From a virus, in IMG/VR virus record IMGVR_UViG_3300045974_000166, positions 128,098-192,097 of that record: a DNA stretch of 64,000 nt; one strand, 5' to 3'. The notes under the pieces are model-generated. The model was not told where the DNA came from. It saw only the letters and a list, made by a program, of their open reading frames with translations, and did no database searches. The number at the start of each line of letters is the position of its first letter. Position 1 is the first letter of the stretch. This document shows positions 1 through 64,000 of this stretch, piece after piece. Both the position numbers and the translations under genes were made by a program.

Positions 1-1107
1 GACCGCTATACAAATATTGTTCGGCCGGAGATACTTGGGTCAAGTCTATCTTCACAAGAAAGTGGATCCACCAATGCTATCGTAAGTTATGGACTTCAAC
101 TGAACGACAAACTAAGACTTGGGACATTGGCAACAGTGCGTTTTGGTGATAATTATCAAAACACTATGATATCTGGTTCACTCGGTTGGAGTCCTTCGGC
201 CGAAAATTCATTCACAGTTGTAACAGCTTATTCGCAGACCCGCGATCCAATACAGGCAACTGTTCCTAATGGTAGCGCATTTTATTTGAATCATACTTAT
301 TCTGATAAGACTCTTTTTTCACAGTCTAGCATTACATACGTCGCCGAAAATTTCAGAGCTGACATGGGATATATGAATTTGGCTGGGGGAACCAGATTTT
401 CAAATTACGAAAGTTTGAACTTCGACCAGTCAGAAAATGACTTTATTACATCATATGGTGGTTATGTCACTTTTGATACGACTATAGATGCAGACAATAA
501 TCTAGTGAGTTATGACCAGACTTTGTCTGCATCTATAACTATGAAATCCCAGTATATATTTTCTATCAGTAAGCAAAAGAACATGTATATATTCGACACA
601 AAGCGATTTTTGTCCGACCAAACAACTATCAATTTTGATGCAACACCATTTAACTGCTTCACTATTATGTCATCTTTCGGCCGTGGCACAACAACCGATT
701 TCAATGTTCTAGAACAGCGTCCACTTAGTAGTATGATGTTTACAACGGTGTGGCAAATTACATCACAGTGGAAAACTTCTACATCTATTATAAATGAAAA
801 AGACGCCGATTCAAACGATCTTGGATATAAAGCTAGGGTTGTCAATGTCAAACTGTCATATTCTCCCTCAAAATTCCACACTCTGAAATTACAATTGGCG
901 CAGTCTAGTACTTTACAGAAAGATCTATTTGATGGGATTCTGTATGAACAACATTCAGTAAGTCAAAAAGAACAAATTGTTTACACATGGAATCCGCAAA
1001 TAGGCACAACTTTAGTGCTTGGTTGGCAAGGTAATAGAACCAAGACTGATGGTAAGATTTCGACTCAAACAACTGCAGTCTTTGGTAAGTTTGTAAAAGT
1101 ATTTTAA
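1..1107 (+). CDS. 5'-truncated outer-membrane beta-barrel-like protein (DUF5916-like C-terminus)
   Basis: Frame open from base 1; alternating beta-strand pattern, ENFRADMGY motif, C-terminal Phe. Confidence 0.5.
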   Translation, partial: DRYTNIVRPEILGSSLSSQESGSTNAIVSYGLQLNDKLRLGTLATVRFGDNYQNTMISGSLGWSPSAENSFTVVTAYSQTRDPIQATVPNGSAFYLNHTYSDKTLFSQSSITYVAENFRADMGYMNLAGGTRFSNYESLNFDQSENDFITSYGGYVTFDTTIDADNNLVSYDQTLSASITMKSQYIFSISKQKNMYIFDTKRFLSDQTTINFDATPFNCFTIMSSFGRGTTTDFNVLEQRPLSSMMFTTVWQITSQWKTSTSIINEKDADSNDLGYKARVVNVKLSYSPSKFHTLKLQLAQSSTLQKDLFDGILYEQHSVSQKEQIVYTWNPQIGTTLVLGWQGNRTKTDGKISTQTTAVFGKFVKVF

Positions 1108-1136
1108 TTTACACATAATACTCGGTGGTTTATAAT
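1108..1136 (+). promoter_or_regulatory. early promoter
   Basis: TTTACA-17-TATAAT. Confidence 0.85.
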
Positions 1137-1165
1137 GAAACATCTTCTGAAACAAAGGAATAGAA

Positions 1166-1357
1166 ATGATCACTGTAGGAAAAATGGAGGACGGAAAGAT
1201 TGTTCAAATCGTACGCACTGCCACCACAGTAGAATTTTCAAAGGTTCCTGGGTGGATCTGTATCTGTATTGACTTTGAAAAGCCGATTCGGAAGCAAGAA
1301 CAAGTTAAGTGGATCCCAGGCGACACAAAGTTTACTTGGGTTCATGAATTCTCTTAG
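1166..1357 (+). CDS. hypothetical protein
   Basis: AAGGA RBS, follows promoter. Confidence 0.7.
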   Translation: MITVGKMEDGKIVQIVRTATTVEFSKVPGWICICIDFEKPIRKQEQVKWIPGDTKFTWVHEFS

Positions 1358-1365
1358 GAAACATT

Positions 1366-1656
1366 ATGGGTAAGAAAACATTCTCTGTCGAAAAAATGCG
1401 TCTTGACATTAACTCTAGTCTCAAGAATTCAACCTCTGACTATTGTTCGAAAGATGTTCGTCAAGGTCTCTGCAATGCTCTAGAGTATGTGCTTCATACT
1501 TCTGGAAACTACCACGGCTTTAAGTACCTTTGGCAAGATGCTGTGCCGCAGGGCGAATTACCGGGTATCGTTGTGCATGGGCTAATTGAAACCACGCCAC
1601 AAGAAGTTCGCTTTGCCAAAGGTACTGTGGATGAAACCCGCCGGGAATACTTTTGA
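1366..1656 (+). CDS. hypothetical protein
   Basis: AGGA RBS, tandem ORF. Confidence 0.75.
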   Translation: MGKKTFSVEKMRLDINSSLKNSTSDYCSKDVRQGLCNALEYVLHTSGNYHGFKYLWQDAVPQGELPGIVVHGLIETTPQEVRFAKGTVDETRREYF

Positions 1657-1749
1657 AACCCAATAAAAAGATTCGGAAGTCAATTGCCGACTGGCAAAGT
1701 TCTCAAAAGCAAGTAGAACTTTGCCCGGCATGTTCTGGCTCGGGTTATT

Positions 1750-2043
1750 ATGATGTGCAGGGAAGTCCAAAATGTGGATCCTGCTCTGGAACAGGAATTA
1801 AAAATGAACCTAGTCGAACAAATCGTTGAACTTGCCAAAGAGATTGAGGCAGAAGACCCGATTGATTTTGGAATGCTTAATGTGTCTGAAGACGTCGCGT
1901 ATTCCATAATGGCCTCGGGCGTACTCGATTCGTATCTGATGAATGATCCCGAGGATCGCGATCTGATTCTTATGGCTACTGTTACTAAACTAATAGTAGA
2001 AAATTTTGTACTTAACTTAGAAAAGGCTAAAAGAAATGAGTAA
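1750..2043 (+). CDS. hypothetical protein (start probably 1804)
   Basis: acidic ORF, RBS before 1804. Confidence 0.7.
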   Translation: MMCREVQNVDPALEQELKMNLVEQIVELAKEIEAEDPIDFGMLNVSEDVAYSIMASGVLDSYLMNDPEDRDLILMATVTKLIVENFVLNLEKAKRNE

Positions 2044-2308
2044 ATTAGTAATGGTAGAATGTGTTTCTATGTTCCGAATTCGGTATGTCGTTGAGGTACC
2101 CGATGACCACCCTGAGTATGCGCTTGATTCTGTCACGTGTCAAGAAGTTGAAGAATTTGATCAAGAACATCTCGGAGAAACTATTGTCTCACACCGCGTT
2201 GTTACGGAACAAGAAGTGCTCGATCAATTTGAAAGCGGCAATCTTGCTTACTGCGCAGGTTGGACAAAAGAACAAAAACTCGCGAACGTCTTTAAGGTAG
2301 AAGTATGA
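2036..2308 (+). CDS. hypothetical protein
   Basis: overlapping tandem ORF. Confidence 0.75.
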   Translation: MSKLVMVECVSMFRIRYVVEVPDDHPEYALDSVTCQEVEEFDQEHLGETIVSHRVVTEQEVLDQFESGNLAYCAGWTKEQKLANVFKVEV

Positions 2309-2435
2309 ACGACTATATCACCGACACAATCGTTCGCGAAACTAGGTCTACTGTTTATAATGCAGGTCTTGTGGCCGATCAAATGGAACGGGTAGCATAT
2401 CAATTCGATACATTCGTTGAACTTTACAGACTTTT

Positions 2436-2942
2436 TTGGCAACTCCCACCTTCAAAATGAGCATTTATACTATGAAATTTCTTCGGCCAACTTGCTATAT
2501 GCTGATTGGTGTTCCTGCATCTGGGAAAACTACTTGGACTATCAAGAACCATCCGTCTATCGGATATGCTTCGACCGACAAGTATATTGACCGGTTTGCA
2601 GCTGAACGTGGTGTGTCTTACGATGATGCATTCGACACCAGCATCAAAGAAGCAACTTCGCTGATGATTGAAGAAGTTGGGACTTATGTCGTCGAAGAAA
2701 AGGATTTTGTTTGGGATCAGACAAATCTGTCCAAGAAATCTCGAGCAAAGAAATTGAAATTTCTCAGTGACTACAATGTCGTTGCTGTTGTTTTTGAAAC
2801 ACCCGAAAAGAGTGTCTTGAAAGAACGTCTTGACCGCCGTCCTGGAAAAACTATTCCACACTCAGTGCTGAAATCAATGCTGGAAAGTTTCGAACTTCCT
2901 ACCATTGACGAAGGTTTCTCTAAAATTGTTATCGCCGAATAA
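2436..2942 (+). CDS. AAA_33 P-loop kinase (polynucleotide-kinase-like)
   Basis: LIGVPASGKTT Walker A, WDQTNL, RxxR lid (RLDRRPGKTIP). Confidence 0.85.
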   Translation: MATPTFKMSIYTMKFLRPTCYMLIGVPASGKTTWTIKNHPSIGYASTDKYIDRFAAERGVSYDDAFDTSIKEATSLMIEEVGTYVVEEKDFVWDQTNLSKKSRAKKLKFLSDYNVVAVVFETPEKSVLKERLDRRPGKTIPHSVLKSMLESFELPTIDEGFSKIVIAE

Positions 2943-3501
2943 AATGATCTATTTCACTTCAGATCTTCACATTTACCACAGACGGATCCAAGAGTTCTGC
3001 CCAACTACTCGGTCGGGTAAAGATTGGGAAGAAATGTCCGAGATTCTCTTGAGTAATTTAGAGCGAACTCTGAAGCCCGGTGATGTGCTGTACAACTTAG
3101 GTGACGTAGCATTTCAGGGTGTTGATTTCTGCCATAAAGCACTGAGTCGTATTGCTGCGACTGGTGTCGAACACCATTTGATTTTGGGTAATCACGATCA
3201 CCACATGCGGAAGAACCAGCATCTCCGCGATCAATGTGCTTCGGTATCTCACATGAAGACTTTTGTGATTGAAAAGCAAATGGTTGTGCTATGTCACTTC
3301 CCATTGGCACATTGGGAATCTGAAGAAACTAGTTTCCACCTTCACGGACACTGCCATGGGTCGTACCAAACGGACGGTAACATTCTCGATGTTGGAATCG
3401 ACAACCGAGCAGAAGCTGATATGATGCCATGGACTTGGGACGAAGTCAAGCAGTACATGAAGACTGTGAAGCCTAAGGTCGGTCATCACGGAGCCTCGTA
3501 A
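2905..3501 (+). CDS. calcineurin-like metallophosphoesterase (start probably 2944)
   Basis: FTSDLH, LGD, GNHD, HLHGHCH motifs. Confidence 0.9.
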   Translation: MTKVSLKLLSPNKMIYFTSDLHIYHRRIQEFCPTTRSGKDWEEMSEILLSNLERTLKPGDVLYNLGDVAFQGVDFCHKALSRIAATGVEHHLILGNHDHHMRKNQHLRDQCASVSHMKTFVIEKQMVVLCHFPLAHWESEETSFHLHGHCHGSYQTDGNILDVGIDNRAEADMMPWTWDEVKQYMKTVKPKVGHHGAS

Positions 3502-3530
3502 TTTACACATAATACTCGTTGTAGTATAAT
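3502..3530 (+). promoter_or_regulatory. early promoter
   Basis: TTTACA-17-TATAAT. Confidence 0.85.
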
Positions 3531-3551
3531 AATTGAAATTGAAGGATCAAA

Positions 3552-3899
3552 ATGATTGATGCAAAAACGGCCCGGACTCTTGTTGAAGAGAGCGATACTT
3601 TGATGGTAAAATACCTCGAAGATCTGGGGAATCTTATTGAACGCGAAGCTAAACTTGGTAAACGCCATGTTTTTCCAGCAAATTCCGGCCTTCAATTCAG
3701 ATCAATTTATGATGTCGCCCATGAAGATTGCCGGGCATCAGAAATGAATGGTTTACAGAAGTTGATTAAAGCTAGACTCAAATTGCTTGGGTTTGATATG
3801 TGTCTAGAAAAGCAAAAAGTCCAGATTGGTGGCGGCTTGGGATGGATGGATGACGAAGTTCGGCATGAGTTTCATGCCTCCATCAAGATTTCTTGGTAA
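3552..3899 (+). CDS. hypothetical protein
   Basis: GAAGGA RBS, between two promoters. Confidence 0.75.
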   Translation: MIDAKTARTLVEESDTLMVKYLEDLGNLIEREAKLGKRHVFPANSGLQFRSIYDVAHEDCRASEMNGLQKLIKARLKLLGFDMCLEKQKVQIGGGLGWMDDEVRHEFHASIKISW

Positions 3900-3928
3900 T
3901 TTACACATAATGCTCGTTGTAGTATAAT
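3900..3928 (+). promoter_or_regulatory. early promoter
   Basis: TTTACA-17-TATAAT. Confidence 0.85.
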
Positions 3929-4128
3929 TGATCCATACCGAATCACTGCGGAGAATTGAAGTGTTTATGTTTAAACGTGTGTGGGGTGACCGAAAAGTCG
4001 TAGAAATTCAAGAATTGGAAATCGAAATTTCTAAACTTGAAATTGAACAGGGTGGAAAGTACGGCCACTTATCTCCAAAGATTTCAAAACTGCTTCATAA
4101 AGTGCAAAAACTTCGTAATTCTCTTTAA
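3928..4128 (+). CDS. hypothetical protein (start probably about 3967)
   Basis: ORF after promoter. Confidence 0.6.
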   Translation: MIHTESLRRIEVFMFKRVWGDRKVVEIQELEIEISKLEIEQGGKYGHLSPKISKLLHKVQKLRNSL

Positions 4129-4305
4129 GAAATAAATGAAAAAAGTTGTCTACAAAGGTCTCACCCTTGCCAAAGGCTCCAAAGCACTTGAGCTCTGGGA
4201 AGATTGGCAGCGTGACACCAAAGATCGCAATGCTGCACAAAAGAAATTGGACCAGCATATGAAAGATGTCGAAACCCGTTATCGTGAATTGCTGGAGAAA
4301 GCAAA

Positions 4306-4518
4306 ATGAACAAGCGCACTATGGAACTTTGGAAGCAGGCAACCGAGCATGCTTTTTCTGTGACTACATTGAATGAGACTCCCAAGGAATTTGAAGAACT
4401 GAAGTTGGCCAAGTTTGCTGAGTTGATTGTGGGGGAATGTGTAGATATTGCATGGCCGAATATCAACGGATTCGTTATTGCAAAGAAGATTAAAGAACAT
4501 TTCGGAGTTAAGAGTTAA
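4306..4518 (+). CDS. hypothetical protein, FAELIVxEC paralogue family
   Basis: KFAELIVGEC motif, ends IKEHFGV. Confidence 0.75.
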   Translation: MNKRTMELWKQATEHAFSVTTLNETPKEFEELKLAKFAELIVGECVDIAWPNINGFVIAKKIKEHFGVKS

Positions 4519-4520
4519 AG

Positions 4521-4733
4521 ATGAAACCGACCCTTCTTAACTTTTCACTGCTCTCAGGGGCGGCCAAGTACAAGTCTTATCTTGATCCAGTGCCGTGTAT
4601 AGTTCTTGCTAATGGAGAAGAACTTGAAAAATTTGCAGCAATGGTAGTCAAACATTCCGTTAACTATCTTAAAGATAATAATGCAGATTTTGAAGCTGAA
4701 CAACTGGAAGATTTTTGGAGAGAACATCTATGA
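4521..4733 (+). CDS. hypothetical protein, divergent FAELIVxEC family member
   Basis: LEKFAAMVVKHS. Confidence 0.65.
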   Translation: MKPTLLNFSLLSGAAKYKSYLDPVPCIVLANGEELEKFAAMVVKHSVNYLKDNNADFEAEQLEDFWREHL

Positions 4734-4942
4734 CACGCGAAGCAGGCAAAGGTGATAAACTGCGCAAAGGTGCAGACCTAGAAAAATATGCCGACGGATG
4801 GGATCGTATCTTCGGTAAGAAGGAAAAATTAGTGCGTATCAAAAAGCATACTTGTCCGTACAAAGAAGATCTTTTTGGTGATTATAGAACTCTGTGTGAC
4901 TGCGACCATGAAGCTACTCGGCAGTGTGCGCACGACATTTAA
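4715..4942 (+). CDS. hypothetical protein (start probably 4730)
   Basis: AGKGDKLR...YADGWDRIFG, Cys-rich tail. Confidence 0.7.
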   Translation: MERTSMTREAGKGDKLRKGADLEKYADGWDRIFGKKEKLVRIKKHTCPYKEDLFGDYRTLCDCDHEATRQCAHDI

Positions 4943-4971
4943 TTTACACATAAAGACTTTTGGTTTATAAT
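4943..4971 (+). promoter_or_regulatory. early promoter
   Basis: TTTACA-17-TATAAT. Confidence 0.85.
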
Positions 4972-5163
4972 GAACCATCTTAAACAAAAGGACAAATCGT
5001 GTCTGCAATGTCTACTCTGCATTTCGATGTCGTAGAACTCTACTACGAAGGTATGAATTCTCGGCAAATTGCCAATGAACTCGATGTGCCACATTATGTT
5101 GTGATGGGTATTTTGGAATCATTGAATCAAGATTTTTGAAGGGTATTACTATGAAAAAAGTGC

Positions 5164-5472
5164 TTGGGACTATGCCAAATGTTTAACTCTCGGTACGAAG
5201 AATTAGTCTATCTTGCTGGTCAAGCACCAGCTGAACCACAGCCGTGGTTTAAGCCGAGTATGCGGCAACGCCCAAACTCAGATGTTTATGTATCTTATGA
5301 TGGTAAGAGGAAATACACTTCGGCTTATATGGCCGAGCAGCAAGAAGGTGATGATTTTCTATTGGTCAACGAAAAAGAAATTGCCGCATGGGAAGAAGAA
5401 TATAAAAAAGAGAGATACATTCAATGGCCTTTAGCATGGGCCAGAGTGATTCGTGCAACGATAGTAGAATAA
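5164..5472 (+). CDS. hypothetical protein
   Basis: tandem ORF. Confidence 0.6.
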   Translation: MGLCQMFNSRYEELVYLAGQAPAEPQPWFKPSMRQRPNSDVYVSYDGKRKYTSAYMAEQQEGDDFLLVNEKEIAAWEEEYKKERYIQWPLAWARVIRATIVE

Positions 5473-5473
5473 C

Positions 5474-6283
5474 ATGAAAATACAAATAGTCTCAGACTTA
5501 CACTTAGAATTTGGCACCACAGAAATCAAAAATGCCGGTGCCGATGTTTTGGTGCTGGCCGGAGACATTGTAGTTGCAGATGATATCTCAGAGACCACAG
5601 ATCCAGATAGCCATAGATATCTAACTACTCTACGTTACCGACTGTTTTTTGAACAAGTAGCATCAGAGTTTAAGCATATAATCTATGTTGCAGGAAATCA
5701 TGAATTCTACAACGGCAAATGGGAAAAATCTTTAGAAATTCTTCGACACTTTTTGCAGAACTTTCCAAATGTACATTTCCTCGAACGTGAGCATATTGTC
5801 CTAGATGAAGTAGTTTTCATGGGTGGTACTCTCTGGACCGACATGAATAAAGGTGACCCACTGACCCTACATGCTACTCAAGACATGATGCACGATTTCA
5901 CATTGATTCGTAACGATGCTCTGGGATACCGGAAGCTCCGTGCATATGATACCGTACTTCGACATAGAGAAACTTTGGGGTACTTTAAAGTACTGGCCGA
6001 CATATATCGAGATCAGAAGATTGTGATGGTAGAACATCACGCGCCTCACCAGAAATCTATTCATGAGAGATATGTGAACAATTATCTCATGAATGGCGCC
6101 TATGCTTCGGATCTATCTGAATTCATCCTAGATCGGCCGCAGATTAAACTTGTGACTCACGGTCACATGCACAACAATTCTAATTACATGATCGGTGATA
6201 CTCGAGTTGTATGTAATCCTAGAGGTTATGCACCCAATGATCTAAATGATCAATTTAACCCAAATTTTATAGTGGAGATTTAA
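5474..6283 (+). CDS. calcineurin-like metallophosphoesterase
   Basis: SDLHLE, LAGD, GNHE, HHAP, THGHMH, NPRGY. Confidence 0.92.
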   Translation: MKIQIVSDLHLEFGTTEIKNAGADVLVLAGDIVVADDISETTDPDSHRYLTTLRYRLFFEQVASEFKHIIYVAGNHEFYNGKWEKSLEILRHFLQNFPNVHFLEREHIVLDEVVFMGGTLWTDMNKGDPLTLHATQDMMHDFTLIRNDALGYRKLRAYDTVLRHRETLGYFKVLADIYRDQKIVMVEHHAPHQKSIHERYVNNYLMNGAYASDLSEFILDRPQIKLVTHGHMHNNSNYMIGDTRVVCNPRGYAPNDLNDQFNPNFIVEI

Positions 6284-6499
6284 ATGCTTGAATGCAAAGA
6301 ATGTAAATTTTGTGATACTCAGTACGCAACTAAAGGTTACGGTTACTGTAACATCAAACTACCTGCTTGGATGGTCACCAACAGCAATTCGGCTTTTGGA
6401 TCAGACAAATTGGTTTCGGTCAAAGAATCCGATGGTTGTGATCTAGCTCAACCATGCGATGAAGATGATTTTCAACCAACACAATCGAGTTTTCTATGA
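6284..6499 (+). CDS. hypothetical Cys-rich protein
   Basis: CxxCxxC start, GGAG RBS. Confidence 0.7.
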   Translation: MLECKECKFCDTQYATKGYGYCNIKLPAWMVTNSNSAFGSDKLVSVKESDGCDLAQPCDEDDFQPTQSSFL

Positions 6500-6690
6500 G
6501 AGAATTTATCCGATACACAACCGAAGAAGCAATCCGTAAAGCTTTTGTAGAAGATTCGTGGGCAGTTCGAAATGTGCTAAAAGCAGCAGATGGTGATGAA
6601 CTAACTTTCAACATTACTTATACTTTTGACAAAGTTCCGGCAAAGTATGCCAAGGAAATTCTCAAGGACTACCTGGCCGAGAAACTTTAA
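6496..6690 (+). CDS. hypothetical protein
   Basis: ATGA overlap with upstream ORF. Confidence 0.7.
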   Translation: MREFIRYTTEEAIRKAFVEDSWAVRNVLKAADGDELTFNITYTFDKVPAKYAKEILKDYLAEKL

Positions 6691-6719
6691 TTTACACATA
6701 ATCCACATTATAGTATAAT
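6691..6719 (+). promoter_or_regulatory. early promoter
   Basis: TTTACA-17-TATAAT. Confidence 0.85.
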
Positions 6720-6751
6720 AAACCATCTAATCCGAAACTCAAAGGAACATC

Positions 6752-7006
6752 ATGAGATATCAATCGATTTCAAACATTCTTGAAGAACTGTATGAACGCC
6801 GGGTTGAACTTGCTGCTTCAAAATTTTCGGGTGTACACCGTGATGGGATCTTCTATCGTGTACACAAAGCAAACATCGTCCCGGCAATCTTTTATGACGA
6901 TGAGAAAATTTCGAAGGATATTGCTTCTACCGTAGATATCGTCTACCATCAAGAGATGAAATTCAATACGGAAACTTCTTGGCTTACAATGTGGGATAGA
7001 AAATGA
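6752..7006 (+). CDS. hypothetical protein
   Basis: AAAGGA RBS after promoter. Confidence 0.75.
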   Translation: MRYQSISNILEELYERRVELAASKFSGVHRDGIFYRVHKANIVPAIFYDDEKISKDIASTVDIVYHQEMKFNTETSWLTMWDRK

Positions 7007-7257
7007 ACAGCACTCGAATTGCAGAACTTGCCAATCTGGCATCTGAATTGACAGACAAAATCACAAATGCCTGCGCCGATGAAACTGGCGCCTGGGTGCA
7101 TACCTGGAATGACATCTACGACCAAGAGTTTGCTAAGTTGATTATCCGCGAATGTCTTGGCCGTATTCAATTGCAATCTGTCCACGATGAAGTAACTGAA
7201 TCCTGGGTGTATTCGAACCTTACGGATGACATCAAAGAAATATTTGGAGTTGAATAA
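7003..7257 (+). CDS. hypothetical protein, FAELIVxEC family
   Basis: EFAKLIIREC...IKEIFGVE. Confidence 0.75.
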   Translation: MNSTRIAELANLASELTDKITNACADETGAWVHTWNDIYDQEFAKLIIRECLGRIQLQSVHDEVTESWVYSNLTDDIKEIFGVE

Positions 7258-7472
7258 TGAAAATGCAGCTGACTGTTAGAACTTTCACGGGTGGTGTAAG
7301 TATTGTTGCTCAATCCGATTGGGCAGAATGTACTCAGACTGAGTTTGATGACCTAGCTGAGTTTTCTGCAACGATGGCCAAACAAGGTCATTATATGACT
7401 GTTGCCAATACAATCATCCCGGGTGAGTTTCTTCGGAACCACTGTGTGATTGACGTCAGATCGGAAGACTGA
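7257..7472 (+). CDS. hypothetical protein
   Basis: TAATG coupling. Confidence 0.7.
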   Translation: MKMQLTVRTFTGGVSIVAQSDWAECTQTEFDDLAEFSATMAKQGHYMTVANTIIPGEFLRNHCVIDVRSED

Positions 7473-7695
7473 AATGAACGCGAACGCAGTTGACTATTAC
7501 CTGATCATCACTTACCCGCATTCGCGGAAACAGCATCTTATGACTGGTCCAGACCAAGCAATTGCTGCCACAGAAGAAAACAAGAACGTTCTTCTTGACA
7601 TGGGTCAACGGTTGCTCAATGAAAACGTGATTGCGAGTTACCAACTGTTGAAAGTGGTTGCTGATGAAGTGAACAACATTTGGGAGAAATTGTAA
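7450..7695 (+). CDS. hypothetical protein
   Basis: tandem ORF. Confidence 0.65.
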   Translation: MTSDRKTEMNANAVDYYLIITYPHSRKQHLMTGPDQAIAATEENKNVLLDMGQRLLNENVIASYQLLKVVADEVNNIWEKL

Positions 7696-7898
7696 TGTTT
7701 AAAATGCTCGTTATTTATCCATCTGGTGATACAGATGATGTACTAACTGATTCTGTACCGCGTAGAGGTGACACATTTAGTATTGAAGGAAAAGGTTCAC
7801 CTTTTCGGGTAGCATCTGTGACTTACCGAGCTGTTTCGGTATCCGCGCCGGCAACACATAAAGTAGCATTTGCGGCTATACAGTTGGAATTTGAATAA
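7680..7898 (+). CDS. hypothetical protein (start probably 7695)
   Basis: TAATG coupling. Confidence 0.65.
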   Translation: MGEIVMFKMLVIYPSGDTDDVLTDSVPRRGDTFSIEGKGSPFRVASVTYRAVSVSAPATHKVAFAAIQLEFE

Positions 7899-7901
7899 AA
7901 T

Positions 7902-7929
7902 TTTACACAAAATCTTTTTGTGATATAAT
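7902..7929 (+). promoter_or_regulatory. early promoter
   Basis: TTTACA-16-TATAAT. Confidence 0.75.
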
Positions 7930-7961
7930 GAAATTATCTATAACAATCTAGGAGTTAGATT

Positions 7962-8540
7962 ATGAACTGGTTTACTTGGACGCCGCTCGAACTTTGGGCA
8001 AATATTTTCACAATTGCTTGTATCGTACTTGCAGGTCGCAACAGTATCCACACCTGGTGGACGGGGCTGGTTGGATGCGTATTATTCGGCATCATGTTCT
8101 ATAACGTACAACTATATGCTGATGCGACACTTCAGATATTCTTCTTTGCCACCGGGATTTACGGTTGGATGATGTGGAAAACTAAGGGCACCTCGGAAAC
8201 AAAAGAACTAGAAATAAACAAAGCAGATAGAGTCTGGTTCATCATGGCGGTTATATCTGCACAGGTGGTTGCTTTGACATACGGATGGATACTACACTCG
8301 TTCACTAATGCTTATGCGCCTTGGATAGACTCAACTGTACTTGCATTCTCGGTGGTTGCCCAGATTCTGCTAATGTCCCGTTCAATTGAGACCTGGAAAG
8401 TATGGCTGATTGTGAACACACTGTCAGTCCCACTGTTCTGGAGTCGTGAACTGTACTTGACATCTGTGCTATATGGATTCTTCTGGGTCAATGCGCTGGT
8501 ATCATACTTCAACTGGAAGAAATTGATGGAGAAACAATAA
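7962..8540 (+). CDS. pnuC: nicotinamide riboside transporter PnuC
   Basis: multi-TM; LYADATLQIFF, GIYGWMMW, PWIDS, WKVWLIVN motifs. Confidence 0.92.
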   Translation: MNWFTWTPLELWANIFTIACIVLAGRNSIHTWWTGLVGCVLFGIMFYNVQLYADATLQIFFFATGIYGWMMWKTKGTSETKELEINKADRVWFIMAVISAQVVALTYGWILHSFTNAYAPWIDSTVLAFSVVAQILLMSRSIETWKVWLIVNTLSVPLFWSRELYLTSVLYGFFWVNALVSYFNWKKLMEKQ

Positions 8541-8776
8541 TGTGGTTCAATAAAACAACTACACCGGCGCCAGCGCCTGGTTCAAGAGGTCCTATTCCAA
8601 GTTTACGACCAATGGCACCCCCACGACAACCTGGAATTTATGAAGTACTAGCAGATATGAAAGATGCTGCAAAGGTACTTCAAGTCGAACTGAATACAAA
8701 AAGACAGTGTGAGGATAAAATCAAACTTGCAGAATTTCTTCTTGGTTTGGCAAAAGAAAAATTGGAGAAACTATAA
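8540..8776 (+). CDS. hypothetical protein
   Basis: TAATG coupling. Confidence 0.65.
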   Translation: MWFNKTTTPAPAPGSRGPIPSLRPMAPPRQPGIYEVLADMKDAAKVLQVELNTKRQCEDKIKLAEFLLGLAKEKLEKL

Positions 8777-8973
8777 TGCTTAAAAATCGCGTAGAACTAA
8801 TCGAAAATGATATTCGTAAACTTACTACTAAATGCGGCAAATCATATTTGGAAGCATTTAGATCTGGGGTGCCAGATGTTGGGTCTGAATATTTTACAGA
8901 TTTAGAACTCATTGTTAGTCTGAAGGCACAACTCGAGATTATTAAAGATTTGATTAACAAAGGACACGAATGA
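8776..8973 (+). CDS. hypothetical protein
   Basis: TAATG coupling. Confidence 0.65.
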   Translation: MLKNRVELIENDIRKLTTKCGKSYLEAFRSGVPDVGSEYFTDLELIVSLKAQLEIIKDLINKGHE

Positions 8974-9040
8974 GAAATTTCTTTTTTGGCAAACAGCATT
9001 CAATGCTTGATATTGTACTTATATCTACTACATTTTATCA

Positions 9041-9496
9041 ATGTGGCGCAGGCTCCATCACAGCGTGGCAGACACTAGGAATAGTAGTTCTTGGTTCGAT
9101 AATTTTGTCTTTTGTCGATACAATTTACTTTGGAATAAAATGAACAAAGCAACTAAACTCGCGGAAAAATGGGTTAATGCAGTTAATAAGGCAGATGATG
9201 CCCGAGATGACTTTGAATGTTATCTTATTCCAATTATCAAGGCGCTGCACCCGAAAAGAAATGTTTACTCATTTGTGAGAGTATATGAAACCGCCACCGA
9301 TATGTACGTCGAAACTCATGACGATCGAGATTATGACAATTGGAACCATTTTACTATTCCGCTGGCCGTTTTAAATGCAAAAGATCCACTCAAAGAAGCA
9401 CAAGGCCGAGCAGTTGCCGCACAAGAAGCAACTGATGCTTGCCGACAAGCTCAAATTAAAGCAGAAATTGCACGACTACAGGAGTTGGTGAAATGA
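9041..9496 (+). CDS. hypothetical protein (start probably about 9140)
   Basis: RBS before MNKATK. Confidence 0.65.
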   Translation: MWRRLHHSVADTRNSSSWFDNFVFCRYNLLWNKMNKATKLAEKWVNAVNKADDARDDFECYLIPIIKALHPKRNVYSFVRVYETATDMYVETHDDRDYDNWNHFTIPLAVLNAKDPLKEAQGRAVAAQEATDACRQAQIKAEIARLQELVK

Positions 9497-9596
9497 GAAC
9501 AAGTAGCATTGCGGGATATTTTGGATCTTATCGTGCTGCATACGAGGCAGTGGGTAAGAGATTCAAAATTAGTGGAAAGTATTCAATACAGCAAGT

Positions 9597-9872
9597 ATGC
9601 TCGGATTACAGGATGCATCCTTGGGTGTTGATTTATTATGGGAATTTTGTATGAACAAACGAATTAAAAAACTTGTCAAACAAGCAACACGACCTCGTGG
9701 TCCAAATAAGCCAGCAGAACTTGACACAGATTATTTGGCCGAACTGATTGTGCAGGAATGTGCGGCAATTGCCAAAGACTGCTATATTTACCACGAACCA
9801 CTTTCAAAAGTGCCAGCACACATTATGAAATTTGAACGACTGAACGATGATAACATGGGACACAAACTATGA
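9597..9872 (+). CDS. hypothetical protein, FAELIVxEC family (start probably 9651)
   Basis: MNKRIKKL...YLAELIVQEC. Confidence 0.7.
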   Translation: MLGLQDASLGVDLLWEFCMNKRIKKLVKQATRPRGPNKPAELDTDYLAELIVQECAAIAKDCYIYHEPLSKVPAHIMKFERLNDDNMGHKL

Positions 9873-10066
9873 ACCGAGATATAGTAAAAGGAATGTATAT
9901 TGCCTCAGAAGGCATTTGCAGCAACATGGGAAGATCCGAAGCATGGTTATGGGAAGAAACTTTTGCTTCTTTGTTTGTTAAAGAATGTATGGCAGTTGCG
10001 GACAAGGCAGTTAAGAACGGACTTGTCCCAAGTGAAGAAATAGCAAAACATTTTGGAGTTGAATAA
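9869..10066 (+). CDS. hypothetical protein, FAELIVxEC family
   Basis: TFASLFVKEC...IAKHFGVE. Confidence 0.7.
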   Translation: MNRDIVKGMYIASEGICSNMGRSEAWLWEETFASLFVKECMAVADKAVKNGLVPSEEIAKHFGVE

Positions 10067-10323
10067 TGAATGAAGTAGCTTGGTTAATAGAATGCAACTT
10101 GCCTGGTGTGGGCAGGGCTGAGTGGTTTACTGCTGGGCCAATTAGGTCTGGTAAAGTAGAGTTTAGCCCTGGTGCAGATAAAGCAGTACGGTTTAGCCGA
10201 AGAACAGATGCTCAAGTAGTGTTAGACTGGTTGGCCGTAAATGAACAACTATTAATTTCACACTGTAACTATTTCGAAGTATATTCGGTAACCGAACACA
10301 TGTGGATATGTGGGATAGAATAA
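10066..10323 (+). CDS. hypothetical protein
   Basis: TAATG coupling. Confidence 0.7.
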   Translation: MNEVAWLIECNLPGVGRAEWFTAGPIRSGKVEFSPGADKAVRFSRRTDAQVVLDWLAVNEQLLISHCNYFEVYSVTEHMWICGIE

Positions 10324-10509
10324 GGATTTAATAATGAAAATCGATTATCAAATAGCCGCCGAGTTAAATCAAGAACAGATTTTCGCAATTATGCGAGAGT
10401 CGATTGAAAAGAAAACAGGTAAGCAATTAGCAAATATTTACTGGAATGAATCTGATGCTGGTGTTTCTTGTAAATTGATATTCCGAGATGAACCTGCGGA
10501 GTTAAAAGA

Positions 10510-10809
10510 ATGAAAACCGAGAATTTTAAATGTGTTCAAGAAGCAAAAGTAATTGTGAAAAAGCAAATGGAGTTTTACAATAGCATGATGGCAGAGAAAA
10601 ACACCATGAAATCCCACAGAACTAAAGAAGAATGCTTTGAAGAATTTATGCGGAATACTTCCTCACGTAGCATTACTCCAGCAGAAGCATTTTACGCAGG
10701 CTGGTACAACTGTGCCACCGAGATCAATAATGGATACGATTCAGATGATCTTCAGGAACAACTTGAGACTGGTGATTTCTTGCTTCGTGAAAACACCGAG
10801 GATGATTAA
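10510..10809 (+). CDS. hypothetical protein
   Basis: tandem ORF. Confidence 0.65.
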   Translation: MKTENFKCVQEAKVIVKKQMEFYNSMMAEKNTMKSHRTKEECFEEFMRNTSSRSITPAEAFYAGWYNCATEINNGYDSDDLQEQLETGDFLLRENTEDD

Positions 10810-10959
10810 ATGAGAATTCACCATTACTATACTCAAGAAGAATGTCATCGAGCATTGTACCTACAAAGCGGTATGCAAGTTTGGAAAGTATGGGTCAAAG
10901 GTAACTTACCAAACATGAATACTAATCAAGTAGCAAAACCAGTCGATAAGCAAAAATAG

Positions 10960-10988
10960 TTTACATGTAATCTACATTGTGTTAAAAT
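10960..10988 (+). promoter_or_regulatory. early/middle-type promoter
   Basis: TTTACA-17-TAAAAT. Confidence 0.7.
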
Positions 10989-11007
10989 GAATCTTTAAGG
11001 AAATTTT

Positions 11008-11220
11008 ATGGACAACAAACTTAGTTATGTATTGGGAGCAGCAGTTCTATTCTTTTTCGTTTTCCTGATAGGCAGCATGGTCATTTCAGGTATAAAGCGT
11101 GATGAAGCAATTGCTACACTAGCAGCAAAGGGAGTAAATCCTATTTTGGCTCGGTGTTCTCTTGACAATCAATACACCAAAGATAATTCAACCCTATGCG
11201 CCGAAGCACTTAAGAAATGA
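11008..11220 (+). CDS. small membrane protein
   Basis: N-terminal TM helix, AAGGA RBS. Confidence 0.75.
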   Translation: MDNKLSYVLGAAVLFFFVFLIGSMVISGIKRDEAIATLAAKGVNPILARCSLDNQYTKDNSTLCAEALKK

Positions 11221-11558
11221 GCAATTATTACCCCGACAAATGGGTCTTGGTAGAATTTGATTCTGCCAAACATGGTAAGATTACTAAGGTGCTAGCATCT
11301 TGGTACGGTGGATACTTAAATGGAGATTCTTGGAAGTTATCTTCTGGTGTTAACAAGATCACTGATACCTCAGAAGGATATGAGTTCTTAAATGATTCTG
11401 GGTCAACATATTTCTGTCACAAAGATGCTTATGGTATGTCTGGATATACAAGTTCTGTATATTCTAACTTTGTCGAACAAATCAAAGAAGCAAATGACGG
11501 ATCAACTATCCGAATTTTGGACGAAGACAAAGTTGAGGAAGCGGTGCTGATTGTATGA
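11217..11558 (+). CDS. conserved phage hypothetical protein
   Basis: PDKWV...WYGGYLNGDSWKLSSG. Confidence 0.8.
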   Translation: MSNYYPDKWVLVEFDSAKHGKITKVLASWYGGYLNGDSWKLSSGVNKITDTSEGYEFLNDSGSTYFCHKDAYGMSGYTSSVYSNFVEQIKEANDGSTIRILDEDKVEEAVLIV

Positions 11559-11730
11559 CTGAAGAAGATTATGATGTCGTTGTTGATGTCCTTCAAAAGC
11601 ATTACGATAAATTGCTCAAGATGACGCAGCAAAACATGAATGCTGACATGGACAATATCATGGATCAAATCCGACTTGAGCAATGTGCCCAACTTGGTAA
11701 GGCAATTATAATGTGGAAAACAAGGAGTAA

Positions 11731-11919
11731 ATGATGTTAAAAGTACAAAGCGCAAATTCTCGCGAACAATTAGATCGTATGATCTCGAAGTCAATGAGCG
11801 AGAAAAACTGGGCAGTCATGGAAGAAAATGCTGCATCGGTAAAATTCCCGTCAAAGTTTGTGGTGCTGTATGATCAGCAACTTCACCTTGCGACAATTGA
11901 ACATTTGGAATTTGCATGA
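11731..11919 (+). CDS. hypothetical protein
   Basis: AAGGAG RBS. Confidence 0.7.
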   Translation: MMLKVQSANSREQLDRMISKSMSEKNWAVMEENAASVKFPSKFVVLYDQQLHLATIEHLEFA

Positions 11920-12131
11920 ACGATCCAATCCGCGAAGCATTTGAGAGAATCACTGCACCAAATTTCCGAGATGTTGATGGTAAGTTCTCTTGTCAAAGAA
12001 ACTCGCATGGTGAATATGTAAACCCAGGATTAGAAGATCACTGGCAGACATTCCAAGAAGGGTGGGAAGCGGCAATTGATTCTGCTATTCTAGTTTTGAA
12101 TGCTCTCGATAAGGTGAATGGTAATGGATGA
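11916..12131 (+). CDS. hypothetical protein
   Basis: ATGA overlap. Confidence 0.7.
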   Translation: MNDPIREAFERITAPNFRDVDGKFSCQRNSHGEYVNPGLEDHWQTFQEGWEAAIDSAILVLNALDKVNGNG

Positions 12132-12318
12132 ACAAGATTTAGTTTACCGACTACGTAAACGAGCAGAGATTCGACGCCAGATTCCATCACGGAAGTCTGT
12201 GCAAGAAGGTGCGGCGGATCGCATTGCTGATCTACTTGATGAAGCGGCAAACGAAATTACTTCTCTTCGAGATGAGATTCAAGGAATGTGGGAACATGAA
12301 GCAGGAGCATCATTATGA
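12118..12318 (+). CDS. hypothetical protein
   Basis: DLVYRLRKRAEIRRQI. Confidence 0.75.
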   Translation: MVMDEQDLVYRLRKRAEIRRQIPSRKSVQEGAADRIADLLDEAANEITSLRDEIQGMWEHEAGASL

Positions 12319-12566
12319 TTGAAAAATACAAAACTCTATCGTGTATTGCAGCAGACGTCTGTGTAGAACAATGCATCGGCCAAGATGAAAACATTCCATG
12401 GATTTGGGAAGAAAAATATGCCGCTCTTGTTGTAGAAGCATGTATCGAAGAGGGCCGGAGAGCTGGTGGTCATGTGTGGCAAGAGTTAGTCACAACAGGT
12501 GACATCGAACATCGGATGCGCCGTGCCCTTGGTCTAGTTGGACCAAAAACATTAAGAAATCTATGA
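12315..12566 (+). CDS. hypothetical protein, FAELIVxEC family
   Basis: WEEKYAALVVEAC. Confidence 0.7.
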   Translation: MIEKYKTLSCIAADVCVEQCIGQDENIPWIWEEKYAALVVEACIEEGRRAGGHVWQELVTTGDIEHRMRRALGLVGPKTLRNL

Positions 12567-12979
12567 AAATCGGAGTCACAGGCACCCGCAAAGCTCCTAC
12601 TCAGGAGCAGTTAGATGCTGTACGAAAATTTTTAAATGCTGCACAGACTTATTGTAGAGAAAATGACGATTTCCTAGAACTGCATCACGGTGACTGTGTT
12701 GGCGCTGATGCAGCAGTAGCAGCAATCGCAAAAGAATTTGGAATCAAAACAGTAAGTCATCCACCTTCTAAAAGTGATCTTAGAGCATTCTTTGAATCAG
12801 ATGAAACTAGATATCCAACGTCGTATTTTGCACGGAATAGAAACGTCGTAGATGGCACGGACTTTCTTTTGGTAGTACCATATCAAACTACACCTCAAAC
12901 GTCTGGTGGCACTTGGTATACGCACGACTACGCGCTTAAGCAGGGCAAAGCAGTAAAGGTGATTTATCCAAATGTTTAA
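12563..12979 (+). CDS. SLOG superfamily (DprA/Smf-like) protein
   Basis: IGVTGTR, HHGDCVGAD, ARNRNVVD, SGGTWYT. Confidence 0.8.
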   Translation: MKIGVTGTRKAPTQEQLDAVRKFLNAAQTYCRENDDFLELHHGDCVGADAAVAAIAKEFGIKTVSHPPSKSDLRAFFESDETRYPTSYFARNRNVVDGTDFLLVVPYQTTPQTSGGTWYTHDYALKQGKAVKVIYPNV

Positions 12980-13802
12980 ATTAAAAGAATTTAGCAAAAC
13001 CAAAGAATGGGGTCTTGCTCTGTCACTTAAGACTGCATATGAATTTTACAAAGACGAACCAAATGTTCTTCACGTAGCATTATTTGGTTATTCATTCTGG
13101 TTCGAAGTACCACAGATTCTGAAACCAAAGTCTGTCTGGGTAGATACTTCAAGATATGAATGGGCCAAGGGTAATCCTAAAGCAGGATATACTAATCATA
13201 TTTGCCGTGAGTATGGATTTTCTATATATGAAGATCATTTGCACATTAGATATGGAATTCAGCCAGGTTCTTGGTCGAGAAATGATCCTGAAAATTCCGA
13301 CCATTCTAAATGCTTCGAAATCCCATGGAAAGCTCGGCGACGGATGCACATCGATTACTTGAATCCAGATGAAACTTTATTCAAGAGATATTTTGACAAA
13401 AAGAATGGCGGCATTAACTTTGATGCCCTAGAAGAAATTAGAAATGCAGTACCAAAGTTAGTGATCAAGTTCAACGACTTTGACGGAGAAGAAATCACTG
13501 CTACTTGCCACATCGAAGAATCAATGTATCGTCACGGCACATCTTGGATGAAATGGCTTGGATACATTAGAAAACCAGTATACTATAAACACGTTGACTT
13601 CTCTTTTGATAAAGAAGTGGGTCGGCAAAAAGGTGACTGGAAAGGCGGCACAACGGCACATTCGGCTGTCGTCGAAGAAGGTGATACTCTGTTTGAAGCA
13701 TTTGTCAGATATGGAACATCTCTCGAACGCTGCAAAGGGTACGGCCAGGTTAACCGTGAATTTAGTAATATGAGGATAGTAAATGATCAAGCAATATCGT
13801 AA
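12972..13802 (+). CDS. hypothetical protein
   Basis: 276-aa ORF in tandem array. Confidence 0.8.
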   Translation: MFKLKEFSKTKEWGLALSLKTAYEFYKDEPNVLHVALFGYSFWFEVPQILKPKSVWVDTSRYEWAKGNPKAGYTNHICREYGFSIYEDHLHIRYGIQPGSWSRNDPENSDHSKCFEIPWKARRRMHIDYLNPDETLFKRYFDKKNGGINFDALEEIRNAVPKLVIKFNDFDGEEITATCHIEESMYRHGTSWMKWLGYIRKPVYYKHVDFSFDKEVGRQKGDWKGGTTAHSAVVEEGDTLFEAFVRYGTSLERCKGYGQVNREFSNMRIVNDQAIS

Positions 13803-14073
13803 GAAACCAGTAGTAATTGAAGCAGTTCAGTTCGTCTATTCTAAAGAAGGAATTGAAGAACTGAAGGCATTCTGCGGTCCATATCTGCTGAAGACAAACA
13901 AGAATCGACACATTGGTGCCATCGGCGAAGCTCACATCGGCACTTTGGAAGATGGGAATGTTCTTCAAGTAGACCACATCGCCGATGAAGGTGACTACAT
14001 TATCAAAGGTGTTGCTGGCGAATTTTACCCATGTAAACCCAGCATCTTCCATTCTACATACGAGGCTGTATGA
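13783..14073 (+). CDS. conserved phage protein (KKPVVIEA / PGDYG-like)
   Basis: KKPVVIEAVQF...GDYIIKGVAGEFYPCKP. Confidence 0.8.
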   Translation: MIKQYRKKPVVIEAVQFVYSKEGIEELKAFCGPYLLKTNKNRHIGAIGEAHIGTLEDGNVLQVDHIADEGDYIIKGVAGEFYPCKPSIFHSTYEAV

Positions 14074-14267
14074 CTAAAGTAGAAAAGCTCGAAAATAAAA
14101 TTTTTAAACTGTATTCACAGATCGATGAAATCCAAAGGGCATGTCCGCATACTAATGCAAGCAAAGAGGGATTTTCTGACACAGGTAACTGGTGCAAAGC
14201 CGATGATTGTTACTGGTGGGAATTCAGATGTCCAGACTGTGGAAAGATATGGACGGAGGATCAATAA
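14070..14267 (+). CDS. hypothetical Zn-finger-like protein
   Basis: CPH...CPDCG. Confidence 0.7.
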   Translation: MTKVEKLENKIFKLYSQIDEIQRACPHTNASKEGFSDTGNWCKADDCYWWEFRCPDCGKIWTEDQ

Positions 14268-14548
14268 TGGCTAACGGATATGCAGACATTACTGATGTAG
14301 CAATTAAGTACGATGGTGTGATCTGGTCTCTACCGCGGCCAAATCGGCATCATCACGTGATTCGTCTTATTGCTTCTAAGAACGGAGTAGGCATCAAAGG
14401 GTCAGATGTTCAAGGTTTCCTAGATGAAAACGGTGAGTTTCTGAACCGCCAAGGTGCCTTCATTCGCGCACAAAGAACTGGGCAAATCATACGCCCAGCA
14501 GAAGGCGGTTATCAAGGTGGGAATTTATTCTCGGAAGATCTCTGGTAA
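14207..14548 (+). CDS. conserved phage hypothetical protein (start probably 14267)
   Basis: RHHH, QGFLDENGEFLNR, LFSEDLW. Confidence 0.75.
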   Translation: MLLVGIQMSRLWKDMDGGSIMANGYADITDVAIKYDGVIWSLPRPNRHHHVIRLIASKNGVGIKGSDVQGFLDENGEFLNRQGAFIRAQRTGQIIRPAEGGYQGGNLFSEDLW

Positions 14549-14577
14549 TTTACACATAAACTTTTTGATGTTATAAT
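14549..14577 (+). promoter_or_regulatory. early promoter
   Basis: TTTACA-17-TATAAT. Confidence 0.85.
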
Positions 14578-14583
14578 GAACCT

Positions 14584-14832
14584 ATGAAATTTTGTATAGA
14601 CTGTAAATACCACAGATATGGTGACGATTACCCATCAGAATGTCACCATCCGATGTCTAACTATAAGACAAATCTAGTATCTGGATATGAGTATTTCCGT
14701 GATTGTACTTATATGAGAGTTGATTTTGCCACTGCAACCGGAATATCTATGCAGGCTGCTGTATGTGGTCCAGATGCAAAATTATTTGAACAAAAGAAAC
14801 CTTGGTGGAAATTATGGCTAAGAAATTCGTAA
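14584..14832 (+). CDS. hypothetical Cys-rich protein
   Basis: CIDCKY...CGPDAKLFE. Confidence 0.7.
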   Translation: MKFCIDCKYHRYGDDYPSECHHPMSNYKTNLVSGYEYFRDCTYMRVDFATATGISMQAAVCGPDAKLFEQKKPWWKLWLRNS

Positions 14833-15842
14833 CCGGTTTGGTTGTCGGCAAGTTCTGCCCACTTCACGATGGGCACGTCAAAGTCATTGATACTGCCGCT
14901 GAGCAATGTGAGAATCTAATCATACTATCTTACACCTCGGGTAATTTCCCAGGCTGTGAAGCAGAGAAGCGGCAAGAGTGGTTAGAAATGGCCACAAAAT
15001 TTTGGGACAGAACCAATATTACAATTGATGTCCTAGACACAAAATCCATTGTCATGGGCCTTGTGGATGACTCTTCGGAGTTTGCACATAGACAATTTTG
15101 TGCCGAACATTTGCTTGAAACTTTAGAAACTACCGTAGATGCCGTCTTTACATCCGAAGATTATGGACAGGGATTTGCCGATCATCTAGCACTTTACTTT
15201 ACGTCGAAATTTTTGAATCCAGTTCATGTCGAACATGTGATGGTAGACAAAGATCGCCTTGAACATCCAATTTCTGGCACACAACTCCGGGAATCAACTA
15301 AGAATATGGAACTATATACACCGTGGTATGTTCGAAAAGATTTTGTTCGTAAGGTATTATTCCTTGGTGCCGAATCAACTGGCAAAACTACTTTAGTACG
15401 TGCGCTTGGGGATGAACAACATACTGCTCTAGAATATGGCCGATTGCTGTACGATGCTCGGAATGGTAAACTTCGGTATGAAGACATGACTCTAATTGGT
15501 GCTCGGCAACTTCAAGTGGAAGATTTAAAGGCTGGCGGCATTAAAATGGATGAATTCATATACTGTGACACATCACCATTGACCACACTGTTTTACACCG
15601 AGCAGTGGTTTGGTCGAGTTCCACAAAAACTTTACGATATGGCAGCAAATTTGGATTCTTACTACAAGATCTTCCTGTGTGCGCCAGACTTTCCGATGGT
15701 GCAGGATGGCACCCGGCAGGATGAAAAGTTCCGGAACAAAGGGCATGCGTTCTATCTCAAAGAACTCGAAGGCAAGAAATATACTCTGCTCACAGGAAGT
15801 CTTGAAGAACGAATTGCTAAAGTGAAACAGGAATTACTATGA
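14802..15842 (+). CDS. nadR: NadR-like NMN adenylyltransferase / nicotinamide riboside kinase
   Basis: GKFCPLHDGH (HxGH), PISGTQLR, LGAESTGKTT, EYGR, CDTSPLTT, QDGTR. Confidence 0.92.
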   Translation: MVEIMAKKFVTGLVVGKFCPLHDGHVKVIDTAAEQCENLIILSYTSGNFPGCEAEKRQEWLEMATKFWDRTNITIDVLDTKSIVMGLVDDSSEFAHRQFCAEHLLETLETTVDAVFTSEDYGQGFADHLALYFTSKFLNPVHVEHVMVDKDRLEHPISGTQLRESTKNMELYTPWYVRKDFVRKVLFLGAESTGKTTLVRALGDEQHTALEYGRLLYDARNGKLRYEDMTLIGARQLQVEDLKAGGIKMDEFIYCDTSPLTTLFYTEQWFGRVPQKLYDMAANLDSYYKIFLCAPDFPMVQDGTRQDEKFRNKGHAFYLKELEGKKYTLLTGSLEERIAKVKQELL

Positions 15843-16174
15843 GTGATTACATGGAATTTAGAGGTAAGTGTAAAGAACTATCCGAAGCTGCATGTTTAGA
15901 TGATCCAACACTTAAATTAGTTCGAGGTCATTACTATTGTCCAATTTGGAATTCAGAAGAACAACATTGGTGGACAGTGAAAGAAGATGGGACGATTTAT
16001 GATCCATCTAAAGCTCAATTTCCATCTAAGGGACTTGGTACGTACACAGAATTTTCTGGTATGGTTGAATGTTCTGAATGCGGAAAAGAAATGAAAGAAG
16101 AAGATGCAAGTTTCGATAGTAACTATGCATTTTGTTCTTATAAATGTCATGGTAGATTTGTAGGAGTATTTTAA
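15839..16174 (+). CDS. hypothetical protein with Cys motifs
   Basis: HWW, CSECG, FCSYKC. Confidence 0.75.
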   Translation: MSDYMEFRGKCKELSEAACLDDPTLKLVRGHYYCPIWNSEEQHWWTVKEDGTIYDPSKAQFPSKGLGTYTEFSGMVECSECGKEMKEEDASFDSNYAFCSYKCHGRFVGVF

Positions 16175-16440
16175 TGAAACCGGTTTACACATTAGAAAAT
16201 TGGGCAATAATATATGCCGTGGATAGTCCATATACGGCGCCCGAGGCTGCAGTGCCTTGTTTAGTGGGGGATAGAAATGGACTTTACGTAAAGACATCTA
16301 GACTTCTTGGCAAATCTGGGAACTATGTGGTAACACAGAATTCTCTGTACAAGCTAGGGGAACCAGATCCAGAGTACGAAGCAGCTTATCCCGGTGCTCG
16401 TGGCCGAATGTTTACATCGTTGCAGAATGTAGAAGTATGA
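16174..16440 (+). CDS. hypothetical protein
   Basis: TAATG coupling. Confidence 0.7.
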   Translation: MKPVYTLENWAIIYAVDSPYTAPEAAVPCLVGDRNGLYVKTSRLLGKSGNYVVTQNSLYKLGEPDPEYEAAYPGARGRMFTSLQNVEV

Positions 16441-16443
16441 GAC

Positions 16444-16647
16444 ATGATCAAAATCAATAATAATCTGTATGTAGCCGAAGATCAGATTTCAGAAGTCGCT
16501 TTAGATTACTATGGTGAACATGTCAAAGTGACTATGAAATCGGGTGAGATACACACCAAATCTAACGTTTATGGAGTTTCTGTCTACAAACAGTTGGATG
16601 ACTTAGTCAAAGAAATTAATTTACACATAATGCGCGATGTAGTATAA
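16444..16647 (+). CDS. hypothetical protein
   Basis: tandem ORF overlapping next promoter. Confidence 0.65.
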   Translation: MIKINNNLYVAEDQISEVALDYYGEHVKVTMKSGEIHTKSNVYGVSVYKQLDDLVKEINLHIMRDVV

Positions 16648-16648
16648 T
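16620..16648 (+). promoter_or_regulatory. early promoter
   Basis: TTTACA-17-TATAAT. Confidence 0.85.
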
Positions 16649-16678
16649 AAACCAACTTCTGAAACTCAAAGGAAAATC

Positions 16679-17029
16679 ATGTCTACATTCGATGAACTCT
16701 CGGTATCTGATCTGCACAAAGATGCGTTCGGTTGCCGTCCTTCTCAGTCTTGGTGGTATGGTTGGACCCATGCTACGGATGCCCAAAAGCAATTCCAATG
16801 GGATTCTTTGGTGGAAGCCATGGTGCGCTCGGAAGACTACCGCAAAGAGCAAGAAGTGCGAGACATCGCTAAGTTCGAAGCTTCGGTTGCAGTTACCATT
16901 GAAGCTGGTGCAGCTGATCGTGCTACCGCCCTTCGGTGGCTCTTTGAAGCTGCTGATTGTTTTGGTGACTGGGAACATTTTGAATGGCAGAATGGTCTGC
17001 CGTTTCGGTATTTGACAAAGGAAATGTAA
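16679..17029 (+). CDS. conserved phage hypothetical protein
   Basis: SDLHKDAFGCRP; AAAGGA RBS. Confidence 0.8.
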   Translation: MSTFDELSVSDLHKDAFGCRPSQSWWYGWTHATDAQKQFQWDSLVEAMVRSEDYRKEQEVRDIAKFEASVAVTIEAGAADRATALRWLFEAADCFGDWEHFEWQNGLPFRYLTKEM

Positions 17030-17241
17030 TGTCTAGAGTAACTATGTCCGCGGCGTTCATTGTAAGCAACCCAGATGGTTGGCTGTATTCTGTTCGGGCG
17101 GACGACGACAATTCCGAGTGCATTCGCATAGAACAAATCGATGACGGCAGTGGCACTCCGACTGGTCATCTTGTCTTCACAAAAGAGGAAGCAATGTTTA
17201 TTGCTACCGCACTACAACGACTTGCTATTAACAAGGACTAA
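16984..17241 (+). CDS. hypothetical protein (start probably 17029)
   Basis: TAATG coupling. Confidence 0.65.
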   Translation: MAEWSAVSVFDKGNVMSRVTMSAAFIVSNPDGWLYSVRADDDNSECIRIEQIDDGSGTPTGHLVFTKEEAMFIATALQRLAINKD

Positions 17242-17707
17242 AATGACCGATTACTTTGAATTAGAAGAAGGCATCCAGAATTGCTGGAATGTCACCACAG
17301 ACATCAAGGATATGTGTGAAGCCGGAGCTCCAGTGGAAGACATCAAAGCTCTGGCAACCGTGTATGCCTATCGCTTCGAAAAGCTCTGGAATACTTACGA
17401 GAGCATGATCCGGGAAAAACAATTTGTGAGTACTGAGGTTCCAACGGCCGAACAATTCTCAGATTTGCCGCCAAGCGGGGTTGACATGAGCGAGGCGGCA
17501 ACTACATCTGGCAACGGAATCTTTGGAGTCAATCTTGTGGATTCGGATAATCAGAATGTACGACTCTCGTACGGTATCTATGACACAGATGAAGGTCCCC
17601 AGCGGATCCTCGGTATTGGCCGCGGCACCGAAACTTTATCATCATCGATCAATGATCTTGATGTGTACATCAACGCACTTACTATCTTGAAGGCTTGTGT
17701 AAAATGA
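17141..17707 (+). CDS. hypothetical protein (start probably 17243)
   Basis: AAGGA RBS before MTDYFELE. Confidence 0.7.
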   Translation: MTAVALRLVILSSQKRKQCLLLPHYNDLLLTRTKMTDYFELEEGIQNCWNVTTDIKDMCEAGAPVEDIKALATVYAYRFEKLWNTYESMIREKQFVSTEVPTAEQFSDLPPSGVDMSEAATTSGNGIFGVNLVDSDNQNVRLSYGIYDTDEGPQRILGIGRGTETLSSSINDLDVYINALTILKACVK

Positions 17708-17928
17708 ACTACCCCCGCGTGTATGGATTCACAGATCGTCAACTGAAACATGCCGACGTTCTTTGGGCGCTTCAGTCTACCGAGGATGTTGAGTACTACC
17801 TTAGTGGTTTGACTGGAGCCGATTTCACAGATGCTCAGGTTGCTCTCATGATGATTGCCGCCGAGATTTACGATGAAGTCACAGAGTTTGACTTTGATCT
17901 GACTCAAGTTCTCGAGAATCTGAAATAA
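17695..17928 (+). CDS. hypothetical protein
   Basis: ATGA overlap. Confidence 0.7.
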   Translation: MCKMNYPRVYGFTDRQLKHADVLWALQSTEDVEYYLSGLTGADFTDAQVALMMIAAEIYDEVTEFDFDLTQVLENLK

Positions 17929-17957
17929 TTTACACATATTGACTGTTGGGTTATAAT
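17929..17957 (+). promoter_or_regulatory. early promoter
   Basis: TTTACA-17-TATAAT. Confidence 0.85.
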
Positions 17958-17963
17958 TAACCC

Positions 17964-18167
17964 ATGTCTAAAATCACTCTTAAAACAGTCAATAAAGCCC
18001 TGAAGGAAGAGGGAATTCCCCTCGAACTTCAACGTGGTTCTGGTTACTTTTACTTCACCGGCTATGTGTTGGATCTCCGTGATTCAACCTCGGTGATGGT
18101 AAACTCACTGAACCAATTGACTCTCGGCGAGTGGATTGAAGAAGCTCAATCGTTGATCAAGGAATAA
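17964..18167 (+). CDS. hypothetical protein, nearly leaderless
   Basis: ATG 7 nt after the -10 box. Confidence 0.7.
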   Translation: MSKITLKTVNKALKEEGIPLELQRGSGYFYFTGYVLDLRDSTSVMVNSLNQLTLGEWIEEAQSLIKE

Positions 18168-18169
18168 TC

Positions 18170-18448
18170 ATGCGTGGAAAATACAGCCCAACCGTTACTG
18201 CCGCTTACATGGCTGACCAGGAATGGTGGCACAAATACAGCCGTGAAGCCGAAGAATTCACTCAGTACGACCCAGAAGGTTTCGATTCTTACGGCTACGA
18301 TGTGAACGACGTTGACCGTGCCGGCAACTGGGAATGTGTTTACTACGAGAACAATGCGCCAGAGTTTGTTGATGCCGACTACAACTGGAAGTACGAAGCG
18401 GCTCTGGATGAATGGACATTTGACGGTATGAAACCGGTAAGGAAATGA
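18170..18448 (+). CDS. hypothetical protein
   Basis: YDPEGFDSYGYDVNDVDRAG. Confidence 0.75.
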   Translation: MRGKYSPTVTAAYMADQEWWHKYSREAEEFTQYDPEGFDSYGYDVNDVDRAGNWECVYYENNAPEFVDADYNWKYEAALDEWTFDGMKPVRK

Positions 18449-18700
18449 ATGAATGCAGCAGAAGCACTTGACTTGGCAACAGCGGCTAGGTCGCTTGACG
18501 GTGAGTACAAACGCGAAGAAACCAACGAGGTTTTGAAAACAATCAAAGCTAATGCTAAAGTTGGCAATCTAGGTTGTATCATTTATGATCTCATTGATCC
18601 GATAGTAGTGAATCGTCTGAGAATACTTGGGTATGCAGTCAGAGAGTCTGAGGACCAACGTGACGGCTACATGGCAGAAATTACTTGGGGTAAAAAATGA
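18449..18700 (+). CDS. hypothetical protein
   Basis: tandem ORF. Confidence 0.7.
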   Translation: MNAAEALDLATAARSLDGEYKREETNEVLKTIKANAKVGNLGCIIYDLIDPIVVNRLRILGYAVRESEDQRDGYMAEITWGKK

Positions 18701-18790
18701 GACCAGCACATCTTTACATCACCGCATCAATCGTGATGTTCGCTCTCGGACATTGGATTGCCGGATCAATTTTGTTGTTTTTGTTTTTGA

Positions 18791-19033
18791 TTGCATGATA
18801 TGAGGTACGATGAGTTTAGAATGGCTCACTATGCCACATATCAACCACAACTTCGTGGTCCAGGATTTGAAGATGAAAGCATCACCGATTGGAAAAACCG
18901 TTGGGTTACTCGTATGTCTTCTCTGCAAATCCGTACGTGCATGGTTCATGAATTTGGGCACTACAATAGTGAGTGGAAAGATGTTGCCGAGGTAGTTATT
19001 CCGGCGTCCGAATGGTATAAGGAAACAAAATGA
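18791..19033 (+). CDS. hypothetical protein
   Basis: tandem ORF. Confidence 0.55.
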   Translation: MHDMRYDEFRMAHYATYQPQLRGPGFEDESITDWKNRWVTRMSSLQIRTCMVHEFGHYNSEWKDVAEVVIPASEWYKETK

Positions 19034-20088
19034 CAGAAGTTTATGTTCGTAAAATGGCATCTATTCAAAAGATTGCCGAAGTAAAGGCTATCCCTGACGC
19101 AGACAAGATCTGTGCTTACAGGGTGAATGGCTGGTGGATTGTTGACCAAGTCGGCAAGTATGTCGTGGGTGATCTTGTTGTGTACGCAGAACCAGATTCT
19201 TTCATTCCGAGCACACTTGCACCTTTCTTGACGAAGCCAGGACATTTCCCCAAGACGTATCTTGGTGTCGAAGGTGAAAAACTTCGCACGATCCGTCTGC
19301 GCAAGCAATTGTCACAAGGGCTGTTGCTGCCATTTACTCCAGAAATTGCAATCAAGGGGTTGGGCGCTGGGCCTGGGGCAAAATTTTCGGATTATGAAGG
19401 TGCTGATGTTTCTGAATTTCTCGGCATTGTAAAGTGGGAAGCACCACCTGAGTTTACTTCTGCTGATGCTCGTGGATCATTCCCATCGTTCATCATCAAG
19501 ACTGACCAAGAACGTGTGCAAAACTGCTTCCGTGATATGGAAGAACATTTTGAACACCAAACATGGGAAGTCACAGAGAAGTGCGAAGGCTCTTCAATGA
19601 CCGTGTACCAACGTCAAGGTGATTTTGGTGTTTGCTCACGCAACTTGGATTTGAAAGAATCTGAGGACAACACATTCTGGAAGATGGCTATTGAGCTTGG
19701 TCTGAAGGAAAAGTTGATCGAAGGTGGGTTGAATATTGCTATTCAAGGTGAACTTTGTGGTCCTGGAATTCAGGGTAACATTTACAACTTGACCAAGCAC
19801 ATGTTCTTCGTGTTTGATATTTTTGACATTGACAAGTTTGAATACTTTAACCCGCACGAACGTAGGTTCCATACAGCACTGCTTGGGTTGACTGATGTGC
19901 CTGTGCTTGAACGTGAAGCAAATCTGGTTGGGCATACATGTGAATCACTGCTATCAAAGGCCGATGGCCAGTCTGTACTTGGGTTGATTGGATGCCTGCG
20001 TGAAGGTGAAGTTTACAAGTTGAATTCGAATCGGCGTATTTCATTCAAAGCAGTGTCAAATAAATATCTTGAAAAGGTTAAGGATTAA
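19030..20088 (+). CDS. ATP-dependent RNA ligase, DRB0094/Rnl2-like with N-terminal OB-like domain
   Basis: IPDADKI, LRTIRLRKQLSQGL, KTDQER, TEKCEGSS (motif I), QGELCGPGIQGN, EGEVYK, SFKAVS. Confidence 0.9.
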   Translation: MTEVYVRKMASIQKIAEVKAIPDADKICAYRVNGWWIVDQVGKYVVGDLVVYAEPDSFIPSTLAPFLTKPGHFPKTYLGVEGEKLRTIRLRKQLSQGLLLPFTPEIAIKGLGAGPGAKFSDYEGADVSEFLGIVKWEAPPEFTSADARGSFPSFIIKTDQERVQNCFRDMEEHFEHQTWEVTEKCEGSSMTVYQRQGDFGVCSRNLDLKESEDNTFWKMAIELGLKEKLIEGGLNIAIQGELCGPGIQGNIYNLTKHMFFVFDIFDIDKFEYFNPHERRFHTALLGLTDVPVLEREANLVGHTCESLLSKADGQSVLGLIGCLREGEVYKLNSNRRISFKAVSNKYLEKVKD

Positions 20089-20195
20089 TATGAAAGCAAA
20101 AATTGTCGAGGCAGGTCTATATACGGCCATGACTATTGTGGTTTTGATTACTATCTACTTGTTTGCAATGCTACGATAAATATTAAATTTTAGTA

Positions 20196-20570
20196 ATGAC
20201 TATGAAAATAGGTTTAAGACTTGGATATTGTCTCCGCGATATAGTTAAAGGCACTGTAAAAACTTCAAGCATTTTTGTACTTATTGTAAATTCCAAATTT
20301 AACCCAAATAATGATGATCATTGGGATGCAATTTGGGAATATTACATGGATAACAAAATCTGGGATACCGGCCATAGCGAAGATGTATATAAATTTGCAC
20401 TGAGAAGATTGTACAAGGCTGGCAAAATACATCAACCAAGAATTTACGGTGGTCGAGTACATAAATTTACTGAATCATGGGTCGAAATGATCCCAGCATT
20501 AATTAAAATGGCACCACAACAAGTTACCAGTTTTCCCGAACTGAGTACAATACCGGATATACTATTATGA
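20196..20570 (+). CDS. hypothetical protein
   Basis: GYCLRDIV...HQPR. Confidence 0.7.
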   Translation: MTMKIGLRLGYCLRDIVKGTVKTSSIFVLIVNSKFNPNNDDHWDAIWEYYMDNKIWDTGHSEDVYKFALRRLYKAGKIHQPRIYGGRVHKFTESWVEMIPALIKMAPQQVTSFPELSTIPDILL

Positions 20571-21349
20571 GAATTTCTTATTGGTCGAATTCAAAGTTTG
20601 CCGCAAAGCTCCGAGAAGTCTTCGGACTTCCTAAGCAACCGACTTCTGCAACATGGGAAGAATGGAAGGAAATAGAAGCCGAAGAAAAGAAAGCATCTCG
20701 ACTTGGTATTGCTATTATACACGGTTTTGATAAAATCCAGGGGGCAATCTATGCTGTTCCGGATGCACTTCACTCTGTAGCTTATTTTGCTGGTAATATT
20801 AAGAATCAGTCGAATGTTCTTCGTACTCGTACTAAATTTGGATCTTGGGCTGATTTGTCTAATAGAATTCCAGACGGCTTGATGTTTGCCGTAGTCGACT
20901 ACTTTGAAAAAGAATGCTTTTGGATGAACTGTGCCTTTACTTCTAAAGAAGAAATGCATACACTCGAACCAGAAGTTCAAAAATACATACAACAATCTTA
21001 CATCCACCGAAAATTGTTTGGTGTCAAAGTTTCGGATGAAGTAAGAGCAAAGCATGCTCGAGAATGGATTGATTTCCAGATTAAAGAAGGTAACCCAGAA
21101 TCAGCGTCTGGTTACGAAGCACTTTGGGCAGCTTACAAATTCGCCAAGGGTCGGTACCTTACATATGACGCTTGGGAAGAATCTGGCTATAATGCTAGAA
21201 TGGATGAAATTCATCGAGGCATTGGTAATGTGTCCGAAGAGCAAACTGCTCTATTTAGAAAAATTACCGAACTCGAAGAAGCATTTGAGAAGGAAGTAGA
21301 AATTCATTGTACTTCTATTGTGAAATATCGTCAATTTATGTGGACTTAA
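20567..21349 (+). CDS. hypothetical protein
   Basis: 260-aa ORF, ATGA overlap. Confidence 0.8.
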   Translation: MRISYWSNSKFAAKLREVFGLPKQPTSATWEEWKEIEAEEKKASRLGIAIIHGFDKIQGAIYAVPDALHSVAYFAGNIKNQSNVLRTRTKFGSWADLSNRIPDGLMFAVVDYFEKECFWMNCAFTSKEEMHTLEPEVQKYIQQSYIHRKLFGVKVSDEVRAKHAREWIDFQIKEGNPESASGYEALWAAYKFAKGRYLTYDAWEESGYNARMDEIHRGIGNVSEEQTALFRKITELEEAFEKEVEIHCTSIVKYRQFMWT

Positions 21350-21350
21350 T

Positions 21351-21608
21351 ATGACAAACAATTTATATGATGGTTTAGAACTCAAAGAAATCAAACCGCT
21401 TGAGTATCAGTGGCCCAAAGATGGAGTTACAGATGGAGTTACTTATACTATTGCTAAAGAACTAGAACCGATCGGTTATTGGGTCTTGGGCTCTGGTGGA
21501 TATTCTACTATAAATTTTGCTATGTACGTTAAACCAACTGCGGATCAGATTTACAACACAGAGATGCTGCTTGGTTGGAAATGGAAAGATGCAATTAAGT
21601 ACAAATAA
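21351..21608 (+). CDS. hypothetical protein
   Basis: tandem ORF. Confidence 0.7.
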   Translation: MTNNLYDGLELKEIKPLEYQWPKDGVTDGVTYTIAKELEPIGYWVLGSGGYSTINFAMYVKPTADQIYNTEMLLGWKWKDAIKYK

Positions 21609-21834
21609 GAATGTCCGAATGATTGCGGTAGAGTCAAATCTTATCGTAGAAGAATACAATGGGTTTGATCGCGCAGAACTTACTCAAGCTGAGATTGAGT
21701 TTGCCAAGGGCATCATTGCGCAGTGCATCTTTATTGTACAGTGTGGTGTCGTTCGGAATGGACATGATACTCCAGAGTACAAACGATCGGTGAGACACAT
21801 CACGGATCTGGAATATTTCAAGGACAACGTATGA
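21517..21834 (+). CDS. hypothetical protein, FAELIVxEC-like (true start downstream)
   Basis: EFAKGIIAQC. Confidence 0.55.
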   Translation: MLCTLNQLRIRFTTQRCCLVGNGKMQLSTNKNVRMIAVESNLIVEEYNGFDRAELTQAEIEFAKGIIAQCIFIVQCGVVRNGHDTPEYKRSVRHITDLEYFKDNV

Positions 21835-22052
21835 GTTGCAATCTTGTTCATGGTTTGGTAGATGACAAAAGATGTTGTTGCAATTGCAAATATCATCATG
21901 TAGACTACCATCACTGCTGTACCACAGGTAAGAAAGCAGATGGTGCTTGTGTCTGTTCTAACCAACGGGGTTGGATCTGCTCGGGCACAGGTAGAATGCA
22001 TTCTGGATGGACAGAACACGGACTCTGTGAAGAACACGATTACTCAATATGA
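21831..22052 (+). CDS. Cys/His-rich hypothetical protein
   Basis: CCCNCKYH, HGLCE. Confidence 0.65.
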   Translation: MSCNLVHGLVDDKRCCCNCKYHHVDYHHCCTTGKKADGACVCSNQRGWICSGTGRMHSGWTEHGLCEEHDYSI

Positions 22053-22237
22053 TGTACCGAGAATATTTCCTGGCATTTCTGGATTCAAATCCAAGGAAAA
22101 ATGAAATGTGGCAAGCACCACAACTAGATTGGTCTACGTGGCTTGGAAGTCCGATGTGGTATGATGGTGGATTCTATGTGAACCGAACACTGGAAGAACG
22201 AAATGAACATGACAGAAGAACTCAAAGGAGAAGTTAG
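22049..22237 (+). CDS. hypothetical protein
   Basis: overlapping tandem ORF. Confidence 0.5.
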   Translation: MMYREYFLAFLDSNPRKNEMWQAPQLDWSTWLGSPMWYDGGFYVNRTLEERNEHDRRTQRRS

Positions 22238-22427
22238 TATGATTGCAACAGCAGTAACAATTGGTTTGGTAATGGTAGGATGGATGGCAATTTGGGCATT
22301 CGTTCACGGCGCTTCAGATGGATGCGGTGGGAACTGCAACCAAGGTCAAGATAAGTGTGATTGCAAAAAGTTTGAATAAATTTTCGTTTTTCTGAGAAAA
22401 AGTTGGCTAACCACCATAAATAAGTAC

Positions 22428-22535
22428 ATGAAACAAAACCTCTTATCCTTGTCGATGCATCTCTCAAACGCTGTCTATAATAGCGGTTGCGCCATTGCAC
22501 GCGGACAATTCACACCAGAATGGGATCAAACATAG
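22428..22535 (+). CDS. 35-aa putative leader peptide MKQNLLSL...PEWDQT
   Basis: read by hand; stop codon abuts an antiterminator-like arm. Confidence 0.45.
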   Translation: MKQNLLSLSMHLSNAVYNSGCAIARGQFTPEWDQT

Positions 22536-22562
22536 AGGGACTTTGAAATTCTACGGAACACC

Positions 22563-22589
22563 AAAGGCCCTTGTAAGAAGGGCCTTTTT
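22563..22589 (+). terminator. intrinsic terminator with alternative pairing
   Basis: AAAGGCCCT-7-AGGGCCTTT then T run. Confidence 0.75.
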
Positions 22590-22606
22590 GATTGGTTCTA
22601 AAATAA

Positions 22607-22635
22607 TTTACACATATTCCGGGATGGTTTATAAT
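22607..22635 (+). promoter_or_regulatory. early promoter, RNA array
   Basis: TTTACA-17-TATAAT. Confidence 0.85.
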
Positions 22636-22644
22636 CATTCCATA

Positions 22645-22684
22645 CCAACAAATCATCGTGTTTGTTGGATTGGTTCTTTAAAAA
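22645..22684 (+). promoter_or_regulatory. boxB-like hairpin plus boxA-like element
   Basis: CCAACAAA-TCATCGTG-TTTGTTGG then GTTCTTTAAAAA. Confidence 0.6.
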
Positions 22685-22687
22685 GTT

Positions 22688-22876
22688 GTTGTTAGGTTCT
22701 GACTCACTCTAAGGTGAGTATGGTAGCCCTGGGTATTAAGTCCCAATGGGTGAGGTGAAACCAATTAGTTGTTCGGACGTCACGCAAGTGAAGGGTAGCT
22801 CAAAAAGAGCAAGGTAAAGAACCGCAGTATCCGCAAGGACTGTAATTGGCGTAATGTAAGAAATTTCCCTAACAAC
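22688..22876 (+). ncRNA. candidate structured RNA, about 190 nt
   Basis: 9-bp closing stem GTTGTTAGG/CCTAACAAC, GCAA-capped hairpins, no ORF. Confidence 0.55.
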
Positions 22877-22894
22877 TTCTGACTAAAGAAATAA

Positions 22895-22923
22895 TTTACA
22901 CATAATGCAAATTGTGGTATAAT
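22895..22923 (+). promoter_or_regulatory. early promoter, RNA array
   Basis: TTTACA-17-TATAAT. Confidence 0.85.
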
Positions 22924-22931
22924 TAATCTTT

Positions 22932-22972
22932 CAAACAGATCATCGAATTTGTTTGTTTAGTTCCTTAACAAT
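22932..22972 (+). promoter_or_regulatory. boxB-like hairpin plus boxA-like element
   Basis: CAAACAGA-TCATCGAA-TTTGTTTG then GTTCCTTAACAAT. Confidence 0.6.
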
Positions 22973-23079
22973 ATAGTAGACAAGATTCCTTGCATTGACG
23001 ACATAAAAAGTGTGTCCTCGATCGTGAGATTACAGGTGCTAACAGATAGGGTAAAACGTATCCAAGGCAAGTGTGAGGA

Positions 23080-23159
23080 GTCATTTTGAAGTATCGTAGG
23101 TGATCCAAACTGCTCCACGAGGTTTGTGGTAGGTGATCTGGACGGTATTTCAAAATGAC
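23080..23159 (+). ncRNA. long-stem element B1
   Basis: GTCATTTTGAAGTAT / GTATTTCAAAATGAC. Confidence 0.6.
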
Positions 23160-23241
23160 ATTTTGAAGTATTTTAGTTTGAACGTACTCCTGGATCTTAA
23201 TTGAAAAAGGCACGCCAGTATTCCTAAAGTATTTCAAAATG
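23159..23241 (+). ncRNA. long-stem element B2
   Basis: CATTTTGAAGTATTTTAG / CTAAAGTATTTCAAAATG. Confidence 0.6.
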
Positions 23242-23315
23242 ATTATCCCAAGACAATAGCGCAACGATAAGATCCGTGCAGACACAATTCTACAATAGCA
23301 GCACGATATTGGGAT

Positions 23316-23407
23316 GTCATTTTAAAACATACTTAGATGCTAGTTCGATTCTAGGCCTGGGTAAGAGTAGCATAATTTGGCAATGCGAACGTATGTTTTA
23401 AAATGAT
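23316..23407 (+). ncRNA. long-stem element B3 with permuted T-arm then D-arm cargo
   Basis: GTCATTTTAAAACATAC / GTATGTTTTAAAATGAT; CTAG-TTCGATT-CTAG precedes TA-GCAT-AATTTGGCA-ATGC. Confidence 0.65.
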
Positions 23408-23445
23408 TGTCTGATTGTGCATTAGTAGTTTAAGCAGAGGAAGAC

Positions 23446-23535
23446 GTCATTTTGAAGTATTTTGTGTAATTCCCGTCTCAACGGTATGCCGTCCCAACAG
23501 CTAACCGCGTAGGTAACAAAGTATTTCAAAATGAT
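23446..23535 (+). ncRNA. long-stem element B4
   Basis: GTCATTTTGAAGTATTTTGT / ACAAAGTATTTCAAAATGAT. Confidence 0.6.
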
Positions 23536-23540
23536 TTTAT

Positions 23541-23634
23541 GGGCTAACACCGGTAGGATCCGGCCAGTGGTCGTCAATGACTCAGTATGGAATGAAAGCT
23601 TTGAAGTAGGTTCGAGTCCTACCTTGGTCCACCA
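23541..23634 (+). pseudogene. atypical tRNA-like element (possible GTC loop)
   Basis: GGGCTAA/TTGGTCC acceptor, GTAGG-TTCGAGT-CCTAC T-arm, ACCA end; D and anticodon arms irregular. Confidence 0.45.
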
Positions 23635-23841
23635 ATTTTATTCCTCGGACTGGAAATACAGTGATGAATCCGTAAGCCGCTCGATAGCCCAAGGGTCACT
23701 GTATAGTTGTGTTTGGAGTTAATATTACCAAGCACAGTGAAGTTAGATTCTTCATAGGGGAGCCAAATCACGCTTAGAGGTTGGGTGAAACCTCCGAGTA
23801 CTTAAATGTACAATCCGCAGTACAGTGAGAAGCCCTGCGTT

Positions 23842-23907
23842 TATTTTAAAGCACATTGCCTGTGCGGACACAATGAGAAACATAGGTTCAAAGTGTGCTT
23901 TAAAATG
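23842..23907 (+). ncRNA. long-stem element B5
   Basis: TATTTTAAAGCACAT / GTGTGCTTTAAAATG. Confidence 0.55.
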
Positions 23908-23958
23908 GAATTAGCAAGAGTAATTAACTTGCTCCATTATCGGGAGTCATGACCCGAT

Positions 23959-24050
23959 GAACTCGTAGTGATGGAATTGGTAGACATAGGGCCCTTTCCG
24001 GGTCCTGCCGTAAAAAGCGTACAGGTTCGAGTCCTGTCTACAATGAGTTC
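23959..24050 (+). pseudogene. class II tRNA-like element without CCA, extended terminal stem
   Basis: Leu-type D-arm GGAATTGGTAGAC, GGGCC-CTTTCCG-GGTCC, ACAGG-TTCGAGT-CCTGT, GAACTC/GAGTTC. Confidence 0.55.
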
Positions 24051-24051
24051 G

Positions 24052-24161
24052 CATTTTAAAGTATTCTGCAACGGCCGATTGTGGTCAAATAGACGAAGAG
24101 CGTATAAGGTTGGTACCAACCTAAATCCCAGTAGGTTTATGAAGTAGAATGCTTTAAAATG
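24052..24161 (+). ncRNA. long-stem element B6
   Basis: CATTTTAAAGTATTCTGC / GTAGAATGCTTTAAAATG. Confidence 0.6.
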
Positions 24162-24283
24162 ATTTCAATCCACAATCCTCGCTCATCTGGGGATTACAAT
24201 ATGGGAATTAACCCTAAATGCGATGAGGCATTGACATCCTGTAAGGGTGTATAGCTTGAATTAACAGGGTGGATCGAAATGAT

Positions 24284-24433
24284 TTTATAGTTGAAGGCAT
24301 TGCACTATCTGAGAAACACATCAGTAGGGTTGCTCCTACACCGGTGTGAAAAGTCGGAATTCGTTCTTCGCAGAGTTCAATAACCGTATTGGGACGAAGG
24401 TAAAGTGTTTTGAACAGTGCCTTCAACTATAAA
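24284..24433 (+). ncRNA. long-stem element B7, multi-hairpin cargo
   Basis: TTTATAGTTGAAGGCATTG / CAGTGCCTTCAACTATAAA. Confidence 0.6.
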
Positions 24434-24435
24434 TA
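24428..24435 (+). promoter_or_regulatory. T4-type late promoter
   Basis: TATAAATA 7 nt before tRNA-Ala. Confidence 0.55.
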
Positions 24436-24442
24436 GAAATAT

Positions 24443-24518
24443 GGGCTGGTAGTGATACTGGGGTACACGAGGCACTTGCAATGCTTAGATTGGAGTTCGA
24501 TCCTCCACCGGTCCACCA
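24443..24518 (+). tRNA. tRNA-Ala(TGC)
   Basis: loop CTTGCAA, G3:U70, CCA. Confidence 0.92.
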
Positions 24519-24525
24519 AAAATTT

Positions 24526-24597
24526 GCGGGTTGTTTGTGGAATACGTTTAGCCTTCCAAGCTGAAAGATGCAGGTTCGAACCCTGTAGCCCGCTCCA
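24526..24597 (+). tRNA. tRNA-Gly(TCC)
   Basis: loop CTTCCAA, U73, CCA; short D-arm. Confidence 0.88.
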
Positions 24598-24606
24598 CTT
24601 TAATGA

Positions 24607-24683
24607 GTCCCAGTAGCCGAATAGGTATAGGCAGCTGTCTTAAAAGCAGTAATCTGTGGGTTCGAGTCCCACTTGGGACACCA
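24607..24683 (+). tRNA. tRNA-Leu(TAA), short variable arm
   Basis: loop CTTAAAA, A73, CCA. Confidence 0.85.
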
Positions 24684-24690
24684 AGAATAA

Positions 24691-24766
24691 GCCAATGTGG
24701 GACAGGGGTTGTCCAGCTGATTGTCTATCAGCCTTTATGACGGTTCGAGTCCGTTCGTTGGCGCCA
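24691..24766 (+). tRNA. tRNA-Asp(GTC)
   Basis: loop TTGTCTA, G73, CCA. Confidence 0.85.
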
Positions 24767-24771
24767 AGTTA

Positions 24772-24830
24772 AGGATCAGTTCAGCAAAAACTAAAAACTT
24801 TGAATCATTCTCAAACTAAAAGTTGATCCT
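24772..24830 (+). ncRNA. Y-RNA-like element Y1
   Basis: AGGATCA-GTTCAGCAA ... TGATCCT-GTT. Confidence 0.6.
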
Positions 24831-24835
24831 GTTAA

Positions 24836-24864
24836 TTTACACATATTGATGAATGTTTTATAAT
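24836..24864 (+). promoter_or_regulatory. early promoter
   Basis: TTTACA-17-TATAAT. Confidence 0.85.
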
Positions 24865-24889
24865 AACACATCAAATACGGAATTGCAAA

Positions 24890-25054
24890 ATGATTAAAGT
24901 TAACATGAAACAAATGAAAAATTGGAAGGTTACTTCTGATAACGTTAAATTCTATGACTCAATCATGAAAACAAAAGGTTCTGTAGTTACTTTAGACAAA
25001 AGACCTTATGTTGAATTACTTTGTGAGTTCAACATAATGTTTACGGCAAAATAA
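24890..25054 (+). CDS. 54-aa hypothetical protein in RNA array
   Basis: read by hand, between two promoters, GGA RBS. Confidence 0.55.
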   Translation: MIKVNMKQMKNWKVTSDNVKFYDSIMKTKGSVVTLDKRPYVELLCEFNIMFTAK

Positions 25055-25083
25055 TTTACACATAATATGGAATGATTTTAAAT
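25055..25083 (+). promoter_or_regulatory. early promoter variant
   Basis: TTTACA-17-TTAAAT. Confidence 0.65.
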
Positions 25084-25092
25084 CATTCCATC

Positions 25093-25134
25093 CAATCAAA
25101 CATCGCTTTGATTGACTAGGTTCATTAAAAAGTT
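25093..25134 (+). promoter_or_regulatory. boxB-like hairpin plus boxA-like element
   Basis: CAATCAAA-CATCGC-TTTGATTG then GTTCATTAAAAA. Confidence 0.55.
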
Positions 25135-25174
25135 ATTGAAGGATTTTCTGTGTTGACACTTAGTTGGCACAGAG

Positions 25175-25263
25175 ATCATTCCGAAGCATAAAGCAACCGT
25201 GGCAGAGATCGTCACAACTAACCATGGAATAGATGTGTTGCTCCATGTATGCTTCGGAATGAT
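25175..25263 (+). ncRNA. long-stem element B8
   Basis: 16-bp ATCATTCCGAAGCATA / TATGCTTCGGAATGAT. Confidence 0.6.
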
Positions 25264-25270
25264 GAATATT

Positions 25271-25356
25271 GGAGTAGACGCCTGAGTGGAAGGGCTCCCG
25301 GCTGTAACCCGGAGGACAGTAATGCTGTGTAGGTTCGAACCCTACCTGCTCCACCA
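25271..25356 (+). tRNA. tRNA-Tyr(GTA)
   Basis: loop CTGTAAC, long V-arm, CCA. Confidence 0.92.
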
Positions 25357-25363
25357 ATTTTAT

Positions 25364-25442
25364 TGACCATAAGCCGACAAGGTGTTAGGCGCTTGACTGT
25401 TAATCAAGAATGAGGTAGGTTCGATTCCTACATGGTCAGCCA
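25364..25442 (+). tRNA. tRNA-Asn(GTT)
   Basis: loop CTGTTAA, G73, CCA. Confidence 0.92.
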
Positions 25443-25448
25443 AGTTAT

Positions 25449-25706
25449 TTCGTTGTAGTATAGAGGAAGGTAGAGTAGTATTGAGTATGTGAGATAAGGC
25501 ATCTAGTAGTGCAAAGTAGATAACAATCGCGTAGGCTTAAAAAAACCAAACACTGTGAGCCGGGGAAGTGCCGGACAGGTTGAAATGCATGAAGAGTGAG
25601 ATAAGGCGCAGAGGGGATATGAGGGTAACTTTGGGAAATACACGGGCCACCCAGCATACGCGATTTTGGGCCCTAGTCGCAGGTTCGAGCCCTGCCAATG
25701 AAGCCA
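25449..25706 (+). ncRNA. 258-nt tRNA-shaped RNA with about 176-nt D-loop insertion
   Basis: TTCGTTG/CAATGAA-GCCA acceptor, GTAT/ATAC D-stem, GGGCC/GGCCC stem, GCAGG-TTCGAGC-CCTGC. Confidence 0.6.
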
Positions 25707-25709
25707 AGT

Positions 25710-25862
25710 TTTGAAGTGTAGATGTTGAGAACACAGGAACTCGAAAGCCCTGTAAGCAGATTTAGCGATCTATGTACCAACTATTACTACGTATCTCTAA
25801 CCCACCGCGGCTAGTATTCATGGGTAAAATGGTTCCGAATGAGGGAGACGGAACACTTCAAA
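25710..25862 (+). ncRNA. long-stem element B9
   Basis: TTTGAAGTGT / ACACTTCAAA enclosing four hairpins. Confidence 0.5.
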
Positions 25863-25871
25863 TTCATTTTT

Positions 25872-25926
25872 AGGTTCCGTTCAGCAAATTCAAAAATTTC
25901 ACTTTTAATGAAAAAATAAGGAACCT
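25872..25926 (+). ncRNA. Y-RNA-like element Y2 with Lys anticodon stem-loop
   Basis: AGGTTCC-GTTCAGCAA ... TTTCA-CTTTTAA-TGAAA ... GGAACCT-GTT. Confidence 0.65.
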
Positions 25927-25934
25927 GTTATTTT

Positions 25935-26010
25935 AGCCTTGTATTCAATCGTAGTTGAAACCTCTCTCATAAAGAGGATATAGGCGGTTAGACTCCGTCC
26001 TAGGCCACCA
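25935..26010 (+). tRNA. tRNA(CAT), Met or Ile2
   Basis: loop CTCATAA, A1:C72 mismatch, CCA. Confidence 0.8.
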
Positions 26011-26011
26011 A

Positions 26012-26386
26012 ATACTAAGTTGTTTGCTAGTAGTAGAGTAGATGGAAACCGAGCCGGAAAGATGTTCCGGTCTTCACAGAAATGTGACAAACGATAAGCA
26101 AAGTCGGTCCAGTAGGGAGTCGAAAGCAAACAATGGCGGAAAGACCTGCCGAGGACAGAAGTTAAGATCATACACAGACGGCCCACATGGTACCGACTGG
26201 CAATTCGATCCTAACGCCGTGTATTCCTTCCCAAATTGAATCAAGTGGAAAGCAAGAGCCACAAAGTAAATGTTAGATGATCATGGCTGCTCGGTCATCT
26301 TTGCTGTGATACACGGCGTCAGTTGTCCGCAAGGGTAGCAATTGAGAAACAACGGGGTAAGAATCCCAACTAAGAGTATGCCTCCA
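26012..26386 (+). ncRNA. candidate large structured RNA, about 375 nt
   Basis: long-range helices 26214-26224/26309-26319 and 26102-26108/26192-26198, terminal stem, GGG-GTAAGAAT-CCC, ends CCA. Confidence 0.6.
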
Positions 26387-26392
26387 ATTTTC

Positions 26393-26467
26393 ACCGCGTT
26401 CGACTTCTGGTGAGGTCAACAGCCTTTCAAGCTGTGTAGACGGGCTCGAAACCCGTACGCGGTACCA
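26393..26467 (+). tRNA. tRNA-Glu(TTC)
   Basis: loop CTTTCAA, T-loop CTCGAAA, CCA. Confidence 0.9.
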
Positions 26468-26470
26468 ACA

Positions 26471-26520
26471 TTTGAAGACGCCAAGGTTACCTGCACCATA
26501 ACGGCAAGCAGGACTTCAAA
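26471..26520 (+). ncRNA. small stem-closed element B10
   Basis: TTTGAAG/CTTCAAA with inner CCTGC/GCAGG. Confidence 0.35.
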
Positions 26521-26528
26521 TTCAATTC

Positions 26529-26602
26529 GCCTATGTAGCTCAATGGTAGAGCAATCGACTGATAATCGATCGACGAAGGTCCGATTCCTTACGTAGGCAC
26601 CA
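26529..26602 (+). tRNA. tRNA-Ile(GAT)
   Basis: loop CTGATAA, CCA. Confidence 0.92.
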
Positions 26603-26607
26603 AATAT

Positions 26608-26685
26608 GAGGCGTGAGCTAGTGTGGTCATTCAGCGACGGTCTGAAAAGCCGTAGAACAAGGTCCGATTCCTTGACGCCCCACCA
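26608..26685 (+). tRNA. tRNA-Phe(GAA)
   Basis: loop CTGAAAA, CCA. Confidence 0.9.
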
Positions 26686-26692
26686 AAGTTAT

Positions 26693-26785
26693 GGAGATGT
26701 GGTCGAGTCTGGTTTATGGCAACGGTCTTGAAAACCGTCGGGGACTAACCCTCCCCCGTGAGTTCGAATCTCACCGTCTCCGCCA
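26693..26785 (+). tRNA. tRNA-Ser(TGA)
   Basis: loop CTTGAAA, long V-arm, G73, CCA. Confidence 0.93.
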
Positions 26786-26793
26786 AAATTTAT

Positions 26794-26867
26794 GCACTTA
26801 GAGCCGGTTGGATAGGCAGCGGATTGCAAACCCGTGTAACTCAGTTCGATTCTGAGTAGGTGTTCCA
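26794..26867 (+). tRNA. tRNA-Cys(GCA)
   Basis: loop TTGCAAA, U73, CCA. Confidence 0.92.
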
Positions 26868-26873
26868 GTATTT

Positions 26874-26947
26874 CTCGGTATAGTTTAATAGTAGAATTTA
26901 TGCTTTGGGAGCATGGGATGGGGGTGCGATTCCTCCTACCGAGACCA
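26874..26947 (+). tRNA. tRNA-Pro(TGG)
   Basis: loop TTTGGGA, C1:G72, A73, CCA. Confidence 0.9.
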
Positions 26948-26953
26948 ATTTAA

Positions 26954-27030
26954 CAGTATGTGGTGACAAGTGGACGTCGACTAGTTTTGGAAACTAGAAT
27001 ATATCGGTTCGAGGCCGATCATACTGACCA
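26954..27030 (+). tRNA. tRNA-Pro(TGG), second copy with A37
   Basis: loop TTTGGAA, C1:G72, A73, CCA. Confidence 0.85.
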
Positions 27031-27131
27031 TTTTAAGTAAGACATTCGGGTTGACCACAAGGCCACGTGCCAAGGTAAGGTGTCTGAAGTATAAGCAACA
27101 GGTTTGGTCATGCTTATGCACGAAAAAGTTT

Positions 27132-27209
27132 TGAGTAGTTACAGCAATTAATAAAATCTGGCTGAGGGTTTCGATTTCCCTCTTTAATCAAAAAGTAGAT
27201 CACTACTCA
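27132..27209 (+). ncRNA. Y-RNA-like element Y3 with T-arm cargo
   Basis: TGAGTAG-TTACAGCAA ... GAGGG-TTTCGATTT-CCCTC ... CTACTCA-GTT. Confidence 0.6.
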
Positions 27210-27219
27210 GTTATATTAC

Positions 27220-27294
27220 CTGCCATTCGTATAGTGAATAATACAACTTTCTTCTAAAGAGTGAACGGGAGTTTGATTCTCTCATGGCGGACCA
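27220..27294 (+). tRNA. tRNA-Arg(TCT)
   Basis: loop CTTCTAA, CCA. Confidence 0.88.
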
Positions 27295-27318
27295 AAGATC
27301 ATTAAGAATAAAAATAAC

Positions 27319-27326
27319 TATAAATA
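27319..27326 (+). promoter_or_regulatory. T4-type late promoter
   Basis: TATAAATA 8 nt before tRNA-Gly. Confidence 0.6.
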
Positions 27327-27334
27327 GTAAGTAT

Positions 27335-27408
27335 GTGGGGTTAGTTAAATGGTAGAACCAAACGTTGCCAACGTTTAGACACGGGTCCGATTCCCGTACC
27401 TCACACCA
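27335..27408 (+). tRNA. tRNA-Gly(GCC)
   Basis: loop TTGCCAA, CCA; A73 atypical. Confidence 0.88.
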
Positions 27409-27413
27409 AATTT

Positions 27414-27488
27414 GCTCTCAAAGCATAGACAGCGATGCAGGGGTCTTGTAAGCCTCAGAGTAGGGCGCAAGTCCTTATGGGAGCACCA
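27414..27488 (+). tRNA. tRNA-Thr(TGT)
   Basis: loop CTTGTAA, T-loop CGCAAGT, CCA. Confidence 0.88.
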
Positions 27489-27493
27489 AATTA

Positions 27494-27567
27494 CGCAGGT
27501 AGTGTAGCCAACAATCCTCTCTCATAAGGACGGATCATCGGAGGTGCGAATCCTTCACCTGCACCCA
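27494..27567 (+). tRNA. initiator-like tRNA-Met(CAT), degenerate D-arm
   Basis: C1:A72 mismatch, loop CTCATAA, CCA. Confidence 0.7.
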
Positions 27568-27592
27568 TTTAATCATAGAAAGGCATCATATC

Positions 27593-28156
27593 ATGAATAG
27601 GTATCCATTAGTGCTAACACTAGATTCTGCAGGTATTCCGCAGAGATGGTCTACCTGGGAAGAAGGTGTCGTGGCAAAATACAAAGGCGTTATCGCTTGG
27701 TCACTTGGTGAAGAAACCATCTACCGGGGCGGTAACTCAAGACTTACTGGCGAACAATCAACCGTAGCAGTTCCATCTATTATTGCTATTCGATCTATGG
27801 GTCGTACAAAGAACCGAGCAGTGCCACTTACAAACAAGAATTTGTTTGGGCGTGACCGGAACATTTGTTGTTACTGTGGTACTCATGTGAAAGATCATGA
27901 CGCTACACGTGACCATATTGTTCCGTATGCTAAGAAAGGTACGAACGTTTGGATGAATGTTGTTACTGCATGTAAGCCTTGCAATAACTATAAGGATGAC
28001 AAAACTGTAGAACAAGCTGGGCTAGAGATGCTATATGCACCTTATGTCCCAGATCGTGCAGAAGCTTTGATTCTTGCCAACCGTAACATTTTGGCAGATC
28101 AAATGGAATTCTTATTGGCACATTTGCCTAAGCATTCTCGGGCACGACCACATTAG
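27593..28156 (+). CDS. HNH endonuclease (McrA/HNH_5-like)
   Basis: NLFGRDRNICCYCG, TRDHIVP, NVVTACKPCNNYK. Confidence 0.92.
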   Translation: MNRYPLVLTLDSAGIPQRWSTWEEGVVAKYKGVIAWSLGEETIYRGGNSRLTGEQSTVAVPSIIAIRSMGRTKNRAVPLTNKNLFGRDRNICCYCGTHVKDHDATRDHIVPYAKKGTNVWMNVVTACKPCNNYKDDKTVEQAGLEMLYAPYVPDRAEALILANRNILADQMEFLLAHLPKHSRARPH

Positions 28157-28245
28157 GGGTGTGGGCAGGATGGTAATGCAGCGGTTTGCTAAACCGTAGA
28201 GTCCCTCAAAAGGCTCACAGGGTCCGATTCCCTGACACTCCGCCA
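28156..28245 (+). tRNA. tRNA-Ser(GCT)
   Basis: loop TTGCTAA, long V-arm, G73, CCA. Confidence 0.92.
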
Positions 28246-28250
28246 ATTTT

Positions 28251-28362
28251 AGGATCAGTTCAGCATTTAATATACCAAGCAGCTTGTTGTGAGTTCGATT
28301 CTCACCTTCCGAGTAATCGGTTGTAGTTCAACGGTAGAACAGCCGCCAATTAAAGTGATCCT
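28251..28362 (+). ncRNA. Y-RNA-like element Y4, YrlA-type circularly permuted tRNA module
   Basis: AGGATCA-GTTCAGCA; T-arm GTGAG-TTCGATT-CTCAC; acceptor closed by CCGA-GTAA-TCGG; TA-GTTC-AACGGTA-GAAC D-arm; TGATCCT. Confidence 0.8.
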
Positions 28363-28373
28363 GCTAAATATAC

Positions 28374-28449
28374 TGGGGGTTTGTCATTTGGTAATGACAC
28401 TGCGCTTTGACCGCAGGAAAGTCGGGTCCGATTCCCACACCCTCTGCCA
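28374..28449 (+). tRNA. tRNA-Gln(TTG)
   Basis: loop CTTTGAC, G73, CCA. Confidence 0.88.
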
Positions 28450-28484
28450 ACATTATTGATTTTTAACTAGATGGAGTACTCCAA

Positions 28485-28637
28485 ATGAAAGATAGAAGTG
28501 TGAAACATAAAGAAGCCCTGAGCCGTAACACGGAATGGGCAAAACTTTCCCCTACTGAGCAATTAGCTCAACTGGATAAGTTGGGTTTGGTAGCAACCAA
28601 ACAGCGAAAGAAAATTGCTGCTAAAATGGCAGCTTGA
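28485..28637 (+). CDS. 50-aa basic hypothetical protein
   Basis: read by hand, GGAG RBS. Confidence 0.65.
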   Translation: MKDRSVKHKEALSRNTEWAKLSPTEQLAQLDKLGLVATKQRKKIAAKMAA

Positions 28638-28644
28638 GATATAC

Positions 28645-28718
28645 AGGTGGTTGGTGTAATGGCAACATTGCGGTCTCCAAAATCGTCGATCGGGGTTCGA
28701 GTCCCTGGCTGCCTGCCA
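28645..28718 (+). tRNA. tRNA-Trp(CCA)
   Basis: loop CTCCAAA, G73, CCA. Confidence 0.9.
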
Positions 28719-28731
28719 AGACAATTTAGGT

Positions 28732-28804
28732 GTGGCCTTATCATAAAAGTAATGACCTAGGCTGTGAACTTAGTTAAGAGGGAGCATTACCCTCAGGTCA
28801 CCCC
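28732..28804 (+). tRNA. tRNA-His(GTG), no encoded CCA
   Basis: loop CTGTGAA, C73, T-loop AGCATTA. Confidence 0.8.
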
Positions 28805-28816
28805 TAAATTGTTTTT

Positions 28817-28893
28817 GCGGATGTGGCGAAATTGGTAAACGCAGCGGTCTTAGAAGCCGTAGGCTGTGGGTTCGAGTCCCACCATCCGCACCA
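28817..28893 (+). tRNA. tRNA-Leu(TAG), short variable arm
   Basis: loop CTTAGAA, Leu-type D-loop, A73, CCA. Confidence 0.9.
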
Positions 28894-28970
28894 AAATTTA
28901 CGGGGAGCAACTAATCATTGCCGCTATATGTCCATACCCCGTGGGTATAGTGTTTCCCTGTAAAACTTAC

Positions 28971-29045
28971 ATCTCTGTAGTACAACGGAAAGTATCTAAG
29001 TTTGCGAAACTTAAGACGGTGGTTCGACTCCACCCAGAGGTACCA
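28971..29045 (+). tRNA. tRNA-Arg(GCG)
   Basis: loop TTGCGAA, CCA. Confidence 0.85.
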
Positions 29046-29061
29046 TCATTAAAGGAAAATC

Positions 29062-29250
29062 ATGAAAAAACTTATCGCTCTCATTACATTGGCTTTTGCC
29101 TCTACCGCTTTTGCTGCTGCTTCGGCACCTCGCGTACATGTACAACTCAAGGTTGCTCAGCCACCAGTCCAAGCAGCTGTTAATGAAACAAAACTAAAGC
29201 AGCGTGCTGCTAAGTTGGCCAAGGCCAAGGCTAAAGCCGCTTCTAAGTAA
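29062..29250 (+). CDS. small secreted Ala/Lys-rich protein
   Basis: signal peptide MKKLIALITLAFASTAFA, AAAGGA RBS. Confidence 0.75.
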   Translation: MKKLIALITLAFASTAFAAASAPRVHVQLKVAQPPVQAAVNETKLKQRAAKLAKAKAKAASK

Positions 29251-29321
29251 GAAGTACTCCGACACAGATACTGTATCTCGTCTGTGTTGGGGAGGGTGGA
29301 ATACAGCCACCCGAGAGATAC

Positions 29322-29398
29322 GTCCATGTAGCCGAATTGGTATAGGCACCTGTTTCAAAAGCAGTCATCTGTGGGTTCGAGTCCCACCTTGGACACCA
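29322..29398 (+). tRNA. tRNA-Leu(CAA), short variable arm
   Basis: loop TTCAAAA; paralogue of the 24607 tRNA; CCA. Confidence 0.82.
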
Positions 29399-29408
29399 AC
29401 CAAATTAT

Positions 29409-29483
29409 GCGCGGGTAGCTCAGAGGAAGAGCAACTCTTTTACACGGAGAAGGTCGAGATTTCAAAATTCTCCCTGCGCACCA
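29409..29483 (+). tRNA. tRNA-Val(TAC)
   Basis: loop TTTACAC, CCA. Confidence 0.88.
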
Positions 29484-29491
29484 AAACATTA

Positions 29492-29566
29492 GGGTCGTTA
29501 GTACAACGAATAGTATCATTGTCTTCGAAACAATAGATAAAGGTTTGACTCCTTTACGACCCCCCA
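29492..29566 (+). tRNA. tRNA-Arg(TCG)
   Basis: loop CTTCGAA, C73 atypical, CCA. Confidence 0.85.
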
Positions 29567-29571
29567 ACATC

Positions 29572-29646
29572 GCCCAGTTATTTCAGTGGTAGTAATAAAT
29601 CTTTGGTAAGGATTAGACGGGGGTTCGATTCCCCCACAGGGCACCA
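29572..29646 (+). tRNA. tRNA-Thr(GGT)
   Basis: loop TTGGTAA, CCA. Confidence 0.88.
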
Positions 29647-29652
29647 AATAAA

Positions 29653-29737
29653 GCGAATGTGGCGTAACTGGTAGCCGCGCTAGTCTAAGAAGCTAGTGGA
29701 GAAATCCGTGTCGGTTCGAGTCCGACCATTCGCACCA
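29653..29737 (+). tRNA. tRNA-Leu(AAG), A34
   Basis: CTAGT-CTAAGAA-GCTAG, long V-arm, A73, CCA. Confidence 0.88.
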
Positions 29738-29743
29738 TATTAA

Positions 29744-29772
29744 TGTACACATACTTCTGAGTATAGTATAAT
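29744..29772 (+). promoter_or_regulatory. early promoter variant
   Basis: TGTACA-17-TATAAT. Confidence 0.7.
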
Positions 29773-29798
29773 GAACTATCTAAATTCAAAAGATTGTC

Positions 29799-30158
29799 AT
29801 GCTTTTAACATCTCTTATTGTCAGTGTTCACCTTTTAAGTCTTCACGATGCGCCTGGATTTCAGGCCGTTACTCCCGGACTTAGTATTCGTGAACCCGAA
29901 ACTGGTTTGACTGTTGGGATACTCAAAAATTCCGAAGGCGGAGATTCAGTATTCGCCGGCAAACTTATGGAACACAAAAACTATGGACTATTCATTGGTG
30001 CAATCACAGGATACAAATCTGCATCTGTGCTCCCAATGGTTGTCCCTAGTTACAAAATTAACCTAGCCAATGATGTTAATCTGCGGTTTAGTTATTTGGC
30101 CAAGGTTAACTCCAATGGCGCAAATGCAATTCACTTTTCAATTGAAAAGAAATTTTAA
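29799..30158 (+). CDS. small exported beta-rich protein, possible outer-membrane barrel
   Basis: hydrophobic N-terminus, TPGL, GAITGY, C-terminal Phe. Confidence 0.6.
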   Translation: MLLTSLIVSVHLLSLHDAPGFQAVTPGLSIREPETGLTVGILKNSEGGDSVFAGKLMEHKNYGLFIGAITGYKSASVLPMVVPSYKINLANDVNLRFSYLAKVNSNGANAIHFSIEKKF

Positions 30159-30173
30159 TCAAGGAAAATCAAA

Positions 30174-30194
30174 ATGAAAACTAGTAAACGCTAG
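30174..30194 (+). other. mini-ORF MKTSKR with two AAA codons
   Basis: AAGGA RBS; ATG AAA ACT AGT AAA CGC TAG followed by a hairpin. Confidence 0.45.
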
Positions 30195-30256
30195 TGTCAT
30201 TACTCAACCCCGTGTAGGTTCTGTGATGGCACGTAAAAGAAATTTTATACACATCA

Positions 30257-30331
30257 CCACCCTAAACTTTGATAGTGAAGTCCGGCCTCTTAAGCCGAGA
30301 GAACTCAGTGCAATTCTGAGAGAGTGGACCA
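30257..30331 (+). tRNA. tRNA-Lys(CTT)
   Basis: loop CTCTTAA, T-loop TGCAATT, CCA. Confidence 0.85.
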
Positions 30332-30336
30332 TACAC

Positions 30337-30410
30337 GGGGTTGAAACTTTAAAGTGAAGTACCGGTCTTTTAAACCGGCTAATTCGGAGCGTTACCGAAC
30401 TACCCTACCA
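30337..30410 (+). tRNA. tRNA-Lys(TTT)
   Basis: loop CTTTTAA, T-loop AGCGTTA, CCA. Confidence 0.85.
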
Positions 30411-30505
30411 TATCTAAATACACTATCGTTTGATCAACGACGCTTGGAGCTACCGGAACAGCATGCACCGGGTGAGGTTCGATTCCTCTAGTGTATTTAG
30501 ATATG
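30409..30505 (+). ncRNA. long-stem element B11 with tRNA-like cargo
   Basis: 17-bp CATATCTAAATACACTA / TAGTGTATTTAGATATG; inner GAGG-TTCGATT-CCTC. Confidence 0.6.
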
Positions 30506-30579
30506 GTACAGTAGCATTAAGATAATGCAACATCTTCATACGGTGTCCTAAGTGGGTTTGATTCCCACCCGTACCACCA
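30505..30579 (+). tRNA. tRNA(CAT), Met or Ile2
   Basis: loop TTCATAC, CCA. Confidence 0.85.
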
Positions 30580-30610
30580 AATTTGTCTACTATATTGTCA
30601 CCGTTAAGCC

Positions 30611-30643
30611 AAAAGCCAAGATGTTAATTCGTCTTGGCTTTTA
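30611..30643 (+). terminator. intrinsic terminator ending the RNA array
   Basis: AAAAGCCAAGA ... TCTTGGCTTTT. Confidence 0.7.
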
Positions 30644-30839
30644 AAGTATCTGAAATATGTATTTCAATCTATATCAGAGGTAATATAGTGTACTATGTAC
30701 GGCACCAGACCAAAAAAATCGACCGTTTTCTTATAAATACACAACAATGGGCTCACAAGGAACATTGTTCCTCCCATGTGGTTGTGAATACTTTACAACC
30801 ATTGAATGGGCAGGATATTAATTCTAAAGGAGAATTAAA

Positions 30840-31532
30840 ATGGCAGATATCGTAACAGGTTCAGTAACTGGACAATTGGACGTAACATCATTAATCGAAG
30901 GTCACTCAGACATTCGTCGTGAATCAGCACACCAAAGTGCTGACATTCGTAGAGAAAATGCTAAGGAAGCATCGGACGTTATTGATCAAATCAAGACTTC
31001 GGCATGGGCAAATTCTGACCGTACAGGTACAGAAGCTGACCGCGTTGTTGCTCAAGAAACAGCATACTTCATTGCTGGTCAATCTCAAAACTTCTCTAAT
31101 GCAACCGCACTAGCAGCTCTAAAAGCTGGCACTGACATGCAGTTTGCAAACACTCTTGCAGCTATCAATTCATCTGCTCAGCAAGGTCAAGCAGCAACTG
31201 CTCTTGAAGGTGCTAAAAACGCTGCAGCAACAGCCCTAGGTCAAGCAAACATTACTAATGCAATTGCTACCGATGGTAATGCTACTCGCTCTTTGATCAA
31301 TTCATTGAAGATGGACGAATTGAATCGTGTTCTTGCAGAACGTCAAGCTGAAATTATTGAATATCGCGGTGACTCTCGTCACTACAGAGATGGTGTAAGC
31401 AACTTGCAATCAGCAGCATTGTCAAATCAAATCAATGCTCTACATAGCCAATTCCAAGCCGCTACTCAAAAGACTGTGAACTTTGGAACAATGGGTGCAA
31501 ATACAAACACATCCTCAAACAATGTAGCATAA
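30840..31532 (+). CDS. hypothetical Ala/Asn-rich coiled-coil protein
   Basis: AAAGGAG RBS, 230 aa. Confidence 0.85.
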   Translation: MADIVTGSVTGQLDVTSLIEGHSDIRRESAHQSADIRRENAKEASDVIDQIKTSAWANSDRTGTEADRVVAQETAYFIAGQSQNFSNATALAALKAGTDMQFANTLAAINSSAQQGQAATALEGAKNAAATALGQANITNAIATDGNATRSLINSLKMDELNRVLAERQAEIIEYRGDSRHYRDGVSNLQSAALSNQINALHSQFQAATQKTVNFGTMGANTNTSSNNVA

Positions 31533-31553
31533 AGCTATCTTATTATGATTTAT

Positions 31554-31586
31554 AGGGTGGGAGAGAAATCTCCCACCTTTTTTTTG
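31554..31586 (+). terminator. intrinsic terminator
   Basis: GGTGGGAGA-GAAA-TCTCCCACC then T run. Confidence 0.85.
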
Positions 31587-31595
31587 GTATAAACT

Positions 31596-32720
31596 ATGAT
31601 AATATTGTCATTAAATACTTGTTCTATGGCCAACATAACTAATATCATGAAACCAACTATTCTATTCATTCTCAAACGTCGCGAAGATTACGACCAAGAG
31701 AAACATTCACCACAGGGTTTGAGCACTGGCTTGTACAATTCTGCTTCATTCATGAGAGATATGCTACTTGCTGTCGGTGTAGATGCACGACTAGAAGTTG
31801 CAATTGATAACAACTGTATTGATCGCCTAGTAACAAAGCATAAACCAACTCATGTGATTATAGAGGCTCTTTGGGTAGTACCTAGTAAATTTACAATTTT
31901 ATCTCAACTACATAAATCTGTTACTTGGATAATTCGACTACATTCAGAGTTGCCATTTTTGGCCGGGGAAGGTATGGCAATGGATTGGATTGGCGACTAC
32001 TCAAAGTATCCAAACATCATTATTGGTATTAATGCCCCACGACTTATGGAAGAAGTAAAAGTATATCTGCAGATTAAGAATAATTTGACAGATGAAGAAC
32101 TTAAAAAGAAAGTTGTCTATCTGCCGAATTACTACCCACAGAACTATGTCAGAAAAGAATTTGATAATAGTAAAGAAACAATAGATGTTTGTTGCTTCGG
32201 AGCTGTAAGACCTTTCAAGAACCACATGATTCAGGCAATTGCTGCACTGAAATTTGCCAAAGTACTTGGTAAGAAATTAAATTTCCATATTAACTCTGGT
32301 CGAACTGAGATGAAGGGTGAACCTGTACTAAGTAATCTCAGAGCAATGTTCCAGCATCTATATGATCAAGGCCATAGTCTTACAGGTCATGAATGGACAC
32401 CTCGAGAAGAATTTTTAAAAACTTGCGCATCTATGGACATCGGAATGCAAGTATCATTTTCAGAAACTTTCAATATTGTCGGTGCCGACATCGTCAGTCA
32501 GGGTGTTCCTCTAGTTGGGTCAATTGAAATTCCATGGATGTCTACTCAGTGTACAGCTACGCCACAAAATCATGATGAAATTGTAAATACACTACTGCGT
32601 TCTTATGACAATCCTCAGGCAAATGTAAAAAATAACCAACAATTGCTAACCCATTATACCAACAAGACTCAGAAGATCTGGGTAAATTATTTTACACATG
32701 GGGTGACATATGCATTTTAA
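31596..32720 (+). CDS. GT-B fold glycosyltransferase, GT4-like (start probably about 31647)
   Basis: FGAVRPFKN, MQVSFSETFNIV, GVPLVGS. Confidence 0.7.
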   Translation: MIILSLNTCSMANITNIMKPTILFILKRREDYDQEKHSPQGLSTGLYNSASFMRDMLLAVGVDARLEVAIDNNCIDRLVTKHKPTHVIIEALWVVPSKFTILSQLHKSVTWIIRLHSELPFLAGEGMAMDWIGDYSKYPNIIIGINAPRLMEEVKVYLQIKNNLTDEELKKKVVYLPNYYPQNYVRKEFDNSKETIDVCCFGAVRPFKNHMIQAIAALKFAKVLGKKLNFHINSGRTEMKGEPVLSNLRAMFQHLYDQGHSLTGHEWTPREEFLKTCASMDIGMQVSFSETFNIVGADIVSQGVPLVGSIEIPWMSTQCTATPQNHDEIVNTLLRSYDNPQANVKNNQQLLTHYTNKTQKIWVNYFTHGVTYAF

Positions 32721-32901
32721 AGTACAATTATTTTATTACATCAACGAAATTTTAGAAATTTTTCATGTTAGATATGATGATTTAGTAGAAGCTATTAAAT
32801 ACGGTAATAAAAAGTCGTGTCATTCTTTCAAGGTATACGACAGTGATGGATGTTTACATCATGATTCGAAAGATCATGGCCAACACGATCACTATGTCTA
32901 A
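32710..32901 (+). CDS. hypothetical protein
   Basis: overlapping tandem ORF. Confidence 0.6.
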   Translation: MHFKVQLFYYINEILEIFHVRYDDLVEAIKYGNKKSCHSFKVYDSDGCLHHDSKDHGQHDHYV

Positions 32902-32902
32902 A

Positions 32903-32910
32903 TATAAATA
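32903..32910 (+). promoter_or_regulatory. T4-type late promoter
   Basis: TATAAATA. Confidence 0.7.
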
Positions 32911-32920
32911 AGGTCGCAGT

Positions 32921-33613
32921 GTGCTTACATTTAAACAATTCATTTCAGAAAAATTCCATCTGACGCTTAAGTATCATCATGGGCTCAATGCAAAGCTTTG
33001 GGAGAATTCAGAACTCAAAGATGGAATAGCATCCTATCTCATTAAGAATGCAAGAAAATTTGCATCTTTTGCCGATGTACCAAGAGTAGCGGTAAACGAT
33101 ATCGTAATGACTGGTGGTAACTGCAACTATAACTATACTAAGTTTTCTGATATCGATGTGCATATCATGTGCAACGAAATTGATCTAGACGATACGGAGT
33201 ATTTCAAAAAGAAATCTGAATGGACTAAAGAACATCCAGAAATCAAAATACAGGGATACCCAGTTGAATACTATATCCAAGACGAAACAGAACATTTTCC
33301 AAATGGGCAAGGTGTTTATTCCCTACTTCATGGAAAATGGCTAGTCGAACCAAAACATTTAGATTCAGTAGATATTCTAAAGGATCCGAAGGTTTTAGAA
33401 CAAGTACAATTCTATATTCAGACTGCTAAAGATCTAGTAAAGAATGGTACCGAACAAGATATTTTAGACTTTAAAACAAAACTTTGGAAAATGAGATCAG
33501 CCGGCCTTGAACAAGGCGGCGAGTTCAGCTTTGAAAATGTGATGTACAAAGATCTTAGAAATCGCGGGTGGGTTGATAAATTAAATCATAAATTGGACGA
33601 ACTAACTAAATGA
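32921..33613 (+). CDS. Pol-beta superfamily nucleotidyltransferase
   Basis: MTGGNCNYNYTKFSDIDVHI; third acidic residue in PVEYYIQD. Confidence 0.75.
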   Translation: MLTFKQFISEKFHLTLKYHHGLNAKLWENSELKDGIASYLIKNARKFASFADVPRVAVNDIVMTGGNCNYNYTKFSDIDVHIMCNEIDLDDTEYFKKKSEWTKEHPEIKIQGYPVEYYIQDETEHFPNGQGVYSLLHGKWLVEPKHLDSVDILKDPKVLEQVQFYIQTAKDLVKNGTEQDILDFKTKLWKMRSAGLEQGGEFSFENVMYKDLRNRGWVDKLNHKLDELTK

Positions 33614-33978
33614 AAAAACTAATTGCACTTATTTTCTGTATCTGTAACATTGGATATACACAGACATTAGACCCACTGGTAGATTATAGATATGCCGGGG
33701 TCGTAGTCAGAGATGCCGATGGTAGTATCCATAGATCATCAAAACCTCTTACTGCTTTTAAAAAGAAATGGGCCTGTCCAAGTACTGGTGCTCATACTGG
33801 TGCTTGTCCAGGCTGGGCAATCGATCACGTAATTCCATTAGCTTGTGGTGGTGCAGATGCTATCTACAATATGCAATGGATGCCAGATGCAGGAAAATCT
33901 TGTGCAGCAGACTATTGCAAAGATAGATATGAACGTAAAATTTATGGTGGTAATGGCATGGGCAAAGCTTGCCCTTAA
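33610..33978 (+). CDS. secreted HNH-like nuclease
   Basis: signal peptide, CPSTG, IDHVIPLACGGAD, NMQW. Confidence 0.8.
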   Translation: MKKLIALIFCICNIGYTQTLDPLVDYRYAGVVVRDADGSIHRSSKPLTAFKKKWACPSTGAHTGACPGWAIDHVIPLACGGADAIYNMQWMPDAGKSCAADYCKDRYERKIYGGNGMGKACP

Positions 33979-34000
33979 TTAGTAATTTTAGGAGAAAATA

Positions 34001-34231
34001 ATGACGATAGAATCTAATGTAACAATGGCCGCAACCGATGTGTTGCTTTCGAATGCCTTAGGCAAAAAGTGGTACACATCTAAAACTTTTTGGGCCAATA
34101 CTGTAGCTATTCTGGCCTTGATGGCACAGATCAAATATGGATTTTTGATCTCTCCAGAATTACAGGCAATTGGTATGTCATTCATCAACGTTGGTCTTCG
34201 TAAAATTACGTCCGAACCAATCATTTGGTAA
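34001..34231 (+). CDS. small membrane protein, holin-like
   Basis: KKWYTSKTFW, two TM segments, VGLRKIT. Confidence 0.6.
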   Translation: MTIESNVTMAATDVLLSNALGKKWYTSKTFWANTVAILALMAQIKYGFLISPELQAIGMSFINVGLRKITSEPIIW

Positions 34232-34446
34232 TAGTAATGGAATCGATAGAAGATTATCTGTTAACGGTAAAGTCATACTCTCAAGAACTTTACAATACTT
34301 TGGTACAACTCTGGGGTGAGATGGGTTTTGATTCTTACATCAAGAATCGTTTGGTTGAAATGGAAGATAAAGAAAACTTCATTTTGGCGTCGGCACTACT
34401 CAAACTAGAAAAAGAACATTCGAGCTTGTTTCCCGAGTACGAATAA
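34225..34446 (+). CDS. hypothetical protein
   Basis: tandem ORF. Confidence 0.65.
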   Translation: MVIVMESIEDYLLTVKSYSQELYNTLVQLWGEMGFDSYIKNRLVEMEDKENFILASALLKLEKEHSSLFPEYE

Positions 34447-34447
34447 T

Positions 34448-34475
34448 TTTACTTTCTTTCTAATCATGGTATAAT
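34448..34475 (+). promoter_or_regulatory. early/middle-type promoter
   Basis: TTTACT-16-TATAAT. Confidence 0.65.
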
Positions 34476-34482
34476 TGAACTC

Positions 34483-34962
34483 ATGAAAGGGTTCAATGTG
34501 AAACTAAAAGATCAAATTTTCTTCATGGAAGTGGCAAAGCTTGCCGCTCTTAGATCGTATGCTATCCGACTTCAGGTTGGTGGTGTAGTTTGCGATGCTC
34601 GTGGAGATATGGTAGCATTTGCTTACAATGGTACTGTCCACGGTATGGACAATTGTTGCGAAGATGTGCTTACAGACTCAGAAGGGAATCCACTTATTGA
34701 TACACACGGAAAACCTTATCTTGTAACAAAACCAGACACTATTCACTGTGAACCAAATCTTATTGCACATGCTGCACGACGCGGCGTTTCGATTGCAGGT
34801 GGTTCTGTGTTTATTACACATTCGCCTTGTCAACCATGTGCGGCACTGATGCTTCAGGCCGGTATCAAAGAGGTTTATTTTCTAGAAGAACACAGATCGT
34901 TTGTAGATACAAGTGCAAAATATGGCAGAATGTTTAACCGACTTGAGAAATTTGTACCATGA
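34483..34962 (+). CDS. cd: dCMP deaminase
   Basis: AYNGT, IHCEPN (HxE), SPCQPC. Confidence 0.9.
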   Translation: MKGFNVKLKDQIFFMEVAKLAALRSYAIRLQVGGVVCDARGDMVAFAYNGTVHGMDNCCEDVLTDSEGNPLIDTHGKPYLVTKPDTIHCEPNLIAHAARRGVSIAGGSVFITHSPCQPCAALMLQAGIKEVYFLEEHRSFVDTSAKYGRMFNRLEKFVP

Positions 34963-35492
34963 ATTTTCATGATTATTCACTAGTTAGATTATTTCAAAAA
35001 GATTCAATTCAAATAATTGATCATATTTTAAAATTACCCGAAGCAGATCGTTATCTTCGATTTGGTTATAATTGTTCTGATGAGCGTGTAGAATTATATG
35101 TTCAAAATGCTTTAATACCAAGTCTTACACAACAGAATTTCTGGTATGGCATTTTTGATGGTGAATTGCTTGTTGCTACATTGCATATTGCTACAAATGG
35201 TGATGTTGCAGAATTTGCATTTACCACAGATATTGAATATCGAAGTCAAAAATTAGGTCAGTTATTGTTTGCTCGTGGTTATCAATTAGTTACTGAGTTT
35301 CAAATCAATCGTATATACATGGTATGTCTTAGCAAAAACTCCGCCATGCGCCATATCGCTAAGAAATTTGGTATGTCAGTAATGACTCAGGGATCAGATT
35401 CTGAAGCATCAGTTAATATTCAATACCCAGTACCATTATCCCGGTTAAATGAAGTTAAAATGTGCGTTATTGATAAAGGAATTGGCAAATGA
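34959..35492 (+). CDS. GNAT-family acetyltransferase
   Basis: YRSQKLGQLL motif A, NSAMRHIAKKFG. Confidence 0.8.
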   Translation: MNFHDYSLVRLFQKDSIQIIDHILKLPEADRYLRFGYNCSDERVELYVQNALIPSLTQQNFWYGIFDGELLVATLHIATNGDVAEFAFTTDIEYRSQKLGQLLFARGYQLVTEFQINRIYMVCLSKNSAMRHIAKKFGMSVMTQGSDSEASVNIQYPVPLSRLNEVKMCVIDKGIGK

Positions 35493-35734
35493 GAGTATAT
35501 TCTACAGAATCAGCAGAAAAGATTTATAATTATACGAAAAATGAACTTGAATCAAAACTTGTGTCATTATCTCGTGTAAAACAGTTAATGAAATGGGTTA
35601 AGAAGTATTCAAATGTTGGCGCGTATCTTGAATGCGAAGAAGTTAAACCAAATCAATATCGAGTTGCTATCTTTGCCCCAAAGATTCACATTGACACGTA
35701 TGGAAACATGGCTATCGTCAAGAGCCCTGCTTAG
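35489..35734 (+). CDS. hypothetical protein
   Basis: ATGA overlap. Confidence 0.65.
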   Translation: MRVYSTESAEKIYNYTKNELESKLVSLSRVKQLMKWVKKYSNVGAYLECEEVKPNQYRVAIFAPKIHIDTYGNMAIVKSPA

Positions 35735-35810
35735 ATCGTCGTAGAATGATCGTCCAGTTCTGGGTAGGTATGTTACTATTCCCGAGCAAAATAGATCGTT
35801 GGACTAGTAA

Positions 35811-35839
35811 TTTACACATATTCCTCATTGGTTTATAAT
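35811..35839 (+). promoter_or_regulatory. early promoter
   Basis: TTTACA-17-TATAAT. Confidence 0.85.
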
Positions 35840-36007
35840 CAATACATGGAAACGAAATATGAATTTGAAATCTTCTGGAAACAGAAGTCCATCATCGGAA
35901 CCGAACTGGACTGTTCATTCAGAACGACTGCCGATGCTGTCAAAAAGCATCTTTCGTCCCTTCTGAAAAAGAAGAACCGTTTCGGCATTGGTTGCCGTAA
36001 GCTTTAA

Positions 36008-36036
36008 TTTACACATATTCAGCATTGTTTTATAAT
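36008..36036 (+). promoter_or_regulatory. early promoter
   Basis: TTTACA-17-TATAAT. Confidence 0.85.
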
Positions 36037-36960
36037 AAACCAACTTCTCCAAATCACAAAGGAAAACAAATGGCTAAAATCGAAAACAACTCTGGTGTCT
36101 ATTCCTTCACAGACGTCGACGGCAAGGTCCGTAAATCTAAGAACGAATCACACATTCAGTACCTTTTCAAGAAGTCGTACGGCAAGAATGCTGTTGCTAC
36201 TGCCGCTGATGTGGTTACCGAATCAGAATTCAGCATCAACGAACGCTTCGAATTCATTGAGAACTATGTTTCGATGGTTGCCGAACAAATTCAACCTTCA
36301 GTCATTTTGACTGGTTCTGGTGGCATTGGCAAAACCTACACTGTGAACAAGGCTCTGAAGGCCGAAGGTTTCACTGATGTGTCGAACCTGGAATCGTTTG
36401 TCGAAGGTCAAGCTCTCCCACGTAAGCACTACCGTGTGATCAAGGGTTACTCCACTGCTAAGGCCATGTATCGTCTCTTGTATGAAAACAAGAATTCGAT
36501 CCTGATTTTTGATGACTGTGACTCTGTGTTCAAGGATGCAGATGCTGCCAACGTTCTGAAAAGTGCTTTGGATTCTTCATCTGAACGGATTGTGTGCTGG
36601 AATGCAGAAACCCGTGACGAAGATCTGCCTCGCTCTTTCCGTTACACCGGTGGCGTTATCTTTATATCTAACCTGTCTAAGGACAAGATTCCTCAAGCTC
36701 TGCGTACTCGTGCAGTTTGTGTTGATGTGTCCATGAAGTTGGAAGAAAAAATTGAACGGATGAAGCACATCCTGGAAGATTCTGAATTCATGCCTGAAGC
36801 TGACATCAGTATCAAGCGTACGGCTCTGAAGATCATCGACCAGTACAAGGCACAGGCTCGTGAAGTGTCTATGCGCTCACTGATCCAAGTGATCCGTATC
36901 GGCCAAAAGTTCACAGGCGAAAAATTTGCCAAAATGGCTCAATACAGTCTTACGAATTAA
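36025..36960 (+). CDS. AAA-family P-loop ATPase (start probably 36070)
   Basis: GSGGIGKT Walker A, ILIFDDCD Walker B, FISN. Confidence 0.85.
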   Translation: MFYNKPTSPNHKGKQMAKIENNSGVYSFTDVDGKVRKSKNESHIQYLFKKSYGKNAVATAADVVTESEFSINERFEFIENYVSMVAEQIQPSVILTGSGGIGKTYTVNKALKAEGFTDVSNLESFVEGQALPRKHYRVIKGYSTAKAMYRLLYENKNSILIFDDCDSVFKDADAANVLKSALDSSSERIVCWNAETRDEDLPRSFRYTGGVIFISNLSKDKIPQALRTRAVCVDVSMKLEEKIERMKHILEDSEFMPEADISIKRTALKIIDQYKAQAREVSMRSLIQVIRIGQKFTGEKFAKMAQYSLTN

Positions 36961-37117
36961 AATGAAATTTGATCATCACATAAATTACTGGGCTTGTTTT
37001 ATTTTATCGGCTATTTGGGAGACAAGCGAAAAGCCCCATGCCGGAAGTATTGCCATATTTTGGTTCTGCTTAGCCCTATTTTTCATAGTTTTTAGGAGTA
37101 AAAATGAAAACGATTAA
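36926..37117 (+). CDS. small membrane protein
   Basis: two hydrophobic segments. Confidence 0.5.
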   Translation: MPKWLNTVLRIKMKFDHHINYWACFILSAIWETSEKPHAGSIAIFWFCLALFFIVFRSKNEND

Positions 37118-37463
37118 ACTTGCCCTTGTGGGCCTTGCACTCAGTACCGCGGCAGTCGCTGCTTTTGCTCAACATCGTCACCCGGGATATTACGAAAATT
37201 CTGGTGATCGAGATCGTAATCTCGGCATTGGCCTGATCATCGGCGCACTGGGTGCTACGGCAATTTACCAGAGTCGCCAACCTGTGTATGAACAACCACC
37301 GGTAGTCGTTGTTCCACCTCCAGTGGTGTATTACCCAGCTCCGCCTGTGTACGTCGAACAACCACCTGTAGTTTATCTGCAGGACGGCACTCGGCTTACT
37401 TATTCTTACCGCTCTGGTCTGTGGGTTGATAACCGCGGCCGGGCATATAACCTCCCACGTTAA
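37104..37463 (+). CDS. secreted Pro/Val/Tyr-rich protein
   Basis: signal peptide, Gly-zipper, PPVVVVPPPVVYYPAPP. Confidence 0.8.
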   Translation: MKTIKLALVGLALSTAAVAAFAQHRHPGYYENSGDRDRNLGIGLIIGALGATAIYQSRQPVYEQPPVVVVPPPVVYYPAPPVYVEQPPVVYLQDGTRLTYSYRSGLWVDNRGRAYNLPR

Positions 37464-37466
37464 ATA

Positions 37467-37763
37467 ATGAACCTGCTAATACACGGCTATCGCTTAGTTC
37501 TGACATGTTGCGCATGTCCAGAGCAGTACGATGTACACGATGATGAAGGTAAGCAAGTTGCTTACATTCGTTTACGACGTGGTGTCTGTTCTGTCCAATG
37601 CCCAGATTATGGTGGTGAAGTAGTTTATACTGCTGAACCAAAGGGTGATGGAATATTTCATGATGACGAACGGATGAAGTATCTGTATGCAGCTATTTTA
37701 GCTGTGCAGGAATGGCAGATCCGTGAACGGTATAAACCGACTAAGGAAGATGATGAGTCCTGA
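37467..37763 (+). CDS. conserved phage hypothetical protein
   Basis: CCACPEQYDV...YIRLRRG. Confidence 0.75.
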   Translation: MNLLIHGYRLVLTCCACPEQYDVHDDEGKQVAYIRLRRGVCSVQCPDYGGEVVYTAEPKGDGIFHDDERMKYLYAAILAVQEWQIRERYKPTKEDDES

Positions 37764-38295
37764 ACTCGACGAACAACTATGTAAGCGGTATCCGCTGATC
37801 TTTGAAAATCGCCATGCTTCTATGCAAGAAACCTGCATGTGCTGGGGCTTGGAAGTAGGTGATGGTTGGTACAACATTTTAGATCAACTGTGTGCGAATA
37901 TTCAATGGCACATTGATGGTACTAAAAAGTCACGTGTGACCGCACTAGAATATAATTTTGTCCAACAACAAGCAAGACTTGGAAACTGGGATCCGTTTGA
38001 TAAGTACTATGATTACATAAGTACTCCAGATCAGATTCGTCGATACAAGGATGATATTCTGAAATCTGGTGATCGGACTGTACCCGCGCTTGTTGAGCAA
38101 GTAATTGCTACTCAAGTCAAAGAGAAATTTGGTACACTAAGATTTTATTACTCTGGTGGTGATGAAACAATTTCTGGTATGCTGTACATGGCCGAATCTA
38201 TGACAGAAGTAACATGTGAGGTATGTGGAGCTCCAGGTAAACGAAATGATAGTGGATGGCTTTCTGTTCGGTGTGAGGCACATAGACAAAAATAA
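37723..38295 (+). CDS. conserved phage hypothetical protein
   Basis: GDGWY, QVKEKFGTLRFY, TCEVCGAPG. Confidence 0.8.
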   Translation: MNGINRLRKMMSPELDEQLCKRYPLIFENRHASMQETCMCWGLEVGDGWYNILDQLCANIQWHIDGTKKSRVTALEYNFVQQQARLGNWDPFDKYYDYISTPDQIRRYKDDILKSGDRTVPALVEQVIATQVKEKFGTLRFYYSGGDETISGMLYMAESMTEVTCEVCGAPGKRNDSGWLSVRCEAHRQK

Positions 38296-38297
38296 AT

Positions 38298-38326
38298 TTT
38301 ATAACCGTTTCTAATGGGTGTATAAT
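38298..38326 (+). promoter_or_regulatory. promoter for the Y-like RNA / DUF2828 unit
   Basis: TTTATA-17-TATAAT. Confidence 0.7.
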
Positions 38327-38335
38327 GAAGGTATA

Positions 38336-38452
38336 AGGATCGGTTCTGCAATATTAAAAATTAAAGGACGTTGCTTGATACCCGGACAACAAACTCCGGA
38401 TTCAGTAACACACAAGCTCTAGATCTTGTAAAAAATCTATAAAGACGATCCT
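38336..38452 (+). ncRNA. Y-RNA-like element Y5
   Basis: AGGATCG-GTTCTGCAA ... CGATCCT-GTT. Confidence 0.65.
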
Positions 38453-38468
38453 GTTAAAATTTGATTAG

Positions 38469-38584
38469 AGGTTGGGTTCAGCAAATACTTAGCGGCTTCG
38501 CGGCCGCACCTAGTAAGATGCCTTCGGGTATCACAGTGAGTTTGGAATGTCTCACTGCAAAAACAAAAAGTACAAAACCAACCT
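38469..38584 (+). ncRNA. Y-RNA-like element Y6
   Basis: AGGTTGG-GTTCAGCAA ... CCAACCT-GTT; two TTCG hairpins inside. Confidence 0.65.
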
Positions 38585-38595
38585 GTTATTTGTAA

Positions 38596-38853
38596 AGGAT
38601 GAGTACAGCATTTAAAATACAAGCTAATGTCCGAAGAATGTGCCGGTAGGATGATAGAAATATCAGCTCTGATGATTTAAAATCAGGGCCACAGAAGGAA
38701 CGGGATAGGTCGGCAAAGTACCGAATATATTGTCTCTGGTAGAAAAATCACAGAGACTAGGTAACATGAATTGTTGCTAGGGTCGCAGTAACTGAACCAA
38801 AACACAGGGGATGCAGGCGACCAGAACACTAAAATACTACGTTACACCATCCT
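38596..38853 (+). ncRNA. Y-RNA-like element Y7, large multi-hairpin cargo
   Basis: AGGATG-AGTACAGCAT ... CATCCT-GTT. Confidence 0.6.
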
Positions 38854-38896
38854 GTTAGTTTAGGTCGATATTGACCTGTTATAGAAAGAGAATATT

Positions 38897-40315
38897 ATGA
38901 ACGCATTCGTAAACGCCATTGCTGAACAAATTCAACGTACCGAAAACGGTATGAAGGCTCGTGCATCCACAGCTAACGCCTGTGTTGACCTGTTTTTCGC
39001 TATCGGTGCAAGCCGTGGCAAGAACATCATCCCTCAATTCACGGCGGCATTCGTAGAGAACTCTGACCTGGCTCTCCGCATCGTTGCGTGGGCTCGTGAC
39101 GTTCGTGGTGGTGCGGGTGAACGTGAAATCTTCCGTTCGGTGCTTTCACATCTCGAAACCGCTAATCCAGCGGCCGCTGTGGCTCTTGTTAAGAAGGTGC
39201 CTGAATTGGGCCGCTTCGATGATCTGTTGATCTTCAAGACTAAGCCTCTGAAGGAAACTGCTTACACTATCTTGGGTGACGCTCTGCGCGCTCAAAATGG
39301 TCTGGCGGCAAAGTGGACTCCTCGTAAGGGTGATGTCGCACGTGAAATCCGTGAGTTCTTCGGTATGAGCCCAAAGTTTTACCGCAAGTCTTTGGTGACA
39401 ATGTCTACTACTGTTGAGCAACAAATGTGTGCCGGCAAGTGGGATGACATCAACTACTCCCATGTGCCTTCGGTTGCTCATGCACGTTACAAGAAGGCCT
39501 TTGGTCGCCACGGTACAACCTATGCTGAGTACATCACCAAGTTGGTTAAGGGTGATGACCCAACTGTGAAGATCAATGCTTCGGCAATCTTCCCACATGA
39601 CGTGCTGAAGGGTCGTATCGACGGCTACGACATGACTTGGAATAAGCAAGAGCTCGATGTGATCGAAGCTCAATGGGCTGCTCTGCCTAACTACATTGGT
39701 GACGCTTCGGTGTTGCCATTGGTTGACGTGTCTGGCTCGATGACTTGTCCAGCGGGTAATAAGGGTACAACTACTTGTTTGGAAATTGCAGTGTCTCTGG
39801 GCCTGTACTTTGCAGACAAGAACAAGGGTGCCTTTAAGGACTGTATGCTGACTTTCAGCGACAAGCCACAGTTGGTGAAGCTGAAGGGCAACATCAACGA
39901 GAAGATCAACCAAATGGTCGCCGCTGATTGGGGCATGCGTACTAATCTGCACTCGGCATTCAACACAATCTTGGATGCAGCAGTGAAGAACTCTGTGCCA
40001 TCGGCAGATATGCCAGGTACTATGGTTATCTTCTCGGATATGCAATTCAATGCTTGTGTGCGTAACGATGACTCTGCCATGGAGATGATTGAACGTAAGT
40101 TTGCGGATGCAGGTTACACTGTGCCTAAGATTGTGTTCTGGAACTTGAACGCTGGTAACAACGTTCCTGTGAAGTTCGACAAGACTGGTGCCGCTCTGGT
40201 ATCTGGTTTCAGCCCAGCGGTTGCTTCGGCAATCTTGTCTGGTAATATAGACGACTTCACCCCAGAAGCGATCATGCTGAAGGCTGTGATGCAAACTCGA
40301 TACGATTTGGTATAA
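38897..40315 (+). CDS. DUF2828-family helical + vWA protein, Ro60/TROVE-like architecture
   Basis: RDVRGGAGER, GRFDDLL, AAKWTPR, vWA MIDAS VDVSGSM, TFSD, FSDMQF, VFWNL, VSGFS. Confidence 0.85.
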   Translation: MNAFVNAIAEQIQRTENGMKARASTANACVDLFFAIGASRGKNIIPQFTAAFVENSDLALRIVAWARDVRGGAGEREIFRSVLSHLETANPAAAVALVKKVPELGRFDDLLIFKTKPLKETAYTILGDALRAQNGLAAKWTPRKGDVAREIREFFGMSPKFYRKSLVTMSTTVEQQMCAGKWDDINYSHVPSVAHARYKKAFGRHGTTYAEYITKLVKGDDPTVKINASAIFPHDVLKGRIDGYDMTWNKQELDVIEAQWAALPNYIGDASVLPLVDVSGSMTCPAGNKGTTTCLEIAVSLGLYFADKNKGAFKDCMLTFSDKPQLVKLKGNINEKINQMVAADWGMRTNLHSAFNTILDAAVKNSVPSADMPGTMVIFSDMQFNACVRNDDSAMEMIERKFADAGYTVPKIVFWNLNAGNNVPVKFDKTGAALVSGFSPAVASAILSGNIDDFTPEAIMLKAVMQTRYDLV

Positions 40316-40334
40316 AGCTAAATCATCTATAAAT

Positions 40335-40366
40335 ACCCGTAAGGCTTCGGCTTTTCGGGTTTTTGC
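40335..40366 (+). terminator. intrinsic terminator
   Basis: ACCCG...GGC-TTCG-GCT...CGGGT then T run. Confidence 0.75.
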
Positions 40367-40380
40367 TTTGTAAAAAATAT

Positions 40381-40408
40381 TTTACTTTTCTTTCAAATTT
40401 GATAGAAT
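40381..40408 (+). promoter_or_regulatory. promoter
   Basis: TTTACT-16-TAGAAT. Confidence 0.6.
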
Positions 40409-40499
40409 AGTACTATAACTTGATTAAATAAGTATGTCGATTCCGGTACATTGCGACTACAATTAATGTACAAATTACTTTAAAAAGGCTTAGAAAACT

Positions 40500-41405
40500 A
40501 TGATGAACTTCGAATCTCTTTTGTCACAAATTGACTCAGTGACTGCTAAAAAGAAAAATTATAATGAAGGCTCCGAAACATATTGGAGATTGACCAAGGA
40601 CAAGGCTGGAAATGCTTCCGCTGTAATCCGATTCCTACCAAACAAAGAAATCAATGAGATTCCATTTGTGCGTTTGTACACTCATTCGTTCAAGGATCCA
40701 AGTACTCAACGTTGGTACATTGAAAACTCGCTTTCTACTTTGGGCATCCAAGACTATATCTCAGAGGTGAATCGCGAACTCTGGAATACCGGTCTGGATG
40801 AAAACAAGAAGATTGTATCGGCGCGTGGTCGTAAACTTAACTACATCTCAAACATCTTGGTTATCAAAGACCAAGAAAATCCTGAGAATGAAGGTAAGGT
40901 TTTCAAATTCAAGTACGGTAAGAAAATCTTTGACAAGATCGTGTCTGCTGCAAAGCCTGACGAAGATTTGGGTGAAGATCCAATCAACGTGTTCGACCCA
41001 GAAGAAGGCGCTGATTTCTTGCTGCGTATGACTATCGTTGCAAACTTCCCTAACTATGATACTTCTAAGTTCTCTTCTAAGAAACCAATTGCTGGTGGTA
41101 AGAAGAAGATTGATGAAGTTCTGTCCATGTGTTATCACTTGGAAGATGAAGTGGCTGCGGATAAGTTCAAGACTCCAGAAGAACTCAAGAAGAAATTCCT
41201 TTGGGTAACTGGTCAAGATGCTCCACGTAGTACACCTGCTGCTGACTATGACAAGGAACTTGATACACTTGCTAAGATTGCAGAGGAAGTTCCAGCTACA
41301 AAGGCTACAAAACCTGCTACTACTCAAAAGGCAAAAGCTCCTCCAGCAGCTACTGCTCCAGATGAGGATGAAGAAGCATTTTTTAACTCGCTCGTAAACG
41401 ATTAA
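40500..41405 (+). CDS. gp32: single-stranded DNA-binding protein gp32
   Basis: DKAGNASAVIRFLP, WYIENSLSTLG, FKYGKKIFDKI, NYDTSKF, acidic tail. Confidence 0.95.
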   Translation: MMNFESLLSQIDSVTAKKKNYNEGSETYWRLTKDKAGNASAVIRFLPNKEINEIPFVRLYTHSFKDPSTQRWYIENSLSTLGIQDYISEVNRELWNTGLDENKKIVSARGRKLNYISNILVIKDQENPENEGKVFKFKYGKKIFDKIVSAAKPDEDLGEDPINVFDPEEGADFLLRMTIVANFPNYDTSKFSSKKPIAGGKKKIDEVLSMCYHLEDEVAADKFKTPEELKKKFLWVTGQDAPRSTPAADYDKELDTLAKIAEEVPATKATKPATTQKAKAPPAATAPDEDEEAFFNSLVND

Positions 41406-41410
41406 AAAAT

Positions 41411-41447
41411 CTAGGTACGGCTTTAGTGTTTAGCCGTACCTAGTTTT
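41411..41447 (+). terminator. intrinsic terminator
   Basis: CTAGGTACGGCT / AGCCGTACCTAG then TTTT. Confidence 0.85.
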
Positions 41448-41477
41448 GAAAACACATTTTTATTATAGGAAAATCCA

Positions 41478-41714
41478 ATGACTCAAGAAAATTTTACACT
41501 CCAACTCACTTCTACCACAACTGGTGTTACCCCAAACGAACTTCGTTTGCTCGGTGTAGCATCACCTTCGAAGGTTGTTTCACGTCTACGTCGTAAGGGT
41601 GCATGCATCTTTACTAATCGCACCTCAGTTGGTACCGTATATCGTTTGGGTGCTCCAAGTGCTCGTATGATCGCTATGGCCTTTGCAGTTGCAGGCCCAC
41701 GTGCTTACATGTAA
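41478..41714 (+). CDS. small winged-helix-like protein
   Basis: SKVVSRLRRKG...YRLGAPS. Confidence 0.7.
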   Translation: MTQENFTLQLTSTTTGVTPNELRLLGVASPSKVVSRLRRKGACIFTNRTSVGTVYRLGAPSARMIAMAFAVAGPRAYM

Positions 41715-41752
41715 GTCACATAAATAGTTTTGTATCAATCAAAACTTTATTG

Positions 41753-41786
41753 AAGGGGTCGGATTGATAAAGTCCGATCCCTTTTT
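41753..41786 (+). terminator. intrinsic terminator
   Basis: AAGGGGTCGGA / TCCGATCCCTT then TTT. Confidence 0.7.
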
Positions 41787-41954
41787 AGCTATGAACAAAC
41801 TGATCCATAAAATTTTACACATAATCGGCAGAAATCGAGTTGATGTCATAACTTGGAAAGAAGAAGGCTTTATCCATTTTGGGCTCAAGTGTAAAGGGTG
41901 CGAGAGCATCAAAACAATAGAAAAAATCCCATTTGATGAAAGTGAAAATATAAA

Positions 41955-42254
41955 ATGAGCACACAAGTTGTAATTTTGAAAATGATTGACGGTACAGAAA
42001 TTTTAACAACCGTTTCTGAGAGCGCCGGTACATATTTCTGCCGAGATATTCTACAATTAGTTACTGATGTAGATGAACGTGGGCAGGGACGCATGGGTCT
42101 GCTTGACTTTATGCCGTATGCAGATAAGGAAGCAGGTTTTGCCGTACCATCGGCTGTTACCTCTCTGGCATTCCCATCAGAAGAATTGCTAAACCATTAC
42201 AATGAGCGATTCAAGAAAATCATTGTTCCACCAACTAAACTTACACTAGTATGA
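41955..42254 (+). CDS. conserved T4-like hypothetical protein (Sm-like fold possible)
   Basis: LKMIDGTEI...FMPYA...IIVP. Confidence 0.75.
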   Translation: MSTQVVILKMIDGTEILTTVSESAGTYFCRDILQLVTDVDERGQGRMGLLDFMPYADKEAGFAVPSAVTSLAFPSEELLNHYNERFKKIIVPPTKLTLV

Positions 42255-42490
42255 TTATGGTTACTCAATCAGCTATGGATGCACAAAAACTTTCTGGTTT
42301 TGCTCTATTAAAAGTTTTTGTGTACACTTTACTATTGTTTCCAGCATCTATAGTGATGCACACAATTTCTACACTTTTTGGATTTTTGATTACCATCATA
42401 CTAATTCCAACTTCAACTTATGATATCATCTATAAGTTTGAAAAAGCTAAATTAGTAATTAAAGAAAAGGCTAAAAATGGCACTCTATGA
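42251..42490 (+). CDS. small membrane protein
   Basis: hydrophobic core. Confidence 0.6.
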   Translation: MIMVTQSAMDAQKLSGFALLKVFVYTLLLFPASIVMHTISTLFGFLITIILIPTSTYDIIYKFEKAKLVIKEKAKNGTL

Positions 42491-42752
42491 CTATCTCTGC
42501 ACTGGATGTAATCAGGTCTCAGAACTACCAAAGAAAATTGCCGATAGAGATGCCGTAGAAACTGATGCCTGTAATAGCTGTGGAGCTGTGGGTAAACTAA
42601 CACGACTCTTATCTTCAGCGACTATAGGATATTCTACTGTGGTCGCTGGTGGTTATGGGAACAAAGTGCCTGACGGCTTCAAAGAAGTACTTAAAAAGAT
42701 CCACCGAGCTGCACCAGGATCTCAAATGGACAAGACATCAACTTTCATGTAA
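42477..42752 (+). CDS. FmdB-like zinc-ribbon protein
   Basis: YDYLCTGC...CNSCG...VPDGFKEVLKKI. Confidence 0.85.
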   Translation: MALYDYLCTGCNQVSELPKKIADRDAVETDACNSCGAVGKLTRLLSSATIGYSTVVAGGYGNKVPDGFKEVLKKIHRAAPGSQMDKTSTFM

Positions 42753-42828
42753 ACATTAAATCGGTTTAGGAAGGAAAACCAAAAGTATCGTATTCTCAAT
42801 TTCAAAATAACTCTAAGGGAAATACTAC

Positions 42829-43647
42829 ATGGCACGTGCTCCAGCAACACCAAGAAAATCAACTCCTTCAACACAAACAGAGCGTACAGCGAAACGCCTA
42901 GCCCGGCAACAAAAGGCATTAGAAAAAGATCTTATTAATGAAATGACCGCCAAGGTAGCACCAAATGGCGGAAAAATGGTCAAATTGGCAGACATTAAAA
43001 AATTGTCTCCACTCACAGAAACTCAGAAGCATTTTTTCCAAGCTTGGGAAAATGGCGATGCAGATGGATATATCCTACACGGTACTGTAGGAACTGGTAA
43101 AAGTTTCATGGCAGTATATTTTGCTCTCATGGAAATTCTATATCAAGAATCTAAATTCAAGAAATTGATCATCATTCGCTCTTCGGTACCTACTCGTGAT
43201 ATGGGATTTTTGCCAGGTGATCTAGATGAAAAGATGGCCGTGTATGAAATGCCTTATGTACAAATTTGTGCAGAACTTACTAACAACAAGCATGCATATG
43301 AAAAGTTGAAGGAAACTGGTAAGATTGAATTCATGTCATCTTCATTCCTTCGCGGCACGACGTTCAGAGATGCTATTGTGTTAGTAGATGAAATTCAGGA
43401 TTTGAACTGGCATGAAATTTCTACCGTCATTTCTCGTGTTGGTGAGAATACAATCATGATCTGCTGTGGTGATGGTAAGCAGGATGACTTGATTAAGTCT
43501 AAAAATGATGTATCTGGTTTCAGAGACTTCCTTTCTGCCACTCGGTTGATGCCTGAGTTTAGATCATTCCGATTTACTACCGAAGACATTGTGAGAAGTA
43601 GCTTTGTGAAGTCTTTTATTATTGCATGTGAGAAACTTGGACTATAG
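42829..43647 (+). CDS. phoH: PhoH-family ATPase
   Basis: GTVGTGKS, MGFLPGDLDEK, FLRGTTF, VDEIQD, CGDGKQDD, DIVRS. Confidence 0.93.
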   Translation: MARAPATPRKSTPSTQTERTAKRLARQQKALEKDLINEMTAKVAPNGGKMVKLADIKKLSPLTETQKHFFQAWENGDADGYILHGTVGTGKSFMAVYFALMEILYQESKFKKLIIIRSSVPTRDMGFLPGDLDEKMAVYEMPYVQICAELTNNKHAYEKLKETGKIEFMSSSFLRGTTFRDAIVLVDEIQDLNWHEISTVISRVGENTIMICCGDGKQDDLIKSKNDVSGFRDFLSATRLMPEFRSFRFTTEDIVRSSFVKSFIIACEKLGL

Positions 43648-44319
43648 ATGAAAAACTTTATTCGTTATGAAGATGTGAAACCCCAGAATTTTGAACTCTT
43701 CCGAGATGATTCTGGGCCGATAAGATACTACATTGACCCAGAAGGAAATAAGTACAGATCCGTTACTTCCTTTGTGGGTCAATTTAGTTCTGGCAAGGAA
43801 AGTATTGCTGCATGGAGAGATGCCGTCGGACATACCGAGGCAGATAAAATCACTAAGGCAGCAGCTACTCGGGGCACAGCTATCCATTTGGCATGTGAAA
43901 ACCTCCTCCTAAATAAGCCGTGGGACGATATATCTATGTTTTACAAACAAGATTTTCTTACCATGAAAAAGCATTTAGAAGAGCACGTAGATAATGTCTT
44001 TGTGCTTGAACATCAAATGTTCTCTAAGATGTTAAGTTTGGCAGGTACAGTAGATTGTATAGCAGAATATGATGGAAAACTTGCAATTGTTGACTTCAAA
44101 ACTTCGTCTCGGCTGAAGTATAAAGAAGACATCAATGCTTATTTTCTACAGTGTGCTGCATATGCATGTATGGTATTTGAAAGATATGGAATTAGAATAA
44201 GTGAGTTGGTTATTCTAATGGTAGTAGAGGGTGGTGCAAATGTAGAGGTATTCACAGAGCCATCGGTCAAGTGGATGAAAGAATTATTAAAACTAACGGC
44301 AGAAGCCAATAAGGAATAA
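43648..44319 (+). CDS. PD-(D/E)xK exonuclease
   Basis: YRSVTS, RGTAIH, AGTVDC, IVDFKTS, YFLQCAAY. Confidence 0.9.
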   Translation: MKNFIRYEDVKPQNFELFRDDSGPIRYYIDPEGNKYRSVTSFVGQFSSGKESIAAWRDAVGHTEADKITKAAATRGTAIHLACENLLLNKPWDDISMFYKQDFLTMKKHLEEHVDNVFVLEHQMFSKMLSLAGTVDCIAEYDGKLAIVDFKTSSRLKYKEDINAYFLQCAAYACMVFERYGIRISELVILMVVEGGANVEVFTEPSVKWMKELLKLTAEANKE

Positions 44320-44321
44320 CT

Positions 44322-45029
44322 ATGAAAATGAGAAATAACGACACAGAACAGATCATTGAACTTATTCAACAAGACAGTATGCCATCTATGATTAAAACTC
44401 ATAAGCAGGCAGTTGCTGTTCACACAGTATTCTTTGATGAAGATATTGGACCTGCTTCAAAATACCGCGAGTTGATTCATCTGCTTTACTCTGCTGAAGA
44501 GTTTGATCAGTTTGTGTTTGTAGTAAATTCTTCTGGTGGAGATTTGGATGGAGCACTATCTATTATTGAAGGCATTAAAGCTTCAAATGCTACCGTACGA
44601 GCAATCATTACCGGTAAATGTCATTCTGCTGCTTCTATCATCTCTTTGAATTGTGATGATGTCATGGTAACTGGATCTGCTCATATGTTAGTACATACTG
44701 CTTCTTATGGTGCCTATGGTTCTACCGGACAAGTTAAGTCAAATGTTGACTTCTCTACCAAGCAGATCAAGCAGATTTTGGAAAATACCTATGGTGGATT
44801 CTTGACTCCAGCTGAAATCATCGATGTTCATAAAGGTGTCGAGTTTTGGTTTGACAACAAGGAAATTGCCAAACGTCTACTCAGCAAAGTTAAATTTATT
44901 GAGGAAACAGCTGTACCTCATGCTAAGGTAGCTAAACTAAAAAAGGAACCAGTACTTCCACCAGTCAAGGAAGAAGTGAAGGTTCCAGTTAAAAAGATTC
45001 CTGTAAAGAAATCTAAGAAATCTGCTTAA
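44322..45029 (+). CDS. ClpP-like serine protease
   Basis: NSSGGDL, CHSAASI, MLVH. Confidence 0.8.
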   Translation: MKMRNNDTEQIIELIQQDSMPSMIKTHKQAVAVHTVFFDEDIGPASKYRELIHLLYSAEEFDQFVFVVNSSGGDLDGALSIIEGIKASNATVRAIITGKCHSAASIISLNCDDVMVTGSAHMLVHTASYGAYGSTGQVKSNVDFSTKQIKQILENTYGGFLTPAEIIDVHKGVEFWFDNKEIAKRLLSKVKFIEETAVPHAKVAKLKKEPVLPPVKEEVKVPVKKIPVKKSKKSA

Positions 45030-45092
45030 TACGTTGCATTGAAATTACCGCCGGTGGCTGTGAGGTCAACCGTGCTTATTGTTTGACCTGGT

Positions 45093-45114
45093 CCCACGTT
45101 ATGGCTTATTTAAT
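45093..45114. repeat. 22-bp direct repeat, copy 1 (copy 2 at 47834-47855)
   Basis: CCCACGTTATGGCTTATTTAAT vs CCCATGTTATGGCTTATTTAAT, 21/22 identical. Confidence 0.85.
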
Positions 45115-46330
45115 ATGCCGTGAAGTTTCCTGCGAGTGGGACAGTCTGTACTGTATAGACTGTAGCATCGCTATGCGCCGATGACATAGCATTCATGGCT
45201 GTTGTTATCATTGATATATCGATGCCATAATCAGGTCCTCCACCAGGAGTATAAAGTGCAGTTGCTAAAGTAGGATAATGTGTTGCGCCTATAGTAATCG
45301 GATATACTACGGGTCCACTAGAATCGCCCGAAATTATCGAACTTGTCCAATTAGTACATGTAGAGAATATTGAATGTGTTCCGATATTTCCTGTCACCCA
45401 GCCGCCATAGGCACCAAGTACACGATGATTACTTGAACCTATATTTGCCATCAAATTACAAGCAAGTGAGAAAAAAACAATATGACCAGTTTTTATGTAA
45501 GAAATATAGTCATAAGGAAGAAAATAGTACGGAGTTATTGGTGGTTGGCCATTGTTCCAGCTTAGATAAACAACACAGATGTCGCCACCATTTACTGGGT
45601 ATGTTATATCTACACAAGTTGCAGGCCATAGTACATTATTAGTGTCTAACCAGTATAGAGTTAAACCACGAAATAAACCCCCAGATTCTGCCCAATGCTT
45701 TGCACATATAGCATGACGCGAACTAATAAGATGCATTGGATCTGACTGGCCATTAGCATTTGTGCCACCATAAAATCCCAAGGACGATGCAGCAAACACC
45801 CAACTTGGAAATGGAGCATTTGGATTTCTCTGGAAGTTAGGGTAAGTTCCCGTGTAAGTTCTAGAATTTGCATCATTGTATGTTTTTCCAGATACCCATC
45901 CAGCAATTGTATCTAACATACTCCTTCTAAATGATCCGTTGATAAAACCGGTTATCAAATATGTTGGGGTATTTGCAGGAATATTTGTGATATATTTTGA
46001 GACTACTATAGAACCTATGTCGTTGGTTATTAAAGTCTTAGAAGTTCCAGATGATACATAACTTACTTTTCCTAGAGAATCAACAGACGAAATACTTGGT
46101 GTCAAACTTGAAAAAGTACATCCACTTTTGCTAGGAATTATATTAAAATTTGTATTCTGAGACTGACTATTGTATGTGTCGAATGTATAATCAAGTAAAC
46201 TATTAGAACCTATATTAGAACCCACGGTGATTAGGTCATCAACTGTTGATGCATGTAGGTTCTCGAGAACAGAATAACCTCGTATTTTCACCGAGGTGCC
46301 ACGTACTATGGAAGTCATACTGAGTACCAA
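45110..46330 (-). CDS. Ig-like segment plus trypsin-like serine protease
   Basis: FSSLTPSISSVDSLGKV (Big_2-like); LISSRHAICAKH, DICVV, GDSSGP. Confidence 0.65.
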   Translation of the reverse strand: MVLSMTSIVRGTSVKIRGYSVLENLHASTVDDLITVGSNIGSNSLLDYTFDTYNSQSQNTNFNIIPSKSGCTFSSLTPSISSVDSLGKVSYVSSGTSKTLITNDIGSIVVSKYITNIPANTPTYLITGFINGSFRRSMLDTIAGWVSGKTYNDANSRTYTGTYPNFQRNPNAPFPSWVFAASSLGFYGGTNANGQSDPMHLISSRHAICAKHWAESGGLFRGLTLYWLDTNNVLWPATCVDITYPVNGGDICVVYLSWNNGQPPITPYYFLPYDYISYIKTGHIVFFSLACNLMANIGSSNHRVLGAYGGWVTGNIGTHSIFSTCTNWTSSIISGDSSGPVVYPITIGATHYPTLATALYTPGGGPDYGIDISMITTAMNAMSSAHSDATVYTVQTVPLAGNFTAY

Positions 46331-47838
46331 ACACTGCCGTCATTAGCAAGTATAGTACCAGAATTAACATTTGGTACTGCTTTACCGGCGGCAGGAGTTG
46401 TCTTTGATGCAGTTGCATCTACAATGACCCCTAGACCAGAAACTAAACGACTATTAATAGTAATATAAAGCCAATTTGGAAATGCGCTAACAGGTGTATT
46501 ATGAAGATAGATATTAGATTCGGAACATACTTTACAACAGTTAGCCATTGTTATTGAAGATCCAGCTAATGAAATGGGTGCTGGCCCGATTAAACTGCTG
46601 TTATTATTCAAATACAGAGAACTAGGATATGTTATCTCAGATACGTCTGGAGAACCAATAGAAATATCATTCACGTAAGTTAAATTACAACCATTGACTA
46701 TGTTTAACGATGATGTCATTAAGTAACCACCATTAGAAAGTGATTCATTAGCATAACCATCAAACGTCACACCATCATGGAAAATAAGTGAATTTTCCAT
46801 GTATGGAAAATGGCCGCCTTTACTTTTAGTAATGACTACACCCACACCAAAGCCAGCAGCAGCTCCACCAAACGACACACATGTAAAACCCCCAAACCAT
46901 GATATCTCCGGGGCCGATTCTATCCAAGATGCATTAGGATATAAACCAAATGAATCTACACCGCCCGGCGGCACACCTGCAACAGCTGTTGCATATACGT
47001 ATTTGAAAGTTACTGTAGTAGAACTCAATGAATCAACTAAATATACGCCTCCAAATCTATATGATCCATGCAATAATCCAACTGGTTGACCTACAGAAAA
47101 TTTACCTATATCGATTACTGGATAAGATAAAACAAATGTTATTTTTCTTGTTGCATCAGTTGATCCTGACATGCTATATGAAGTTGTTGCGACCGCAGAT
47201 GGATTGATTGATGAACCTTGAATAAATAGCCACGGTAGAGATTTTGTCGGTTCAGTAATATAAGCTGTTCTACCTGGGGGTAGAACTAAAATTATTTTGA
47301 CATTTTCTAATGCATAACACTGCTGTAGAAAAACTATAGCAGTGTCTAATGTTGTAAAATGTGTGCCTATTGTATACGTTGCATTAGCGGTAAATAATCC
47401 TGGCTTATTATTGGCAGGAATTGTAGTAACAACAGCAGTGGGAATTGGATATGGATAGTAAACTGTTCCACCATTTGTAGAGCCGGAATATTGAACTATT
47501 GCTTTTGTATCTGTTGCTGATGCTAGTTCACCAATCCCACCAACTTGTGACAGCAGACCAGTGCCACCATAGGCACCAAGTACATCAGTTCGTGGTATTA
47601 GATTAACTACTAATTCTGGTATAATTGTACCAGCTGAATCTCTTAAAATGCCATCATTAATACCAGAACTATTAGTTTTTAATCCAACAGAAACAAAAGT
47701 TGATGGGGTACCTAGATTATTAAATGTTGCCCCAGAAAATCCATAACTACCTGGATTTGCTAGAACCTCGGCAGGAAAACTTCCAATACCGGTTTTTTGT
47801 AGTTGTTCTTTGTAAGATATTGCCATAATTGCTCCCAT
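46315..47838 (-). CDS. putative virion/fibre-associated beta-rich protein
   Basis: N-terminus SYKEQLQKTGIGSFPAEVL shared with the next gene; G/S/T-rich. Confidence 0.6.
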   Translation of the reverse strand: MGAIMAISYKEQLQKTGIGSFPAEVLANPGSYGFSGATFNNLGTPSTFVSVGLKTNSSGINDGILRDSAGTIIPELVVNLIPRTDVLGAYGGTGLLSQVGGIGELASATDTKAIVQYSGSTNGGTVYYPYPIPTAVVTTIPANNKPGLFTANATYTIGTHFTTLDTAIVFLQQCYALENVKIILVLPPGRTAYITEPTKSLPWLFIQGSSINPSAVATTSYSMSGSTDATRKITFVLSYPVIDIGKFSVGQPVGLLHGSYRFGGVYLVDSLSSTTVTFKYVYATAVAGVPPGGVDSFGLYPNASWIESAPEISWFGGFTCVSFGGAAAGFGVGVVITKSKGGHFPYMENSLIFHDGVTFDGYANESLSNGGYLMTSSLNIVNGCNLTYVNDISIGSPDVSEITYPSSLYLNNNSSLIGPAPISLAGSSITMANCCKVCSESNIYLHNTPVSAFPNWLYITINSRLVSGLGVIVDATASKTTPAAGKAVPNVNSGTILANDGSVWYSV

Positions 47839-47855
47839 GTTATGGCTTATTTAAT
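47834..47855. repeat. 22-bp direct repeat, copy 2
   Basis: see 45093-45114. Confidence 0.85.
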
Positions 47856-49580
47856 CTATGCTTCTTTCCAAATTGAGTATATCAAACTGCCGGCTGCAGC
47901 TCCAATTCGAGTTACTATAGTAAGAGTTAAAAAGTCTTGACTGTCACCAACAACACCAGTAATTGGTTGTATATTTCCACCAGGTGTCGGTGGAGTATAG
48001 CCCCATAGGTTCACAGTGTATACACCAGTGGCAAAATGACTAACATTCAATCCAATCTCGGCTACACCTATACTAGAAGTTTTTCCATAAGAACCATATT
48101 TTTGACCATTGGCAAGACCAGCAATGCTAAATTGAATGTTGATCACTTGGGTGCCACTTGCATTGGCTGGCCATGTTACAGTTTTAGTTGTCGTATTAAT
48201 TGTCCAACCGGCCGATGTGTCAGAAACAATTCCATTTGTTGGAGTAGTATCCGTAGGTAGAGTTATGGTTGTCATTGGAGGATGATTTGAAATAACTCTT
48301 TGCATACCTGAGACCCAAGACAGACCATCGGCATTGTAAATCTTGAAGTCTGTATTCCAATCCCATAGACTTACTGGCAATCCACTAGACAATGAAAATT
48401 GTCTGATAGACTGATAGTGTGTAAGTCTATCAGCTATTGTTGCTGTAATCTTGGCACCTGCTTCGCCGATGTACATCTTGCGGTTATGTGCTACACCCCA
48501 AGCAGCAATCGTATCAAAATTCCATGATAGTAATCTTGTACCATTGGCAGTTAGCGCAACACCAGAAGCTTGATGGGTGAAAGTAAATGGATCATACACG
48601 TGAACAGATACACCAACATTGGCATCAGCTGGCAATATCAAATTGTTTAGATCAGTCAGATTTGCTTGTGTATATGATTCTACCCAAAGTACACGTGTAG
48701 TATTTTTGCCACCAGTTGCTCGGATAGCTGCAACAATTGGTGCTATAGCATTTGACCATTCGGTTGAGGTTACACCGGCTGGTGTAGTCAAATTGGCGGC
48801 ACCAGCCGTGCGTGGTTCAGCGTACGGTTCATTAAGCAAGTCAAAACTCAAACGACTAGACACTGCAGCATACCTAGTGGCAATTTGCACCCATATTGTC
48901 TGAAGTCGGACTAGATGCTGTGCTGCCGTATATGCAACAGTCGTTGAAGGATACTCACCCCAAGCATGTTGATTTACTAGCTGTAAGTATCCATGGAAGT
49001 CAAGAACAACTCGCTGAAACATACCAACACATTGTGTAACTAATGGATCAACATACGTCGTTAAAAATGTTTCATCAACTAGACCAGCTGCATTGGCATG
49101 TGCTGCAAAGTTAACTGGGATCCGAATGTTAGTAAGTCCACCTTCTGATACTGCGGCCGTGAGTTGTGCCGTATTGATCCAACCTCCCGGAGCACCAATG
49201 ACTGGTGAATCAAGATAGTTTCCGAGGTTTAAGCCAAGACCCATATTTGCCACATACTCAGCGATCGTAGTAGGTTCCGTGAGTACTAACGTTGGGAAAA
49301 TATAATTAGTTGTTGTGGCTGGAATCAGTGATATTGTTGCTAGAGCAGCTTCGATGGCATTAAGTCTGGCGTGGACATTTGCTATATCTACACCACCGGC
49401 ACCAACTACAATAATAGAAATTGGTCCAGCACCAGAAATTAATCTAATTTCTCCATTTACATCTGAGGAGACAATGCCTACGTTTGAACCGTAGGACCCC
49501 TGATTAGATAGGACTTCGGCTGGAAAATCTCCAATGCCGGTTTTTTGTAATTGTTCTTTGAACGATAAAGTCATTTTCAT
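47856..49580 (-). CDS. GH5 (cellulase-family) glycoside hydrolase with shared N-terminal module
   Basis: NLGNYLD, IRIPV, VLDFH, LLNEP acid/base, HVYDPFTFTHQ, YIGEAG nucleophile, WD. Confidence 0.85.
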   Translation of the reverse strand: MKMTLSFKEQLQKTGIGDFPAEVLSNQGSYGSNVGIVSSDVNGEIRLISGAGPISIIVVGAGGVDIANVHARLNAIEAALATISLIPATTTNYIFPTLVLTEPTTIAEYVANMGLGLNLGNYLDSPVIGAPGGWINTAQLTAAVSEGGLTNIRIPVNFAAHANAAGLVDETFLTTYVDPLVTQCVGMFQRVVLDFHGYLQLVNQHAWGEYPSTTVAYTAAQHLVRLQTIWVQIATRYAAVSSRLSFDLLNEPYAEPRTAGAANLTTPAGVTSTEWSNAIAPIVAAIRATGGKNTTRVLWVESYTQANLTDLNNLILPADANVGVSVHVYDPFTFTHQASGVALTANGTRLLSWNFDTIAAWGVAHNRKMYIGEAGAKITATIADRLTHYQSIRQFSLSSGLPVSLWDWNTDFKIYNADGLSWVSGMQRVISNHPPMTTITLPTDTTPTNGIVSDTSAGWTINTTTKTVTWPANASGTQVINIQFSIAGLANGQKYGSYGKTSSIGVAEIGLNVSHFATGVYTVNLWGYTPPTPGGNIQPITGVVGDSQDFLTLTIVTRIGAAAGSLIYSIWKEA

Positions 49581-49616
49581 TTTCTTTCAATAGTGTTGGC
49601 TGGGGGCCCCCACATT

Positions 49617-49624
49617 TATTTATA
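49617..49624 (-). promoter_or_regulatory. T4-type late promoter
   Basis: TATAAATA on the minus strand upstream of the GH5 gene. Confidence 0.7.
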
Positions 49625-49685
49625 AGAAAATGATCGTTTTTGTTTGTACGGTAGATAACATAGTACACTATGTTACACTTAATAC

Positions 49686-51341
49686 TTACCGCTTTATCTC
49701 ATAACGATCTTTCCAGATGTTCTGAGTCGACTTGAATAGTGTTTCGGAAGACTTATCAAGAAAGTATGTGGCAGCTGTATCCTCTGAACTTCTTATGCTA
49801 CGGCCCATGCCCTGCAGAATTTTATACAGCGTCATCTCTCTATAAATATCCCCATATGAATCGGCAATCTTTTTGACCCTAAGGTCACCAAGAGATGCGT
49901 ATGGAGTCTTACAGACGATCTGATACCGAGATTCGTCATCCTTAAAGTCCAAGCCTTCAAATATAGAGGGCGACATAAGTACACCAGACCCAGTATGTTT
50001 TCTAAACGATTCTACGATCTCTGCCGAATTAGTTCCTTGTTCGTGTAGGAACAATCGGACAGACTTTGGAATCGCATTAGACAGCATCTTAGACGCATAG
50101 AACGATGGAACTAGAATGATGCCCTTATCACCTTTGTGGTGGTCGACGATAAACTGAATCACCTTGGCCATATCCTTGAACGTCTGAGGATCTTTCATCT
50201 TTTGATAGTTCAGGTTTTCCTTACCGATAAAGAAGATCGGTTTGTTCTCTTTGGGAAATACATCTTCTGGATTGATATAAGCGGTGTCGGCAGGATCAAG
50301 ATTGAAAGTCGTCTTTGCAAAACTCTTAGAAATTGTTGCTGACATGAAAAGATTGAAACGACCCAAAAGTAAATGCATCATATCTGAGACAAAGATTGGC
50401 TTGATACTAATCTGTTTATCTACCGTATCATCAAAGACGTGGTCATAATCATGTTCAAAGAATGAAACGATAAGATCACCCAATCGAGAGAAACGAGAAC
50501 CAACCTTTCGAACTTTAATTTTAGCCTTTAGATCTGGAATCAGTGCAGCTTGGTGTGAGCAAATATCTACAATCGATTGATAGATTTTTAACAATTCATT
50601 AATCTTTACTTTGTAATTGCTTATGTTGATTGCTCTTCGTTCTATATCCTTTTTGAACAAAACTAAATCTGCTTTTTGATTATCAGCTTTACCGTTCAGA
50701 TCATTTAACAGTGTACATAGTTTATCTAGTAGATCAACCGATACATCAATAGAAACTTGAGAGCAGAACGTTTCATTAAGCAAATGGGCCTCGTCAAAGA
50801 CCTGTAGATTCCGTTCCATTAAATGTTCAGACTTGAGTTTGGAAATCAAGAAGTAAGAATAGTTTGTAATTAGATTTTGCGTCTTGTTGATGATCTTTTT
50901 ATTCTGATCATACATACAATTCTTACAGTACTTGTTTTCTTCCATTTCTGAGAGTTCAGTCTTGACACAATCCTCTCCTGTAGCAAATTTGTTGCCGCGC
51001 TCAATAAAATATTGGCAACCGTAGTTCCGAGCACCCTTTATTCGAAAGAATTTCATCTCAGGTAGATGCTTAAAAGAATCACCGTACTGGTCAATCAGTT
51101 GGTTTGTTGAGGATAAATATATTCCGGATAGGTTGGATTCGGCTACGGTTTTCATAACCTCAGCCACTACAGCTGCAATGATAGATTTACCGATACCAGT
51201 TCCTGCACAAAGAATTACATTTTTCTTTTTATCATCTAAGTAAGCCGATACTATATCATTGATGATTTCGACCTGATTATTTCTGGGTGAAAATCCTAGT
51301 ACTTTAAAAGCAGTAAGAATTTCTTGATCACGATTTGCCAT
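49686..51341 (-). CDS. DinG/XPD-like SF2 helicase
   Basis: PRNNQ, AGTGIGKS, FDEAH, MSATI, FEGLDF, QGMGRSIRS. Confidence 0.9.
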   Translation of the reverse strand: MANRDQEILTAFKVLGFSPRNNQVEIINDIVSAYLDDKKKNVILCAGTGIGKSIIAAVVAEVMKTVAESNLSGIYLSSTNQLIDQYGDSFKHLPEMKFFRIKGARNYGCQYFIERGNKFATGEDCVKTELSEMEENKYCKNCMYDQNKKIINKTQNLITNYSYFLISKLKSEHLMERNLQVFDEAHLLNETFCSQVSIDVSVDLLDKLCTLLNDLNGKADNQKADLVLFKKDIERRAINISNYKVKINELLKIYQSIVDICSHQAALIPDLKAKIKVRKVGSRFSRLGDLIVSFFEHDYDHVFDDTVDKQISIKPIFVSDMMHLLLGRFNLFMSATISKSFAKTTFNLDPADTAYINPEDVFPKENKPIFFIGKENLNYQKMKDPQTFKDMAKVIQFIVDHHKGDKGIILVPSFYASKMLSNAIPKSVRLFLHEQGTNSAEIVESFRKHTGSGVLMSPSIFEGLDFKDDESRYQIVCKTPYASLGDLRVKKIADSYGDIYREMTLYKILQGMGRSIRSSEDTAATYFLDKSSETLFKSTQNIWKDRYEIKR

Positions 51342-51450
51342 GAAGGCCTTTCATTGTTAAATTGAATGGTTGATTATAATCTATTTTGAACAAAAAGTAA
51401 AATTTTTAGCATCCCTTTATAGATCAACAACTTACACAGTCAAAAAAGAT

Positions 51451-51479
51451 TTTACATCTATAGAAATCTATGGTATAAT
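51451..51479 (+). promoter_or_regulatory. early promoter
   Basis: TTTACA-17-TATAAT. Confidence 0.75.
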
Positions 51480-51720
51480 TACCTTTAGAAACGCCTTAGA
51501 GTGTTCACGGCTCTCCCCTCTGTACGCCTACAGGCATGCGGAAGAAGAATCTAAAAGTACTCTATAGAATAAAAGCTAGACTACTAGCTTACCCGGAATG
51601 CAATGGAGGGTGTACTTTACCGTGGACTAACTCTAGAGTATTCTTACACACTTATTGCTAAAGTAAGGGCATTCGGTACCCTCAGCCCTTGTAGCCCTAG
51701 CTACTGATCCACTAAATAAT

Positions 51721-51748
51721 TTTACTTTGAATCTAAATTGATTAGAAT
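51721..51748 (+). promoter_or_regulatory. promoter
   Basis: TTTACT-16-TAGAAT. Confidence 0.6.
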
Positions 51749-51768
51749 AAAACAATTAAGGAAAACAT

Positions 51769-52299
51769 ATGAACGACTTCTCTGTGATGATAGATGTGGA
51801 AACATTCTCCACTAATAAAAATGCTGCACTAGCATCCATTGGTGCTTTAAAGTTTAACGATAAAGAAATCCTAGACAAATTCTACATCAATGTAGATCCT
51901 ATTACATCTAAAGCGGCTGGACTACACTTTAGTCAATCCACTATCGACTGGTGGAAATCTCAGAAACCTGAAGCATTTGCAGCTCTAAAGAATAACCGCT
52001 ATACATTATCCAATGCTCTAGATCAGTTCTCAGAGTGGTATGGCACTAAAGGTGTACCAACTTGGGCTAATAGTACAGATGTCTGGGCCTGTGGTCCGGA
52101 TTTTGATCTAGTAATTATGGAAGCAAACTATGCAGCTGCAGGTAAAAAGCATCCTTGGAAATATTCCGACGCTAGATGCTTTAGAACTTTTAAGGCTATG
52201 TTTAAAGCTGCCACAGTCCGCCAAGGTGTCTACCATAATGCTTTGGATGATGCCATATTCCAAGCACAGTACATGATCGATGTACTAAATAAGAAATAA
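51769..52299 (+). CDS. DEDDh 3'-5' exonuclease (Rv2179c / exonuclease VIII-like)
   Basis: MIDVET, SIGA, WACGPDFD, HNALDDA. Confidence 0.88.
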   Translation: MNDFSVMIDVETFSTNKNAALASIGALKFNDKEILDKFYINVDPITSKAAGLHFSQSTIDWWKSQKPEAFAALKNNRYTLSNALDQFSEWYGTKGVPTWANSTDVWACGPDFDLVIMEANYAAAGKKHPWKYSDARCFRTFKAMFKAATVRQGVYHNALDDAIFQAQYMIDVLNKK

Positions 52300-52315
52300 A
52301 CTTAAGGAAAACTAA

Positions 52316-52759
52316 ATGAGAAATTATGATCGCGTTAGTAACTGGCTAAAAGTTGCTGGTAAAGAACCATCTGTACAAACTATGTCAGTACAGACTGGTG
52401 TGATGATTGAGGAATTTGTAGAGTTTCTTGAAACAATTTCATTCGGACACGGACCTTTTGAACAGACCCATCTAGATGAAGCAATCGAATCACTCCAAAA
52501 GGTTGCTCACGGACTCAAGAAAGATGGTAAGCTTTTGGACATCAGAAACCGTGTTAACTGTTTAGATGCTCTCTGTGACATTGATGTTACCTTGAACGGT
52601 GTAGCATTCCTGGCTGGTTTTGATAAGAATGGTGCCGATGATGAAGTGTTGGATTCAAACGACTCAAAATTTGTTGATGGCAGAGCAGTCATCCTCCCGG
52701 GTGGAAAAATTGGCAAAGGTCCATACTATGTTGCACCTAATCTGGAGTCATATACATGA
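52316..52759 (+). CDS. MazG-like / PRA-PH NTP pyrophosphohydrolase
   Basis: IEEFVE, LDALCD, VLDSNDSK, GKIGKG. Confidence 0.8.
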   Translation: MRNYDRVSNWLKVAGKEPSVQTMSVQTGVMIEEFVEFLETISFGHGPFEQTHLDEAIESLQKVAHGLKKDGKLLDIRNRVNCLDALCDIDVTLNGVAFLAGFDKNGADDEVLDSNDSKFVDGRAVILPGGKIGKGPYYVAPNLESYT

Positions 52760-53010
52760 GTAATCTATTTAGAAAAGTTAGGATCATACACTCACCACTG
52801 GAATCAAGATATGTAGTAGAGCAAAAATCTCTATTCGGATTCCGTTGGGATAAGATTGAAAATTATGACTATGTGACTGTACCCAATTATAGCATGCATG
52901 GGTCTCATGATCTTCCACCAGAAGCATTTGAAAAAGCTAAAAAGAAGGCAGAAATTCTTTTAGCAAAATCGGTAGTCTGGGAACAAACTAACTATTACTG
53001 GCATGCATGA
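52756..53010 (+). CDS. hypothetical protein
   Basis: ATGA overlap. Confidence 0.7.
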   Translation: MSNLFRKVRIIHSPLESRYVVEQKSLFGFRWDKIENYDYVTVPNYSMHGSHDLPPEAFEKAKKKAEILLAKSVVWEQTNYYWHA

Positions 53011-53225
53011 GCGCACTAGGAAAACATTCGACCGATCAGTCTGCTGAAATTGCTAGACTGCAAAAAGAAGTATCTGAGGCTTACAAGAAAGGTCTAAATG
53101 ATGCCATAGCTATTTGCGAATCTTGTGAGGTCATAGAAAGAGAATCTGGTCAAGTTGGCCTTGGTGAAATGCCATGGGTTATGTATTGTGTGCAGTGTAT
53201 TGAACAGGTCAGGGACTCAGAATGA
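53007..53225 (+). CDS. hypothetical protein
   Basis: ATGA overlap. Confidence 0.65.
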   Translation: MSALGKHSTDQSAEIARLQKEVSEAYKKGLNDAIAICESCEVIERESGQVGLGEMPWVMYCVQCIEQVRDSE

Positions 53226-53509
53226 TTTCAATTCCAACTCCCGTACCAGAACAAAAGTATTCATTCCTATGTACCAAGTGTGGTTCTAACAGATGTATTG
53301 AAGAAGATAAAGCAAAACAACACCCTCGTTGTGGCAATTTGGATTGTGGTTATATGGGTTTTGGATTTCCAAATAACTACACTAAAGAAGATATGGAAGC
53401 TTATGGCAGAGCTGAATATGCCCGTGCTGTAGACGATGCAATTGAAATGGTGTGTTTCCATGGTGGCACAGTTCATTTGGAAGCTCATATCAGAGCACTG
53501 AAAGACTAA
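53222..53509 (+). CDS. hypothetical Zn-finger protein
   Basis: CTKCG...CGNLDC. Confidence 0.65.
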   Translation: MISIPTPVPEQKYSFLCTKCGSNRCIEEDKAKQHPRCGNLDCGYMGFGFPNNYTKEDMEAYGRAEYARAVDDAIEMVCFHGGTVHLEAHIRALKD

Positions 53510-53513
53510 ATAG

Positions 53514-53542
53514 TTTACATGGCTTCATATCCATGTTAAAAT
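53514..53542 (+). promoter_or_regulatory. promoter
   Basis: TTTACA-17-TAAAAT. Confidence 0.7.
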
Positions 53543-53566
53543 TGACAAATTAGTAGAGAAACATCA

Positions 53567-53878
53567 ATGACAGATTTCATAGTAAAAAGCCCAACCAATC
53601 CCACCCATGTCTTTTTCCATCACTTCGGAAAACGTGGTGTGTACAATGTAGCAACTGGCAAGATCAAAAGCTTTGAAGCCAATGATTCCAACTTCAAAAA
53701 TCCTGCCAAGCTACTGGCAATTTCTGGTATCAATGCTCAACTGCACGTACAGATAAATGGAACGGCAATGACCGTAACGGATATGTACTACACAGACGGT
53801 TCAAGATTCTTTGAGCAAAAAGAGATTGCTAAATACTGTACTGGCTTCAAATGGAAATATGCTAATGAAACAAACTAG
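53567..53878 (+). CDS. hypothetical protein
   Basis: first ORF after promoter. Confidence 0.7.
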   Translation: MTDFIVKSPTNPTHVFFHHFGKRGVYNVATGKIKSFEANDSNFKNPAKLLAISGINAQLHVQINGTAMTVTDMYYTDGSRFFEQKEIAKYCTGFKWKYANETN

Positions 53879-54806
53879 ATATCCACTTTTTATTCTCTCT
53901 AAGGGTCGTTGGGAGTCTCGTATGACTTCTCGTACTCTAGAAGAAATTGGTGTAGACTACCACATCGTGATTGAAGAACAAGAATATGATAAGTATGCAG
54001 CTGTCATTGATCCCAAAAAGATTTTAGTTCTTCCATTTTCTAATCTTGGTCATGGTGGTATCCCGGCCCGGAATTGGATCTGGGAATATTCTATTTCTCA
54101 GGGTCATAAGCGCCATTGGGTGCTAGATGATAATATTCGCTATCTTTACCGGTCAATCCATAATACTAAGCTTCGAGTTAAGTCTACTGTACCATTTCGT
54201 TGTATTGAAGATCTGACCGATCGGTATCAAAATGTTCCTATGTCAGGAATGAACTATCATTTCTTCCAACCAACATTTGTGAAGAAAGAACCTCTGTACA
54301 TTAATACTCGAGTCTATTCTTGTATTCTACTGTCCAATGAAACTGATAAGCGCTGGAGAGTTCTTGACTGGGATGATAGCCCTGCCCCTTATAACGAGGA
54401 CACTGATCTTTCGCTTCAGTTCCTAGAAGATGGAGATTGCACTCTGCTTTCAAACCACTTCTCAATCGGCAAGGCAGATTCTGGTGCAGTCAAGGGTGGA
54501 AATAATTCTGAAGTCTATAAGTATGATGATCCAAATTATGATGCACGTTTTAAGTTTGCCGCATCACTGGCCAAGGCTCATCCGATGTATGTAGAAATTA
54601 CTCAGAAACATAGACGGTATCACCACCAGGTAGACTATTCTAAGTTTCAAAATTTCTCGGTGCTAAAACTAAAACCCGGAGTCGTAGTACCAACTGGTGA
54701 CAATAACTATGGTCTGAAATTAGTGAAACTGGATGATCCAAAGAATATCTGTTCTGCTTACAAGGAAACTGGTGTAGAAAATTACCTGGAGATAGAAAAT
54801 GAGTAA
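53811..54806 (+). CDS. GT-A fold glycosyltransferase, TAGT/GREB1-like (start about 53865)
   Basis: YPLFILSKGR, EEQEYDKY, GGIPARNWIWE, HWVLDDNI, VYSCIL, YNEDTDLSL, GGN. Confidence 0.8.
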   Translation: MSKKRLLNTVLASNGNMLMKQTRYPLFILSKGRWESRMTSRTLEEIGVDYHIVIEEQEYDKYAAVIDPKKILVLPFSNLGHGGIPARNWIWEYSISQGHKRHWVLDDNIRYLYRSIHNTKLRVKSTVPFRCIEDLTDRYQNVPMSGMNYHFFQPTFVKKEPLYINTRVYSCILLSNETDKRWRVLDWDDSPAPYNEDTDLSLQFLEDGDCTLLSNHFSIGKADSGAVKGGNNSEVYKYDDPNYDARFKFAASLAKAHPMYVEITQKHRRYHHQVDYSKFQNFSVLKLKPGVVVPTGDNNYGLKLVKLDDPKNICSAYKETGVENYLEIENE

Positions 54807-55083
54807 GAAGGAAAATCTATTCTCAATGCTCGGAGTTGACACAGATGTTCCAGTCTGGTCTGGTATGCCACATCACGTCCAGAATCAAGCCGAAGCAGAA
54901 TATGTCCTGTGTGTGAATCTTGAAACAAAAGAAGATCTACATGCATTTGCAGATTTGATCGGTCAGCCACAACTCAAGAACGAAGCAAAGACGAATCTGA
55001 AATCTACATGGTTCCCAAGACTTGAACGCGGCGAACGCGGCTCAAATGGAAACTACATTTGGGTTTCCGATGAAGACCTTTAA
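54799..55083 (+). CDS. small glycosyltransferase-associated protein, paralogue 1
   Basis: ETKEDLHAFADLIGQP...STWFP. Confidence 0.75.
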   Translation: MSKKENLFSMLGVDTDVPVWSGMPHHVQNQAEAEYVLCVNLETKEDLHAFADLIGQPQLKNEAKTNLKSTWFPRLERGERGSNGNYIWVSDEDL

Positions 55084-55084
55084 T

Positions 55085-55112
55085 TTTACTTCTCAATCTA
55101 TTTGGTTATAAT
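55085..55112 (+). promoter_or_regulatory. promoter
   Basis: TTTACT-16-TATAAT. Confidence 0.65.
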
Positions 55113-55118
55113 TGAACT

Positions 55119-55355
55119 ATGAATGAACTAGAAGAACTGATGGCTCAAGAGGCCGATGACAATTCCGAACTACCTTTTAAGCTGGTCGACAAACAAGGAC
55201 CAGGATATATCGCAGTGGTTCGTTTCAGAAACAAAGAAGACTACTTTGAATTTGCCGATCTGATCAAGCAACCAAAGCTGAAGGTCTATTCTAAATCGGC
55301 AATGAGAGAAACTACCTGGCCCGTCAAGGAACCAGAAAATTCTCTGTTCGACTAA
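55119..55355 (+). CDS. small glycosyltransferase-associated protein, paralogue 2
   Basis: RNKEDYFEFADLIKQP...TTWP. Confidence 0.75.
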   Translation: MNELEELMAQEADDNSELPFKLVDKQGPGYIAVVRFRNKEDYFEFADLIKQPKLKVYSKSAMRETTWPVKEPENSLFD

Positions 55356-55366
55356 TTAAACTTGGG

Positions 55367-56311
55367 GTGAAAATGAAAAAACGTATTTTAGTTACTGGCG
55401 CAGCAGGATTCTTAGGTTCACATCTTGTGAAATCTCTACTTGATGATGGTCACTCTGTCCTAGGTATGGACAATCTCAGTACAGGTTCAATGAAGAACCT
55501 TGAGCAGTTTGATGGGAATATGAACTTTGGTTTTGCTAACCACGATGTCACCGTACCGTACCATTTTATTGTAGATGAAATCTACAATTTGGCATGTCCT
55601 GCTTCACCACCAGCATATCAAGCTGACCGGTATAAGACTCTTATGACTTCCGTTAAGGGTGTAGAGAATGCTTTGAAGTGCGCTTTCAGTATTGGTAATT
55701 GCAAGGTATTTCATGCTTCAACATCAGAAGTCTATGGTGACCCAATTGTACACCCACAAGTAGAATCATACTGGGGCAATGTGAATACAGTTGGACCTCG
55801 CTCCTGTTATGACGAAGGTAAACGTGTTGCAGAAACTATGCTCACAGACTTCTCAAAGCAATATGGTGTGCCAGTTAAGATTGTTCGTATCTTTAATACC
55901 TATGGACCGAACATGGATCCACAAGATGGCCGAGTTGTGTCTAATTTCATTATGCAGGCTCTGCGTCACGAACCATTTACTATCTATGGCACCGGCCGCC
56001 AGACTCGTTCGTTCTGTTATGTGTCCGATACGATTGCCGGTTTCCGTAAGCTTATGGATACAACTTCAGATTTGTTTATCGAACCAGTCAACATCGGTAA
56101 TCCAAACGAGTTCACACTCATGGAACTTGCCGACATGATAGCTGAGAAGGTTGGAATTAAACCTGTGTTCATGTTCAAGTCCCTACCTGGTGATGATCCC
56201 AAACAGCGTCGTCCTGACATTAGTAAAGCTCAAAGAGTTCTCAACTGGGATCCAAAAGTCATGCTCTCCGAAGGTCTAGATAAGACCATCGAATATTTCA
56301 AGACTAAATAA
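55367..56311 (+). CDS. UDP-glucuronate decarboxylase (UDP-xylose synthase)
   Basis: GAAGFLGSH, LACPASP, STSEVYGDP, GPRSCYDEGKR, RIFNTYGP, DGRVVSNF, DDPKQRRPDI. Confidence 0.93.
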   Translation: MKMKKRILVTGAAGFLGSHLVKSLLDDGHSVLGMDNLSTGSMKNLEQFDGNMNFGFANHDVTVPYHFIVDEIYNLACPASPPAYQADRYKTLMTSVKGVENALKCAFSIGNCKVFHASTSEVYGDPIVHPQVESYWGNVNTVGPRSCYDEGKRVAETMLTDFSKQYGVPVKIVRIFNTYGPNMDPQDGRVVSNFIMQALRHEPFTIYGTGRQTRSFCYVSDTIAGFRKLMDTTSDLFIEPVNIGNPNEFTLMELADMIAEKVGIKPVFMFKSLPGDDPKQRRPDISKAQRVLNWDPKVMLSEGLDKTIEYFKTK

Positions 56312-56336
56312 ACATATCTAAACTACGGAGTATATT

Positions 56337-57167
56337 ATGGGAAAATTGAACATTGGTATTGTTGGTCTTGGCTTTGTCGGTAAAGCGGCAGCACATGGTT
56401 TCCAGAACAACAACTTGTTTCTAGTAGATCCAAACTTGGGTACGGATACTTCTCTACTCAAGAATCAGAAAATGGATGCAGTTTTCATCTGTGTGCCAAC
56501 CCCAATGGGTGCAGATGGATCGGTTGATATTTCTATTGTTGCTAAAGTTCTTTCTGAACTTAGAACTGTAGATACTCTTCTTGTTCTCAAGTCGACTGTG
56601 CCGCCAAATTTAGTTGCATGGTTTGCAGCAGAATATGAAAAGTTTGTTTACAATCCAGAATTCTTGACCGAACGGAATGCACTCTGGGACTTTGAAAATC
56701 CAATCTCCAATGTGTATGGCGGCAAGTTGGAATACACCAAACAGCTCGAGCAGATTTACAAACATCACTCAATTTGTAAGGAAGCAAATACTTTCCATAT
56801 GACTGCAGAGGAAGCAAGTTTTGTCAAATACGGCATGAACACATTCTTGTCAACCAAGATTTCTTTCTGGAATCAGTTCTATGATGAAACGGAAAAGAGC
56901 GGCTGTGATTATAATGCCATCAAACGTGCAATTGGAAATGATCCTCGTATTGGTTCGTCTCACATGGATGTTCCCGGACATGATGGTCGCCGCGGCTTTG
57001 GTGGTGCATGTTTCTACAAAGACTGTGCAGCATTTTTGAAATTCTCTGGTTCAAATGGTATGTCAGTACTTCGCGAAGCATGGAACAAGAATGTTGACTA
57101 TCGTATGTCATACGGAACTCTTCTTGATCGTGAAGTAGAACAACACGTGAACTTGATCAAACTATGA
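56337..57167 (+). CDS. UDP-glucose 6-dehydrogenase-like, short form lacking the C-terminal domain
   Basis: GLGFVG, CVPTP, KSTVPP, NPEFL, EEASFVKY, GFGGACFYKD. Confidence 0.88.
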   Translation: MGKLNIGIVGLGFVGKAAAHGFQNNNLFLVDPNLGTDTSLLKNQKMDAVFICVPTPMGADGSVDISIVAKVLSELRTVDTLLVLKSTVPPNLVAWFAAEYEKFVYNPEFLTERNALWDFENPISNVYGGKLEYTKQLEQIYKHHSICKEANTFHMTAEEASFVKYGMNTFLSTKISFWNQFYDETEKSGCDYNAIKRAIGNDPRIGSSHMDVPGHDGRRGFGGACFYKDCAAFLKFSGSNGMSVLREAWNKNVDYRMSYGTLLDREVEQHVNLIKL

Positions 57168-57342
57168 CCGAAGTTGAACAACTAAGAAAAGAACTCAATG
57201 AACTGCGTGAACGTATAGCAGTTCTTGAACGTCGATCTGCCCCGGCAACTCAGCCACCCCCAAATTGGAGTCCAACTGTGCCGGTATGGCCTAAAGACCC
57301 ACTTGCGCCACCATATACAATTACTTGTAAATCATCTTAAAT

Positions 57343-57371
57343 TTTACAAATCATTCTAATTGGTTTATAAT
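57343..57371 (+). promoter_or_regulatory. early promoter
   Basis: TTTACA-17-TATAAT. Confidence 0.8.
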
Positions 57372-57403
57372 CAACTATCTTGTTATGAAAAGGACCTTCC
57401 TAA

Positions 57404-58063
57404 ATGAAACTCTCTAAAACGACCCTTGAAGTTCTTCGCAACTTCTCCTCAATCAACCAAAACATCCTGATCAAGGCAGGTAAAACTCTTACGACACGAA
57501 CTGTGGCCAAGAACATCTTTGTGACGGCTGAGGTTGATGATACGTTTGACCAAGAGTTCGGCATCTACAATTTGCCAGAGTTCCTCGGTGTTATTTCCCT
57601 GTTCTCTGACCCAGAGTTCACATTCAATGAAAATTCGGTCACTATTTCTCAGGGTAAGAACAAAGTGCAGTATGTCTTTGCTGCTCCTGAAGTTCTGGAC
57701 TATCCAGATAAGGCCATCAAAATGCCTAAGACCGATGCAGAATTTGAACTTGCCGAGGAAGATCTGAAATCCCTTCTGAAGGCTGGATCTGTTCTTTCGG
57801 CTACCGATTTGCTCATCCAGGGTGACGGCTCTACAATTACTTGCACCGTGTTGGATCCAAAGAATCCAAGTTCAAACACCTTTGCGGTCGAAGTCGGAAC
57901 TACCGACCAGGTATTCTCGTCCTACATCAAGTTGGAAAACCTGAAGATGCCTGCTAGCATCTATACGGTCAGTCTGAGTTCTAAGAAGATTGCCCAATTC
58001 AGTTCCAAAACTATCAGCTACGAATTCTTCGCGGCTTGTGAAAAGAACTCTGCCTGGTCTTAA
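57404..58063 (+). CDS. gp45: sliding clamp gp45
   Basis: MKLSKTTLEVLRNFSSINQNI, FGIYNLPEFL. Confidence 0.95.
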   Translation: MKLSKTTLEVLRNFSSINQNILIKAGKTLTTRTVAKNIFVTAEVDDTFDQEFGIYNLPEFLGVISLFSDPEFTFNENSVTISQGKNKVQYVFAAPEVLDYPDKAIKMPKTDAEFELAEEDLKSLLKAGSVLSATDLLIQGDGSTITCTVLDPKNPSSNTFAVEVGTTDQVFSSYIKLENLKMPASIYTVSLSSKKIAQFSSKTISYEFFAACEKNSAWS

Positions 58064-58226
58064 TGTGATCATAGATAGGTACGGAATATGTGTTCTTGTA
58101 CCTATCTATCGGTATGTGGCTAATGGTCATCTTTAGTGCCATTAGCCACGTAAACCCAGTTAATGTACCATAAACCGCCCCTTAGCAGTGTAATGTCCTT
58201 TTTAAGTTACATAAGAAAGTTTTATT

Positions 58227-59165
58227 ATGAGTTTTGAGAACCAGGTATGGGAACATCGCTATCGTCCGAAAACTATCGACGACACAGTGCTTCCAGCCAA
58301 TGTGAAAAAGATGTTGAAAGAACAACTTGAGTCCGGTAAACTTCCGAACTACTTGTTCTCTGGTCCACCCGGTACTGGTAAGACTACGTGTGCCTATGCT
58401 ATTTCTGGTTTCCTTGATGCTGATGTACTTTTCATCAATGCATCGTTGGACGGGAACATAGATACACTTCGCACGAAAATTACTCAGTTTGTTTCAACTG
58501 TTTCATTCACCGATTCTAAAAAGATCGTGGTACTGGACGAAGCGGATTATCTAAATCCAAGTTCTGTGATGCCGGCTCTCCGCGGATTCTTGGATGAATT
58601 CAGCTCAAATGCACTGTTCATCTTCACGTGTAATTTCCCCGAACGGATTATCTCCCCTCTGCAATCTCGGCTGACTCGTATTGACTTCAAATTCTCCAAG
58701 GAAGAAAAGCAATCGGCCATGACTCAGATGTTCAAATCTGCATGTAAGATTCTAGACACCGAGGGTGTGACTTACGATAAGAAATCGGTGGCGGGCCTGG
58801 TATCCAAAAACTTCCCAGACTTCCGTAAGACAATCGTTGAACTACAACGGTATTCATCTTCCGGAACTATTGACTCAGGTATCCTGGCAACTATAGACGA
58901 CACCGGTATCAATGAACTTGGAACCTTCCTGAAGGAAAAATCCTTTACTAAGGTTCGTCAGTGGATCGCAAACAATCAGATGGACTCGTCTCAGTTCTAT
59001 CGGTTGTTCTATGATAAGATCTCAACTCAATTGCTTCCACAATCTATCCCTCAGTTGATTCTTCTCATTGGTGAGGCTCAGTTCAAGGCTTCTCACTCTA
59101 TCGACCAGGAAATCAACAATGCAGCATTTTGCATTCAAGTAATGCGTGACTGCCAATTCCAATGA
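58227..59165 (+). CDS. gp44: clamp loader large subunit gp44
   Basis: WEHRYRP, GPPGTGKTT, VLDEAD, LQSR, FPDFRKTI. Confidence 0.95.
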   Translation: MSFENQVWEHRYRPKTIDDTVLPANVKKMLKEQLESGKLPNYLFSGPPGTGKTTCAYAISGFLDADVLFINASLDGNIDTLRTKITQFVSTVSFTDSKKIVVLDEADYLNPSSVMPALRGFLDEFSSNALFIFTCNFPERIISPLQSRLTRIDFKFSKEEKQSAMTQMFKSACKILDTEGVTYDKKSVAGLVSKNFPDFRKTIVELQRYSSSGTIDSGILATIDDTGINELGTFLKEKSFTKVRQWIANNQMDSSQFYRLFYDKISTQLLPQSIPQLILLIGEAQFKASHSIDQEINNAAFCIQVMRDCQFQ

Positions 59166-59572
59166 GCCCCTTTGACATTGCCAAGAGTATCCTCCAAACC
59201 AAAGAGGATTTATTTACCACAGACGAACTATTCAACAAAGAATATGCTCCGTTTATGGTAAATCGCATTCTGTCTAATTCAGACAGAACTGTACTCTTTG
59301 CCGAGTGTATGGACAAATATTGTGGTTTAGACAAGAAACTTCAGTATGACTTTTATCTAAAAGGTGTTCCTCAGAATCGTGCATTTCAAAAAATGTGGTC
59401 TAAGAAAGAATCTTCCCAATTAAATACTGATCATGTAGAGTATATTTGTTCTAGAATGAATGTGTCTGCTAAGCGTGGTACAGAAATTTATAAATTAATT
59501 GGTTCAGAAGCCGTTGAGGCAGAACTAACCAAACATGGTGGGAAGAATAATAATGAAAGAACAAAAACCTAG
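59162..59572 (+). CDS. gp62: clamp loader small subunit gp62
   Basis: MSPFD, YAPFMVNRILS, LQYDFY; synteny. Confidence 0.9.
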   Translation: MSPFDIAKSILQTKEDLFTTDELFNKEYAPFMVNRILSNSDRTVLFAECMDKYCGLDKKLQYDFYLKGVPQNRAFQKMWSKKESSQLNTDHVEYICSRMNVSAKRGTEIYKLIGSEAVEAELTKHGGKNNNERTKT

Positions 59573-59963
59573 TGTTGGGATTGAAATTGCTTTAGACAAA
59601 CCAGATTCATTTCTACTTATTAAGGAAACACTTACAAGGATAGGAATCCCCTCTAAAAAGAATAAGACGTTGTTCCAAACGTGTCATATTCTACACAAAC
59701 AGGGAAAGTATTTTATAGTTCACTTTAAAGAATTATTTCTACTTGATGGCAAAACTGCCGATATTTCTGAAGATGATTACCGTAGACGGAATACAATTAC
59801 CAAATTTTTGAATCAATGGAATTTGTGTTCTATATTAAATAAGATCGACATCGAATTTTTATCTGCCTCTTCGGAGATAAAAATTGTTCCATTCAAAGAG
59901 AAAAAAGAATGGACTTTGCTTGCTAAATATACAATCGGTAATAGACCAAAGAATCCGGGGTAA
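59535..59963 (+). CDS. regA: translational repressor RegA
   Basis: FLLIKETLTRIGI, CHILHKQGKYFIVHFKELF, RRNTI. Confidence 0.95.
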   Translation: MVGRIIMKEQKPSVGIEIALDKPDSFLLIKETLTRIGIPSKKNKTLFQTCHILHKQGKYFIVHFKELFLLDGKTADISEDDYRRRNTITKFLNQWNLCSILNKIDIEFLSASSEIKIVPFKEKKEWTLLAKYTIGNRPKNPG

Positions 59964-59975
59964 TTTCACCCCAGA

Positions 59976-60001
59976 TCTATAGATGCCTTCGGGGTCTGTA
60001 G
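59976..60001 (+). terminator. UUCG hairpin, terminator-like
   Basis: CTATAGATGCC-TTCG-GGGTCTGTAG. Confidence 0.6.
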
Positions 60002-60035
60002 TAATTTTAAAACTTGCTTCTAAAGGAGTTAAAAC

Positions 60036-60473
60036 ATGGCTTATCTAAATCCAGACATCATGAACAATCTGTACAAAGATTTTATTGGTGCAAATAGACT
60101 TACAGATCGACTAAACTTTTTCTATGATGGAAAAGCTCACCAGTCTTCATTCCCACCCTACAATATTCTTGAATACGAAGATGGTGGATATGAGATTTCT
60201 TTGGCATTAGCCGGTTATAAGAAATCAGAGGTCACAATTGAAAATGAAAACAATACGCTAACCGTTAAGGGAACTAAGGAAGATAAAATTTCCTCAGATC
60301 GAGCGTATAAGTGGGTTTGGGGTGGCATTGCCAATCGCAATTTTGTGCGACAATTCTTACTTGAAGATAATATCAAAATTGTAGGTGCAGAAATGGTTGA
60401 CGGTATTCTTACTATCAGTCTTCAGAAGATTGTACCAGATAAGCCGAAAACTACATTGATCGCAATTAAGTAG
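60036..60473 (+). CDS. small heat-shock protein Hsp20
   Basis: FPPYNI, ALAGY, GIANRNFVRQF, GILTI. Confidence 0.93.
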   Translation: MAYLNPDIMNNLYKDFIGANRLTDRLNFFYDGKAHQSSFPPYNILEYEDGGYEISLALAGYKKSEVTIENENNTLTVKGTKEDKISSDRAYKWVWGGIANRNFVRQFLLEDNIKIVGAEMVDGILTISLQKIVPDKPKTTLIAIK

Positions 60474-60510
60474 ATTTTCCATAAATATAGATATCAACAC
60501 AGGTATCTAT

Positions 60511-60741
60511 ATGGAAAAGAAAACTAAAAAAACTCAAAGCTACTTCCAGGAGCTGATTAAGTCTAAGAAATTTCTTATAAACAATCGGTTCCTGGTCAAA
60601 CTGTCCATGGTCGACACTGGCGTTACTGAGAAAACATTTCTCATAGTAATACAAGACCTATTAGAAAATAATTTTAAAATGCAATTCTTCACAGCCGAAG
60701 AAGAAGTGAACAACCTGATTAAGATGCTATATCTTTTATAA
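60511..60741 (+). CDS. hypothetical protein
   Basis: tandem ORF. Confidence 0.65.
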   Translation: MEKKTKKTQSYFQELIKSKKFLINNRFLVKLSMVDTGVTEKTFLIVIQDLLENNFKMQFFTAEEEVNNLIKMLYLL

Positions 60742-60761
60742 CCCAAGAAAGTGAATTTATT

Positions 60762-61058
60762 ATGACAATCATTGACACAAACCAAGTTACTATGCCTAAC
60801 GATCCAATCGTGTTGAAGGCAATTAAAGATGCTATGCAAGAGGCATCGGCATCATTTACCCGTATTGAGGGTGAAAAGGATTTTCTGAAAGAACTCTTCG
60901 CCAACTTGGCCGAAGGTTCCGAATTGCCAAAGGCATATTTGAAAAAAATGGCACAGCTGTATCACAAACAAAACCTGGCTGCTGTGTCGGTTGACCAAGA
61001 GAATATTATTGAGTTGTATGAAAAGGTCTTTGGATCTCAGGAAGAAACACAGGAGTAA
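60762..61058 (+). CDS. T4 DsbA-like dsDNA-binding protein
   Basis: KKMAQLYHKQN...IELYEKVFG. Confidence 0.75.
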   Translation: MTIIDTNQVTMPNDPIVLKAIKDAMQEASASFTRIEGEKDFLKELFANLAEGSELPKAYLKKMAQLYHKQNLAAVSVDQENIIELYEKVFGSQEETQE

Positions 61059-61236
61059 ATTATGAATGAAGTAAGTATTAACATTGAAAAGATTGATGGT
61101 GGATTTTTGGTCTATGTGAATTCCACAGAAGGCCCAGGATTCCGCAAAATTGTGAGAAAACTTTCTGAGGTTGTCGCAATCGTCAAAGATGCAATGACTG
61201 ATCAATTAGTAAGCAATCAGTAATCGGCACCCACTT

Positions 61237-61265
61237 GAAAATGGCTCCATCTTGGGGCCATTTTT
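61237..61265 (+). terminator. intrinsic terminator
   Basis: AAAATGGCTCC / GGGGCCATTTT then T run. Confidence 0.8.
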
Positions 61266-61267
61266 AG

Positions 61268-61295
61268 TTTACAATCCATTCTAATGTGATAAAAT
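61268..61295 (+). promoter_or_regulatory. promoter
   Basis: TTTACA-16-TAAAAT. Confidence 0.7.
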
Positions 61296-61318
61296 GGATA
61301 CTATATTGATGAAAACAT

Positions 61319-63805
61319 ATGACCATAATTTATACAGCAGTAGAACAAAGATTCAATAAGATTTACTTTCGTGGGTACAAGGATGGCAAGCGTGTTCAGA
61401 CTTCTGATGCACAACATAAACCAACTTTGTATGTGCCAGGACAATCGGTAGATTACAAAACTTTATTTGGTGAAAGTCTAACTGAGATTCAGTTTGGCGA
61501 CATCCGTGAAGCACGAGATTACATCAAAGCATATGCCGATGCCATGAAAATCCACGGCAATGATCGGTATGAATATGATTTCATTCATCGTAACTTCAGA
61601 GGCGAACTCAACGTAGAATTGGCATCGCTGTCTATTCTATATCTTGATATAGAAACGACAACGGGTCAAGGGCCCATTGACACCAAGAATGCTCCAGAGA
61701 CTGTTCTATTGATCACGTGTTATTCCAATAAGCAGGCAAAAATGGTGACGTTTGGCGTCGAACCAAGCAATGCTAAGGGTACTGATTACATTATCTGCCG
61801 TGATGAAAAGGATCTTCTGCTCAAGTGGATCAACTACTGCATCGATGTTGACTTTGATATCATGACTGGATGGAATGTTGTTCAGTTCGACATGGCATAT
61901 CTTGGTTCACGTATTATTAAGTTGCTAGGTCAAAAAGCTCTTGAACGTCTGTCACCATTTGGTCATGTAGATGCTAAGACAGAAACTCTGATGGACCGTG
62001 AGTTCCTTAAGTATGAAATCTCTGGTAGGACTGTGCTTGACATGTTAGATCTGTACAAGAAGTTCCGATTCATTAACCGTCCATCTTATAAACTTGGATA
62101 TATCGGCGAGGTTGAGATTGGTGAAACTAAGACCAAGAACAAATATGCTTCGTTCCGTGAGCACTACGAAAAAGGTTGGAATGACACAGCAGATGGTCCA
62201 GATGGATTTGTTTCGTACAACATCCAGGACGTGAACTTGCTTGTGAAACTTGAGGATAAACTTGGCCTGATCTATCTAGCAGTGACTCTGGCATATCTGA
62301 CTAAGGTCAACTACTCAGATGTGTATTCACCCGTGAAGACTTGGGAGTCTTATATTCTCTCTACTCTGTATGAGGAAAATACTTTCTGTGCAATGAAGAA
62401 AAGTCATTCACCCGATCATCAGATTGTTGGTGGATATGTGAAAGATGTTATTCCTGGGTTGTATAAGTGGACTGGTGTACTAGATGCAACTTCGTTGTAT
62501 CCAAGTTTTATCATGTCACTAAACATGTCGCCCGAAACATTTGTAGATATGATTGATGGAGTTACAATTGATATACTTCTTTATACAAACATTAGTAATG
62601 AATCCGATTATGCTCTTGCTGCTAATGGTTCTCGTTATCGCAGAGATATTAGGGGAGTGATGCCACGGCTGACCGAGTCTATGTTCGGAAAGCGGAAGGC
62701 AGCCAAGGATGAAATGCTTCGGCTGAAACGTGAATATGAACGAACTCATGATGAAAGTTTTAAGAAGGCTTCGGCACGCTTTGGTGTTCTACAATTGGCC
62801 GTTAAGGTTCAATTGAACTCCCTATTTGGAGCCATGGCTAATAAATACTTTCTCTTCTTTGACAATCGGATTGCCGAAGGTATTACTACTACGGGTCAGT
62901 ATGCAATTCAAGCAGTGTCTCGAAGAGCAAATCAGTTCATGTCCAAAGTATGTAAGAAGGAAATGGACTATGTAGTCTATAATGACACCGATTCACTCTG
63001 TGTCTGCTTTGACAATCTCGTGAAACTTGCCCCCAAGAAAATGACAGATGATGCAACGGCTACATTTGTATTGAAATTTATTGATTCTTTCCTTGGTAAA
63101 GAACTGAATAAGTCTACAAAGGAAATTTCAGATCGGCTAAACTTCTATGAAAACAAACTTTACTTCAAACCAGAGGCTATTTCTTCAACTACTGTGGTTC
63201 TCGCCAAAAAGAGAAACTGTCAGAAGGTACTTGATAATGAAGGTGTTAGATATGCAGAACCAGAATACAAGATCACCGGAATCGAAACCAACAGATCTTC
63301 AACTCCTGACTTAGTTCGTGAGTGGCTCACCAAGGCGATTCAGATCATCTTGGATACTACTGACCGTGATACTCTTCTTAAGTATGTAGACGAATGCCAT
63401 AAGAACTTCCATTCATACTCGGTAGAGGAAATTGCCTTCCCTCGTGGCGTAAATAATATGAGAGAATACTCGGACTCAAATGCAATCTATGCCAAGGGTT
63501 GTCCGATTGCTGTGAGAGCGGCTTTGTTATACAACGATCGGATCACTAAGCTTGGTCTGACTAAAAAGTATGAATTGGTTAAAGAGGGTGACAAGATTAA
63601 GTATGTCGCTCTGACGGAACCTAATACTCTACGTGAAAACATTATTGGCTTTCCATCCGAGTTACCAGAAGAGTTCAATCTCCACCGGTACATCGACTAC
63701 GAAACTCAATTCTCTAAGGCATTCCTTGACCCACTAGTCAAGATCATGGATGCTCTGAACTGGAAACTAGAAGAGGAAAACTCCCTCGACGACTTTTTTG
63801 CTTAA
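61319..63805 (+). CDS. gp43: family B DNA polymerase gp43
   Basis: DIET, GWNVVQFD, YNIQDV, DATSLYPS, KVQLNSLFG, YNDTDS. Confidence 0.97.
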   Translation: MTIIYTAVEQRFNKIYFRGYKDGKRVQTSDAQHKPTLYVPGQSVDYKTLFGESLTEIQFGDIREARDYIKAYADAMKIHGNDRYEYDFIHRNFRGELNVELASLSILYLDIETTTGQGPIDTKNAPETVLLITCYSNKQAKMVTFGVEPSNAKGTDYIICRDEKDLLLKWINYCIDVDFDIMTGWNVVQFDMAYLGSRIIKLLGQKALERLSPFGHVDAKTETLMDREFLKYEISGRTVLDMLDLYKKFRFINRPSYKLGYIGEVEIGETKTKNKYASFREHYEKGWNDTADGPDGFVSYNIQDVNLLVKLEDKLGLIYLAVTLAYLTKVNYSDVYSPVKTWESYILSTLYEENTFCAMKKSHSPDHQIVGGYVKDVIPGLYKWTGVLDATSLYPSFIMSLNMSPETFVDMIDGVTIDILLYTNISNESDYALAANGSRYRRDIRGVMPRLTESMFGKRKAAKDEMLRLKREYERTHDESFKKASARFGVLQLAVKVQLNSLFGAMANKYFLFFDNRIAEGITTTGQYAIQAVSRRANQFMSKVCKKEMDYVVYNDTDSLCVCFDNLVKLAPKKMTDDATATFVLKFIDSFLGKELNKSTKEISDRLNFYENKLYFKPEAISSTTVVLAKKRNCQKVLDNEGVRYAEPEYKITGIETNRSSTPDLVREWLTKAIQIILDTTDRDTLLKYVDECHKNFHSYSVEEIAFPRGVNNMREYSDSNAIYAKGCPIAVRAALLYNDRITKLGLTKKYELVKEGDKIKYVALTEPNTLRENIIGFPSELPEEFNLHRYIDYETQFSKAFLDPLVKIMDALNWKLEEENSLDDFFA

Positions 63806-63814
63806 GGAAACAAT

Positions 63815-64000
63815 ATGGATTATGATATAGAAAATCTGCACAAAGCAGCAATGGTATTTCTTAAAACTGAGGCAAATAAGGAAAATTCTCGGCAATATAT
63901 TGACAGTATATCCTTCTCGACATACGTTAAAGAATTTAGAACTATTACTCTAGGTGTGCCGCGGCAATCTGGTAAGACAAAGTACATGCTAGCCTTAAAG
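63815..64000 (+). CDS. 3'-truncated hypothetical protein
   Basis: AAGGA RBS, runs off the window. Confidence 0.6.
   Translation, partial: MDYDIENLHKAAMVFLKTEANKENSRQYIDSISFSTYVKEFRTITLGVPRQSGKTKYMLALK

What the first reader, a model, noticed from the sequence alone, without database searches (positions are those of the whole stretch)
23080..24433. Array of variable RNA cargoes each clamped by a shared 15-20 bp inverted repeat (family B)
Seen: seven units in 1.35 kb (23080, 23159, 23316, 23446, 23842, 24052, 24284), plus 25175, 25710, 26471 and 30409, are closed by long stems with consensus left arm (T)CATTTTRAARYAY and right arm RTRYTTYAAAATG. Arms co-vary within each unit and use G:U pairs, which favours RNA-level pairing. 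Interiors (about 35-135 nt) are unrelated to each other but structured; B3 holds a T-arm followed by a D-arm (permuted tRNA) and B11 a tRNA-like body. No ORF or tRNA explains them. Inference: a processing signal (RNase III-like) or a protein-binding handle that releases a library of small RNAs, a second constant-handle/variable-cargo system distinct from the Y-like family.
Basis: partly seen in the sequence, partly recalled or inferred. Interest (0 to 1): 0.85.

Follow-up and report, generated by a model that had tools for sequence, protein, structure and literature searches.

The report
Stem-clamped phage small RNAs, Ro60-linked
A T4-like pond phage carries a row of small RNA genes that all end in the same long double-stranded "handle" but hold different interiors; in dozens of related phages the same handle RNA sits between the gene for a Ro60-like ring protein and the first tRNA, so it is probably an undescribed relative of the Ro60/Y-RNA particle.

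Summary
Seven units share a 16-20 bp closing helix with the core UCAUUUUGAAGYAU / RURYUUCAAAAUGA: 23080, 23159, 23316, 23446, 23840, 24052 and 25175. The helix covaries (12 of 18 pairs compensated, 95.7% paired) and uses G:U on the + strand only. The units at 24284 and 30400 are long clamps with a different sequence. Those at 25710 and 26470 are short and weak.

The family is widespread. A strict handle pattern hit 41 further viral contigs, all with 16-23 bp stems, holding about 31 unrelated cargo classes. In 36 of them the unit starts 27-43 nt after a DUF2828/DUF7788 gene. It usually ends 0-3 nt before a tRNA. A model of the window's own copy of that gene (38897-40315) matches only Ro60/TROVE structures at the top. 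Unit B3 is a YrlA-type permuted tRNA mimic.

Best reading (about 0.4): these are modular, Y-RNA-like small RNAs cut out with the tRNAs, and the handle is the shared platform, probably for the Ro60-like protein. The main rival is an RNase III-type processing stem.

No binding, transcription or cleavage data exist. Rfam and the papers searched do not describe this family. Earlier scan notes report similar clamps in other phages, but not this handle sequence.

The parts
22895..22923 (+). Promoter-like site (TTTACA-17-TATAAT with TG) about 157 nt upstream of B1. It is the likely start of the transcript that carries B1-B7 and the first tRNAs.
   Evidence: 11 of 12 consensus matches. The next equally strong + strand site is at 24836, and no convincing + strand terminator lies between them.
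23080..23159 (+). B1: 18-bp handle with two G:U pairs and a 44-nt cargo hairpin.
   Evidence: z -6.9; 50.4 bits on +, 31.4 on -. An ortholog with a changed inner hairpin lies in G002 (L157 5938-6019).
23159..23241 (+). B2: 18-bp handle that abuts B1 (they share base 23159), with a 47-nt cargo.
   Evidence: 63 bits. Orthologs lie at L020 13666-13753 and L157 5774-5864.
23316..23407 (+). B3: 17-bp handle carrying a YrlA-type permuted tRNA mimic, in the order variable loop, T-arm, mini acceptor hairpin, D-arm.
   Evidence: Rfam YrlA RF02553 at 28.7 bits, E 0.001, below the gathering score of 69. R1 scores it 56.1 bits. The module is almost identical in the unrelated contig L181 2793-2889, while the inner handle differs.
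23446..23535 (+). B4: 20-bp handle with a 50-nt cargo, followed 5 nt later by a tRNA-like gene with an encoded CCA (23541-23630).
   Evidence: z -5.5; 59.8 bits. The close relative L020 has a different, tRNA-like cargo at this position.
23840..23909 (+). B5: 18-bp handle (UUUAUUUUAAAGCACAUU) with a 34-nt cargo.
   Evidence: 47 bits.
24052..24161 (+). B6: 18-bp handle with a 74-nt cargo. It starts 6 nt after the tRNA gene at 23962-24045.
   Evidence: 66.1 bits.
24284..24433 (+). B7: 19-bp clamp of a different sequence (UUUAUAGUUGAAGGCAUUG) around a 112-nt branched cargo. It ends 9 nt before tRNA-Ala.
   Evidence: (z -5.3). Model R1 does not score it. The whole unit is conserved in G002 (L157 6686-6826).
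25175..25263 (+). B8: 16-bp perfect handle (AUCAUUCCGAAGCAUA) in which UU:AA has become CC:GG. It ends 7 nt before tRNA-Tyr.
   Evidence: 61.5 bits. The L009 ortholog at 15936-16028 has UCAUUCUAAAGCAU.
25710..25862 (+). B9: weak candidate, a 10-bp stem UUUGAAGUGU/ACACUUCAAA around about 133 nt.
   Evidence: Read from the sequence. Not scored by R1. My fold cut off the right arm, so it says nothing about this stem.
26470..26521 (+). B10: weak candidate, an 8-bp stem AUUUGAAG/CUUCAAAU. It ends 7 nt before tRNA-Ile.
   Evidence: z -2.4. Not scored by R1.
30400..30514 (+). B11: 20-26 bp clamp of a different sequence around a cargo whose T-arm (GAGGUUCGAUUCCUC) abuts the 3' strand.
   Evidence: z -6.6; 32.7 bits.
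38336..38857 (+). Three 'A-type' (Y-like) elements upstream of the Ro60-like gene: a 7-bp helix, then GU(U/A)C(A/U)GCA, ending in CUGUU. This is context, not family B.
   Evidence: The same elements lie upstream of the Ro60-like gene in 19 of 23 related loci.
38897..40315 (+). DUF2828/DUF7788 protein (472 aa), a Ro60 (TROVE + vWA) homolog by fold. It is the candidate protein partner.
   Evidence: Pfam PF11443 and PF25043. PHROG 850 'RNA-binding protein'. AF2 model with pLDDT 70. The top 13 Foldseek hits are all Ro60/TROVE structures, E 7e-9 to 4e-5.

Best explanation
The units are genes for small stable RNAs made from the same + strand transcripts as the phage tRNAs. Each RNA is closed by a conserved 16-20 bp terminal helix, the handle, which brings its 5' and 3' ends together and displays a variable interior module. 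In one case that module is a YrlA-type tRNA mimic. The downstream tRNA or tmRNA piece usually starts 0-3 nt after the helix. RNase P cleavage there would therefore release the RNA with an almost flush 3' end. The handle is the constant part that gives stability and a common recognition surface. Its most likely reader is the phage's Ro60-like (DUF2828/DUF7788) protein. That would make these RNAs a Y-RNA-like library whose modules bring different RNAs or enzymes to the ring, or act as decoys. Shown: the helix, its covariation and strand, its spread, cargo diversity and conservation, the tight spacing to tRNAs, the linkage to the Ro60-like gene, and the Ro60 fold of that protein. Inferred: transcription, the processing sites, and any protein binding.
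For: The helix is under RNA-level selection. 95.7% of cells pair, 12 of 18 pairs are compensated, and 0 of 500 shuffles reach this. Over 48 non-redundant units there are 713 Watson-Crick, 79 G:U and only 12 A:C cells. The model scores the + strand 20-30 bits above the - strand, also for five units in G002 that were not in the training set. The strand chosen by G:U equals the strand of the neighbouring gene in 36 of 36 loci.

The family is widespread. 43 viral contigs match the strict pattern, and all have 16-23 bp stems. A second handle variant, CCAUAUUGAA with a compensated pair, also occurs.

The cargo looks functional rather than filler. There are 31 cargo clusters. The B3 module is nearly identical in L181 while the inner handle differs. 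The Ro60-adjacent cargo class has covarying hairpins.

Linkage to Ro60: 36 of 41 contigs have the DUF2828 gene ending 27-43 nt upstream on the same strand. Three more have it elsewhere in the record. The two without it are fragments estimated at 5% and 29% complete. The protein folds like Ro60.

The architecture matches Y RNAs: a terminal stem formed by both ends, a variable module, and a YrlA hit for B3 (Chen et al. 2014, PMC4201824). Phage Ro60 proteins do bind neighbouring Y-like RNAs (phiLo, PMC12135203). For Bas63, whose Ro60-like gp130 sits upstream of tRNAs, the authors suggested that some 'tRNAs' may be Y RNAs (PMC11482910).

The helix ends 0-3 nt before the next tRNA in 23 of 30 distinct units.
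Against: There are no transcription, end-mapping or binding data, and no RNA run holds this phage.

In the window the Ro60-like gene is 15 kb from the array and is followed by a terminator. It keeps the A-type elements, while the B units stay with the tRNAs. So the tighter linkage is between B units and tRNAs. The adjacency to Ro60 may simply reflect the gene's usual place at the head of tRNA arrays.

The A-type elements are an equally good or better candidate partner. Earlier unchecked scan notes report them beside DUF2828 genes in many viruses.

The handle is a perfect helix. It lacks the bulge and the GNCGAAN0-1G / CGAA motif described for Ro60 binding, except for CCGAAG in B8.

All carriers may belong to one broad T4-like clade, so co-occurrence is not independent evidence.

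Positions 1-13 of the handle in the 41 contigs are conserved by the way they were found. Only the extension (positions 14-17, A-Y-U-G) and the variants found by the model are unbiased.

B3 scores far below the Rfam gathering score.
Confidence: 0.4

Rival explanations
1. The helices are processing stems. Host RNase III cuts the 16-23 bp duplex and so separates mRNA, tRNAs and the enclosed RNAs from a long precursor, as it does for the leader-trailer stems of rRNA operons and the T7 early sites. The enclosed RNAs may still be functional, but the handle has no dedicated protein partner and the Ro60-like protein is irrelevant to it.
For: The helix length and near-perfect pairing suit RNase III. 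The units sit exactly at junctions: between the Ro60-like mRNA and the first tRNA, between tRNAs, and before tmRNA pieces. Clamps of unrelated sequence do the same job at 24284 and 30400, and one in L009 encloses a complete tRNA-Asn. Earlier scan notes describe sequence-unrelated clamps beside tRNAs in phages without Ro60 (unchecked). Phage P1 has no match to this handle.
Against: A pure double-strand signal does not need the conserved primary sequence, which extends beyond the positions fixed by my search. It also does not need to be retained over 31 cargo classes. The phage encodes no RNase III, so this depends on the unknown host. Cleavage in mid-helix would destroy the clamp that the compensatory changes preserve along its full length, base included.
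Confidence: 0.3
2. The hairpins are passive leaders, insulators or stabilisers. A stable helix flush against the tRNA 5' end lets each tRNA fold independently. After RNase P cleavage it caps the 3' end of the upstream RNA (for example the Ro60-like mRNA) against 3' exonucleases. The interiors are evolutionary filler.
For: The helix ends 0-3 nt before the tRNA in 23 of 30 units. One unit regularly follows an mRNA. A cargo-less version exists in Felixounavirus TP1 (L186 5572-5616).
Against: Cargo modules are conserved across distant contigs and covary. One is an elaborate tRNA mimic. In the window seven units stand in a row, only some of them next to tRNAs and with no mRNA to protect.
Confidence: 0.12
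3. The arms act at the DNA level, as terminal inverted repeats of small mobile cassettes or as recombination sites that shuffle cargo. RNA pairing is incidental.
For: Unit order and content differ between close relatives. The order is B1-B2-spacer-B3 here and B2-spacer-B1 in G002. L020 lacks B3 and has another cargo where the window has B4. B1, B2 and B4 share identical arms, including the same G:U pairs.
Against: There are 79 G:U against 12 A:C cells, and the asymmetry agrees with gene orientation in 36 of 36 loci. Compensatory changes keep pairing within each unit. No transposase or recombinase accompanies the units. Recombination at the handles is better seen as a consequence of the shared sequence.
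Confidence: 0.05

Closest known systems
Bacterial and phage Y RNAs of the YrlA type with Ro60/Rsr (Rfam RF02553; Chen et al. 2014, PMC4201824)
   Same: A small RNA whose 5' and 3' ends pair in a long stem that carries a module. The module in B3 is a tRNA opened at the anticodon with T- and D-arms. The RNA is encoded next to a Ro60 homolog in relatives, and several are present per genome.
   Different: The handle is a perfect 16-20 bp helix with its own conserved sequence (UCAUUUUGAAG...). It has no bulge and, except in B8, no CGAA motif. Most cargoes are not tRNA mimics. There are up to seven or eight copies per genome, embedded in tRNA operons and flush against tRNA 5' ends. All scores are below the Rfam gathering score. 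Binding has not been shown.
Thermus phage phiLo Ro60 with Yrl1 and Yrl2 (PMC12135203; PDB 9KOP, 9L5Y)
   Same: A phage-encoded Ro60 ring with neighbouring small stem-closed RNAs. The phiLo structure is the best fold match of the window's protein.
   Different: In phiLo the two RNAs lie upstream of the gene and have a stem-bulge-stem with CGAA. That position resembles the A-type elements here more than the B-type units.
RNase III processing stems (rRNA operon leader-trailer helices, phage T7 early sites); role of RNase III in T4 tRNA precursor processing (from my own knowledge)
   Same: A long duplex formed by sequences flanking a stable RNA inside a polycistronic precursor.
   Different: Those stems are not a multi-copy sequence family with exchangeable interiors, and their sequence is not conserved between unrelated enclosed RNAs.
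T4 species 1 and species 2 RNAs (rnaC, rnaD) in the T4 tRNA cluster (from my own knowledge)
   Same: Small stable RNAs of unknown function, co-transcribed and co-processed with phage tRNAs in a T4-type phage.
   Different: I did not compare the sequences. In T4 there are two RNAs, not a handle family, and T4 has no Ro60-like gene that I know of.

Membership tests
Y RNA / YrlA (Rfam RF02553) | Score at or above the Rfam gathering threshold (69 bits) | tested here: not met
   B3 scores 28.7 bits and the other B units give no hit. No YrlA hit appears for the Ro60-adjacent unit of L038.
Y RNA / YrlA (Rfam RF02553) | Encoded close to a Ro60 ortholog (within 4 kb in Chen et al. 2014) | tested here: inconclusive
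   Met in 36 of 41 related contigs, at 27-43 nt downstream. Not met in the window itself, where the array is 15 kb from the gene.
Y RNA / YrlA (Rfam RF02553) | 5' and 3' ends pair in a long stem that encloses a large internal module | tested here: met
   The ends are predicted, not mapped.
Y RNA / YrlA (Rfam RF02553) | Ro60-binding motif GNCGAAN0-1G (CGAA) in the 5' strand of a bulged helix | tested here: not met
   The consensus is U-U-(G/A)-A-A-(G/A) in an unbulged helix. Only B8 reads CCGAAG.
Y RNA / YrlA (Rfam RF02553) | tRNA-like domain with T- and D-arms | tested here: inconclusive
   Present in B3 and its L181 ortholog. Other cargoes have T-arms only, or nothing tRNA-like.
Y RNA / YrlA (Rfam RF02553) | Physical association with the Ro60 protein | not testable with these tools
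   Needs pull-down, CLIP or gel shift.
Ro60 / TROVE protein family (for the partner gene at 38897-40315) | HEAT-repeat ring plus vWA domain fold | tested here: met
   AF2 model with pLDDT 70 and pTM 0.57. The top 13 Foldseek PDB hits are all Ro60/TROVE, aligned over about 500 columns, TM 0.38-0.53. There is no sequence-level PDB hit.
RNase III processing stem | About two turns of near-perfect double-stranded RNA flanking a stable RNA in a precursor | tested here: met
   16-23 bp stems. The position is between tRNAs and after an mRNA.
RNase III processing stem | Staggered cleavage within the stem by RNase III | not testable with these tools
   No RNA data are available. The phage has no RNase III gene of its own.
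Miniature inverted-repeat mobile element | Arms that need not pair as RNA: no strand asymmetry and no compensatory change | tested here: not met
   79 G:U against 12 A:C cells, and 12 of 18 pairs compensated.

The most novel reading that the evidence does not exclude
The phage carries a library of adaptor RNAs for its Ro60-like ring. One constant handle docks on the protein. Each of the many exchangeable cargoes (tRNA mimic, T-arm bodies, pseudoknotted hairpins) recruits or decoys a different host RNA enzyme or tRNA-targeting defence nuclease. Recombination at the handles lets phages swap adaptors. That would be a modular, RNA-programmed counter-defence or RNA-surveillance system far more diversified than any known Ro60/Y-RNA particle.
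Probability: 0.15. Interest if true: 0.9.

Novelty: new variant of a known kind. Interest (0 to 1): 0.72.

Why it matters
Ro60/Y-RNA particles are known from animals, some bacteria and a few phages, each with one to four Y RNAs. Here a single conserved handle carries dozens of different modules. It is multiplied to seven or eight copies in one genome, and it is wired into tRNA processing. If the handle binds the Ro60-like ring, this shows how a phage can diversify one RNA-protein machine by swapping RNA modules. It would also link to the report that a Ro60-like phage protein counters a bacterial defence system (PMC11482910). If instead the handle is a processing signal, it defines a sequence-specific punctuation system for phage stable-RNA operons. 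Either way, the family is a well-defined RNA with many members that is absent from Rfam. Cultured phages that appear to carry versions of it make it testable.

Tried and rejected
Sequencing runs: only four DNA runs (pond and wetland metagenomes) hold the stretch and no RNA holder is listed, so I did not lay reads.

DNA searches of the named-phage collection with the 3.7-kb region found only tRNA matches. A 111-nt Ro60-adjacent unit found nothing.

My first pattern scan (10 + 10 bases) was too loose and returned mostly chance hits. The 13 + 13 pattern was specific.

Rfam at permissive thresholds gave no family for any B unit except the sub-threshold YrlA hit on B3.

The phmmer search of the Ro60-like protein against PDB sequences was empty. 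The fold search was needed to show the relationship.

Pfam and PHROG searches of the small ORFs upstream of the array gave nothing, so no local candidate reader other than the Ro60-like protein emerged.

Among the 80 loci with the closest Ro60-like proteins (67-90% identity), most have no clamp or tRNA after the gene. Adjacency is therefore not universal.

Phage P1 has no match to the handle model, and neither does Aeromonas phage Aeh1. In Felixounavirus TP1 the whole-record search also found nothing at E <= 0.01; only the unfiltered search of the locus next to its Ro60-like gene gave a weak match (33.1 bits).

The ORFs that overlap the array (for example 22965-23285 on the - strand) are not supported. 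The region is rearranged unit by unit in relatives, and changes compensate across arms.
Full report
**Setting.** The window is bases 128098-192097 of a 192,097-bp virus record from a pond metagenome. It encodes a family B DNA polymerase, an RNA ligase (19030-20088), about 30 tRNAs between 23.9 and 30.6 kb, and a 472-aa DUF2828/DUF7788 protein at 38897-40315.

**Observation.**
- The arms are paired as inverted repeats of 13-20 nt around 38-112 nt. Every unit folds with the arms as closing stem, z -4 to -7.
- Genome-wide, 10 of the 14 uninterrupted + strand stems of at least 15 bp, with loops of 25-170 nt, lie in this 7.4-kb tRNA region.
- A promoter-like site at 22895-22923 precedes the array. 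No convincing + strand terminator follows before the tRNAs.

**RNA-level selection.**
- I aligned seven window units with six from relatives. The 18-bp helix pairs in 95.7% of cells, and 12 of 18 pairs show changes on both sides. None of 500 shuffles reached this, and slid registers gave 37-48%.
- A covariance model (R1) scores the seven window units at 47-66 bits on the + strand and 24-35 bits on the - strand. It adds only 30400-30514, at 32.7 bits.
- The units at 24284, 25710 and 26470 are therefore not members by sequence. 24284 and 30400 are long clamps of another sequence. 25710 and 26470 are short stems sharing UUUGAAG/CUUCAAA.

**Close relatives.**
- Contigs found through the RNA ligase carry the same kind of units.
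- G002 holds an independent array of five units plus the B7 ortholog.
- Order and content differ. The window has B1-B2-spacer-B3, while G002 has B2-spacer-B1. L020 lacks B3 and has a tRNA-like cargo where the window has B4. The shared arms therefore act as recombination points, while pairing is kept within each unit.

**A wide family.**
- The pattern CATTTTRAARYAY-N40-70-RTRYTTYAAAATG hits 43 viral contigs, of which two are the relatives above. The other 41 all have stems of 16-23 bp that extend beyond the pattern and contain G:U on one strand only.
- Over 48 non-redundant units there are 713 Watson-Crick, 79 G:U, 12 A:C and 60 other cells, and 31 cargo clusters.
- Positions 1-13 are fixed by the search, so their conservation in those contigs proves nothing. 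But positions 14-17 (A-Y-U-G) are also conserved.
- Model searches reveal a second variant, CCAUAUUGAA, with a compensated pair, and several units per contig.
- Cargo is not filler. The B3 module is almost identical in L181 while the inner handle differs. A tRNA-like cargo recurs in L020, G002 and L169. The commonest cargo class has covarying hairpins.

**Context.**
- In 36 of the 41 contigs a DUF2828/DUF7788 gene (60-66% identical to the window's) ends 27-43 nt upstream of the unit on the same strand.
- Two more have the gene just upstream in the full record, and one has it elsewhere. The two without it are fragments estimated at 5% and 29% complete.
- The strand inferred from G:U equals the gene strand in all 36.
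- The helix ends 0-3 nt before the next tRNA in 23 of 30 distinct units.
- In 19 of 23 loci with the full gene, one to three A-type elements precede it: a 7-bp helix, then GU(U/A)C(A/U)GCAA, ending in CUGUU.
- The common operon in this phage group is therefore: A-type elements, Ro60-like gene, one B-type unit, tRNAs.
- In the window and in most phages with the closest proteins, the gene keeps its A-type elements but is followed by a terminator. The B-type units stay with the tRNAs.
- B-like clamps also precede permuted tmRNA genes, in this genome and in Synechococcus phage BUCT-ZZ01.

**The protein.** An AlphaFold model (pLDDT 70) has Ro60/TROVE structures as its 13 best PDB matches. These include Thermus phage phiLo, Deinococcus Rsr, and Xenopus and human Ro60, with E 7e-9 to 4e-5. 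Homologs occur in about 700 named phages; some mycobacteriophage records annotate theirs as Ro-like RNA-binding protein, and felixounaviruses are among the carriers.

**Comparison with what is known.**
- Y RNAs are 80-130 nt, with a long stem formed by both ends that binds Ro60, and a variable module. YrlA has a tRNA-like module and lies near the Ro60 gene (PMC4201824). Phage phiLo Ro60 binds two neighbouring Y-like RNAs and host PNPase (PMC12135203).
- For phage Bas63, a Ro60-like protein directly upstream of tRNAs counters the ppl defence system, and the authors guessed that some of its 'tRNAs' are Y RNAs (PMC11482910).
- B3 matches YrlA at 28.7 bits, below the threshold of 69.
- The B handle lacks the bulge and, except in B8, the CGAA motif.
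- I found no paper and no Rfam family describing this handle (4, 7, 84).
- Earlier notes of this scan report the A-type/DUF2828 pairing and sequence-unrelated clamps beside tRNAs in other phages. None showed this handle on other DNA.

**Verdict.** The array is real, selected as + strand RNA, and belongs to a widespread phage RNA family with a constant handle and exchangeable, partly conserved modules.
- The best-supported mechanism is a set of stable small RNAs released together with tRNAs, with RNase P making the 3' end. The handle would be a common platform, most probably for the Ro60-like protein (about 0.4).
- An RNase III-type processing stem without a dedicated partner is the main rival (about 0.3).
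- The fact that B units follow the tRNAs rather than the Ro60-like gene when the two separate is the strongest point against the main reading.

Noticed in passing
window 23541-23630: A tRNA-like gene with a long variable region and an encoded CCA end. ARAGORN does not call it, and Rfam gives only a weak tRNA-Sec-like match (19.4 bits). Relatives have several further odd tRNA-like genes here, including a possible acceptor/T-arm minihelix (L020 14240-14310).
   Followed up: partly
window 23243-23315: A spacer between B2 and B3 closed by a 7-bp helix (AUCCCAA/UUGGGAU). It is conserved with its flanks in G002 (L157 5866-5937), so it is another small structured unit, not a family B member.
   Followed up: partly
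window 26012-26392: About 380 nt of non-coding sequence between tRNA genes, with no Rfam match. It is conserved in L009 but split there into two separate places (16030-16214 and 17071-17225).
   Followed up: no
window 25873-25927: An A-type element that matches Rfam Dicty_Class_I_RNA at 36.6 bits (gathering score 41.5). Earlier scan notes make the same link for A-type handles beside DUF2828 genes.
   Followed up: no
window 28251-28365: An A-type element carrying a YrlA-like T-arm/D-arm module (Rfam YrlA 31.3 bits). The same kind of tRNA mimic therefore sits on both handle types in one genome.
   Followed up: partly
own genome G000:C1:23506-23611, - strand (outside the window; L274 607-712): A 21-bp clamp (UUAUAGCUACAUUUUGAGUAU / AUGCUCAAAAUGUAGCUAUAA) with the B-like core lies about 45 nt upstream of a permuted tmRNA-like gene with tag ANDEKFALAA. 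Cyanophage BUCT-ZZ01 has a similar clamp directly before its permuted tmRNA.
   Followed up: partly
L009 16357-16456: In a relative, a complete tRNA-Asn(GUU) lacks an encoded CCA. It is enclosed by a 13-bp leader-trailer extension of its acceptor stem (a 20-bp clamp in all). The window's ortholog (25364-25442) is a normal tRNA with CCA.
   Followed up: no
L009 14792-15430; window 27593-28156: Homing-endonuclease-type genes sit inside the tRNA arrays. The window has an HNH gene. From my reading of its N-terminus, the ORF in the relative is GIY-YIG-like; I did not test this.
   Followed up: no
L187 4060-4330 (Synechococcus phage BUCT-ZZ01): Two tRNA genes just downstream of the Ro60-like gene share a nearly identical insert of about 40 nt (AAAACGCAUUCUGUAAAGAAUGAAUUCUGCAAUC) in the anticodon region. 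These may be introns or inserted elements.
   Followed up: no

What the first reader, a model, noticed from the sequence alone, without database searches (positions are those of the whole stretch)
25449..25706. tRNA-shaped RNA with a 176-nt purine-rich insert in the D-loop and a 20-nt anticodon loop
Seen: intact 7-bp acceptor with G73-CCA, 4-bp D-stem, 5-bp anticodon stem and canonical T-arm, but the D-loop spans 25462-25637, is strongly A/G-rich, holds a 12-nt direct repeat GTGAGATAAGGC (25489, 25596) and several GGA/SD-like motifs. It lacks G3:U70, so it is not a standard tmRNA. Inference: a tRNA-processed carrier for a protein-sponge or decoy RNA, or an unusually interrupted tRNA (U1:A72 and G73 resemble Gln).
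Basis: partly seen in the sequence, partly recalled or inferred. Interest (0 to 1): 0.72.

Follow-up and report, generated by a model that had tools for sequence, protein, structure and literature searches.

The report
Phage tRNA-shaped RNA with giant D-loop rod
This is a real, conserved gene for a roughly 255-base RNA found in the tRNA gene arrays of large uncultured water phages; it keeps the full outer shape of a tRNA, carries a 176-base folded rod in its D-loop and has no usable anticodon, so it is a non-decoding tRNA look-alike of a kind not yet catalogued.

Summary
It is far more than chance.

**Distribution.** The whole 258-nt element, "insert" included, recurs in 13 other IMG/VR phage contigs and 35 metagenome contigs (freshwater, marine, wastewater). 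It always lies inside tRNA arrays. No match to the core motif was found in 185,579 prokaryote species genomes, and blastn found no copy in 50,697 deposited phage genomes.

**Structure.** On 39 distinct copies, 95% of cells pair, against 33-40% in slid controls, and 33 pairs change on both sides.
- The tRNA frame is intact: acceptor stem, D-stem, U8:A14, a covarying 15:48 pair, G18G19, T-arm and encoded CCA.
- The rod leaves the D-loop. It contains four AGUA/GA junctions and a two-fold symmetric 8x8 loop, which explains the 12-nt repeat.
- Near its tip, an invariant 13-nt strand is complementary to the invariant 20-nt "anticodon loop".

**What it is not.** No removal of sequence yields a canonical anticodon loop. 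It is not an interrupted tRNA, a tmRNA, a group I intron or a coding region, and it matches no Rfam 15 family.

**Best reading.** A stable, non-decoding tRNA-scaffolded RNA matured like its tRNA neighbours. Its partner is unknown; a decoy or binder for a tRNA-recognising factor is my inference. Phage T4 species 1 RNA is the closest known analogue.

This scan has noted other tRNA-scaffold RNA families in other phages, and apparently a divergent member of this one.

The parts
25449..25455 (+). Acceptor stem, 5' strand (UUCGUUG). It starts 6 nt after the CCA of tRNA-Asn.
   Evidence: Pairs with 25696-25702. Five of 7 pairs change on both sides across 39 homologues, and 99.6% of cells pair.
25456..25465 (+). 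U8 and A9, D-stem 5' strand (GUAU, 25458-25461), and the 5' part of the D-loop (A14 G15 A16 G17).
   Evidence: U8 and A14 are invariant. The 15:48 pair is G:C in 37 copies and A:U in 2. The D-stem covaries: GUAU/AUAC, GUGU/ACAC, GUUU/GAAC.
25466..25524 (+). Rod, 5' strand. P3 25466-69. AGUA junction 25474-77. P4 25478-82. AGUA junction 25484-87. P5 25488-91. Symmetric-loop strand AGAUAAGG 25492-99. P5' 25500-03. AGUA junction 25505-08. P6 25509-13. AGUA junction 25515-18. P7 25519-21.
   Evidence: RNAalifold consensus and pair counts. Junction conservation.
25525..25537 (+). Pseudoknot 5' strand, AAUCGCGUAGGCU. It is invariant in 37 of 39 copies.
   Evidence: Complementary to 25653-25665: 9 bp, then a G.A mismatch, then 3 bp. 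The G.A becomes A-U in L032. A 12-of-13 match arose in 0 of 2000 shuffles.
25538..25552 (+). A-rich single-stranded linker (UAAAAAAACCAAACA). Its 3' half, AAACCAAACA, is nearly invariant.
   Evidence: Alignment A1.
25553..25578 (+). Apical hairpin P8: CUGU, GAG bulge, CCGG, loop GGAAGUG, CCGG, ACAG. Bulge and loop are invariant.
   Evidence: The inner stem covaries: CCGG/CCGG, UCCG/CGGA, CCCG/CGGG. All cells pair.
25579..25632 (+). Rod, 3' strand. P7 25579-81. GAA 25582-84. P6 25586-90. GAA 25591-93. P5' 25595-98. Symmetric-loop strand AGAUAAGG 25599-606. P5 25607-10. GAG 25611-13. P4 25616-20. GA 25621-22. P3 25629-32.
25633..25643 (+). D-loop 3' part GGGAA (G18, G19, A21), D-stem 3' strand AUAC 25638-41, and a 2-nt connector AC.
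   Evidence: A GG dinucleotide is kept at this place in the printed alignment rows and in the commonest column patterns.
25644..25673 (+). Anticodon-like arm: stem GGGCC/GGCCC and a 20-nt loop ACCCAGCAUACGCGAUUUUG. The pseudoknot 3' strand is 25653-25665.
   Evidence: The stem covaries. The loop core CCCAGCAUACGCGAUU is nearly invariant. There is no U33-type loop.
25674..25706 (+). Variable loop UAGUC, T-arm 25679-25695, acceptor 3' strand 25696-25702, G73, and encoded CCA.
   Evidence: All T-stem cells pair, and 3 pairs change on both sides. The T-loop is UUCGA in all copies, and position 73 is G in 36 of 39.

Best explanation
The element is a gene for a stable, non-decoding, tRNA-scaffolded structured RNA. 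It belongs to a family not in Rfam 15 and is carried in the tRNA arrays of large aquatic phages.

**Shown.**
- The RNA keeps a complete tRNA frame: acceptor stem, D-stem, elbow nucleotides, 5-bp anticodon-like stem, T-arm and encoded CCA.
- A 176-nt covarying rod is inserted in the variable part of the D-loop.
- The rod is built from seven short helices (P3, P4, P5, P5', P6, P7, P8), four conserved AGUA/GA(A/G) junctions and a central two-fold symmetric 8x8 purine loop.
- Near its tip, an invariant 13-nt strand is complementary to the invariant enlarged anticodon loop.

**Inferred.**
- It is transcribed with its tRNA neighbours. RNase P and the 3' tRNA-processing enzymes mature it, which yields a nuclease-resistant RNA of about 255 nt.
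- The loop-to-rod pairing removes any decoding ability and locks the invariant apical domain against the tRNA body.
- The AGUA/GA junctions are loop-E or sarcin-ricin-like motifs. This assignment rests on the motif consensus as I recall it.
- The RNA works by being bound rather than by decoding. It would act as a tRNA look-alike that presents its apical domain and purine loops to a conserved tRNA-recognising or translation-related partner, for example as an uncleavable decoy for a host tRNA-directed defence nuclease.
- The partner is not identified.
For: **Conservation.**
- The full length is conserved at 81-88% identity in 12 IMG/VR contigs, and a divergent copy lies in a 385-kb phage.
- 35 further metagenome contigs carry it.

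**Structure.**
- 63 pairs in 13 helices. 95% of cells pair, against 33-40% when partners are slid. 33 pairs change on both sides, against 7-16 in the slid controls. 0 of 500 shuffles reach the observed values.
- tRNA tertiary landmarks are kept: U8 and A14 invariant, a covarying 15:48 pair, GG, and T-loop UUCGA.
- The rod-deleted frame is called a tRNA by default ARAGORN in 37 of 39 copies, but with inconsistent 'anticodons'.
- Pseudoknot complementarity: 9 contiguous pairs arose in 2 of 2000 shuffles and 12 of 13 in 0 of 2000. A G.A to A-U double change occurs in L032.

**Context.**
- The element always lies in tRNA arrays, commonly 6-8 nt from the previous tRNA, with varying neighbours.
- Upstream genes include an Acb3-like CBASS inhibitor, a NadR-like enzyme and an RNA ligase.

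**Exclusions.**
- No Rfam family matches.
- Antisense open frames fall in three different frames among homologues, so they are not coding.
Against: - No transcript evidence could be obtained, so processing, stability and lack of splicing are all inferred.
- The pseudoknot is almost invariant. It therefore rests on complementarity, conservation and a single double change, not on broad covariation.
- If the rod is straight it measures about 135 A by my estimate, roughly twice the elbow-to-anticodon distance. Intramolecular pairing would then need a bend near the central loop, or the pairing could occur between two molecules.
- No partner was found. No protein family is consistently adjacent. DUF2828 and RNA ligase are each missing from some complete genomes that carry the RNA.
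- The decoy mechanism has no direct support.
Confidence: 0.6

Rival explanations
1. Aminoacylated, non-decoding tRNA-like RNA. The intact acceptor stem, T-arm and CCA end is charged. The RNA then acts on the ribosome in a tmRNA-like way, or donates its amino acid outside translation.
For: - An encoded CCA and a discriminator base are conserved in all 39 copies. U1:A72 is invariant.
- The elbow is intact.
Against: - No G3:U70 in any copy.
- No ARAGORN tmRNA call and no Rfam tmRNA match over the element.
- No conserved tag frame was noticed by eye.
- By the bacterial identity rules as I recall them, synthetases for G73 tRNAs mostly read the anticodon, which is absent here.
- The discriminator differs in divergent members: U in L005, A in L032 and L048.
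Confidence: 0.1
2. Self-assembling architectural RNA. The 13-nt rod strand pairs with the anticodon-like loop of a second molecule. This gives dimers or rings, as seen for the ornate phage-associated RNAs ROOL and GOLLD.
For: - The rod is about twice the elbow-to-anticodon distance (my estimate).
- Both pairing strands are invariant.
- The central loop has two-fold symmetry.
- ROOL, GOLLD and OLE form homo-oligomeric complexes (abstract of PMC12286853, listed).
Against: - A bend of about 105 degrees at the central loop would allow the pairing within one molecule.
- There are no data on oligomeric state.
Confidence: 0.1
3. Y-RNA-like partner of a phage Ro-type protein, namely the DUF2828+DUF7788 protein at 38897-40315. 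It would be analogous to YrlA, which mimics tRNA and binds Rsr.
For: - The window encodes a DUF2828 protein 13 kb downstream.
- DUF2828 is present in 3 of 4 other complete genomes that carry the RNA.
- There is a faint YrlA match at 25653-25761, driven by the T-arm.
- YrlA RNAs contain tRNA-like domains, and one is cut by RNase P (PMC4201824).
Against: - The YrlA score is 15.7 bits against a gathering score of 69.
- No TROVE domain was found in the genome.
- G003 is complete, carries the RNA and lacks DUF2828.
- 702 cultured phages carry DUF2828, yet none matched the RNA.
- The RNA and the protein gene are not adjacent.
- That DUF2828 is Ro-like is my recollection and was not tested (one search found no PDB sequence match).
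Confidence: 0.08
4. Binder of another tRNA. The symmetric purine loop would form an elbow-docking platform like the double T-loop module of RNase P J11/12-J12/11, the L1 stalk and T-box Stem I. The RNA would then clamp a host or phage tRNA.
For: - Both loop strands read AGAUA, which fits the AGNNA pentamer.
- The known module has a two-fold axis (PMC3664808).
- In RNase P, as I recall, the module is also an internal loop between two helices.
Against: - The known modules pair AGNNA with UGNNA, to avoid a clash.
- The first residue of the second pentamer varies here: A in 35, G in 2, C in 2.
- No RNase P or T-box match in Rfam.
- The loop could equally be a continuous non-canonical helix.
Confidence: 0.07
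5. A decoding tRNA interrupted by one or two introns that are removed after transcription.
For: - The tRNA frame is complete.
- Relaxed ARAGORN calls a poor 'tRNA-Ala(ggc), intron 176'.
Against: - The 'introns' are the most conserved parts.
- Every way of trimming the 20-nt loop to 7 nt leaves a non-U at position 33 (sequence).
- The pseudo-anticodon varies among homologues.
- No group I match.
- I saw no bulge-helix-bulge at the junctions (by eye).
- The relaxed ARAGORN model breaks the covarying long-range D-stem.
- No joined form appeared in the laid contigs.
Confidence: 0.03

Closest known systems
Phage T4 species 1 RNA (rnaC, 139 nt) and species 2 RNA (rnaD), the stable RNAs of the T4 tRNA cluster
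   Same: - Encoded inside the tRNA array of a T4-type phage. The window's PolB is nearest to those of T4-like cyanophages.
- T4 rnaC has a T-arm and paired ends.
- In the predicted fold it carries a long hairpin rod where the D-arm would be and a non-decoding anticodon-like hairpin.
- Its function is still listed only as 'small, stable RNA'.
- It shares the short strings AUUGAGUAG and UGAGAUA-GGC.
   Different: - 139 nt against about 255 nt.
- No significant sequence similarity by nhmmer.
- No pairing between rod and loop is evident in T4 rnaC.
- The T4 acceptor stem is imperfect.
- Homology is not shown.
tmRNA (SsrA)
   Same: - tRNA-like acceptor stem and T-arm with a CCA end.
- A large structured domain with pseudoknot pairing lies between them.
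   Different: - No G3:U70 and no tag frame.
- It retains a D-stem and an anticodon-type stem.
- No ARAGORN or Rfam match over the element.
YrlA-type bacterial and phage Y RNAs (Chen et al. 2014, PMC4201824)
   Same: - A non-coding RNA that mimics tRNA tertiary structure, including a covarying 15:48 pair.
- A likely substrate of tRNA-processing enzymes.
   Different: - In YrlA, as I recall, the RNA ends form the Ro-binding stem, and the gene lies next to Ro60.
- Here the ends form the acceptor stem, no TROVE gene is present, and the Rfam score is far below threshold.
T-box Stem I bound to tRNA, and the RNase P specificity domain (PMC3664808, PMC4919913)
   Same: By resemblance in how it might work only. 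A helical RNA rod spans from the tRNA elbow region to the anticodon loop and pairs with that loop. A two-fold purine loop resembles the elbow-docking module.
   Different: - Here the rod is covalently part of the tRNA-like molecule.
- The pairing is 13 bp rather than a codon-sized specifier.
- No family match.
- The geometry is untested.
Engineered tRNA scaffolds for expressing structured RNAs
   Same: A payload RNA embedded in a tRNA body, so that the cell processes and stabilises it.
   Different: - This one is natural.
- The payload sits in the D-loop, not the anticodon stem, and is tied back to the anticodon loop.

Membership tests
tRNA (Rfam RF00005) | 7-bp acceptor stem, T-arm with T-loop UUCRA, and elbow contacts (U8:A14, R15:Y48, G18G19) | tested here: met
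   The rod-deleted frame is called by default ARAGORN in 37 of 39 copies.
tRNA (Rfam RF00005) | 7-nt anticodon loop with U33 and an anticodon conserved among orthologues | tested here: not met
   The loop is 20-21 nt. No trimming gives U33. The pseudo-anticodon differs among homologues.
tRNA (Rfam RF00005) | Match to the family covariance model | tested here: not met
   No RF00005 match over 25449-25706 at gathering score or at E up to 10.
tmRNA | G3:U70 alanine identity pair | tested here: not met
   Positions 3:70 are C:G in 37 copies and U:A in 2.
tmRNA | Tag reading frame, and detection by ARAGORN or the Rfam tmRNA models | tested here: not met
   ARAGORN -m found none. The Rfam tmRNA hits lie on neighbouring tRNAs or are noise.
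Group I intron in a tRNA | Intron in the anticodon loop with a P3-P9 catalytic core, and a functional tRNA after excision | tested here: not met
   No Intron_gpI match at E up to 10. The insert is in the D-loop. No valid spliced product exists.
Archaeal-type tRNA intron | Bulge-helix-bulge motif at the exon-intron junctions | tested here: not met
   The junctions form D-stem, 4- and 5-nt D-loop segments, then P3. There are no 3-nt bulges flanking a 4-bp helix. This was inspected by eye only.
YrlA / Y RNA-like (RF02553) | Covariance-model match and a gene adjacent to Ro60/Rsr (TROVE) | tested here: not met
   15.7 bits against a gathering score of 69. No TROVE domain in the 192-kb genome.
T4 rnaC (species 1 RNA) | Sequence homology to T4 rnaC | tested here: not met
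   A family HMM searched with nhmmer --max against the T4 tRNA region matched only a tRNA T-arm.
T4 rnaC (species 1 RNA) | Architecture: tRNA-like ends and T-arm, a rod in the D-arm position, location in a phage tRNA array | tested here: met
   for T4. for this family.
[quoted passage not shown] | AGNNA plus UGNNA pentamers with invariant closing residues, related by a two-fold axis | tested here: inconclusive
   Both strands read AGAUA and the loop is symmetric. There is no UGNNA partner, and the first residue of strand 2 varies. The 3-D fold cannot be tested with these tools.

The most novel reading that the evidence does not exclude
A self-clamped tRNA. A natural RNA in which a rod grown out of the D-loop reaches round and base-pairs with its own enlarged anticodon loop. 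This would be a cis version of the T-box Stem I-tRNA grip. The result would be a closed, uncleavable tRNA look-alike that phages use to jam a host tRNA-directed factor, such as an anticodon nuclease of an anti-phage defence system.
Probability: 0.2. Interest if true: 0.9.

Novelty: new variant of a known kind. Interest (0 to 1): 0.75.

Why it matters
Stable RNAs of unknown function have been known in the T4 tRNA cluster for decades. The T4 record still annotates rnaC and rnaD only as 'small, stable RNA'.

This family offers three things:
- A much larger and better conserved example, with 39 distinct sequences.
- A secondary structure resolved by covariation.
- Clear, testable elements: the loop-rod pseudoknot, four loop-E-like junctions, a symmetric purine loop, and an invariant apical hairpin.

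It shows that phage tRNA arrays carry tRNA-scaffolded structured RNAs that standard tRNA finders and Rfam miss.

If the partner turns out to be part of the translation apparatus or of a tRNA-targeting defence system, this would be an RNA-based counter-measure of a new design. The architecture is also a natural template for embedding RNA payloads in a tRNA D-loop.

Tried and rejected
- **Expression.** The look-up of sequencing runs listed no certain RNA holder.
- **Read laying.** I laid contigs from three wastewater 'RNA-Seq cDNA' runs, all from one study and possibly DNA, plus one DNA run. Short contigs of relatives (151-197 nt, depth 9-57) lie wholly inside the element and run unbroken from the rod into the anticodon-like loop and T-arm. 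No joints were seen. This is too weak to count as evidence of transcription or of absence of splicing.
- **Cultured phages.** blastn against 50,697 phage records returned only a tRNA-sized match in an Aerococcus phage.
- **Prokaryote genomes.** The core pattern gave 0 matches.
- **Extra pattern scans.** Further IMG/VR scans recovered only the same 13 contigs. L012 and L016-L018 were chance matches in coding DNA.
- **Neighbouring proteins.** All-against-all comparison of ORFs in the fetched loci found no family in more than 5 loci.
- **Co-occurrence across five complete genomes that carry the RNA.** The DUF2828 domain was found in the window and in 3 of the 4 other complete genomes. RNA ligase was in 3 of 5. 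Photosystem protein psbA was in 0 of 5. TROVE was absent from the window's genome. The DUF2828 protein has no PDB sequence match.
- **Antisense coding.** The pyrimidine-rich strand is open for 52-86 codons in every copy. The open frame differs among homologues across the invariant core, so this is a composition artefact.
- **CsrA-type sponge.** Only one GGA lies in a hairpin loop. I rejected this as the main reading.
- **YrlA motif.** GNCGAAG occurs in the acceptor 3' strand of some copies only (GACGAAG) and is absent in the window copy. I judge it coincidental.
- **Single-sequence fold.** The minimum-free-energy fold of the element is no better than shuffles (z = +1.09). Thermodynamics alone would have missed the structure.
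- **Promoter and terminator scan.** Counts do not exceed shuffles. One 11-of-12 promoter-like site lies at 24836-24864.
- **Covariance model.** I did not build one; no covariance-model search for remote homologues was made.

Full report
**1. The observation**

- A 7-bp acceptor stem, UUCGUUG/CAAUGAA, with U1:A72 and G4:U69.
- G73 followed by CCA.
- A D-stem, GUAU/AUAC, whose two strands lie 176 nt apart.
- A GGGCC/GGCCC stem closing a 20-nt loop.
- A canonical T-arm.

The insert is 69% purine, against 53% for the window. The 12-mer GTGAGATAAGGC occurs only at 25489 and 25596. A repeat of that length arose in 9 of 5000 shuffles.

The element sits 6 nt after tRNA-Asn, in an array of about 30 tRNA genes at 23962-30576. 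Default ARAGORN and Rfam do not call it. Relaxed ARAGORN gives only a poor 'tRNA-Ala, intron 176' model.

**2. It is a conserved gene family**

The window is the last 64 kb of a 192-kb IMG/VR virus record.
- Pattern scans found the element in 13 other IMG/VR contigs of 23-385 kb and in 35 metagenome contigs from marine and freshwater samples.
- The core pattern has no match in 185,579 prokaryote species genomes.
- blastn found no copy in 50,697 deposited phage genomes.
- Twelve IMG/VR copies align over all 258 nt at 81-88% identity. Two lineages, L005 and L032, are much more divergent but keep the same plan.
- Conservation covers the 'insert' and the 20-nt loop at least as strongly as the tRNA-like ends.
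- The element always lies within a tRNA array. Where the fetched stretches are long enough, these arrays hold 10-40 tRNAs. It is commonly 6-8 nt downstream of a tRNA whose identity varies, and sometimes 6-8 nt upstream of the next.
- No protein family is consistently adjacent.

**3. Structure**

I used 39 distinct copies (alignment A1). RNAalifold gives one nested fold, to which I added a pseudoknot.

Counting 63 pairs in 13 helices:
- 95% of cells form standard pairs, against 33-40% when partners are slid by 1-3 columns.
- 33 pairs change on both sides, against 7-16 in the slid controls.
- The covariation score is 0.298, against about 0.05.
- 0 of 500 shuffles reach any observed value.

The frame is a true tRNA frame:
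- U8 and A14 are invariant.
- The tertiary 15:48 pair is G:C in 37 copies and A:U in the two divergent ones.
- A GG dinucleotide (G18G19) precedes the 3' strand of the D-stem in every alignment row I inspected.
- The T-loop is UUCGA in all copies.

The rod therefore leaves the D-loop between the A14-R15 part and the G18G19 part, and the elbow stays intact. When the rod is deleted in silico, default ARAGORN accepts 37 of 39 copies as tRNA with a 14-16-nt 'intron'. The anticodon it assigns differs from copy to copy: ttt, tat, ttg, tta, taa, tag, tga, att.

**4. Anatomy of the rod**

From the D-loop outward the helices are P3, P4, P5, P5', P6, P7, and the apical hairpin P8.

Four junctions have the same conserved composition: AGUA on the 5' strand opposite GA(A/G) on the 3' strand.

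| Junction | 5' strand | 3' strand |
|---|---|---|
| 1 | 25474-77 | 25621-22 |
| 2 | 25484-87 | 25611-13 |
| 3 | 25505-08 | 25591-93 |
| 4 | 25515-18 | 25582-84 |

From established knowledge of RNA motifs, this is the sequence signature of loop-E or sarcin-ricin (bulged-G) motifs. That assignment is inferred, not shown.

Between P5 and P5' lies an 8x8 internal loop. Both strands read AGAUAAGG, and the loop is closed by G:C pairs at both ends. Two antiparallel strands with the same sequence make a two-fold symmetric element. This is the structural explanation of the 12-nt direct repeat.

On the 5' side between P7 and P8 sit an invariant 13-nt strand (25525-25537) and an A-rich linker. P8 has an invariant GAG bulge and an invariant GGAAGUG loop on a covarying stem.

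**5. The loop-rod pairing**

The strand AAUCGCGUAGGCU (25525-25537) is complementary to AGCAUACGCGAUU (25653-25665) in the 20-nt loop: 9 pairs, then a G.A, then 3 pairs.
- Against shuffled inserts, 9 contiguous pairs occurred in 2 of 2000 trials and 12 of 13 in none.
- Both strands are almost invariant, so covariation is nearly absent.
- The one informative case, L032, changes both residues of the G.A into an A-U pair.
- The two most conserved blocks of the family are thus complementary to each other.

By my count the rod stacks about 49 layers up to this strand, roughly 135 A. That is about twice the elbow-to-anticodon distance. Pairing within one molecule needs a bend, and a kink of roughly 105 degrees at the central loop would close a triangle. 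Otherwise the pairing is between molecules. This point is open.

**6. What it is not**

- **Not an interrupted decoding tRNA.**
  - The supposed introns are the most conserved parts.
  - No trimming of the loop gives U33.
  - There is no conserved anticodon.
  - The array already appears to cover all 20 amino acids, including Gln(UUG) at 28375-28445 (relaxed ARAGORN; Rfam tRNA match).
  - No group I match and no bulge-helix-bulge at the junctions.
- **Not tmRNA.** Positions 3:70 are C:G or U:A, and ARAGORN and Rfam give no match.
- **Not YrlA.** The score is 15.7 bits against 69, and no TROVE gene is present.
- **Not coding.** The antisense strand is open only because it is pyrimidine-rich, and the open frame differs among homologues.
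- **Not a random disruption.** Conservation and covariation exclude it.

**7. Context**

- The PolB gene is nearest to T4-like cyanophages: 44.6% identity to Synechococcus phage BUCT-ZZ01. However, psbA is absent from all five complete genomes that carry the RNA. The host is unknown.
- Upstream of the array lie an Acb3-like CBASS inhibitor (12972-13802), a NadR-like enzyme (14802-15842) and an RNA ligase (19030-20088). This gives the region an anti-defence and RNA-repair flavour, but the support is only circumstantial.
- A DUF2828+DUF7788 protein is encoded at 38897-40315. DUF2828 is found in 3 of 4 other complete carrier genomes but is absent from one. It is also common in cultured tRNA-rich phages that lack this RNA.
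- RNA ligase is in 3 of 5 carrier genomes. Neither protein is an obligate partner.

**8. Mechanism**

*Shown:*
- A conserved RNA of about 255 nt whose ends coincide with tRNA ends.
- An intact tRNA elbow.
- A long covarying D-loop rod.
- An enlarged loop complementary to the rod.

*Inferred:*
- Co-transcription with neighbouring tRNAs.
- RNase P and 3' processing through the acceptor/T minihelix and the elbow.
- Stability from the tRNA fold and the CCA end.
- Loss of decoding.
- Function through being bound.

The near-invariance of the apical domain, across phages whose tRNA-like frame has drifted and covaried, points to a conserved partner. I favour a tRNA-recognising or translation-related factor. 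An uncleavable decoy for a tRNA-directed defence nuclease is the most attractive specific case. I put about 0.85 on 'stable, non-decoding, tRNA-scaffolded RNA' and about 0.2-0.3 on the decoy mechanism. The rivals are listed in their own section with their tests.

**9. Comparison with known systems**

The nearest analogue is phage T4 species 1 RNA (rnaC).
- It lies in the T4 tRNA cluster.
- It has a T-arm and paired ends.
- In its predicted fold (z = -4.5) it carries a long rod where the D-arm would be and a non-decoding hairpin in the anticodon position.
- It shares two short strings with this family.
- nhmmer finds no homology.

I therefore file this RNA as working like, but not shown to be a member of, the T4 stable-RNA kind.

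Notes from this scan report other tRNA-scaffold RNA families in other phage tRNA arrays. They also record a 260-nt U73-CCA element that looks like the L005-type member of this family, noted by first readers and not followed up. These notes are unchecked leads, not support.

**10. Verdict**

This is a real, previously uncatalogued structured RNA family: a new variant of the phage tRNA-like stable RNAs, with an unprecedented D-loop rod and a loop-rod lock. Its function is unknown and transcript evidence is lacking.

Noticed in passing
window 12972-13802, 14802-15842, 19030-20088: Three genes upstream of the tRNA array: an Acb3-like CBASS inhibitor (E 2e-42), a NadR-like cytidylyltransferase plus AAA_28 kinase, and a PHA02142-type RNA ligase. 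Together they look like an anti-defence and RNA-repair neighbourhood.
   Followed up: partly
window 38897-40315: A 472-aa protein with DUF2828 and DUF7788 domains. Homologues occur in 702 of 50,697 cultured phages; by my recollection many of these groups are tRNA-rich. One homologue is annotated 'RNA-binding protein'. No PDB sequence match.
   Followed up: partly
window 26608-26685, 27414-27485, 28374-28446, 28732-28804, 30337-30410, 30505-30579: tRNAs missed by default ARAGORN but found by Rfam or by relaxed ARAGORN: Phe(GAA), one unassigned, Gln(UUG), His(GUG), Lys(UUU) and Met(CAU). With these the array appears to cover all 20 amino acids.
   Followed up: partly
window 27593-28156: An HNH endonuclease ORF of 187 aa sits inside the tRNA array. 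This recalls the homing endonuclease segB inside the T4 tRNA cluster.
   Followed up: no
window 25820-25935 and L005 downstream of its element: GGTTCCG hairpins recur downstream of the element. The shared string GTTCAGCAAATT-AAAAATT also follows the divergent copy in the 385-kb phage. This may be a conserved regulatory or promoter element.
   Followed up: no
window 24836-24864: A near-consensus sigma-70-like promoter (TTTACA, 17 nt, TATAAT; 11 of 12) lies in the 500-nt gap upstream of tRNA-Tyr, tRNA-Asn and the element. The total number of sites in the region does not exceed shuffles.
   Followed up: no
window 47856-49580 (- strand): A glycosyl hydrolase family 5 (cellulase) domain protein of 574 aa is encoded in this phage genome.
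   Followed up: no
L054 (phage T4) 2909-3047, - strand: T4 rnaC contains AUUGAGUAG and UUGAGAUAUGGCC. These resemble the family's AUUGAGUAG and GUGAGAUAAGGC. It is unexplained whether this reflects a shared motif or chance.
   Followed up: partly
window 24046-24442, 24767-25270, 25707-26392: Gaps of 400-690 nt within the tRNA array have no called tRNA or convincing ORF. They could hold further non-tRNA RNAs. I did not examine them.
   Followed up: no

What the first reader, a model, noticed from the sequence alone, without database searches (positions are those of the whole stretch)
28251..28362. Circularly permuted tRNA module (YrlA architecture) inside Y-like copy Y4
Seen: inside the closing stem the order is anticodon-stem equivalent (GCAGCT), variable loop, T-arm GTGAG-TTCGATT-CTCAC, acceptor stem closed by a GTAA tetraloop (CCGA-GTAA-TCGG), TA, D-arm GTTC-AACGGTA-GAAC, then the partner strand AGCCGC. 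This is a tRNA opened at the anticodon and sealed at the acceptor end. Established: bacterial YrlA Y RNAs have this topology. This is the strongest independent support that the 7-copy family is Y-RNA-related.
Basis: partly seen in the sequence, partly recalled or inferred. Interest (0 to 1): 0.8.

Follow-up and report, generated by a model that had tools for sequence, protein, structure and literature searches.

The report
Phage Y-type RNA with permuted tRNA
A 116-base non-coding RNA gene in this phage's tRNA array holds a tRNA body in rearranged order inside a conserved stem "handle", and that handle travels with a Ro60-shaped protein gene in very different phages, so it is probably a new branch of the Ro60/Y-RNA particles.

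Summary
Window 28251-28366 (+) reads: 7-bp closing stem, GUUCAGCA, linker, anticodon-stem 3' strand, variable loop, T arm, acceptor stem sealed by GUAA, U8-A9, D arm, A26, anticodon-stem 5' strand, linker, closing stem, GCUA.

A covariance model built from five relatives without Y4 finds it at 67.6 bits (E 1.6e-12). Across 72 distinct relatives, 97.6% of paired cells pair and 25 of 27 pairs show compensatory changes. Put back in normal order in silico, 21 of 25 modules, Y4 included, are called tRNA by ARAGORN. None is called in the native order.

It has the YrlA architecture but is not a canonical YrlA. Rfam gives 31.3 bits against a cut-off of 69, and the GNCGAAN0-1G Ro60-binding motif is replaced by NNNCAGCA...GUUA.

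The likely partner is the DUF2828+vWA protein at 38897-40315. Its predicted fold matches Ro60/Rsr (Z up to 15.6), and three handle RNAs lie just upstream of it. Nine of ten records with a Y4-type RNA encode this protein on the same strand. The same handle flanks the homologous gene in Mycobacterium, Listeria, Staphylococcus, Bacillus and Synechococcus phages.

Binding and function are inferred. Earlier notes of this scan on the same genome (e1-5832459, e1-5832462) reached a related reading.

The parts
28251..28257 (+). Closing-stem 5' strand AGGAUCA (the handle)
   Evidence: 7/7 pairs with 28356-28362. Stem positions 4-7 covary among copies and relatives.
28258..28265 (+). Conserved handle motif GUUCAGCA (family consensus NNNCAGCA)
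   Evidence: CAGCA is invariant in the alignment of 15 Y4-type RNAs. It is present in all 7 window copies (CUGCA in one) and in handle RNAs of Mycobacterium, Listeria, Staphylococcus and Bacillus phages.
28266..28278 (+). A/U-rich linker ending in CCAA
   Evidence: Direct reading and parse. A CAA ending recurs in 5 of 25 relatives.
28279..28283 (+). Anticodon-stem equivalent, 3' strand GCAGC
   Evidence: Pairs 4/5 with 28342-28346. All 5 pairs of this helix show compensatory changes in the family.
28284..28288 (+). Variable loop UUGUU (U48 as Levitt partner of A15)
   Evidence: In 25 relatives, 15:48 is G:C in 10 and A:U in 7.
28289..28305 (+). T arm GUGAG-UUCGAUU-CUCAC
   Evidence: Partial tRNA-model match to positions 46-63. 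Helix 3 is 99.6% paired, with 4 of 5 pairs compensatory.
28306..28323 (+). Acceptor-stem equivalent closed by a GUAA tetraloop (CUUCCGA-GUAA-UCGGUUG)
   Evidence: 5/7 pairs in Y4 (two U.U), 6-7/7 in most relatives. All 6 modelled pairs are compensatory.
28324..28341 (+). U8-A9, D arm GUUC-AACGGUA-GAAC, A26
   Evidence: U8 in 23/25, A14 in 24/25 and GG in the D loop in 25/25 relatives. Helix 5 is 97.2% paired.
28342..28346 (+). Anticodon-stem equivalent, 5' strand GCCGC
28347..28355 (+). Linker CAAUUAAAG, in the place of the anticodon loop
   Evidence: There is no 7-nt anticodon loop. A CAA start recurs in relatives.
28356..28366 (+). Closing-stem 3' strand UGAUCCU plus conserved tail GCUA (family GUUA)
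   Evidence: CCUG-UA is invariant in Y4-type relatives.
24772..24834 (+). Family copy whose cargo is a 5-bp/7-nt hairpin (loop AUCAUUC)
   Evidence: R1 scores 27.9 bits.
25872..25930 (+). Family copy whose cargo is a 5-bp hairpin with loop CUUUUAA (tRNA-Lys UUU anticodon-loop look-alike)
   Evidence: R1 scores 33.2 bits.
27132..27213 (+). Family copy whose cargo is a lone T-arm-like hairpin (GAGGG-UUUCGAUUU-CCCUC)
38336..38856 (+). Three tandem family copies (38336-38456, 38469-38588, 38596-38856) directly upstream of the Ro60-like gene
   Evidence: The same arrangement is seen in related loci, with 99 handle matches on the + strand against 4 on the - strand.
38897..40315 (+). 472-aa DUF2828 + DUF7788 (vWA) protein with a Ro60/Rsr-like fold; proposed protein partner
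   Evidence: Pfam hits. Foldseek's top 13 hits are all Ro60/TROVE. VIA-align gives Z 15.6, 14.1 and 11.8 over 340-371 residues.
28156..28245 (+). Upstream tRNA-Ser(GCU), ending in CCA 5 nt before Y4
28374..28446 (+). Downstream weak tRNA, starting 7 nt after Y4
   Evidence: Rfam tRNA 31.1 bits; not called by ARAGORN.

Best explanation
Y4 is a stable non-coding RNA of the Y-RNA type with two modules. Module 1 is a handle shared by all seven copies: a 7-bp terminal stem, NNNCAGCA on the 5' side and a GUUA/GCUA tail. I propose that it docks the RNA on the phage's own Ro60-shaped protein (DUF2828+vWA, 38897-40315). Module 2 is the cargo: a tRNA body without an anticodon loop, joined to the handle through its anticodon stem and sealed at the acceptor end. 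It can fold into the tRNA L-shape and so present a tRNA elbow to tRNA-recognising proteins (modification enzymes, RNase P, repair ligases or host tRNA-cutting nucleases).

The RNA is made as part of the polycistronic tRNA-array transcript and is released when the flanking tRNAs are processed. Sister copies carry other tRNA parts on the same handle, such as anticodon stem-loop look-alikes or a lone T arm. The particle therefore most likely tethers the Ro60-like ring to tRNA-directed factors, or baits them, during infection.

Shown here by computation: the conserved structure, the tRNA likeness, the family, the Ro60-like predicted fold, and the genomic co-occurrence. Inferred: transcription and processing, binding to the protein, and the downstream function.
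For: Structure. Model R1, built without Y4, scores it 67.6 bits, E 1.6e-12. On 72 distinct relatives, 97.6% of cells pair, against 68% in shuffles and 35-47% when the partner is slid. 25 of 27 pairs have compensatory changes, spread over all five helices.

tRNA likeness. U8, A14, GG and the Levitt-pair statistics fit tRNA. ARAGORN of 25 re-permuted modules as tRNA and 0 of 25 in native order. The Rfam YrlA model aligns Y4 over its full length in the same element order.

Partner protein. Foldseek and VIA-align put only Ro60/Rsr/TROVE chains on top, over the full length.

Linkage. Three copies lie directly upstream of the gene. Handle RNAs lie upstream of the gene in related loci, 99 on the + strand against 4 on the - strand. 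Nine of ten records found by an RNA-only pattern encode the protein, always on the same strand and 0.1-10.5 kb downstream of the RNA. The same ACAGCA handle sits in tandem next to the homologous gene in Mycobacterium phage Gabriela (one copy with a permuted tRNA module), Listeria LMTA-148, Staphylococcus 6ec, Bacillus PBC2 and Synechococcus BUCT-ZZ01.

Transcription. No promoter or terminator above chance lies on the + strand around Y4.

Precedent. Ro60 with YrlA, where the tRNA-like domain is the effector-binding module (PMC4201824; 10.1101/312249).
Against: The protein model is of middling confidence (pLDDT 67.7) and shows no sequence-level match to Ro60. Y4 lies 10.5 kb from the protein gene. 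The canonical Ro60-binding motif is absent. A strict handle scan found nothing next to the homologous gene in Felixounavirus Alf5, Campylobacter F348, Vibrio 6E35-1b or GAP32. Co-occurrence was not compared with a matched background of tRNA-rich phages that lack the protein. The covariation counts come from an alignment fitted to the model.
Confidence: 0.68

Rival explanations
1. The handle is a processing or stability clamp that protects the small RNAs from exonucleases or marks cleavage sites. It acts without the Ro60-like protein. The tRNA-like cargo then works alone, as a decoy or sponge for host tRNA-cutting defence nucleases or for tRNA-modifying enzymes.
For: Four of the seven copies lie in the tRNA array, 10-14 kb from the protein gene. 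Short relatives carry loops that read like anticodon loops, such as CUUUUAA, CUGUAAA and CUGUUAA, which fits a decoy role. Some DUF2828-encoding phages showed no handle in a strict scan.
Against: An invariant single-stranded CAGCA and a conserved GUUA tail are more than a clamp needs. The handle is kept next to the protein gene across phages of Actinobacteria, Firmicutes and cyanobacteria while the stem sequence changes freely. Nine of ten RNA-defined records encode the protein.
Confidence: 0.15
2. Y4 is a precursor that RNase P and 3' processing open at the acceptor loop. The result is a two-piece or re-ligated tRNA-like molecule with free ends, as reported for M. smegmatis YrlA or for the permuted tRNA genes of red algae.
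For: Many relatives have perfect 7-bp acceptor stems, the main determinant of RNase P cleavage according to PMC4201824. Some relatives carry ACCA or CCA directly after the acceptor 3' strand (L170 1093-1196, L101 493-607).
Against: Y4's own acceptor stem has only 5/7 pairs and a tight GUAA loop with no CCA. No member of this layout has an anticodon loop, so no decoding tRNA can result. No splicing-type motif was looked for or seen.
Confidence: 0.08
3. Y4 is a canonical YrlA that works with a host-encoded Rsr/Ro60 rather than with the phage protein.
For: Full-length alignment to Rfam YrlA (31.3 bits, E 2e-5 on the local stretch). The element order is the same.
Against: The score is below the cut-off of 69, as it is for all relatives (30-42 bits). 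The GNCGAAN0-1G motif is absent. A different handle is co-conserved with the phage's own Ro60-like gene. The host is unknown.
Confidence: 0.04
4. Y4 is debris of tRNA gene rearrangement (the 3' half of one tRNA joined to the 5' half of the next) and has no function of its own. That is the known tandem-tRNA false positive of YrlA searches.
For: It sits in a tRNA array. The tandem tRNA-Leu/Val junction scores 25.8 bits with the YrlA model, and the 2014 paper warns of this artefact.
Against: The two acceptor strands pair with each other across a tetraloop. All five helices covary over 72 distinct sequences. The handle is conserved. R1 gives only one partial tRNA-junction hit in 595 kb.
Confidence: 0.03

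Closest known systems
YrlA, the tRNA-like Y RNAs bound by bacterial Ro60/Rsr (Rfam RF02553; Chen et al. 2014, PMC4201824; Wang et al. 2018, 10.1101/312249)
   Same: Both have two modules: a terminal helix and a tRNA-like domain in the order V, T arm, closed acceptor stem-loop, D arm. Both keep the tRNA tertiary nucleotides, including the G15:C48 or A15:U48 alternation. Both are genomically linked to a Ro60-fold protein, lie close to RNA ligase genes, and occur in phages.
   Different: The handle is NNNCAGCA plus a GUUA tail, not GNCGAAN0-1G. Rfam scores are 30-42 bits against a cut-off of 69. The partner candidate is a DUF2828+DUF7788 protein that the Pfam TROVE model does not detect. The genes sit inside phage tRNA arrays. 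The same handle also carries other cargos: anticodon-loop look-alikes, lone T arms, long RNAs.
Ro60/Rsr proteins (D. radiodurans Rsr 2nvo; Xenopus Ro 1yvp; Thermus phage phiLo Ro60 9l5y)
   Same: The predicted fold of the 472-aa protein aligns over 340-371 residues, covering a helical N-terminal part and a vWA domain (Z 11.8-15.6).
   Different: No sequence-level similarity was detected, identity is 12-18%, and the model confidence is middling.
Circularly permuted tRNA genes of Cyanidioschyzon merolae and some archaea (from own knowledge and the discussion in 10.1101/312249)
   Same: The 3' half precedes the 5' half, the acceptor end is initially closed, and the two RNA ends pair.
   Different: Y4 has no anticodon-loop nucleotides, so no decoding tRNA can be made.
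Phage T4 stable RNAs species 1 and 2 (rnaC, rnaD) in the T4 tRNA cluster (from own knowledge)
   Same: They are small stable non-tRNA RNAs encoded among the tRNA genes of a T4-type phage and released by tRNA processing.
   Different: No sequence or structural relation was tested. No Ro60-like partner is known for them.

Membership tests
YrlA (Rfam RF02553) | Score at or above the curated gathering cut-off (69 bits) | tested here: not met
   Y4 scores 31.3 bits. Relatives score 30.8-41.8 bits.
YrlA (Rfam RF02553) | tRNA-like domain in the order variable region, T arm, closed acceptor stem-loop, D arm, enclosed by helices formed from the 5' and 3' parts | tested here: met
   Full-length alignment to the model structure, parse, covariation in all helices, re-permutation test.
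YrlA (Rfam RF02553) | Conserved tRNA tertiary-interaction nucleotides, including a 15:48 Levitt pair that switches between G:C and A:U | tested here: met
   Y4 has U8, A14, A15:U48, G18G19 and UUCGAUU. In the family: U8 23/25, A14 24/25, GG 25/25, G:C 10 and A:U 7. This is sequence-level evidence only.
YrlA (Rfam RF02553) | Ro60-binding motif GNCGAAN0-1G on the 5' strand of the terminal helix (PMC4201824) | tested here: not met
   The 5' strand reads AGGAUCA-GUUCAGCA. The family consensus is NNNCAGCA.
YrlA (Rfam RF02553) | Encoded next to a TROVE-domain Ro60/Rsr gene | tested here: inconclusive
   The Pfam TROVE model finds nothing in the 192-kb genome. However, a Ro60-fold DUF2828 protein gene lies 10.5 kb downstream with three sister RNAs directly upstream.
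YrlA (Rfam RF02553) | Bound by Ro60/Rsr and modified by TruB and DusA in vivo | not testable with these tools
   Needs immunoprecipitation and modification mapping.
tRNA (Rfam RF00005) | Cloverleaf in native order with an anticodon loop and a free acceptor end | tested here: not met
   Only the T arm matches (12.1 bits). ARAGORN makes no call in native order. There is no anticodon loop.
Permuted tRNA genes (red-algal/archaeal type) | The two ends can be joined to give a 7-nt anticodon loop, and so a decoding tRNA | tested here: not met
   The linkers beside the anticodon-stem equivalent are 13 and 9 nt of A/U-rich sequence that run into the handle. Splicing motifs were not searched for.
Ro60/TROVE proteins (for ORF 38897-40315) | Helical-repeat part plus C-terminal vWA domain with the Ro60 fold | tested here: met
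   Foldseek's top 13 hits are all Ro60/TROVE, E down to 5.5e-9. VIA-align gives Z 15.6/14.1/11.8 over 340-371 residues, whereas plain vWA domains reach at most 10.2 over residues 268-450 only. The model is predicted, pLDDT 67.7.
Ro60/TROVE proteins (for ORF 38897-40315) | Match to Pfam TROVE (PF05731) | tested here: not met
   No match in the genome. Pfam gives DUF2828 and DUF7788 instead.

The most novel reading that the evidence does not exclude
DUF2828-type Ro60-like proteins and ACAGCA-handle RNAs form a widespread, undescribed phage ribonucleoprotein. It would occur in phages of Actinobacteria, Firmicutes and cyanobacteria and in uncultured T4-like phages. Its RNAs would be modular display scaffolds for interchangeable tRNA parts: anticodon stem-loops of particular tRNAs, T arms, or whole tRNA bodies permuted at either end. 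They would serve to bait host tRNA-cutting defence nucleases, or to guide repair of cut tRNAs together with the phage RNA ligase.
Probability: 0.3. Interest if true: 0.85.

Novelty: new variant of a known kind. Interest (0 to 1): 0.7.

Why it matters
Y RNAs are known as partners of canonical Ro60, and what their tRNA-like domain binds is still open. This family uses a different protein-binding handle. It pairs with a Ro60-shaped protein family that domain libraries file only as DUFs and that has homologues in about 700 sequenced phage genomes. The same handle also carries a range of tRNA fragments.

That gives an experimentally tractable route to ask what Ro60-type particles do with tRNA-like RNAs, because cultured phages carry the system (M. 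smegmatis, Listeria, Staphylococcus, Bacillus, Synechococcus elongatus). It also adds a plausible player to the phage-host conflict over tRNA cleavage and repair.

Tried and rejected
- Rfam at gathering thresholds found only tRNAs.
- The single-sequence fold gave z -1.71. It recovers the closing stem, the T arm and the acceptor hairpin, but not the D arm or the anticodon-type stem.
- The match at 19864 was rejected as a family copy: it lies inside the RNA ligase ORF and has no 3' partner.
- Eighty loci fetched through the neighbouring 374-aa protein (31596-32720) were not syntenic and held no convincing handle RNAs.
- Sequence searches of the Ro60-like protein against solved structures found nothing relevant, with either the single sequence or the profile.
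- The supplementary tables of the 2014 YrlA paper are not held. I therefore could not check whether its list of phage YrlA RNAs already includes RNAs with this handle.
- 'DUF2828' occurs in five held papers, none of them about phages or RNA.
- A strict handle scan found nothing beside the homologous gene in Felixounavirus Alf5, Campylobacter F348, Vibrio 6E35-1b or Cronobacter GAP32. Diverged handles are not excluded.
- Complex prediction was not used, because the tool takes no RNA chains.

Full report
**What is there**

The window is the last third of a 192,097-bp, CheckV-complete IMG/VR virus record. The phage is of the T4 type: it has gp32, a family-B DNA polymerase and a clamp loader. It carries a + strand array of about 27 tRNA genes at 23962-30576.

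The finding lies between tRNA-Ser(GCU), which ends at 28245, and a weak tRNA that starts at 28374. Read directly and parsed, 28251-28366 consists of:
- AGGAUCA, the closing stem
- GUUCAGCA
- a 13-nt A/U-rich linker
- GCAGC
- UUGUU
- GUGAG-UUCGAUU-CUCAC
- CUUCCGA-GUAA-UCGGUUG
- UA
- GUUC-AACGGUA-GAAC
- A
- GCCGC
- a 9-nt linker
- UGAUCCU
- GCUA

Three weak points remain. There is one C.A mismatch in the anticodon-type stem. There are two U.U mismatches in the acceptor-type stem. The single-sequence folding energy is unremarkable (z -1.71).

**Is it more than chance?**

The Rfam YrlA model aligns the element end to end in the same order of parts. It scores only 31.3 bits against a cut-off of 69, and a tandem tRNA-Leu/Val junction in the window reaches 25.8 bits. 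That match alone is therefore weak, and the 2014 paper itself names dimeric tRNAs as a false-positive source.

I looked for relatives instead. An RNA-only pattern (CAGCA, gap, GTTCGATTC, gap, CCTGYTA) found 61 places in IMG/VR. Of these, 33 have the closing stem, giving 20 distinct sequences.

A covariance model built from five of them, without Y4, recovers Y4 at 67.6 bits, E 1.6e-12, and finds many further members. On the resulting alignment of 72 distinct sequences:
- 97.6% of cells pair, against 68% in shuffles and 35-47% with slid partners.
- 25 of 27 pairs carry compensatory changes, spread over all five helices.
- The caveat is that this alignment is fitted to the model.

In 25 distinct members with the full module, U8 is present in 23, A14 in 24 and GG in the D loop in all. 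Positions 15:48 are G:C in 10 and A:U in 7. That is the same alternation reported for YrlA.

As a test by an unrelated program, I re-permuted each module in silico: acceptor loop opened, anticodon-type stem closed with a generic 7-nt loop. ARAGORN then of 25 as tRNA, Y4 included, and none in native order.

The module is thus a circularly permuted tRNA body without an anticodon loop. A second layout exists in relatives, with a small hairpin, T arm, closed acceptor, D arm and a complete anticodon-like hairpin.

**The family**

The handle (7-bp stem, NNNCAGCA, 3' tail GUUA or GCUA) occurs seven times in the genome, at 24772, 25872, 27132, 28251, 38336, 38469 and 38596. All copies are on the + strand, against about 1.15 matches in shuffled genomes. 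Stem positions 4-7 differ between copies but stay complementary. The match at 19864 is chance.

The cargos differ:
- a hairpin with loop AUCAUUC (24772)
- a hairpin with the tRNA-Lys-like loop CUUUUAA (25872)
- a lone T-arm-like hairpin (27132)
- the tRNA body (Y4)
- three longer RNAs (38336-38856)

Short relatives elsewhere often carry 5-bp/7-nt hairpins whose loops read CU-NNN-AA, with NNN being UUU, GUA, GUU, GAA, UGU, CAA, GCA, CUU or CAU.

**The likely partner**

The three copies at 38336-38856 end 41 nt before a 472-aa ORF (38897-40315). Pfam calls this ORF DUF2828 plus DUF7788, with a weak vWA match.

The Pfam TROVE model finds nothing in the genome, and sequence searches against solved structures are empty. 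However, an AlphaFold model (pLDDT 67.7) has only Ro60/Rsr/TROVE chains as its 13 best Foldseek matches. VIA-align gives Z 15.6, 14.1 and 11.8 over 340-371 residues for a TROVE-domain structure, the Thermus phage phiLo Ro60 and D. radiodurans Rsr. Ordinary vWA domains reach at most 10.2 and cover only residues 268-450.

Homologues occur in 702 phage records, where they are annotated as 'RNA-binding protein' or 'Ro-like RNA binding protein'.

**Linkage of RNA and protein**

In 80 IMG/VR loci fetched through the protein, handle RNAs lie just upstream of the gene. There are 99 matches on the gene's strand against 4 on the other.

Conversely, 9 of 10 records found only through the Y4-type RNA pattern encode the protein. 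It is always on the same strand, with the RNA 0.1-10.5 kb upstream. One of them is a complete 70-kb phage whose gene contains six in-frame TGA codons and is preceded by five tandem handle RNAs.

The handle also stands next to the homologous gene in cultured, very distant phages:
- Synechococcus phage BUCT-ZZ01: three copies upstream.
- Mycobacterium phage Gabriela: three copies downstream. The middle one has a permuted tRNA module, and the protein is again DUF2828+DUF7788.
- Listeria phage LMTA-148: three copies upstream.
- Staphylococcus phage 6ec: one copy downstream.
- Bacillus phage PBC2: five copies upstream. One encloses a tRNA body that matches positions 6-65 of the tRNA model, so there the handle replaces the acceptor stem.

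No Rfam family covers these RNAs. A strict scan found none in four other homologue-bearing phages.

**How it most likely works**

By analogy with Ro60 and YrlA, the terminal helix binds the ring protein and the tRNA-like domain binds an effector (10.1101/312249). I propose that the CAGCA handle docks on the DUF2828 Ro60-like protein and the permuted tRNA body presents a tRNA elbow to tRNA-recognising factors.

Y4 has no promoter or terminator of its own above chance and lies 5 and 7 nt from its neighbouring tRNAs. It is therefore probably released from the array transcript by ordinary tRNA processing.

Several observations point to tRNA damage, repair or decoy functions, but that step is inference:
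- the variety of tRNA parts on one handle
- the RNA ligase gene in the window (19030-20088)
- the ligase directly beside the homologue in GAP32
- the RtcB-type ligase near it in the Listeria phage

**Comparison and novelty**

The element works like a YrlA and has its architecture, but it fails three membership features: the Rfam cut-off, the GNCGAAN0-1G motif, and a Pfam-TROVE neighbour. I file it as a new variant of the Y-RNA kind.

Phage YrlA RNAs near Ro60 genes were reported in 2014, but the list is in supplements I could not read. I found no paper that describes this handle or pairs RNAs with DUF2828 proteins.

Earlier notes of this scan on the same genome had already proposed the operon of three Y-like RNAs with the DUF2828 protein (e1-5832459). 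They had also proposed a second, different handle family linked to the Ro60-like gene (e1-5832462). My tests agree with the first. They add the cross-phylum conservation of the handle, the independent model, the covariation counts and the re-permutation test.

Noticed in passing
window 23307-23419 (+): A second YrlA-like permuted tRNA module (Rfam YrlA 28.7 bits, full length).
   Followed up: partly
window 25872-25930 and 24772-24834; short relatives in L180, L192, L216, L230, L166, L009 and others: Minimal handle RNAs whose only cargo is a 5-bp stem with a 7-nt loop that reads like an anticodon loop (CUUUUAA, CUGUAAA, CUGUUAA, CUGAAAA, CUCAUAA and others). These are possible anticodon stem-loop mimics of particular tRNAs.
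   Followed up: partly
L245 269-395 (Bacillus phage PBC2, NC_071040): A handle RNA encloses a tRNA body with a GAU anticodon arm (tRNA model positions 6-65, 55.5 bits), with the handle in place of the acceptor stem. The record annotates a tRNA-Ile here.
   Followed up: no
L205 2554-3016 (IMGVR_UViG_3300037042_003631): A GOLLD RNA (197 bits, above the cut-off of 150) lies in the tRNA array of a related phage, about 560 nt upstream of its Y4-type RNA.
   Followed up: no
L242 469-1020 (Listeria phage LMTA-148): A ROOL-like RNA (90 bits, just under the cut-off of 99.1) lies about 650 nt upstream of the three handle RNAs and the DUF2828 gene.
   Followed up: no
L009 5575-5830 (Synechococcus phage BUCT-ZZ01): Two tRNA-like genes downstream of the Ro60-like gene share an identical insert of roughly 35 nt at the anticodon region (it begins AAAACGCATTCTGTAAAGAATG). 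This could be an intron or another embedded element.
   Followed up: no
G009 (IMGVR_UViG_3300030685_000003, 70 kb, terminal repeats), gene at 7267-8631: The Ro60-like homologue has six in-frame TGA codons, which suggests a phage that reads TGA as a sense codon. Five tandem handle RNAs lie directly upstream.
   Followed up: no
window 19030-20088 (+); L010 1504-2769 (GAP32); L242 4852-5506: RNA ligase genes accompany the Ro60-like gene. An Rnl2-type PHA02142 ligase lies in the window, the same type lies directly beside the homologue in GAP32, and a 'tRNA splicing ligase' lies 1.3 kb downstream in the Listeria phage.
   Followed up: no
window 28374-28446 (+): The tRNA just after Y4 scores only 31.1 bits with the Rfam tRNA model and is not called by ARAGORN. 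It may be another non-standard tRNA-like RNA.
   Followed up: no
L170 1093-1196, L178 8017-8113, L206 3251-3347: A subclass of handle RNAs has a T arm followed by an acceptor-type 3' strand and then ACCA inside the loop, that is, an encoded CCA end. These are candidates for cleavage into a molecule with a free tRNA-like 3' end.
   Followed up: no
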